From: an uncultured Azospirillum sp.
GTDB lineage: Bacteria; Pseudomonadota; Alphaproteobacteria; RF32; CAG-239
NCBI GenBank assembly: GCA_964521455.1
Contig: CAZFRT010000003.1
Coordinates: forward strand, 1-28,956
Direction: 5' to 3'
Length of the DNA: 28,956 nucleotides
The position numbers were made by a program, and so were the translations under genes. The first letter of the stretch is position 1. Each line of letters starts with the position of its first letter. Shown one piece after another: positions 1-28,956 of the stretch. The notes below the pieces were generated by a model that ran no database searches, had not been told where the DNA came from, and worked only from the letters and a program-made list of their open reading frames with translations.

Positions 1-1
1 C

Positions 2-634
2 GCTATGGATAATGATGACCTCCGTCGCGGCAAACCAACATGCCACAAACAATTTGATGAAGCCACAGCAATTTTGGCCGGCGACGGTTTGCTGACTTAT
101 GCCTTTGAAGTTCTTGGCGATAAAAAAACGGCGGATTCTCAAACCCGCTGTGAATTAATACAATACCTGGCCGAGGCTGCCGGAGCTTTTACGGGAATGA
201 TTGCCGGACAAATGGTTGATCTTTACGCCGAAAAAATTTCTCCGCAACAGCAAAATGAAACTCTCATCAAACATATTGAAGAAATGAAGACCGGACGTCT
301 GATTCGTTATGCCTGCGAAGCCGGAGCCATTTTGGGAAAAGCCACAAAAAAACAAAGACAAGCCTTGATTGAATACTCCCGCAAAATCGGAATTGCATTT
401 CAAATTGCCGATGACATCCTCGATGTTGAAGGTAACGTTGATTTGGTCGGAAAAACACTCCAAAAAGACGAAAAACAGGGCAAAATAACTTTTGTTTCCT
501 TATATGGCTTGGCAAACGCTCGCAAAATTGCCGAAGATTTGATTAAACAAGCTCAAAAAGCTTTGGATATTTTCGGAAGCAAAGCCGAGAACCTCAAACT
601 TCTTGCCCAATATATCGTCGATCGAAAATATTAA
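2..634 (+). CDS. ispA: Farnesyl diphosphate synthase / geranyltranstransferase, 5'-truncated by window edge
   Basis: Frame is open from base 2. AMDNDDLRRGKPTCH is the end of the first Asp-rich motif; FQIADDILD is the second. KTLQKD and GKITF are typical of the polyprenyl synthetase C-terminus. Confidence 0.93.
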   Translation, partial: AMDNDDLRRGKPTCHKQFDEATAILAGDGLLTYAFEVLGDKKTADSQTRCELIQYLAEAAGAFTGMIAGQMVDLYAEKISPQQQNETLIKHIEEMKTGRLIRYACEAGAILGKATKKQRQALIEYSRKIGIAFQIADDILDVEGNVDLVGKTLQKDEKQGKITFVSLYGLANARKIAEDLIKQAQKALDIFGSKAENLKLLAQYIVDRKY

Positions 635-647
635 TTTCCGGCCAATA

Positions 648-678
648 AAAAACAGCTCTCAAATTGAGAGCTGTTTTT
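648..678. terminator. Bidirectional intrinsic terminator between convergent ispA and dsbA-like gene
   Basis: Perfect inverted repeat aaaaacagctctca-aat-tgagagctgttttt with A/T tracts on both sides. Confidence 0.85.
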
Positions 679-703
679 CTTTTGCCGTCTCCAAACAAAG
701 AGA

Positions 704-1435
704 TTATTGAGCAGCTTTTGCTTCGTTCAAAGCATCTTGAACAACATTGCCGTCAATTGTCTGCAACATTGTACCGTTCAGGATAAGAGCCGGAACGCCA
801 TTAACCTGAATCTTATTAGCCAACTCAGCATTTTTCTTCAAAGCGTTTCTAACTTTTTCAGAACCTAAATCTGCTCTGTATCGATCCATATCCAAACCGA
901 TCTGAGCAGCAACTTCGTCAACTTTAGCTTCTGTCAATCTGCCGTTAACTTGGAACAAACCGTTATGCATTTCAATATATTTACCCTGCATATTGGCAGC
1001 CAAAGCAGCCTTTGCAGCATATTCGGAAACCGGAGAAACGAAAGTCAAAGCTTTGAAAGCAACTTTAACATCCGGATTATTTTCAATAACAGCTTTCAAG
1101 CCTGGGAACAATCTGTGGCAGTATCCGCAAGAGTAATCAAAGAATTCAACCAATACGACTTTAGCATCTTGATTACCGACAAACGGAGTGTCAGCATCAT
1201 TGTTAACTTCTTCAATGCTGTCCATAATCAATTTTTGAGCCTGAGCCTGAGCTTCATCTCTCATTTTCTGTTCATATTTCTGCATAGCATTAATAATCAT
1301 CTCAGGATTATTGTTCAAAGCTTCTTCCACCATGGCACCTTTATTACCGCAACAGCAGAAAACACACATAACCAAAGCTGCGATGGCAACAACCAATGCC
1401 ACTAAAGAAACATAAAGTGAATTTAATTTATTCAT
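704..1435 (-). CDS. DsbA-family (Com1/ScsC-like) thiol-disulfide oxidoreductase, membrane-anchored or exported
   Basis: EFFDYSCGYC active site (CxxC), cis-Pro loop VNGVP, N-terminal hydrophobic segment, and helical NNPEMIINAMQKY segment typical of ScsC/Com1-like proteins. Confidence 0.88.
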   Translation of the reverse strand: MNKLNSLYVSLVALVVAIAALVMCVFCCCGNKGAMVEEALNNNPEMIINAMQKYEQKMRDEAQAQAQKLIMDSIEEVNNDADTPFVGNQDAKVVLVEFFDYSCGYCHRLFPGLKAVIENNPDVKVAFKALTFVSPVSEYAAKAALAANMQGKYIEMHNGLFQVNGRLTEAKVDEVAAQIGLDMDRYRADLGSEKVRNALKKNAELANKIQVNGVPALILNGTMLQTIDGNVVQDALNEAKAAQ

Positions 1436-1614
1436 TATCAGTATCCTTAAGTTTTAAATTATAATCAAAAACATACTTAATTTAGCTAATCTATCTCATA
1501 TTTACAAGAGGAAATTAAATTTTATTTTTTAATTATTTTTGAAAAAATAAAGCTTTCTTTAACCATTTATGATAAAGTAACAACAGATAATTAACAATTT
1601 AAGGCAGGTATCTG

Positions 1615-2274
1615 ATGTTTCACATTCGCATTTCACTGTTTTCACAAACCAAAGCTCTGGAAAACAAAATAGATTTGTTTCACGATAAGATTATTGACGT
1701 TGCAATGACTTTCAAAAAAGCTATCAAAGTATTTTTGGTTGAACAACGCAGTGCCGAATACAAAAAATTGAGCAAACAAATCAAACAGATAGAACATGAT
1801 GCCGATGCCATTCGCCGTGATATAGAAAACAAACTTTATGTTGAGAATTTGCTTCCCGACTTGCGAGGAGATGTTCTCCATCTGGTTGAAAAGCTGGATA
1901 AAATTATTAACAAATATGATGAAGTTGCCCACGCTTTCTATATTGAACGTCCGGAAATTCCGGCTGAATACCATATGCGACTGACAGAACTCTGTGAACA
2001 AGTGATAGACTGTACAGAAAATATGGCTATCGCTTCCAGAGCGTTTTTTCGAGACATCGCCACTGTCAGAGACTACTCCCAAAAAGTATATTTTATGGAG
2101 CATGAAAGTGACATAACCTCAGCTCACCTAAGGGAAGCTATTTTTGATTCGGATTTGCCTCTGGCCAACAAAATTCAGCTCAGTTCCCTCATTAGCAAAG
2201 TAGCAGATATTGCCGACATTGCCGAAGACTGCATTGATGAACTTTTGATTTTCACTATCAAACGGGATATTTAA
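1615..2274 (+). CDS. DUF47 / PhoU-like phosphate transport regulator
   Basis: IEHDADAIRRDIE, FMEHESD and IADIAED helical motifs; its stop codon abuts the start of the PiT gene, the usual DUF47-pit pairing. Confidence 0.88.
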   Translation: MFHIRISLFSQTKALENKIDLFHDKIIDVAMTFKKAIKVFLVEQRSAEYKKLSKQIKQIEHDADAIRRDIENKLYVENLLPDLRGDVLHLVEKLDKIINKYDEVAHAFYIERPEIPAEYHMRLTELCEQVIDCTENMAIASRAFFRDIATVRDYSQKVYFMEHESDITSAHLREAIFDSDLPLANKIQLSSLISKVADIADIAEDCIDELLIFTIKRDI

Positions 2275-3327
2275 ATGGATATTACCTTTTTCATTTTTTT
2301 AAGCAGTGGTTTATTTCTGGGCTGGTCTCTTGGAGCCAATGACGCAGCCAACATTTTCGGAACCGCAGTCGGAACCCGTATGGTAAAGTTCAAAACCGCC
2401 GCAATCATCGCATCCTTATTTATCATTCTCGGAGCCGTTTATGCCGGAGCCGGTGCCAGCAAAACGCTGGGAGATTTAGGTAATGTCAACACCATTGCCG
2501 GAGCCTTCATGGTCGCTTTTTCCGCGGCACTCACGGTTTATTGGATGGTCGGCAGCGGCATTCCCGTTTCCACCTCTCAGGCAATTGTCGGAGCCATTGT
2601 CGGCTGGAACATCTATAGCGGAAAAACCACCGACATCGGCGTTTTAAGCAAAATTGTCAGCACTTGGGCAATTTGCCCGGCTCTTTCCGGAATAATTTCT
2701 ATATGCTTATATTATATTGTCAAAATCACCCTCAAGCATTCTAAAATCCATCTTGTCCGACAAGATTGCTATACCCGTATCGGACTGATACTGGCCGGAG
2801 CCTTCGGAGCTTATGCCTTGGGAGCAAACAACATAGCCAACGTTATGGGTGTTTTTGTAGATTCCAGTCCGTTTCACCCCGTCAATATGGGCATTCTCAA
2901 ACTTAACGGCACACAAATTCTCTTCTTAATCGGAGGAATTTCCATCAGTATCGGCGTCTTTACTTATTCCCAAAAAGTTATAAACACTATCGGAAACAAT
3001 CTCATGTCTATGTCTCCGCTTGTCGCATGGATTGTTGTGGTTTCCCAGTCTTTGGTCTTGTTCTTATTTGCTTCTCAGGGATTACAAAACTTTTTAAGCA
3101 GCCATGGACTGCCGACTTTGCCACTGGTTCCGGTTTCCAGCTCACAGGCGGTTATCGGGGCGGTTATCGGTATTGGGATTATGAAAGGCGGATCCTGTGT
3201 CCGCTGGTCAACATTAGGACGTATAGCCTTAGGATGGATAACCACACCGGTCATTGCCGCTGTTATATGTTTCATCTCCCTTTTCTTTTTGGAAAACGTA
3301 TTCAATCAAACGGTATTTTTACCTTAA
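2275..3327 (+). CDS. Inorganic phosphate transporter, PiT (PHO4) family
   Basis: Two signature motifs GANDAANIFGTAVG and GANNIANVMG; PVSTSQAIVGAIVG and PVSSSQAVIGAVIG repeats; many transmembrane helices. Confidence 0.93.
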   Translation: MDITFFIFLSSGLFLGWSLGANDAANIFGTAVGTRMVKFKTAAIIASLFIILGAVYAGAGASKTLGDLGNVNTIAGAFMVAFSAALTVYWMVGSGIPVSTSQAIVGAIVGWNIYSGKTTDIGVLSKIVSTWAICPALSGIISICLYYIVKITLKHSKIHLVRQDCYTRIGLILAGAFGAYALGANNIANVMGVFVDSSPFHPVNMGILKLNGTQILFLIGGISISIGVFTYSQKVINTIGNNLMSMSPLVAWIVVVSQSLVLFLFASQGLQNFLSSHGLPTLPLVPVSSSQAVIGAVIGIGIMKGGSCVRWSTLGRIALGWITTPVIAAVICFISLFFLENVFNQTVFLP

Positions 3328-3335
3328 AATAAAAC

Positions 3336-3365
3336 AGAAAACCTGACACTCTCGTCAGGTTTTCT
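3336..3365. terminator. Intrinsic terminator downstream of pit, probably bidirectional
   Basis: Perfect 12-bp stem agaaaacctgac-actctc-gtcaggttttct between convergent genes. Confidence 0.8.
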
Positions 3366-3410
3366 TATAAAAATAGTTCGATTCGTACCAGTTGTTCCCC
3401 AAAAATGTAA

Positions 3411-4145
3411 TTACATTTTTAAATTATTCCAGCCCTTTTTAACCGGAGCCTTTTTAATCGGAGCATTACCGGCCCCTTCCCATTGACGAATCGGAGCCGC
3501 AGCCTTTTTCTCCTGAACAATGGCCTTTTGCTCCGTATTTTGGGCAACCCCCACCGGTAGAAGCTGATTAAGCAGTGCCGGAGAAACGAACGGGATGGTG
3601 CTGGTTTTGAACGAATTAACCATCACATCAATAATTTCCGCCCCCGGTTTAAAGTTAAACGTCCTGAGTTTTCCACCGTAAAAAACTGAAAAAGAATGGC
3701 ACGGAGAAGAGAGTAAAACATCTGTGGCGTCAATTCCGCGAACAAAACGAAGCATCAGTTTCGGACGAATAAGACACTTATCCGGAACATTGCTGATATT
3801 CTCTTCCGTAGCAAAAAACTGCTTAACAATCATATCCCGCAGATCCGCATTGACAACACCGCAAAATCCGGTTACGGCCATACCGTCTATCGTATACCCG
3901 CTGTACCCTGCCGGACGATTCTCCACCTGATAGCAAAAAACCTGTTCCGCCTTGGTAATATTTTCCATTCCGGCTTGTCCGACAGAGTCAGAAATGCTTT
4001 GCAAAATAACCAAACGTTCCCCTTTCTGACGACGCCAAGCATCAGCTTCCTGCATAAACGATTGCACCCCGGAGGTTTCCTGAGCTAACGAGACTGTTGA
4101 AAACACCATTGAAACTCCCGTCATCAGCAAGGCAAGCAACTTCAT
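3411..4145 (-). CDS. Exported hypothetical protein with 4 Cys
   Basis: Long ORF; ATG at 4145 is 8 nt after AGGAG (the track's GTG at 4154 is less likely); signal peptide MKLLALLMTGVSMVFSTVSLA; no family recognised. Confidence 0.75.
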   Translation of the reverse strand: MKLLALLMTGVSMVFSTVSLAQETSGVQSFMQEADAWRRQKGERLVILQSISDSVGQAGMENITKAEQVFCYQVENRPAGYSGYTIDGMAVTGFCGVVNADLRDMIVKQFFATEENISNVPDKCLIRPKLMLRFVRGIDATDVLLSSPCHSFSVFYGGKLRTFNFKPGAEIIDVMVNSFKTSTIPFVSPALLNQLLPVGVAQNTEQKAIVQEKKAAAPIRQWEGAGNAPIKKAPVKKGWNNLKM

Positions 4146-4234
4146 TTCAAACACTCCTTAAATAAAATTATTTTTTACTTTTGCTTATATTAGTTCATTT
4201 TAACGAAATTACTACACAAAAAAACTTTTACCAC

Positions 4235-4262
4235 AAAAAAACCCCTCGATTGAGGGGTTTTT
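4235..4262 (-). terminator. Intrinsic terminator of the pilM-like/pilV-like operon
   Basis: Stem aaaaacccctc/gaggggttttt with 4-nt loop; 7-U tract on the minus strand; 15 nt past the stop at 4278. Confidence 0.85.
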
Positions 4263-4277
4263 CAAACAATCTGCCGA

Positions 4278-7157
4278 TTACCACGGATCTGTATAATTTA
4301 ACTTAGGGTCATTCAAACGCGTGGTGTAACTACTTGTATTGGCTTTGTTATAAACAGCTCTCTTATTCAACAGCTGATCATAATCCCCAACATAAGTTGT
4401 ATTGAAGTTGGTTCGGTCAAAGTAACAGTAAACCGTCGCATAAGCCTCCAACTGCTGCTTAAATACCGGAAACAGATTCCAAATAATCGCCTTATCCTCA
4501 GCCACAGAACCATGACCAATTCCCAAATGAGTGAGATAATCCTTATAATACGAATACGGATACATAAAGCCCATAATCGCACTCCAACCGATAAAACTGG
4601 CATCACTTCCGTGTGCATAAACATTAGCTCTTAACCAGGTACTTTTTTGGAAATAAAGCGGTGTAGCCTCAGCACTCGGATCGGATAAAGCATCGGTAAC
4701 CGTTTTAGGATTATAATTTACTGCCACATCCGGACTCTTGTGGTTAGTGCCAGTATATTTACCCGGTGTACCGGCCTGAGCCATCGCCCAACCTGCCGGC
4801 GTAATGGTAATAACTTTACCATATCCCGGAGGACACTGTGGGGTCGGAATCCATCCCAACCACGGAGAAGTACGACAAGTATGAGCGGCACATTCATTAC
4901 TTGATGAACCCATCGTATCCAACTGAGTAGACGTTTTTCCCGTCCAATCCCCGACTTCCTCTTTATAAGTATTATCAACCACATAAATACCTTTATTAAT
5001 GAAATCCGGTAAGATATCACTCAAACGGGCACCGCCTCTGGTCGTCAGCTTAATATCATGCATTACCGAAGTATAAGCCGGATTAACCTGATAAGCATCA
5101 TATCCCACATATCCTCCGCTATACCCACCACTGGTTACAACCGGTAAAGCATTGGTATCCAAAACAGCGTTATCAACAAAGCGGTCTGCTTTGATATATC
5201 CCATAGCAGAGCTGTTCCCTGTTGTATGGTTTATTGTATCATATTGAGATTGTAATTCTACGACACCTTTTCTGATATAAACGCTTCCCTTGTTAGCATT
5301 TCCGGCAACAGCAGCCCCCGGAGCAATATTAATATAACTGGCATTCGGACCGCTGTCCACCTGCAAAACGCTGGACTTAATGTCCAATCGCGGAGCCCCG
5401 CCAGCATCCGTATGGTTGGCATAAATCACCGCATCACCGGCTCCGGCCGAATAAGGTGAAAAGACTAACGTATTGTTATTGGAACCGTCTCTGGTTAATT
5501 TAAACTTTTCACCGATTGCATAAAAATCATCCCGAACGTTAACTAATCCTTTTGACGCCGCATTTGCCGGACTTCTTGCCGTCAACAAATCTTCTTGGAT
5601 ATTTACGAGTTTACCGGCACTTGTTCCGATATTAACACCTGTGGCACCATAAGTTGTTGCCAACAAATCAGAAGTTATCCCGACACCGGTATTATTCATA
5701 ATCAAGCGTCTGTTGTCTGAAAGCCCGACATCCATGGTTGTCGTGTTTCTCAATTTTGTATCCGTTCCGTTAACACTAATCTTGGAACCGGATGTAGCCC
5801 CGACATTAAACGTATCTACATTAATATCGGCACTTGAGGCATCAAACTGAGCATACGCACCATTGGCACCGGCATTTAACGTCTGCGTTGCCGTAATAAC
5901 CGGAGCTTCAAACAAATTGGCATTAACCGTTCCGCTAAAGTTTCCGTTCACAGCCGTAATATCTCCGCTAAAGTTTCCGTTTCCGGCCGTAATGGTTCCG
6001 TTTCCCACATTCAAACTGGTTCCGGTAATCGGACCGCCGGAAATGGCACCGCTTCCCACATCCAAACTGGCACCTGTAATGGCTCCGCCAAAAGCACCGC
6101 TGCCACCGACCGTCAAGTTTCCGGTAATATTAGCCGTGGCGGCCTGCAAAGCACCTGAAATTGTTGCCGAAGCAGCACTTAAAGCACCTCCGATAGTTGC
6201 TCCGCCGGTAATGTTGAGAGATGTACCGCTGATATCACCGTTACTGGAGATTTTAGCTTTATTCCCGACATTAATACCACCTTTTTTCAAATACAGAGCA
6301 TTCTCAATTCCTCCATCCATCATATCGGCTGAATTGGCTCCGACAATCAACTGATTAATGTTCTTAATATTGTATTGCCTACCAGCTGCTTCACCCATGG
6401 AGAGGTCTGTTTCCATCGTGTTCAAATAATCTTTTCCGGCACGTTTATTTCGGTACAAAACATTTTCGCTGCTGTCACCGCCGCCGGAAGCACTGATGGA
6501 CTGCATGCTTGATGCCATAATCGCCCCGTTGCTGTAATCTCCGGCATTTAAGCCCAAATCTGTCTGCAGATTGTCAAGAGTCCAAATTCCCTGTACCCCA
6601 TTACCCTTGTTTCCGTCCACATAACCACCGTTACTTCCGACCATGGAAGCAATTCTTGATGCTCGGATCATCGGCAGAGTTTCATTATTCGGATTTGCGA
6701 CCAAAAAGGCCGTAATTGTTTTCTTGCGGCCGCTGTCTCCATCCACTTTTTTCAAAACAACTTTATAATTGCTGGAGAAAGTCTTACTATCTTGAGCTTC
6801 TTTATCACTTCCCAAAAAACCGTAAGGCAGGTAATAGCAAAAATGGTTAATAGGAACAGTAATATTGGCAGAGGAGTTAGTAAAAGAAGAATAATTAACG
6901 CTTGATGTTTTGCACTCGGACTGCGTAATTGTCTTTCCAGCAACCAGATCATCATAGTTATCTTTGACATAGTCATCAATTGATTTTATCAGACTTCTCA
7001 TCTGGCTGGCTGCATTAATATCCTGCAACTCAGTTGTCCGTTCTGCCGCTTTTTTATAGAGAATAGGAGTCACCATCGAAATCAACGCCAACATCGCCAT
7101 TGCTTCGACCATTAAACTACCGAGCTCGTTTAATCTCGAAAATTTACGTTTCACCAT
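4278..7157 (-). CDS. Type IV pilin-like PilV / shufflon-N-like pilus tip adhesin (959 aa) with Gly-rich stalk and uncharacterised C-terminal domain
   Basis: ATG at 7157 follows AGGAG by 7 nt. Class III prepilin signal: basic leader, G|SLMVE (Glu+5), hydrophobic helix. Motifs NGGYVDG..G..GIW, VLYR...YLNTMETDLSM and NGNFSG repeats parallel the R64-type PilV constant region as I recall it (LGGYIQDG..G..RSW, RLYR...DLNKMHTAIDM, GNFSG). Confidence 0.72.
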   Translation of the reverse strand: MVKRKFSRLNELGSLMVEAMAMLALISMVTPILYKKAAERTTELQDINAASQMRSLIKSIDDYVKDNYDDLVAGKTITQSECKTSSVNYSSFTNSSANITVPINHFCYYLPYGFLGSDKEAQDSKTFSSNYKVVLKKVDGDSGRKKTITAFLVANPNNETLPMIRASRIASMVGSNGGYVDGNKGNGVQGIWTLDNLQTDLGLNAGDYSNGAIMASSMQSISASGGGDSSENVLYRNKRAGKDYLNTMETDLSMGEAAGRQYNIKNINQLIVGANSADMMDGGIENALYLKKGGINVGNKAKISSNGDISGTSLNITGGATIGGALSAASATISGALQAATANITGNLTVGGSGAFGGAITGASLDVGSGAISGGPITGTSLNVGNGTITAGNGNFSGDITAVNGNFSGTVNANLFEAPVITATQTLNAGANGAYAQFDASSADINVDTFNVGATSGSKISVNGTDTKLRNTTTMDVGLSDNRRLIMNNTGVGITSDLLATTYGATGVNIGTSAGKLVNIQEDLLTARSPANAASKGLVNVRDDFYAIGEKFKLTRDGSNNNTLVFSPYSAGAGDAVIYANHTDAGGAPRLDIKSSVLQVDSGPNASYINIAPGAAVAGNANKGSVYIRKGVVELQSQYDTINHTTGNSSAMGYIKADRFVDNAVLDTNALPVVTSGGYSGGYVGYDAYQVNPAYTSVMHDIKLTTRGGARLSDILPDFINKGIYVVDNTYKEEVGDWTGKTSTQLDTMGSSSNECAAHTCRTSPWLGWIPTPQCPPGYGKVITITPAGWAMAQAGTPGKYTGTNHKSPDVAVNYNPKTVTDALSDPSAEATPLYFQKSTWLRANVYAHGSDASFIGWSAIMGFMYPYSYYKDYLTHLGIGHGSVAEDKAIIWNLFPVFKQQLEAYATVYCYFDRTNFNTTYVGDYDQLLNKRAVYNKANTSSYTTRLNDPKLNYTDPW
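5931..6080. repeat. In-frame coding direct repeats in the PilV-like stalk
   Basis: tccgctaaagtttccgtt at 5931-5948 and 5964-5981 (33-nt period, NGNFSG); near-identical 26-mers at 6004-6029 and 6055-6080 (51-nt period, ITGxSLxVG). Confidence 0.85.
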
Positions 7158-7182
7158 CTTCTTTCTCCTGCCTTTTCCGTCA

Positions 7183-7980
7183 TTAGTCAAACGGAGTTAA
7201 ATAAATCAAACAAAAATTACACGCACTGTCCGCTAAAATATCACCCGAAGGTTCTTCCTCCTCCGTATCTTCACTCCCGGCCTCCGCAGCCACATCATTG
7301 TCTTTCACACCATCGCCACACATCTCGCTGAACGAACGCCCGTTCTCCACTCCGCTCAATTTATTGGAGATAATGTATTGAGGAATGGAAACAAAGGTAA
7401 CTTCTCGAGCTCTTATCATCATTGTTGTTTTTAAGCCGTTTTCCGGTGCATCCGGAGAAACAAAATCCGCATATCCCATATCGGTACCCATACCGACAAG
7501 ATTCTGAATAGCGTTCAACATATCATTGTTCGGGCGGCCGGTACGAATATTCCGCCATTTTTGCGGCACACACCCAAACGTTGCCAAATATGTGATTGAG
7601 TTAGGGTCTCCGCAACAACTCGGTCCGCTTCCGCTACATCCGACCATTGCCTGACTGAGTTTGTTGCTTGTCCGATTCAAACAGTATAACAACGTTGTAT
7701 ATTCGCTGGTTGTCTGCGTACCGTTAAAACCATACGGTAAATACGGCTTCAAATGAGCAAAACTGATTTCTCCGGGGTGGTATGAAACGGTCGAAGAACC
7801 GTTATCAGGAGGCATGTGATCTCTGACATATTTTTGAGCAGCACGATGCTGTTCAACCAGCTTGGCAACCACGGCTTCAGCTTGCGGCTCAACATAGAGT
7901 TCCCTCATGTCAGACCTGGTTGAAAGATTAAACGAATACAAAATCGTAATAAACGTTGCCAATATTACCCAAATATACAT
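7183..7980 (-). CDS. Pilin-like membrane-anchored protein, possibly type IVb PilM-like; 8 Cys
   Basis: N-terminal hydrophobic helix without a class III leader, then amphipathic helix AEAVVAKLVEQHRAAQKYVRDH and the motif YLPYGF shared with the downstream PilV-like protein; 25 nt upstream of it on the same strand. Confidence 0.5.
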   Translation of the reverse strand: MYIWVILATFITILYSFNLSTRSDMRELYVEPQAEAVVAKLVEQHRAAQKYVRDHMPPDNGSSTVSYHPGEISFAHLKPYLPYGFNGTQTTSEYTTLLYCLNRTSNKLSQAMVGCSGSGPSCCGDPNSITYLATFGCVPQKWRNIRTGRPNNDMLNAIQNLVGMGTDMGYADFVSPDAPENGLKTTMMIRAREVTFVSIPQYIISNKLSGVENGRSFSEMCGDGVKDNDVAAEAGSEDTEEEEPSGDILADSACNFCLIYLTPFD

Positions 7981-8286
7981 TTATTTCAGCCTTCACCCCT
8001 TGTAACACTATATTCAGCCTACCATATTTTCATAATTTTTACCAGAGACATCATTGTTTTTTGTAAAGATTTCACATATCTGTAACATACAAATCTGCCC
8101 TTCTTCTCAGTATGAAATAATACAACAAAAACTATAATTATTAGTTAAAATCGACACCGCGAACCGACTTTCCGCTCTTCAATGCATTTTTCGTACAAAT
8201 TCCATGTAATAAGTCGCTTTTTAATGTTTAATTATAAAAAAAATATTATAAAATGCGAAATATATGTTTAAGTGCCGGAGTACAAA

Positions 8287-8817
8287 ATGGTTAATATTGA
8301 AAATGATGCGGACGAAAATATTTCCGACGAAAATCTAAAAATTATCGACAAGAAAAAGTTCTTGCTGTTCTTATTGCCGATATTGATTGTCATCGGACTG
8401 ATTGTCAGTTTTTATTTCATTTCCGGAAAAGACATCAATTCCGAAGAAGAGCTCCCTTACACTGTGGTTGATAAATCTACCGCGGAAGACGGCAGCAAAA
8501 AAAACTTGCTTATTTTCTACGATCTTCCGGAAATAAACGTACAGATCAAAACCGCCGAAGGGAAACAAGGACTTGCTAAAATCCGCTTAAGCATTGAAAT
8601 TCCTACCGTTGACGACATAAAAATCATTGAGGGACTCATGCCGCAAATCGCCGATGCCGTCATCGCCCATACACTGGAATTGACCGAAGACGAATTACAA
8701 GGATCCGACAGTCTTTACTATCTGAAAGAAGAATTACAATATCGTATGAACTTGATTACAGATCCTATAAAAATAACCAACTTAAACATCAAAAATTTCG
8801 AAATTCAGAAGAAATAA
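8287..8817 (+). CDS. fliL: Flagellar basal body-associated protein FliL
   Basis: Single N-terminal TM helix, FYDLPEINVQI, MPQIADAVIAH, LQGSDSLYYLKEEL..R motifs; immediately upstream of fliM. ATG 8287 follows GGAG (track start GTG 8272). Confidence 0.85.
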   Translation: MVNIENDADENISDENLKIIDKKKFLLFLLPILIVIGLIVSFYFISGKDINSEEELPYTVVDKSTAEDGSKKNLLIFYDLPEINVQIKTAEGKQGLAKIRLSIEIPTVDDIKIIEGLMPQIADAVIAHTLELTEDELQGSDSLYYLKEELQYRMNLITDPIKITNLNIKNFEIQKK

Positions 8818-8829
8818 GGAACAACTGAC

Positions 8830-9912
8830 GTGGCTGAGGAAAATAAAGAGCAAAACAACCAAACTTCGGATAAAGACTGGGCTGATATGATTCAGGTTCG
8901 CGGCGAAAATTCACAGGTCGCCATGCCGTCCGCCGACAACGGAGACACCAAAATTCTCAATCAGGAAGAAATTGACAGCCTGTTCGGTTATTCCGGAGAT
9001 GATGAAGAAACAGATTCCTACACAATGAAAACCGGAGTCAGAGCCATACTGAATTCATCAATGGTTTCTTACGAACGTTTGCCAATGCTGGATATCGTCT
9101 TTGACCGTCTTATCCGCATGATGGCAACTTCTCTGCGTAACTTCACACAAGACAACGTTGAGGTATCATTAGATAACATTGAATCAATGCGTTTCGGCGA
9201 ATATATCGATTCTCTGACTTTTCCGACACTTCTCGCCGTGTTCAAAGCTGAAGAATGGGACAATTACGGCCTGATGTCCGTTGATTCGTCCCTTGTATAC
9301 TCCATTGTGGATGTATTGCTTGGAGGAAGACGCGGAACAGCCGCCATGAGAATTGAAGGTCGACCATATACTACGATTGAACTAAACCTTGTCAAAGATA
9401 TGATTGAACTCATCCTCTCTGATTTATCAACAGCCTTTGACCCTGTAACTTCTGTTAACTTCTCATACGACAGACTGGAAACCAACCCTCGCTTCGCGAC
9501 CATTTCTCGCTTATCCAACGCGGTAATTGTCGCCCGTCTGAGAATAGACATGGAAGACCGCGGCGGAAAAATAGACCTGATGATTCCTTACGCCACGCTG
9601 GAACCGGTCAGAGATTTGCTACTCCAAATGTTTATGGGCGAACGCTATGGTCGCGATACCATTTGGGAAAATCATTTAATGGAAGAACTCTGGGAAACCG
9701 ACATTGAAATTAAAGCTATCCTGAAAGAAAAAAAGATTAGTCTCGGAGAAATTGCAAAATGGGACAAAGGTTCTTTTCTTCCGTTGGAAATGAACAGTAA
9801 TGAAGACATTACACTTATTTGCGGAGATGTTCCGTTAATCACAGGCACCATGGGACGCAAATCCGAACACATTGTCATCAAAGTAAAAGACAAGGCTGAA
9901 AAAAATGGATAA
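8830..9912 (+). CDS. fliM: Flagellar motor switch protein FliM
   Basis: ILNQEEIDSLFG CheY-binding motif, YERLPMLDIVFDR, LETNPRFATI, PYATLEPVRDLL and a C-terminal SpoA domain. Confidence 0.96.
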   Translation: MAEENKEQNNQTSDKDWADMIQVRGENSQVAMPSADNGDTKILNQEEIDSLFGYSGDDEETDSYTMKTGVRAILNSSMVSYERLPMLDIVFDRLIRMMATSLRNFTQDNVEVSLDNIESMRFGEYIDSLTFPTLLAVFKAEEWDNYGLMSVDSSLVYSIVDVLLGGRRGTAAMRIEGRPYTTIELNLVKDMIELILSDLSTAFDPVTSVNFSYDRLETNPRFATISRLSNAVIVARLRIDMEDRGGKIDLMIPYATLEPVRDLLLQMFMGERYGRDTIWENHLMEELWETDIEIKAILKEKKISLGEIAKWDKGSFLPLEMNSNEDITLICGDVPLITGTMGRKSEHIVIKVKDKAEKNG

Positions 9913-10390
9913 TTTTGAATTCATCATCAACATAAGCATCATTGTTTTATTGGTTCCCACCCTTATTTACACTTATAAGTTAAATAAGAACCTGAACCTC
10001 TTAAGACAAAACCAAAACAGCCTCGCCAAACTGGTGGAAGCCTTAAACGACGCCACGTTTAAAGCTGAAAACTCCATTCCGAAACTAAAATCGGTAACAG
10101 AACATTCTTCCGAGGGCTTAAAAGAAGTAGTGGACAATGCCAAGACTCTCAAAGACGATCTGATGTTTATCAACGAACGGGCGGACAATCTTGCCGACCG
10201 CTTGGAAACAGTCATTCGTGACGGCAGAAACATCAAAGAAGAAGTTCCCAACACATCATCTTTGTTCGGTCACAAAAAAAACACTTTTCAAACAGAGGCA
10301 AAAAAGGTAGAAGATAATGTCTTCTCAATTGAAGATTCCCGTTCCGAAGCGGAAATGGAACTGCTTAAGGCTCTCAGATCTATAAAATAA
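9905..10390 (+). CDS. DUF6468-like membrane-anchored coiled-coil protein of alphaproteobacterial fliL-fliM clusters
   Basis: N-terminal TM, coiled coil, C-terminal RSEAEMELLKALRS; overlaps the fliM stop; conserved position after fliM. Confidence 0.72.
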   Translation: MDNFEFIINISIIVLLVPTLIYTYKLNKNLNLLRQNQNSLAKLVEALNDATFKAENSIPKLKSVTEHSSEGLKEVVDNAKTLKDDLMFINERADNLADRLETVIRDGRNIKEEVPNTSSLFGHKKNTFQTEAKKVEDNVFSIEDSRSEAEMELLKALRSIK

Positions 10391-10400
10391 GGGTGTATAA

Positions 10401-11060
10401 ATGTTATCAAAAAAATTAAAACAAAACTTTCGCATTCTCCCTGTTTTTATCTTTATGGCTGCACTGACTTTGTCCGTCCGCATTAATAATGTGTTTGACG
10501 AAATCAAAAAACAGGAAACAAAAACCGTAAGTATTTCCCAGTCAGAAGCCTTTGCTGATGAAAAAGACACAAAAGAAACAGTCGAACTTGACAACATTCT
10601 TAACAATACCGACAGCACAGGAAATAACAGCAATATCGGCAAACAAAATAAATCAAATTTCACTCAGTCGGAAATCATGATTCTTCAGGAATTAGCCGAA
10701 AGAAGAGAAGCTTTGGATCTGCGTAGCAGAGAAATTGATAAAAAAGCAGTTCAGCTGAAAGTTGCCGAAAGTGAAATCGATAAGAAACTGAAACAGCTCA
10801 AAGAATATGAAACAAAATTAAGAAAACTGATTAAAGAGTATAATGAGAAGGAAAAAGAAAAGCTTAATTCTTTGGTAAAAATGTATTCTACAATGAAACC
10901 TAAAGATGCCGCCCGTATTTTCAATACGCTGGATTTGGAAGTGGCCGTCTCTCTGCTTGGAGAAATGAAACCATCTGTTTCATCCGCCATCTTATCTCAA
11001 ATGCAGTCAGAAAAAGCCAAAGCTGTAACAGACGAACTGATAGGTTATAATATTAATTAG
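10401..11060 (+). CDS. motE: MotE-family flagellar motility protein (MgtE_N-like C-terminus)
   Basis: RILPVFIFMAALTLSVR N-terminus, coiled coil, LVKMYSTMKPKDAARIF..LD..V...L..MKP..S.ILSQM signature. Confidence 0.8.
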   Translation: MLSKKLKQNFRILPVFIFMAALTLSVRINNVFDEIKKQETKTVSISQSEAFADEKDTKETVELDNILNNTDSTGNNSNIGKQNKSNFTQSEIMILQELAERREALDLRSREIDKKAVQLKVAESEIDKKLKQLKEYETKLRKLIKEYNEKEKEKLNSLVKMYSTMKPKDAARIFNTLDLEVAVSLLGEMKPSVSSAILSQMQSEKAKAVTDELIGYNIN

Positions 11061-11069
11061 GGATATACC

Positions 11070-14000
11070 TTGGCACAAGCAAAAGACATATATAAAAAAA
11101 TTCTAAAACATTCAGCATTGTTTCTGAGTGTTTTTTGCCTGTCTGCTCCAATGGCTGTTTCCGGACCGGTCAGTTATGACACCATCGGAAGAACCATCTC
11201 TCTTGAACTGCCGATGGATGAAAAAACCGACTACAAAATTGAAGCAAAAGACAACAAAGTACAGCTTTCATTCAGCAAACCTTTATCTTACCCTATATCG
11301 GATATTCAAAAGAAATATCCGAATGTTATCTCCGACAGCCAAATGTCCAATGACCAAAAACAGATAACCTTAACAACAAAATTTCCGGTAAGCACAAAAA
11401 ACTTTCGCCGAAAAAATAAACTGATAATCGACATTTCTCCACAAAACACCATATTGACGGCAAATGGGATAGATGCCCAAAATAAAACTATTGCCATAGA
11501 ATACGGCAACCATCCTAAATTTGACCGATTTGCTTTCAAATATTCCGGCAGCAGAAGACCTAACATAAAAATCAGCCAAGAACCTCAAAAAACTATTGTC
11601 AGCGTTGGTAAGGATATTCGTTTGCTCTCGGATAATCTTCAAAATTATCCGGAAGCCAAACAAATTATGCAAGCTCGAAACAAAAATGGTGAACTGGAAA
11701 TCATTTTTCCGAAGAAACTCGTTCGAAACTTCGAAATCAACCACAAAATCGTAATTGATATAGAAAAATCAGTTAACGACGATTTGGAAGAAGATCATAC
11801 TCAAAAAACTATTCCGATGATTGTTTCATCCGAAAAAACCGTTGCAAAAAACCAACAACTGGCCTTAACCCAACTCATTCCGCAGACAAATGACCATTCT
11901 GTCGCCAGCTTGAGCTTTCCATGGAACATCCCTGTCAATCTCGCTGTTTTTCAAAGAAACGGCTATTTGTGGATTATTTTTGACCATCGTCAAAATGTTG
12001 ATATTGAGGAGTTGACATCCTTAACCGCAAAAATGGCCGATGAACTGCTCCAAATGCCTCATCCGAGTGCAACGGTTTTAAGACTGAAACTTAAACCGAA
12101 GGTTTATCCGTCTATTCGTAAAGAAGGCTTGCTGTGGATTATCGACTTACTGAAACAAGATACGTCAGACACAATTAAGGATTTGCCACTGTACACCCAA
12201 TATGACAGCTCAAAAAAACCTTACTTGTTCATCCCTACAACTGCTGCCGGAAATACCGTAACCATTATTGATCCTGCAATCGGTGATATTATCTCCGTTT
12301 CCCCGAGTTCTGAGCTAAAAAGCGGATTAAAAAACGCTTACAGCTATCCGGACTTTGAACTCCTTGACTCTACTCAAGGTGTTGCCATGGTCTTCAAAGC
12401 CCACGATGTTACATTGGATAGATCCAATGTCGGTTTGACCATTAAGGCTCTAAATCGAGGGCTTAATATATCCGCAAATCTGGAAAGTTTGAAAAGACAC
12501 GAAATCATTGTCCGAACAAAAGAAAATCTCCCGTCTTTAATTGCAGACATTCCGCAACAGATATTAAAAGAGAAATTCACCAAAGCGGAAGAATTACTCA
12601 AACAGGACATCTCATCTGCAGAAGAAAATGAAAAAGACAAAGCCAAAATGCTTCTTGCTCAATATTACATTTCTAAAGGTTTAGGAACAAATGCTCTCAA
12701 CGTCTTAAACAAAATGGCGGAAAACAAGTCCAAAGAAATCAATACGGAATACTACCAAGGTCTCATGGGAATTGCTAACTTCTTAACCAGAAGATATGAT
12801 CAAGCCATTGAAAACTTCTCATTCGGACACTTGCCTGAATTAAACGAGGCTATTTTTTGGAGAACCCTCGCTTCGGCGGCCAAGCAACCTCAACCGGAAG
12901 ATAATGTCGTATTACTTTCTTATATCTCACTAATCAAAGATTACCCGAATGAACTAAAAAACAGAATAGCCATGATCGGAGCTGAGATAGCCCTCGCTGC
13001 CGGAGATGACATGACCACTCAAAACTTTATAGATGTTCTTAAAACAACCGACAGTAAAAAGAATTATCAGGATGAGATTAATTATTTGAGTGCAAAAAAA
13101 TTCCTGATACAAGGTTATCCTCGTAATGCCATCAGAGAATTTCGCCGTGTTGCTGCAGGAAACTCACTAAAATATGCCGCTCTTGCCCGCAAACAAATTG
13201 CTAATCTCGAAATAGAACTAAATGCCACCAAACCGGAAAAAGCCATTAACGAGTTGGAAAGATTGCGTTTTGCCTGGAGCGAAAAAGAATTTCGCAAAAA
13301 CTTATTAGACAACTTGTCCGGATTATATATCCGTAACAATGATTATTACAATGCCCTGCGTTCATTACAAAAACTTCATAAGTTGAGTACGTCCGAAGAG
13401 CAAGAAAGAATAACCGAAAAAATGGTTTCTTTATTTGAAGATATCTACATAAACAATCGGGCGGACAATCTTCCGGCATTAAAATCTCTGGCTTTATATC
13501 AGGATTTTGAGTGGTTGGCTCCGAAAAGCAAACATTATAATATGATAATTCAAAAACTAAGCGATCGTTTAGTAGCTGTCGACTTATTAGATCGGGCGGA
13601 ACAGCTCCTAACCGACGAATTGAAAAACAATACATTATCTCCGGAAGAACGAGGATCTGCGGGAGCCCGTCTGGCTCTGATTTATCTGTTTAAAGAGCAA
13701 AACAACAACGCCCTCCGAATTTTAGATCAAACGGAATATGATAACTTGCCACAAACCCTTTATCTGCATCGCAAAATTATTCGGGCTAAAGCATTATCTG
13801 CCTTAGGTAAACAAGAAGAAGCCCTCGACTTGCTAAAGGATGATTACAGCCGCAACGCCCTGCTCTTAAAAAGCGAAATCTATTGGAATGCCGGCATTTG
13901 GGGACAAGCAGCGGATAATCTGAAGTACCTCATTGAAAAACCCGTTGAAGGAAAACCGCTGAGTCAAGAACAAATTAATCTGATTTTGGATTGGGCCACC

Positions 14001-14242
14001 GCTTTGAAAAAATCCGGCAAAGAAACCGTTATCGTCAGATTACGCAATAAGTTTATGCCTTATTTCAAAAATACCAAATATCATAGCGTATTTAACATCT
14101 TAACGAACCGTCTGGAAGATGATAAAATCGACATCAAACAGATTGACAACGTGATTAACGATGTGGCCGCTTACAGCGATTTTGCAAAAATATACAACAA
14201 TTCGCTGAGAAACATTAAAGAAAATCAAAATACAGAAACAAA

Positions 14243-14246
<4 letters not shown>
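11070..14246 (+). CDS. Large exported protein (1058 aa): beta-rich N-terminal domains plus TPR-like helical C-terminal half; putative flagellar motor accessory
   Basis: TTG start after AGGGA; signal-like hydrophobic stretch; repeated xxLxIDI beta-strand endings (AMIN-like); TPR-like helices ([37 protein letters not shown]). Confidence 0.75.
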
Positions 14247-16228
<1,982 letters not shown>

Positions 16229-16291
16229 TTGTTCCAACCAAACATTTTATCTGAAATTTCTGTATTAGGTACCAGCTAGACAAGTTTTAGA

Positions 16292-16439
16292 TGTCCATTA
16301 TACAAGTTTTTATAAAAACTTCGGAGAATGAGACAAGTAGAAGTATTTAGAAGGCGAGAAAAATTTTAGCGTACACAGACGTACGTGAATTTTTCGAGAC
16401 CACACTAAATGCTTCTAATTGTCCATTATACGAGTTTTT
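16292..16439. repeat. Palindromic RPE/MITE-like element flanked by ~20-bp direct repeats
   Basis: Direct repeats tgtccattatac(a/g)agttttt at 16292-16311 and 16420-16439; perfect 18-bp palindrome at 16304-16321; long imperfect hairpin ~16327-16428 with core gcgtacacagacgtacgtga. Confidence 0.72.
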
Positions 16440-16879
16440 TACTCTCTGTGATAAGGATGATGCTGTATAATCGTCTGCATACGGTAAATTTGTTCAGAGA
16501 GAACAGCACGCATTAACATATGCGGGAGAGTCAACTTACCAAAGGATAAAAGCAAATCGGCTTTATCGCGAGTGGATTGAAGATGCCCGTCAGCTCCACC
16601 AATTAAAAAACAAAGCTCGGAACAACCGTTTATTTGCCAGTTTTCAACTTTTTTTGCTAAATCGGTACTTTTCATATTTTCGCCACGTTCATCCAGCACA
16701 ATTACTTTTGCACCTGAAGGAATAGAAGATTGCAAAAAGCGAGCTTCTTCCTCCTGAACGGAATTATCCTTTTCCTTAATAACAATATCCCATCCCGAAC
16801 GCTTGACATATTCTTCAATAATCATCGCTTCCGGAGAATTCTTTTTACATTTGCCGATAGCCGCAATTGTTACTTTCAT
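16439..16879 (-). CDS. rlmH: 23S rRNA (pseudouridine1915-N3)-methyltransferase RlmH
   Basis: IVLDERGENMKS, FLIGGADG, LSFGKLTLPHMLMRAVLSEQIYR, HHPYHRE SPOUT motifs. Confidence 0.96.
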   Translation of the reverse strand: MKVTIAAIGKCKKNSPEAMIIEEYVKRSGWDIVIKEKDNSVQEEEARFLQSSIPSGAKVIVLDERGENMKSTDLAKKVENWQINGCSELCFLIGGADGHLQSTRDKADLLLSFGKLTLPHMLMRAVLSEQIYRMQTIIQHHPYHRE

Positions 16880-16898
16880 TTTTCACCTCAACTTTTCT

Positions 16899-16959
16899 TT
16901 TATACTCAAATCCCAGTAACGTCAATACTTCTTGACAATTAGACAAAAACAACTAAACT
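16899..16959. promoter_or_regulatory. Candidate back-to-back sigma70 promoters for rlmH (minus) and the inserted gene pair (plus)
   Basis: Minus: TTGACG (16925-16920), 15 nt, TATAAA (16904-16899). Plus: TTGACA (16932-16937), 16 nt, TAAACT (16954-16959). Spacers are non-optimal. Confidence 0.4.
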
Positions 16960-17004
16960 TCCGAAAGAATTAAATTGATTATTGTTAACTTAAAATAAAA
17001 GCGT

Positions 17005-17451
17005 ATGAATATTATTAAAAAAAATCTGATTACAGCTCGTATCTTCTTCTATCTGGCACACAACGACAAAGCCTTCTATGAAGAAAACAAGAGAAGATAT
17101 TTGATTTATCCGTTACACATCTGCAAAGCAAAAGTTCCTTTTTGCTCAGCCCAACAATCAGCTCAAATGCTGTCTGATATTCTGGAAAAAAACATTTCTC
17201 CCGAAAATCTGCTTTATGTGGAAGAAAATGATCCCTCAGTATTATGGACACCATTTAACGGCTGGATGTATGACAACGAAAACGGCGTTTTCTTTACTGA
17301 AAAAAATGGACGCCATATTTTGTTCATGGACAAGCGTATTTGGTACAATACCAAAAATACAATTATTACCGAAACAGAACACTGGTTTTACACAGCCATT
17401 CTTTGGCTTGTCTTTCTCGGTCTCCTGACACTTCTGGTAATTACCGCGTAA
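17005..17451 (+). CDS. Hypothetical protein with a C-terminal transmembrane helix
   Basis: 148-aa ORF ending in WFYTAILWLVFLGLLTLLVITA; no family recognised. Confidence 0.65.
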   Translation: MNIIKKNLITARIFFYLAHNDKAFYEENKRRYLIYPLHICKAKVPFCSAQQSAQMLSDILEKNISPENLLYVEENDPSVLWTPFNGWMYDNENGVFFTEKNGRHILFMDKRIWYNTKNTIITETEHWFYTAILWLVFLGLLTLLVITA

Positions 17452-17480
17452 GTCTTATTTAACGTTAATTTCAAATAACG

Positions 17481-17966
17481 ATGGATCCCTCACACTTGTA
17501 CATGTTTGTCGATTATGACGGTGTCGTAAAGACTTTCGCCGAGAACTTCCCTTTTTACCATGAACGGGAAAAGGCACCTTTCAGTCATTCCATGATAAGG
17601 ATTCTTTCCTGTATCGCCTGGAAAGCCAAGATACCGGCATATTTCATTCCGATATCTTCCACTCCGGGAAACTACAGTAAAGAAGAACTCAAAGCAATGT
17701 TTGTAAACATTTACGGAGTTGATAATCTGGATTTGCACCCTGACGAAGAAATTGTTCCGGTTCGAACCGAGCGAGATCATTACGTCAAACAAATCTTACA
17801 AAAATATCAGCCGCAATATCATCTTGTATTGGACGACGAAGCCTTTTGGTATGAAAATAAACAGCTAAATTACTTCCGCACCGACACATACAACGGAATA
17901 ACCCATCAAGTCTTTTGCAGATTATGGGACTTCGCCGAAGAAATTGCCGCTCATAACATTCAATAA
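17481..17966 (+). CDS. HAD-superfamily protein resembling the HAD domain of Swiss Army Knife RNA-repair proteins (HAD_SAK_2-like)
   Basis: Motif I FVDYDGVV, motif II ISST, R..YV..IL, motif IV HLVLDDE and terminal FRTDTYNGIT in a capless ~160-aa fold. Confidence 0.62.
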   Translation: MDPSHLYMFVDYDGVVKTFAENFPFYHEREKAPFSHSMIRILSCIAWKAKIPAYFIPISSTPGNYSKEELKAMFVNIYGVDNLDLHPDEEIVPVRTERDHYVKQILQKYQPQYHLVLDDEAFWYENKQLNYFRTDTYNGITHQVFCRLWDFAEEIAAHNIQ

Positions 17967-17985
17967 AGATTTGTTCCAAATTCCA

Positions 17986-18017
17986 AAAAAAGCGGTTCTT
18001 CCAAGAACCGCTTTTTT
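17986..18017. terminator. Bidirectional intrinsic terminator between the HAD gene and rsfS
   Basis: aaaaaagcggttctt-cc-aagaaccgctttttt perfect inverted repeat. Confidence 0.85.
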
Positions 18018-18018
18018 A

Positions 18019-18390
18019 TTATTCATCACGAATATTAGCTATTGCGTTCCACATTTTTTCAAGATTATAAAATTCTCGAACTTCCGGCTTGAAAATATGC
18101 ACAATCACATCAAAAGCGTCTATCAAGACCCAATCGGCTCTTTCTTCGCCTTCACTGACAGACTTAAAACCTTCAGCTTTGAGGTTTTCCTTAATTTTCT
18201 CAGCCAAAGAAGCCACATGACGCTGCGAAGTACCACTGGCAACCACCATCTGATTAGCAATGGAGGTTTTTCCCTTCAAATCAATAACCGTCACATCCTC
18301 TGCTTTCCCATCATCCAAAGTCGATGTAATAATCTCTAAAATTCTGTCTTCTGCATTTACTTCAGTTTTTTTTGCAGTTGCTTTAACCAA
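18019..18390 (-). CDS. rsfS: Ribosome silencing factor RsfS (Iojap)
   Basis: LDDGKAEDVTVIDL, MVVASGTSQRHV, DWVLIDAFDVIVHIF..EVREFYNLEKMW. Confidence 0.96.
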   Translation of the reverse strand: MVKATAKKTEVNAEDRILEIITSTLDDGKAEDVTVIDLKGKTSIANQMVVASGTSQRHVASLAEKIKENLKAEGFKSVSEGEERADWVLIDAFDVIVHIFKPEVREFYNLEKMWNAIANIRDE

Positions 18391-18408
18391 TATTCCAACT
18401 CCTTAACA

Positions 18409-19500
<1,092 letters not shown>

Positions 19501-19551
19501 TTAAAAGAAATTTAATCTCTACCGAAAAAATTACAACAGAAACCGGCAGTT

Positions 19552-19582
19552 AAAAATAGAGGGGATGACAAGACACCCCCTC
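19552..19582 (-). terminator. Intrinsic terminator after rplU-rpmA
   Basis: Minus strand gagggggtg-tcttgt-catcccctc (one G-U pair) followed by tattttt. Confidence 0.65.
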
Positions 19583-19607
19583 CACCGAAATTTGATTAAG
19601 AAAAAAA

Positions 19608-19862
19608 CTATTCGGTAACAACAGAAACAAAAGTTCTGTCATTGGCTTTTTTCTTGAATTCAACTTTACCTTCGGCAGTTGCAAAGATAGTGTGATCTTT
19701 ACCCATACCAACATTTGCACCCGGATGATACTGAGTACCACGTTGACGAATGATGATATTTCCCGGAATTACGGCTTCACCGCCGAATTTTTTAACACCT
19801 AAACGGCGTCCGATAGAATCACGTCCGTTATTTGAGCTACCGCCTGACTTCTTATGTGCCAT
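19608..19862 (-). CDS. rpmA: 50S ribosomal protein L27
   Basis: [44 protein letters not shown]. Confidence 0.98.
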
Positions 19863-19883
19863 AACTTATTCTCCTAAACTCAA

Positions 19884-20186
19884 TTATTTGCCGCAAACAT
19901 CAGTGATTTTAACTAATGTGATGTTTTGTCTGTGGCCGTTTTTACGACGATAGTTTTGTCTTCTCTTCTTTTTGAAAACAATAACCTTAGCGTCTTTAGC
20001 TTGTTTCAATACAAGAGCCTTAACAGAAGCACCTGCAACCAAAGGTGTGCCAACGGTTTCACCCATTGCCAAAACTTCGTTGAAGACAACTTCTTTACCT
20101 TCTTCACCGGCGATTTTTTCAATTTTTACAACATCACCAGATGCTACTTTGTATTGTTTTCCGCCTGTTTTAATTACTGCGTACAT
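19884..20186 (-). CDS. rplU: 50S ribosomal protein L21
   Basis: MYAVIKTGGKQYKV and KVIVFKKKRRQNYRRKNGHRQ; ATG 20186 is 7 nt after AGGTG (the track's 20192 start is too close to the SD). Confidence 0.97.
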   Translation of the reverse strand: MYAVIKTGGKQYKVASGDVVKIEKIAGEEGKEVVFNEVLAMGETVGTPLVAGASVKALVLKQAKDAKVIVFKKKRRQNYRRKNGHRQNITLVKITDVCGK

Positions 20187-20235
20187 TTTCATTCACCTAA
20201 TTTCAGATTATTTTAAACATAAAACGTTGCTTTGC

Positions 20236-20263
20236 AATATACATAAGATTTTTAAGCTGTCAA
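20236..20263 (-). promoter_or_regulatory. Candidate sigma70 promoter of rplU-rpmA
   Basis: TTGACA (20263-20258), 16 nt, TATATT (20241-20236), about 50 nt upstream of rplU. Confidence 0.6.
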
Positions 20264-20293
20264 CTATAATTTAGCCAAAATTTAATCTTTTCT

Positions 20294-20752
20294 TCATTTA
20301 TTTAAGATTCTGTGCAACTCCAGTCGCATAAAACGCCCTTGCCACATTCCTCTTTTATTTTCCCGGGCATCTTTTTCCCATTCTTTATACTTTTTGCTTT
20401 TACTTCTGTAAACCACGGCCCAACCGGCTTCAAGCATTTTCCTATTAAGATAAATCTTTCCTGCATAACATTTGCTCAGTTCTCTTTTATAAATATCAAC
20501 GGCAATTTTCCGACAGGAAACATCTTTTCCCTTAACCAAAGACTTCAAATAAGCCTTAGCCTTCTCTCCGCAATCATATTTTTTACCGGAAACATCATCA
20601 CATTTTTGCCGATATTCCGGAGCATCAATTCCAATCAGACGAATCTCCCTCCCGTTTAAGGACAAACTGTCTCCGTCTTTTACATAAACATCGGCAGCGG
20701 CCGTTTGAGAACAAATCATTGTCACAAACACCAAACACAAATATTTTTTCAC
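20294..20752 (-). CDS. Exported thermonuclease (SNase-like) family protein
   Basis: Signal peptide, DGDSL, IRLIGIDAPE, DIYKR, LNRKMLEAGWA, ARENKRGMW motifs. Confidence 0.92.
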   Translation of the reverse strand: MKKYLCLVFVTMICSQTAAADVYVKDGDSLSLNGREIRLIGIDAPEYRQKCDDVSGKKYDCGEKAKAYLKSLVKGKDVSCRKIAVDIYKRELSKCYAGKIYLNRKMLEAGWAVVYRSKSKKYKEWEKDARENKRGMWQGRFMRLELHRILNK

Positions 20753-20919
20753 GTTGTTTCCTCATTTCTTTATAAAAACATTACCGATTAAACAACCTGA
20801 GTTTAAAAATATGGTAAAAATACGCTGAATAACCTCAAAAAAAACTTTGTTGTTTGATAAAGTTTGGCTTATGATAAAGAAAGTTTAAACTTATTTGCAA
20901 ATAGAGGTTTTTAAATATC

Positions 20920-21765
20920 GTGTTTAAGAAAACCAATAAATCTTTGATTTACGGGCTCCTGCTTTTGGCAATAACCGGTTGTAACTGGCAAAACCGCAGT
21001 ATCGGAGACATTGTTCGACACCCTTTCGCATCCGATCAAACTTTTGCTCAAGCTAAAATCAAATCATCCGGATCCATTGTTGTTTGTCGAACCAAACAAT
21101 GTGCTCCGGCTAAACTTTCCATGAGTGCGGAATATATTTACAACAGCCTGCTCCAATTGTTTAATAACAACAATCATCAAAAACTTCTCGTTTGCGAAGC
21201 TGACGCTTATACTCATGCTTGTTTGGAAAACTTTGTTACCATGCCGGTAAAAGTCGGCATCACACCGGCTTACGCTTATATTGACTCAGCTAAGATAACC
21301 GATGTAAATGTTAAAAGAAACAATACGCTTAACGTCATCTTAAACTATAACCTGACCTATAACGGACAATCTCCCGAATGTTTTCCTTCCAATGCTCTGG
21401 TTTATGTTAAAGACATAAATAACATCATTATGGAAGACGGCGGATATACTTGTAAAATGACAACCATCGGCCAAACCAACGTCAAAACCCTGTTTGCCAT
21501 AGATTATATTGATTTGGATTATGGGTACATCGGCGGATACTATTCCATCGGTCTATCCGGTCCGGCATTCGGCGGCGGTTCCGGATATATGATGTTGCGT
21601 TTTCCTAAAGACGCCTACCCGCTCAGTCCGGTATTGAAGGCAAAATCAATGCCTAAAGCTTTAAATAATGCTCAGCAGTATCTTGATGAAAACCTTCCGC
21701 AAAAGGTGGAAGAGTTAACTGAGACTATCAACACCAATGTTCAAATATTCCCGATAAAAAAATAA
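20920..21765 (+). CDS. Hypothetical lipoprotein, beta-rich with several Cys
   Basis: Basic N-terminus, hydrophobic core and lipobox ITG|C; 281-aa ORF; no family recognised. Confidence 0.75.
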   Translation: MFKKTNKSLIYGLLLLAITGCNWQNRSIGDIVRHPFASDQTFAQAKIKSSGSIVVCRTKQCAPAKLSMSAEYIYNSLLQLFNNNNHQKLLVCEADAYTHACLENFVTMPVKVGITPAYAYIDSAKITDVNVKRNNTLNVILNYNLTYNGQSPECFPSNALVYVKDINNIIMEDGGYTCKMTTIGQTNVKTLFAIDYIDLDYGYIGGYYSIGLSGPAFGGGSGYMMLRFPKDAYPLSPVLKAKSMPKALNNAQQYLDENLPQKVEELTETINTNVQIFPIKK

Positions 21766-21781
21766 TAATCCCCAGAGAACA

Positions 21782-21810
21782 TTGACAAAAAAGACAGAAT
21801 CTGATATAGC
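21782..21810 (+). promoter_or_regulatory. Sigma70 promoter preceding a ~200-nt leader
   Basis: TTGACA (21782-21787), 17 nt, TATAGC (21805-21810). Confidence 0.65.
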
Positions 21811-22018
21811 CATATTCAGTTGTTTAAGAATATGGCTACTATTTTGGTTGAAGGTTAGTTGTAATTTTGGGCTTGTCTCAAAATTCCGATTAAGGATGCT
21901 AAACGTAGAAATTCTGAGATGACTTTGTCTTGCTTGATTTTTTCAAGAATGTTCTCAAGACAAATAACAACATTACTTCATCGGAACATTGAAGCAACCA
22001 TCTAAAAATTCAAATCAG

Positions 22019-23086
22019 ATGGAAAACCAAAAACATCCTTCAAAAGCTGCAAAAATCGCAAAACGCAGCCTCACGTTTCTCGCTAACATTGCGATGAGAA
22101 TTCTCTTCAGTATCATCATGGTAGTGGTATTCATCCTCTTTTTCATTGTCTACAATCCCGTAGTATTCTGGATATGGGCAATGATTTCTCCTAAGAAGGC
22201 CGCAAAAAGCCTGAGAGGAGACTGCGACCCCGATGATCCGGCAGAAGACCTTCGACGTTTCTTCTGGAAACTGAATAAAATCTTCCGTTTTCTACTGCCT
22301 TGGCGTTGCAAAAAAGAACTTCTGATGGCAACCTGTCTGAAAGAAGCTACTTTTGAGCAAGAACTTAAAATTTTCAATGAATCGGAACAAAACGATCTCA
22401 TTGAAAAAAACTGGCTCAGCAAAAAAGCCAAAGATCAGATATGGTATCAGAACCATTGTATCAGAGAATTGCTTCTTCCATCCATGGGAACTCTGACATC
22501 GGAACAATTTTCTATCCTTGTACACAATGAGGAATGGGAAAGTGTGCAACAATATCTCAACCGAAAAACTCCATCGGAAAAAATGCTGGGCATCCTGCTG
22601 AAAGAAGCACTAAAGAAACAAGAGAAAAAAAATCAGGCTCTCAATCTGCTATGCAACTACATCCGCATTTACAGCTTACCCGCAAACTTGGTCAACAAAC
22701 TGTTTAACATGCCGGACGTAGATCGAAACGTGATTGAAAAGATTAAATCGGCCCAAAAATCCTATGGTCAAAGGCAAGTTATCCTTTACGGACAACAAAA
22801 CTTCAAAACATGGGAGAAATTCTGCAAAAGCTTAGATGACGAGCAGGACGTTTTTCCTGAGAACCAAAAGTTGATGACCCGTCAGCAGTATCTTGCCTAC
22901 AACAAGGCAGGAAAAAAACTCTGTCTCTCGGCAATCATCCACTTCCTTTCCAAGGGCGAACCGAGCATGGCTGAGGAAGTCATCCGATACGAAATCATCG
23001 GCAACAAGATATCCAATGACAGAATAGACTGCCTGATCTCCGGCAATCCCAAACTGGTCGAAATTCTCTGGCGTCTTCTGCCCTGA
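22019..23086 (+). CDS. Hypothetical membrane-anchored alpha-helical protein
   Basis: Long ORF (in-frame ATG 22019; track TTG 21989); one long hydrophobic segment ILFSIIMVVVFILFFIVYNPVVFWIWAMI followed by helical sequence; no family recognised. Confidence 0.7.
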   Translation: MENQKHPSKAAKIAKRSLTFLANIAMRILFSIIMVVVFILFFIVYNPVVFWIWAMISPKKAAKSLRGDCDPDDPAEDLRRFFWKLNKIFRFLLPWRCKKELLMATCLKEATFEQELKIFNESEQNDLIEKNWLSKKAKDQIWYQNHCIRELLLPSMGTLTSEQFSILVHNEEWESVQQYLNRKTPSEKMLGILLKEALKKQEKKNQALNLLCNYIRIYSLPANLVNKLFNMPDVDRNVIEKIKSAQKSYGQRQVILYGQQNFKTWEKFCKSLDDEQDVFPENQKLMTRQQYLAYNKAGKKLCLSAIIHFLSKGEPSMAEEVIRYEIIGNKISNDRIDCLISGNPKLVEILWRLLP

Positions 23087-23110
23087 CTCTGCAAATGCGA
23101 AGCAAACATC

Positions 23111-23153
23111 AAACGAAGCGTTTTCCTATGATAGGAAAACGCTTCGTTTTTTT
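23111..23153. terminator. Long inverted repeat / terminator between convergent genes
   Basis: 19-bp perfect inverted repeat aaacgaagcgttttcctat-g-ataggaaaacgcttcgttt followed by T residues. Confidence 0.8.
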
Positions 23154-23168
23154 AGGGTTACACCCATA

Positions 23169-25487
23169 TTACATCCGTCCGTAAGCAAAATATTGAGGAA
23201 TCTCATAAATAACAATTTTTTCAATATTACTGAATTTACAAATCAATTGCCCATGAGAAATCGTTCCGTTTGCGGAAGGTAACGCCCCGTGTTTATTCTG
23301 AAACTCCTGCAAATCTCGAAGACTCATCACAATACCGTTATCAAATGTAACATTCCAACCGTATGTGGAAGTTCCGACATTAACGTGAATGCTTCTAACT
23401 TCATCATTACCGGAAAACTCACAAGACACGGCTTCTGCAGAAAGCTCAAAATATTTATCATTTAATGAACCACTGTACCATTTGGCGTTTTGAGCCTGCT
23501 GTTTATCCGCATCTTCACGAACCATATCCGTCGTCGGAATAACAAACTCGGAAACCTCCGAAAAATACAGTTTGGCATTACCGCTACCCACTAATATTCC
23601 TGAAACCGGCGTTTTAAATGAAACAACACAACCTTCTTTATCGGCTAAGGAAATATTCTCAAAATCATTGACAACGATACCTGTGTTTTGTCCTGATTGT
23701 GCATAAATAAAATGATTCCGCCCTTCGATAAAATTACTGCTGTTCGGAACAATATTTAACTCTTCCTCGTTAAAAACAGACAATTCCGAACGACCATTTT
23801 GAACAATACGGGCATAACGCACGGTGTCGACATTCTTCTCCAACCTTACAGAGCTGTTTCCCGACGGAAGAGAAATCAAGGCAGTCTTGAAAACAATCAA
23901 ACTCCAATTTTCCAACTCCTTTTCCTTATAATCGACATCATCCAAAACAACGCTGCGACTATTCTCGTCTCCTTGAAAAACTTGAATCCCTGACGCTTTA
24001 CCAAATATCTTGGAAGCATTTTTATAAGCCTGATAACTCTCCGTTGTTACCGACAATATCTGAAAACTTACATCATCTTGAACAATTTCAGGCTCTGTAA
24101 CGATATCCGAAACATCAGGTGTTTCCACCGGTTCTTGCGACACAACCGAAGCGGAAATCGTTTCAATAATCGGTTCCGCAACTTCTTCTGCAGAAACACT
24201 AACTGCAACCTCTTCCGTATTTATGGTTTCAATAACCTGATTTTCATCAATAGACGGCTCTGAGACAATTTCTGCAGCAGAAGACTGAATTTCAACTTCC
24301 GGCACAGTATCGACGGCAACCTCTTCCTCAATAATAGTACTCTGATTTAATTCAGAAACGGTATTATCAGAAAGAACATCCTGAACGACCTCAATCTTCG
24401 TTTCATCAATCGGCAAACTCTCGGAAACCGCAATATTTTCTTCTGTCAAAACAACCGGAGCTTCATCAACAGAAACAAAAGATTCCGGAATTTCTTCTTC
24501 AACTGTCGAAGCAGAAACATTTTCCTCTTCCGAGACAGGAACAACAGGTGTCGGCACAACAACTGCCTCATCAACAACTTCCTGCGGAATTGAAGCCGAA
24601 CCAAACTCGATAACCGGATCAACAACCGGTTCATTTTGTTCAGCCACGGTTTGAACAATAGGCTCACTCACAGCCTCCTGCACCAAAGTTTCAACAATAA
24701 CATCCTCTGGTTCTTCCGAAACTTCTGCAGTTTCCTGAACCGAAACAACAGCCTCTTCATAATGAGGTTGAGCAACATCAGTAAACGGAACTTCGTCAAT
24801 ATTAACAGGAGCCTCTGTACCAAACAATTCTTTTTCTAAATCCACTTCCGCTTCAGCAGTCGGTGCAACAACATTTTCCGTCTCGGAAACATCCACCAAC
24901 ATCTCACTTAAGCTCTCTTCATTCGGAGTCGGCTCCAATATTGAATTATCATCTTCACGCAAAGGTTCTGCAACAACGGAAGCCTCTGAGGCCACCGGTT
25001 CCGGCTTTATCTCCTGTACAAAAGAGGTCGTTGTCTCAACGACAGTCTTCGATGTTTCAGAAACACTTTCCTCAACAGGAACTGCTTCCGTTACAGTTAC
25101 AGTTACAGGTACAGGTACAGCCTCAGCAACCGCAGAAACATCTTCAACACTTACCGGAGAAACTTCTCCAACCACAGATTCTGACAAAACTTCCGCAACT
25201 TCAGAAACCAGAGATGCAACAGGTTCACCGACAACTTCCTGCGGAACTGAAACAGGAGCCGGTTCTGAAACAGCTTGAACAACAGATTCTTCCAAAACTG
25301 AAACCGTTTCGACCATCGGCTGTTGTTCGACCATCGGCTCTTCATGAGGCACACTCTCAGCCGGAACTTCAATATATTCATACTCATAATCCGCATCAGC
25401 CGGAAGTTCTTCACCCTCAGCCAATTCAATATATTCATACTCATATTCTTCATCGGAAGATTGGGTGTTTACTGTTTCATCAACCAT
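23169..25487 (-). CDS. Acidic low-complexity protein (772 aa): ~470-aa E/V/S/P-rich region plus ~300-aa globular C-terminal region
   Basis: 2.3-kb ORF; strongly E/V/S/P-biased composition up to ~24070, normal beta-rich composition after; no signal peptide or TM helix seen. Confidence 0.8.
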   Translation of the reverse strand: MVDETVNTQSSDEEYEYEYIELAEGEELPADADYEYEYIEVPAESVPHEEPMVEQQPMVETVSVLEESVVQAVSEPAPVSVPQEVVGEPVASLVSEVAEVLSESVVGEVSPVSVEDVSAVAEAVPVPVTVTVTEAVPVEESVSETSKTVVETTTSFVQEIKPEPVASEASVVAEPLREDDNSILEPTPNEESLSEMLVDVSETENVVAPTAEAEVDLEKELFGTEAPVNIDEVPFTDVAQPHYEEAVVSVQETAEVSEEPEDVIVETLVQEAVSEPIVQTVAEQNEPVVDPVIEFGSASIPQEVVDEAVVVPTPVVPVSEEENVSASTVEEEIPESFVSVDEAPVVLTEENIAVSESLPIDETKIEVVQDVLSDNTVSELNQSTIIEEEVAVDTVPEVEIQSSAAEIVSEPSIDENQVIETINTEEVAVSVSAEEVAEPIIETISASVVSQEPVETPDVSDIVTEPEIVQDDVSFQILSVTTESYQAYKNASKIFGKASGIQVFQGDENSRSVVLDDVDYKEKELENWSLIVFKTALISLPSGNSSVRLEKNVDTVRYARIVQNGRSELSVFNEEELNIVPNSSNFIEGRNHFIYAQSGQNTGIVVNDFENISLADKEGCVVSFKTPVSGILVGSGNAKLYFSEVSEFVIPTTDMVREDADKQQAQNAKWYSGSLNDKYFELSAEAVSCEFSGNDEVRSIHVNVGTSTYGWNVTFDNGIVMSLRDLQEFQNKHGALPSANGTISHGQLICKFSNIEKIVIYEIPQYFAYGRM
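25368..25445. repeat. Exact 21-bp direct repeat encoding YEYEYIE twice
   Basis: ttcaatatattcatactcata at 25368-25388 and 25425-25445 (57-nt period). Confidence 0.9.
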
Positions 25488-25555
25488 TTTTGCACCTGCC
25501 TAAAATTGTAGTAATTGGTATAATTTTACCATATATATCTTAAAATGTTTTTAAC

Positions 25556-25590
25556 AAAAAGGCCTGCTCTTTTTACAAGCAGGCCTAAAA
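25556..25590 (-). terminator. Intrinsic terminator after the envZ-like gene
   Basis: Stem aggcctgct/agcaggcct with 9-nt loop; U-tract on the minus strand (25556-25560). Confidence 0.7.
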
Positions 25591-25634
25591 ACTATTTGTA
25601 CAACATATTGAACAAATACTTTCTGATAACCGTA

Positions 25635-26993
25635 CTATAAGGGAATAGAAATGAGTACCCTCAAGCCTCCTAACGGACTATCGTTTAACTCAATCTTACC
25701 GCCATGAGACGTAATGACATCCTTAGCGATAGACAATCCCAAACCGACCCCGCCGGTTTCTTTGTTGCGGGAACCTTCAATACGGTAAAATGCTTTAAAT
25801 ACATCTTCCCTCTTATCCTCAGGAATACCCGGACCATCATCATCAATAGTAATTTCCAGCTTGTTATTATTACTTTCCAAATCCACCGCAATGGTTTTCC
25901 CGTAACGGAAAGCGTTGGAAATCACATTGGTAACAGCCCGCTTCAAAGCCTGCTCTCGTCCTTGAATGGCACTGACTTGATCATTGGTTGTATAACGGAT
26001 AAGAGCTTTTTTGTTTCTGAATTTGTTGATAATACTCAAAATCATCTCGTTCATATCAACAAAGCTTGATTTTTCTCCGCCTTCTCCACTGACAAAAGAC
26101 AAATAACCGTCAAGCATCTTTTCCATTTCAGAAATATCTTGAAGAAAATCTTCTTTATCCTGCCCGTCCGGCAACATGGCCGTTTGCAGTTTCATTCTCG
26201 TCAACGGGGTTCTCAAATCGTGCGAAACTCCGGCCAACATCTGAGTACGTTCTGTAATTTGCCGTTGGATTCTCTCTTTCATCTTGGTAAAAGCAATACC
26301 GGCTCTGCGAACCTCAACCGAACCGTACGGTTTAAAGTCTTTATTATCAATACCTTTACCAAAATCCTCAGCCACTTTGGCCAATTCGGCAATGGAACGC
26401 ACCTGAATTCTTAAGAACAAAGCAGCAACCACAAACAACAACAATGAAGTTCCGATCATCCATGCCACAAAACCGAAAATAGAAGTGCTGAAAATATTCT
26501 TGGAAGTTGTCGTAAATTTAAACAACCCATCCTTGGTATCCACAAACACCATCATATTTTTCTCACCTTTGCCCAGAAAAATACTGCTGACGGCATTCGG
26601 AAACTCACGACGTAAAGAATCTTCCAGAAAACCCGTAACCATCTTATTGGTGCGGTTAACTTTATTCATAACCGTATGTTTTTCATCATTACCGTAATAA
26701 TTCACATCCAAATCAAAAGTTTTAGAAGCCAAAGACTGAACATATTCAATATCCGTAGGATTCTTTTCAATCAGTTGCATAACAAAAGACATTTCAGAAG
26801 TCAAATTTGTTGACAAGCGACGTCCGACACGTCCCCAGCTTCCGTCAAAAAAAGCAACGATGGAAACAACCTGAACCACAATCAACGGAATAAAAATCAA
26901 AAGCATGGTTCTGAAAAACAATGTTTTCGGCAACAGCTTAAGCTTTAAATACCTCAAGGTATTATCTATTTTTTCGGGAAACTTTAAACGCAT
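25635..26993 (-). CDS. EnvZ/RisS-like sensor histidine kinase (HAMP-HisKA-HATPase)
   Basis: Two TM helices, HAMP, H-box GVSHDLRTPLTR, N-box NVISNAFRYG, DDDGPGIP, GGVGLGLSI. Confidence 0.93.
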   Translation of the reverse strand: MRLKFPEKIDNTLRYLKLKLLPKTLFFRTMLLIFIPLIVVQVVSIVAFFDGSWGRVGRRLSTNLTSEMSFVMQLIEKNPTDIEYVQSLASKTFDLDVNYYGNDEKHTVMNKVNRTNKMVTGFLEDSLRREFPNAVSSIFLGKGEKNMMVFVDTKDGLFKFTTTSKNIFSTSIFGFVAWMIGTSLLLFVVAALFLRIQVRSIAELAKVAEDFGKGIDNKDFKPYGSVEVRRAGIAFTKMKERIQRQITERTQMLAGVSHDLRTPLTRMKLQTAMLPDGQDKEDFLQDISEMEKMLDGYLSFVSGEGGEKSSFVDMNEMILSIINKFRNKKALIRYTTNDQVSAIQGREQALKRAVTNVISNAFRYGKTIAVDLESNNNKLEITIDDDGPGIPEDKREDVFKAFYRIEGSRNKETGGVGLGLSIAKDVITSHGGKIELNDSPLGGLRVLISIPL

Positions 26994-27020
26994 GGCTTTC
27001 TCCTTGACTAGTTATCCTCA

Positions 27021-27719
27021 CTACAACCGATTTTCCGGTAGCAGCATATATCCTTTGCCGCGTATTGTTTGCAGATAACGCGGGTTTTTTGAATCTTTTT
27101 CAATTTTTTTACGCAACCTGGTAATTTGCACATCTATTGAACGCGGACTTTGCCCCGCTCCGAGAATTTCGGCCAATTTTTCACGGGAAAACACCTGCCC
27201 TGCCTTTTGGCACAACACCCCCAACAACGATTGTTCCACCGGAGTAATATGAATAATCCCTCCTTGTTTGGTCGTCAGTTCTTTTTTGATAATATCATAC
27301 AGGCACAACCCCAAATCAAACTGCTCCGGCTCGGCACCTTTTTCAATCGGCATCCGTTTAAAAATATTTTTAATCCTCAAAACAAGTTCTTTAGGTTCAA
27401 ACGGCTTCGGCAGATAATCATCAGCTCCGATTTCTAATCCGGCAATTCTATCCGAGGTCTCTCCCATCGCCGTTAAAAGAATAACCGGAAGATTACTTTC
27501 CCTCCGGAATTTTTGCAAAAATTCCAAACCGCTCTCTTCCGGCATCATAATATCTAAAATCAACAAATCAAAACGATAATTTTCCAACATCATCCTGGCA
27601 TCGGCAGCATTTTTTGCCGAAGAAACATAAAAACCGCTTTCTCTCAAAAATCTTTGCAATAAAGAACGCAAGCGAGTATCATCATCCACGACCAGAATAT
27701 GAAATTTATTGCCGTTCAT
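27021..27719 (-). CDS. OmpR-family response regulator
   Basis: ILVVDDD, ILDIMMP phosphoacceptor, GADDYLPKPF, winged helix RSIDVQITRLRKKIE..PRYLQTIRGKGY. Confidence 0.95.
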   Translation of the reverse strand: MNGNKFHILVVDDDTRLRSLLQRFLRESGFYVSSAKNAADARMMLENYRFDLLILDIMMPEESGLEFLQKFRRESNLPVILLTAMGETSDRIAGLEIGADDYLPKPFEPKELVLRIKNIFKRMPIEKGAEPEQFDLGLCLYDIIKKELTTKQGGIIHITPVEQSLLGVLCQKAGQVFSREKLAEILGAGQSPRSIDVQITRLRKKIEKDSKNPRYLQTIRGKGYMLLPENRL

Positions 27720-27731
27720 TCAAAACCAGCC

Positions 27732-28406
27732 TTATTTAGCCGTTTTTTTCACAGTCTTTTTAGCTTTTGTCGCCGTTTTTTTCTTTGTAGCAACTTTTTT
27801 CACCGGAGATTTTTTCCCCTCGTTTTTTGCAACGGCCTTTTTCTCCATAGCAACTTTCTTTTCTGCTTTTTCGGTACTTTTGATATAATCAAGACTTTTC
27901 TGAAAATACTGATATCCGGTAATGAAAGTTAACACACCGGCAACCCAAAGTAAAATAACACCCAAAGTATGGAAACAATAACCGACCAAAATCATTGATA
28001 AAGCCGTCATCTGAAAAGCGGTTTTCCATTTAGCCAAACGGGTAACCGGCATACCGACGCGAACCTCTGCCAAGAACTCTCTTAACCCGGAAACCAGAAT
28101 TTCGCGACATAAAATAACCACAACCGGAACATAGCTGAGTGGCGAAACCATATTGTTTACCAAAATAACCACCAAAGCGGAAGAAACCAAAAGCTTATCG
28201 GCAATCGGATCCAACAAACGCCCGAAAGCAGATGTTTCGTTTCTGGCTCTGGCAAAATACCCGTCAAAATAATCCGTAATGGCCGCCACAATAAATAAAA
28301 CCGCGGCTAACATGGTCCAAAAGGCTGAGTGAATATACATTGAGAGGAAAATGACGGGAATAACAACAATTCTTGAAATGGTTAACAGATTCGGTAAGCT
28401 ATACAC
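27732..28406 (-). CDS. pgsA: CDP-diacylglycerol--glycerol-3-phosphate 3-phosphatidyltransferase with a Lys-rich C-terminal extension
   Basis: LPNLLTISR, TDYFDGYFAR, FGRLLDPIADK CDP-alcohol motif, REILVSGLRE, AKWKTAFQM; directly downstream of uvrC. Confidence 0.93.
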   Translation of the reverse strand: MYSLPNLLTISRIVVIPVIFLSMYIHSAFWTMLAAVLFIVAAITDYFDGYFARARNETSAFGRLLDPIADKLLVSSALVVILVNNMVSPLSYVPVVVILCREILVSGLREFLAEVRVGMPVTRLAKWKTAFQMTALSMILVGYCFHTLGVILLWVAGVLTFITGYQYFQKSLDYIKSTEKAEKKVAMEKKAVAKNEGKKSPVKKVATKKKTATKAKKTVKKTAK

Positions 28407-28464
28407 GGTATAATTCCTTTACAGGTTAATTAATATTAATTGGCTACATCTTAAGATAGTTTTT

Positions 28465-28956
28465 TTATTTGTGGAAGTAGTTATATATCTTTTCCGCCGT
28501 TTTTTTGTTAATTCCGCTCACTTTTTCAATATCTTTGAGTGATGCCTGAGAGATTTCCTCAACAGAACCGAAATAATTAAGCAAATCGCGTTTTCTTTTT
28601 GCACCGATTCCGTCAATATCATCCAAGCGGGATTTATAAACAGATTTTGCCCGTTTCTGCCGATGGGTGCCAATTGCAAAACGGTGAGCCTCGTCCCGTA
28701 GATTCTGTAAATAAAATGCTATTGGAGATTGAAACGGAAGAGCAAAACTTTCGCGTCCTACCATATGATAAAACTCTTTTCCGGCGTTTCTGTCCGGACC
28801 TTTGGAAATGGCAATAATTGAGATTCCCGACAAATCAAAATCAGCCAATGCCTCATGAACGGAATGCAGCTGCCCTAAACCACCGTCCAACAAAATAACA
28901 TCCGGACGGTTTTCTTCGCTCATACGGTTAAACCGCCGGGTCAGAACCTCTTTCAT
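28465..28956 (-). CDS. uvrC: Excinuclease ABC subunit C, C-terminal part (5'-truncated by window edge)
   Basis: PDVILLDGGLGQL, AISKGPDRNAGKE, LQNLRDEAHRFAI, HhH IDGIGAKRKRDLLNYFGS. Confidence 0.96.
   Translation of the reverse strand: MKEVLTRRFNRMSEENRPDVILLDGGLGQLHSVHEALADFDLSGISIIAISKGPDRNAGKEFYHMVGRESFALPFQSPIAFYLQNLRDEAHRFAIGTHRQKRAKSVYKSRLDDIDGIGAKRKRDLLNYFGSVEEISQASLKDIEKVSGINKKTAEKIYNYFHK

Follow-up and report, generated by a model that had tools for sequence, protein, structure and literature searches.

The larger protein encoded by a conserved gene pair in an uncultured, small-genome alphaproteobacterium is probably a minor pilin of the PilV type that serves the type IVb pilus encoded by the same genome, a reading to which we assign a probability of about 75%. 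The pair lies on the reverse strand of a 28,956-nt stretch of DNA, hereafter the window, and consists of a PilM-like gene (7183..7980, 265 aa) followed by a PilV-like gene (4278..7157, 959 aa). The longest open reading frame of the latter covers 4278..7190 with a TTG start; the true start is likely the ATG at 7157, given an AGGAGA 7 nt upstream of it and the identical 959-aa length of the database form (P0001). An intrinsic terminator hairpin (4236..4263, reverse strand) stands directly 3' of the PilV-like stop codon, with a CCCCUC/GAGGGG core and runs of A and U on either side. It folds at -17.4 kcal/mol (z -4.1), with 0 of 200 shuffles equally stable, and is kept in a same-genus relative, while a different hairpin occupies the equivalent place in a 39%-identical relative. 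The initial annotation of this DNA had described two co-oriented genes with their own terminator, and both reading frames are exactly where it placed them. It had also put the pair forward as an undescribed system, which goes too far, the pair being a variant, so far unstudied, of an adhesion device already known, with a variant minor pilin that belongs to a known pilus type.

The N-terminus of the PilV-like protein, MVKRKFSRLNELG|SLMVEAMAMLALISMVTPIL, has the features of a class III prepilin, namely a short basic leader, G at -1, E at +5, and about 20 hydrophobic residues. The leader (residues 1-13; 7119..7157, reverse strand) is predicted to be cleaved between G13 and S14, giving MVKRKFSRLNELG|SLMVE. 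In 48 aligned homologues both G13 (-1) and E18 (+5) are invariant, as is most of the helix, and the prepilin signal reported in the initial annotation is genuine. PilS-type pilins of the same genome carry a similar site, G|RSMVE versus G|SLMVE in the PilV-like protein. Pfam N_methyl gave no match to the protein, which is probably usual for type IVb leaders.

The domain that follows (residues 14 to ~290; 6288..7118, reverse strand) is, on profile evidence, homologous to PilV over the initial two thirds of the latter's Shufflon_N constant region. Aligning the family profile with a bona fide plasmid PilV (431 aa, 246.8 bits on Shufflon_N) using hhalign gave 98.8% and E = 1e-16 over residues 19-271 and 209 columns, with coverage ending near profile position 230 of 324. 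A tblastn search of 72,556 plasmids returned 21 records (best E = 1e-8); among the 20 matches listed, 19 fell on annotated pilV and the remaining one on unannotated DNA. The likeness to the PilV constant region, first noted from motifs, is thus homology extending over about 270 N-terminal residues. The Pfam matches to which the initial annotation had looked did not appear: neither the PilV-like protein nor any other in the genome reached the Shufflon_N (PF04917) gathering cut-off of 27.5 bits, and the protein stayed below every Pfam or NCBIfam pilin threshold. Homologues with 42-58% identity scored 26.9-38.9 bits on PF04917, two of them (P0066 and P0117) clearly above the cut-off.

Structure comparison points to the same class of proteins. 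The pilin domain was modelled at a pLDDT of about 80-88 and matched PilM, TcpB, TcpA, CofA, and CofB, with modest Z scores for the last four (6.2, 6.0, 5.7, and 5.3, respectively) that derive from a low-confidence full-length model and lie in the range of 5-8 where, by the tool's own warning, common arrangements can score. Among its weaker matches was Streptococcus sanguinis PilB, a modular type IV pilin that likewise combines a pilin module with a large functional one for display on the filament (PMC8179133). Unlike our protein, S. sanguinis PilB belongs to a monoderm, type IVa-like class and carries a vWA effector module, and homology between the two is limited to the pilin fold.

The N-terminal membrane helix of the 265-aa partner (MYIWVILATF...) is uncleaved. 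The protein further shows a long alpha-helix spanning residues 2-54 and an alpha/beta domain in which four cysteines are invariant. Its AF2 model (pLDDT 82, pTM 0.77) was compared with 48,161 PDB chains, and the best match was E. coli PilM (3eoi) over 122 of 123 residues at Z 7.8, where values below 8 count as background range. CofB, PilA1, CofA, TcpB, and P. aeruginosa PilM (3hg9, Z 4.6) came next, and nearly all entries in the ranks following 3eoi were type IV pilins or pseudopilins. Foldseek found nothing for this model. Its family comprises 62 database clusters without a Pfam match; none of 34 members matched PF07419 at E ≤ 1, and hhalign against a 49-bit PilM gave 0.7%. A weak YV.D...YLPYGF segment is shared with the N-terminal domain of the PilV-like protein (hhalign 57%, E = 1e-4). 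The partner's identification as PilM-like finds tentative support in its modelled fold and none in its sequence. It resembles R64-type PilM (PF07419; 3eoi, 3hg9) in its uncleaved helix, its modelled pilin-like alpha/beta domain, and its position beside a pilV gene, and differs in its length (265 versus ~145 aa), its four cysteines, and the absence of sequence similarity. The two genes also lie side by side in two further families of Alphaproteobacteria, where both gene orders occur, so their pairing is kept in three families, and on a Ralstonia plasmid a small reading frame with an N-terminal helix likewise precedes pilV.

Machinery to which such a pair could belong is present elsewhere in the genome. 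An R64/PAPI-1-type cluster on another contig (C12) encodes a PilN-type lipoprotein secretin, PilO, PilP, PilQ, PilR, PilS, and a TcpQ/PilL-like protein. Its order is a TcpQ domain, TIGR02520 (PilN; 285.9 bits versus a cut-off of 287.65), PF06864 (PilO), TIGR03021 (PilP; 40.3 bits versus 34.65), PF00437 (T2SSE ATPase), PF00482 (T2SSF), and three PF08805/PF05307 genes, of which two encode PilS-type pilins and the third is a weaker, pilin-like match. The same genome has a second, short, PilT-like ATPase and, on contig C122, an A24 prepilin peptidase (PF01478, 68.6-70.9 bits). The initial annotation had staked its module on type IV filament genes existing somewhere in the genome, and a full type IVb cluster with a prepilin peptidase is what we found. 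The C12 cluster is without its own pilM and pilV, PF07419 being as unmatched throughout the genome as PF04917, and the pair in the window fills exactly this gap; the 265-aa protein is the sole PilM candidate.

We propose that the PilV-like protein would be exported by Sec and its 13-residue leader cut by the A24 peptidase, after which its N-terminal helix and pilin domain would allow entry into a filament of PilS-type major pilins built by the unlinked PilL/N/O/P/Q/R machine. It would most likely prime assembly and come to lie, probably in trimeric form, at the tip of the pilus, as for PilV, CofB, and TcpB; the last two are trimeric initiators at the pilus tip (PMC6048534, PMC9565799, PMC5207764). 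A long, variable, beta-helical stalk would then present a conserved, TcpB-like head with a lectin fold, and the head would bind a ligand. The 265-aa protein may be a pilin-fold, membrane-anchored analogue of PilM that cooperates with the large protein at the machine's base. Because none of the genomes examined links the pair to the pilus cluster, a functional connection between pair and pilus rests on complementarity and co-occurrence.

The surroundings of the C12 cluster suggest a possible, though less probable, role in which the pilus, PilV-like tip included, works for the core type IV secretion system (T4SS) encoded alongside, as the R64, TP114, and PAPI-1 pili do in conjugation. The tip would recognize a target cell, whether bacterium or host, and retraction would create the contact for transfer. 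The pilus cluster is divergent from a weak TrbC/VirB2-like gene and VirB4, a layout like that of Ralstonia and Citrobacter plasmids, in which the pil genes come after VirB8-11. VirB4 was present in every one of 41 genomes sampled from the order, in most cases on PilO's contig at ~7-25 kb from PilO, and the genome at hand also has a VirD4-type coupling protein in addition to the PilT-like ATPase. Elsewhere PilV adhesins are reported to determine recipient specificity in IncI2 and PAPI-1 transfer (PMC9045228, PMC5297154). However, adjacency of a T4SS and a pilus cluster does not prove functional coupling, and the three relaxase families searched (PF03432, PF08751, and PF03389) had no match in this 95%-complete genome. 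The PilV-like gene also has neither a shufflon nor another means of variation such as serves to widen recipient range.

Beyond the pilin domain the protein departs from its plasmid counterparts. At 959 aa it is ~2.2 times as long as the 431-aa plasmid PilV, in keeping with the early estimate of about twice the length of R64 PilV. Residues ~291-640 (5238..6287, reverse strand) form a variable Gly/Thr/Asn-rich repeat region, with 15-30% column identity and length variation, that is probably a beta-helical stalk. Tandem DNA repeats of 33 and 51 nt (D1 and D4) lie within it at 5931-6084, its homologues match Pfam bactofilin/LbH with scores near or under the gathering threshold, and residues 346-424 have a weak structural match to bactofilin (Z 4.0-4.4, where the model has low confidence). 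The full-length model is poor (pLDDT 57, pTM 0.31), with neither the stalk nor the segment of highest conservation (674-719) modelled.

The C-terminal head (residues ~641-959; 4281..5237, reverse strand) reaches a column identity of 0.84 and includes the most conserved stretch of the whole protein, a 40-residue block at 681-720, as well as two invariant cysteines (C775 and C911). Searching the head against 1.84 billion representatives with phmmer gave 364 matches; in the 150 of these that were listed, the head is C-terminal, most of the proteins being 830-1470 aa long and the shorter ones resembling fragments. Foldseek against 350,542 PDB chains ranked three TcpB chains at the top (E = 9e-3, probability 0.93-0.94), the match after them having a probability of 0.08. 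With VIA-align, residues 713-913 matched the C-terminal half of TcpB (Z 6.2), a discoidin I lectin domain (5.7), SLL-2 (5.3), and HPA (4.8). Two independent aligners thus agree on TcpB, albeit with modest scores, and the matches include the complex of TcpB with a TcpF peptide (7w64).

Two known systems frame these observations. PilV of plasmids and ICEs (the R64 and TP114 IncI1/IncI2 thin pili and the PAPI-1 type; PF04917) is a minor pilin and tip adhesin, and our protein shares with it the class III signal, homologous N-terminal motifs (YLPxGF, RIAxxIGxxGG, and LYR..LNTMxTxLxMG), a Gly/Thr-rich beta region after the pilin domain, a small PilM-type partner, and the same kind of machine (PilL/N/O/P/Q/R/S) adjoining a T4SS. 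Unlike PilV, it is far longer and below the Pfam cut-off, with only about two thirds of the constant region recognizable, and its C-terminus is the most conserved rather than the variable part and shares no sequence relationship with the tips of plasmid PilV. TcpB of the Vibrio cholerae TCP and CofB of ETEC CFA/III are type IVb minor pilins that act as trimers, starting assembly and binding the secreted TcpF and CofJ proteins. As in TcpB and CofB, which are among the top structural matches of both its head and its pilin domain, the modelled architecture suggests a pilin domain, beta-rich linkers, and a C-terminal head with a beta-sandwich or lectin fold, and the product of a neighbouring gene is exported by Sec and carries a conserved aromatic motif near its N-terminus. 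It differs from them in a far longer, repeat-built stalk; the structural scores are modest (Z ~6, Foldseek E ~1e-2), and no sequence similarity was detected in that no PDB sequence matched.

That neighbour is a third co-oriented gene (3411..4145, reverse strand), conserved beside the pair within the order, which adds to the two genes of the module in the initial annotation. A GGAG ribosome-binding site precedes its ATG at 4145, and the 244-aa product has a Sec signal peptide followed by a conserved GVQSF....DAWRR near the mature N-terminus and by conserved cysteines. Its family of more than 518 homologue clusters has no Pfam or NCBIfam match. The gene occupies the equivalent position in relatives whose PilV-like proteins are 86% and 39% identical, and its product may be a pilus-tip partner or secreted cargo.

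The initial annotation's host or cell-surface adhesin was overstated: a ligand-binding distal domain stays in our proposal, but since conservation peaks in the head, which resembles the partner-binding TcpB, the ligand may be a protein partner and not a host surface. Taken to its conclusion, this gives a possible but less probable reading, in which a head trimer captures the flexible N-terminus of the 244-aa protein (compare CofB-CofJ and TcpB-TcpF) and the pilus exports or tip-carries that protein as the real adhesin or effector. The conservation of the head is unlike that of a diversifying adhesin, its best structural match extends to the TcpB-TcpF complex, and synteny of the 244-aa gene holds across the order. 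The position of GVQSF....DAWRR, a few residues past the predicted signal cleavage, recalls the N-terminal type IVb pilus secretion signals of CofJ (Phe10) and TcpF (Phe1/Tyr5) (PMC6048534, PMC9565799). This likeness is positional only, however, and neither sequence nor fold ties the 244-aa protein to CofJ or TcpF. A terminator also stands between the PilV-like and 244-aa genes, and no 244-aa homologue lies beside the pair in the two other families that keep it.

Returning to a PilV-type minor pilin, its distribution parallels that of the pilus. Of 151 genomes sampled from the order, 150 have a PilV-like gene and 150 a PilO-like gene, a co-occurrence counted in related genomes, which are not independent. 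These counts support a chromosomal gene that is vertically inherited and lineage-wide in the order; the initial annotation had called the module chromosomal and lineage-specific. The pair's neighbours in the window encode polyprenyl synthase, DsbA, PhoU, PHO4, FliL, FliM, UvrB, Obg, and a two-component system. As the initial annotation had stated, the window contains no recombinase, integrase, relaxase, ATPase, or secretin, a finding that, for pilus machinery and recombinases, holds for the window and not the genome, which has the C12 cluster and three tyrosine recombinases elsewhere (on contigs C22, C36, and C72). The description of the module as without a shufflon also stands: no inverted-repeat array, sfx-like repeats, or alternative segments surround the PilV-like 3' end, and no Rci is encoded in the window. 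A shufflon is likewise not known from many PilV proteins, that of PAPI-1 among them.

We consider it very improbable that the PilV-like protein acts outside a pilus, as an inner-membrane-anchored or secreted fibre or adhesin retaining a pilin-like N-terminus or in a flagellum-related role: its gene is unlinked from the pilus cluster, keeps a divergent position beside fliL-fliM in relatives, and encodes a very large subunit for passage through a secretin, but its G-1 and E+5 are invariant and its cleavage site is like that of the PilS pilins, its homology is specifically to PilV, the pilus cluster has no pilV and pilM of its own, the pair is not beside flagellar genes in two other families, and the large type IVb minor pilins CofB and TcpB pass secretins as trimers (PMC6048534).

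Between the PilM-like gene and the divergently oriented fliL, the intergenic region contains, 5' of the former, a sigma-70-like promoter candidate (8231..8259, reverse strand; TTCGCA-17-TATAAT, 10 of 12 matches in a consensus scan), which is a pattern match only, such matches being no more frequent in this region than in its shuffles. The consensus scan overlooked the terminator at 4236..4263, which was found by direct reading and folding. A second intrinsic terminator (3336..3365, reverse strand), with a 13-bp stem followed by a T run, lies 3' of the third gene.

The two co-oriented minus-strand open reading frames described in the initial annotation were both recovered, at 7183-7980 (265 residues, the PilM-like protein) and 4278-7190 (the PilV-like protein in its longest form, from a TTG start). 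The true start of the larger gene is likely the ATG at 7157, which is preceded by AGGAGA and yields the 959-residue form found in databases. Its leader reads MVKRKFSRLNELG↓SLMVE, with the arrow marking the cleavage site of the proposed class III prepilin signal. Glycine at -1, glutamate at +5, and most of the adjoining hydrophobic helix were invariant among 48 aligned homologues of 35-87% identity, so we regard the signal as real rather than a chance match. The pair also has its own terminator, as had been claimed, in the form of a minus-strand hairpin at 4236-4263 after the PilV-like stop codon (-17.4 kcal/mol, z = -4.1, with 0 of 200 shuffles as stable). This hairpin was missed by a pattern scanner because its flanking A and U runs pair together. 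It is kept in a relative from the same genus, and a 39%-identical relative has a different hairpin at the equivalent place.

Direct Pfam and NCBIfam scans returned nothing useful for the three module proteins (the pair and a secreted neighbour) and no family for the PilV-like protein. The suggested Shufflon_N match (PF04917) did not materialize by HMM scan, either for the window's protein or genome-wide. Homologues at 42-58% identity scored 26.9-38.9 bits on this family (cut-off 27.5), and the PilV of a Citrobacter plasmid scored 246.8 bits. We used that plasmid's PilV/PilM pair as reference because R64 (AP005147) was absent from our plasmid collection. Searching PilV-like residues 1-330 against 72,556 plasmids with tblastn gave 21 records (best E 1e-8, at most 97% of the query covered); among the 20 listed, 19 fell on genes annotated as pilV and the other on DNA lacking annotation. 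The family profile aligned to the Citrobacter PilV with 98.8% probability (hhalign, E 1e-16, residues 19-271), and the two have in common the motifs YLPxGF, RIAxxIGxxGG, and LYR..LNTMxTxLxMG. The likeness to the N-terminal constant region of PilV thus holds, and homology to PilV is well supported at the sequence level. Profile methods assign the large protein to the PilV superfamily as a remote member; it fails the Pfam threshold.

The pilin domain (residues 1 to ~290) is conserved across the family. It is followed by a length-variable stalk region (residues ~291-640) with Gly/Thr/Asn-rich repeats, 15-30% column identity, and weak bactofilin or left-handed beta-helix signals, encoded in part by 33-nt and 51-nt tandem repeats. 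These repeats are in-frame stalk units rather than inverted crossover sites, in agreement with the earlier statement that a shufflon is absent. The C-terminal region (residues ~641-959) is strongly conserved, with column identity up to 0.84 at 681-720 and invariant C775 and C911. A phmmer search with this part against 1.84 billion representatives matched 364 proteins. Among the 150 listed, the domain was C-terminal and mostly in proteins of 830-1470 residues, and shorter entries looked like fragments.

The full-length AlphaFold model was poor overall (pLDDT 57), with values of ~80-88 in the pilin domain and ~80 in most of the head. Exhaustive structural searches with VIA-align matched the N-terminal domain to PilM, TcpB, TcpA, CofA, and CofB (Z 5.3-6.3). 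For the head (713-913), the matches were TcpB, over its C-terminal half (Z 6.2), and three H-type lectins, discoidin I, SLL-2, and HPA (Z 4.8-5.7). With Foldseek against 350,542 chains, the top three matches were all TcpB entries (probability 0.93-0.94) and the next match had a probability of 0.08. A family-profile sequence search of the PDB gave no match. The scores are modest, yet both aligners converge on one target that makes biological sense, which suggests a TcpB-like head.

Resemblance of the 265-residue partner to PilM, also proposed initially, held for the predicted fold and not for the sequence. The family comprises 62 clusters, and none of the 34 members tested had a Pfam match. The protein opens directly with a nearly invariant membrane helix (MYIWVILATF...) and has four invariant cysteines. 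Profile comparison by hhalign gave no sequence similarity to PilM (0.7%) or to the small open reading frame preceding pilV on a Ralstonia plasmid, itself lacking a Pfam match, and PF07419 (PilM) had no match in the whole genome. The structural model was good (pLDDT 82, pTM 0.77). Foldseek found nothing significant for it in the PDB, and an exhaustive VIA-align search ranked E. coli PilM first (3eoi, Z 7.8, 122 of 123 residues), within the range (Z < 8) that the tool warns may be background. CofB, PilA1, CofA, TcpB, and P. aeruginosa PilM came next, and what gives the match weight is that nearly every top-ranked structure is a type IV pilin or pseudopilin. We therefore call the partner PilM-like in predicted fold only. 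When the profiles of the two window proteins were compared, a shared YV(R/K)D...YLPYGF segment aligned with 57% probability (E 1e-4, 44 columns), which is suggestive of distant paralogy between them.

The initial annotation had named an absence of type IV filament genes from the genome as grounds for abandoning its interpretation. Such genes are present on two other contigs, C12 and C122. On C12, one minus-strand block encodes a TcpQ-domain (PilL-like) protein, a PilN-family type IVb secretin (TIGR02520, 285.9 bits against a cut-off of 287.65), PilO (PF06864), a 477-residue protein with a PilP domain (TIGR03021, above cut-off), a GspE/PilB-type ATPase, a T2SSF platform protein, two PilS/bundlin-type pilins, and a third, weaker pilin-like gene without glutamate at +5. 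The end of the contig carries a second ATPase, which is short and PilT-like, and the genome's sole A24 prepilin peptidase is on C122. The predicted cleavage site of the two PilS-type pilins (G↓RSMVE) is close to that of the PilV-like protein (G↓SLMVE). The C12 cluster lacks pilM and pilV, and the window supplies exactly these.

Type IV secretion (T4SS) genes lie divergently beside the cluster, at 14930-19945 of its locus (L009): a weak TrbC/VirB2-like gene (24.2 bits, below cut-off), a gene for an 851-residue protein without a family, and virB4, cut by the contig end. The same placing of a T4SS next to pil genes occurs on the Ralstonia and Citrobacter comparison plasmids. A VirD4-type coupling protein is encoded on a further contig (C14), and no relaxase was found in the genome with the three families searched (PF03432, PF08751, PF03389).

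The first gene of the pilus cluster (L009 12493-14388, minus strand) encodes a 631-residue protein of no known family. The PilP domain sits in an unusually long protein (477 residues, L009 7451-8884, minus strand), the plasmid PilP proteins examined having ~150-200. Between the PilS genes and the PilT-like ATPase, L009 940-2391 on the plus strand encodes a 483-residue sulfatase-family protein (Pfam Sulfatase, 91 bits, residues 222-457), which may modify pilins or lipids in the manner of a phosphoethanolamine transferase. Unlinked to both the cluster and the window, a 182-residue reading frame on the minus strand of contig C26 is pilin-like, with the class III-type N-terminus MKSRINERG↓QTMIEVIMILGF..., and may be another minor pilin.

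Across the order, the PilV-like gene was present in 150 of 151 sampled genomes and all 20 genera, single-copy and as one long open frame. A PilO-like gene was likewise present in 150 of 151. VirB4 was found in 41 of 41 sampled genomes, mostly on the contig of PilO and within ~7-25 kb of it, and so the T4SS looks like a core lineage feature. PilV-like and PilO genes were never close, as in one genome (G038) where a single contig carries them at 486 kb and 61 kb. The genomes are related and so do not count as independent samples; what these counts show is a core trait inherited vertically, not a statistical coupling. Relatives with PilV identities between 86% and 39% keep the local gene order: fliM and fliL transcribed away from the module, then the PilM-like, PilV-like, and 241-247-residue proteins in one direction, followed by opposing PHO4 and PhoU genes and a dsbA gene in the module's direction.

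With one genome sampled per family, matches in the rest of the class occurred in 8 of 100 other families, all in genomes of 0.9-2.3 Mb. Two of these eight were examined. One (G168) has a 1016-residue PilV-like gene followed by a 284-residue PilM-like gene; the other (G188) has a 381-residue gene with an N-terminus of the same kind (MFYWV...), not called a homologue by tblastn, followed by a 924-residue PilV-like gene. The third gene and the flagellar genes are absent beside both pairs. Because only the pair is kept there, we regard it as the conserved unit, and the position by fliL and the third gene as features of the order.

In our preferred reading (probability roughly 75%), the type IVb pilus of this genome has the PilV-like protein as its PilV-type minor pilin. 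The A24 peptidase would process it, and the PilM-like protein, anchored in the membrane, would assist or dock it. The minor pilin would enter first and hence lie at the tip of the PilS filament, probably as a trimer, with the variable beta-helical stalk presenting a conserved lectin-fold head to its putative ligand. The module displays the signal, homology, and architecture, the machinery is present and co-distributed, and the pairing is conserved. The protein would work like PilV, CofB, and TcpB. It differs from plasmid PilV in lacking a shufflon and in being more than twice the usual size, and it inverts the usual constant N-terminus and variable tip into a variable stalk and an invariant head. 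To our knowledge, PilV-type tip proteins occur almost only on conjugative plasmids and ICEs. Those tips set which recipient a donor can grasp and vary through shufflons.

Three ligands, not mutually exclusive, can be considered for the head. The initial annotation favored a host or cell-surface ligand. It is possible, if rather doubtful, that the head binds the surface of a target cell and serves the adjacent T4SS. Capture of the neighbouring secreted 244-residue protein, encoded at 3411-4145 on the minus strand with its own ribosome-binding site, seems unlikely. In CFA/III and TCP, the trimeric minor pilin binds the co-encoded secreted protein, CofJ or TcpF, through an aromatic segment at the latter's N-terminus (PMC6048534, PMC9565799). 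The 244-residue protein carries a Sec signal peptide and conserved cysteines, and the motif GVQSF....DAWRR comes a few residues past the predicted cleavage site. Its homologues form more than 518 clusters and belong to no known family, and the ESM Atlas gave only unnamed clusters for it. A TcpB-like head beside a secreted protein makes a CofJ/TcpF-type arrangement plausible on positional grounds; however, a terminator separates the two genes, and the third gene is missing beside the pair in the two families examined outside the order. The same terminator weakens the idea of a single three-gene operon.

On the preferred reading of a PilV-type tip pilin, the module extends known biology and opens no new class of system, and the label "undescribed system" was not borne out. 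A literature search for pili of this lineage found nothing relevant. A PilV-type module is here a single-copy core gene of an uncultured order. It offers a concrete handle on attachment, be it to the surface of a host, to a partner cell, or to a secreted protein acting as a bridge, in poorly known, flagellated, small-genome bacteria, and one protein links two branches of type IVb pili, PilV and TcpB/CofB. A bolder proposal, to which we give low odds, is that this order of small-genome Alphaproteobacteria, represented by metagenome assemblies only, fixed in its core chromosome an apparatus resembling the contact machinery of IncI/PAPI-1-type conjugative elements. It would comprise a T4SS of VirB type together with a type IVb pilus and its PilM/PilV module, the tip being rebuilt as a stalk-and-head protein of 900-1,470 residues whose invariant TcpB-like head may capture the secreted neighbour, and the pilus would be a dedicated organelle of host or target contact and delivery rather than a mating aid.

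The window is a complete contig of 28,956 bp from a 1.52-Mb genome (200 contigs, 95% complete) whose nearest relatives in databases are metagenome assemblies carrying the label "Alphaproteobacteria bacterium". Its remaining genes encode polyprenyl synthase, DsbA, PhoU, PHO4, FliL, FliM, UvrB, Obg, a two-component pair, and three unannotated reading frames. Gene annotation confirmed the core character of the neighbours and found no recombinase, relaxase, secretion ATPase, or secretin within the window. A horizontal island is not supported, as the module region does not stand out from its neighbours in G+C content (0.42-0.46) and synteny is kept down to 39% identity.

Elsewhere in the window, uvrB (14243-16228) is in two reading frames of 513 and 144 residues with a break near 15784-15794. 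Relatives have a single gene of 660-661 residues, and the split may be a frameshift, pseudogene, or assembly error. Reading frames of 281, 365, and 772 residues lie in succession at 20920-25487, with no Pfam match at E ≤ 1e-4. Downstream of fliL-fliM-DUF6468-MgtE_N-like, a 1058-residue protein without a Pfam family is encoded at 11070-14246 on the plus strand. Its counterparts in relatives occupy the same place, have 993-1054 residues and faint TPR matches, and it may be a lineage-specific flagellar-associated protein. Within the order, the DsbA-family oxidoreductase (704-1435, minus strand) is conserved beside the module, and a functional link is possible because all three module proteins carry conserved cysteines.
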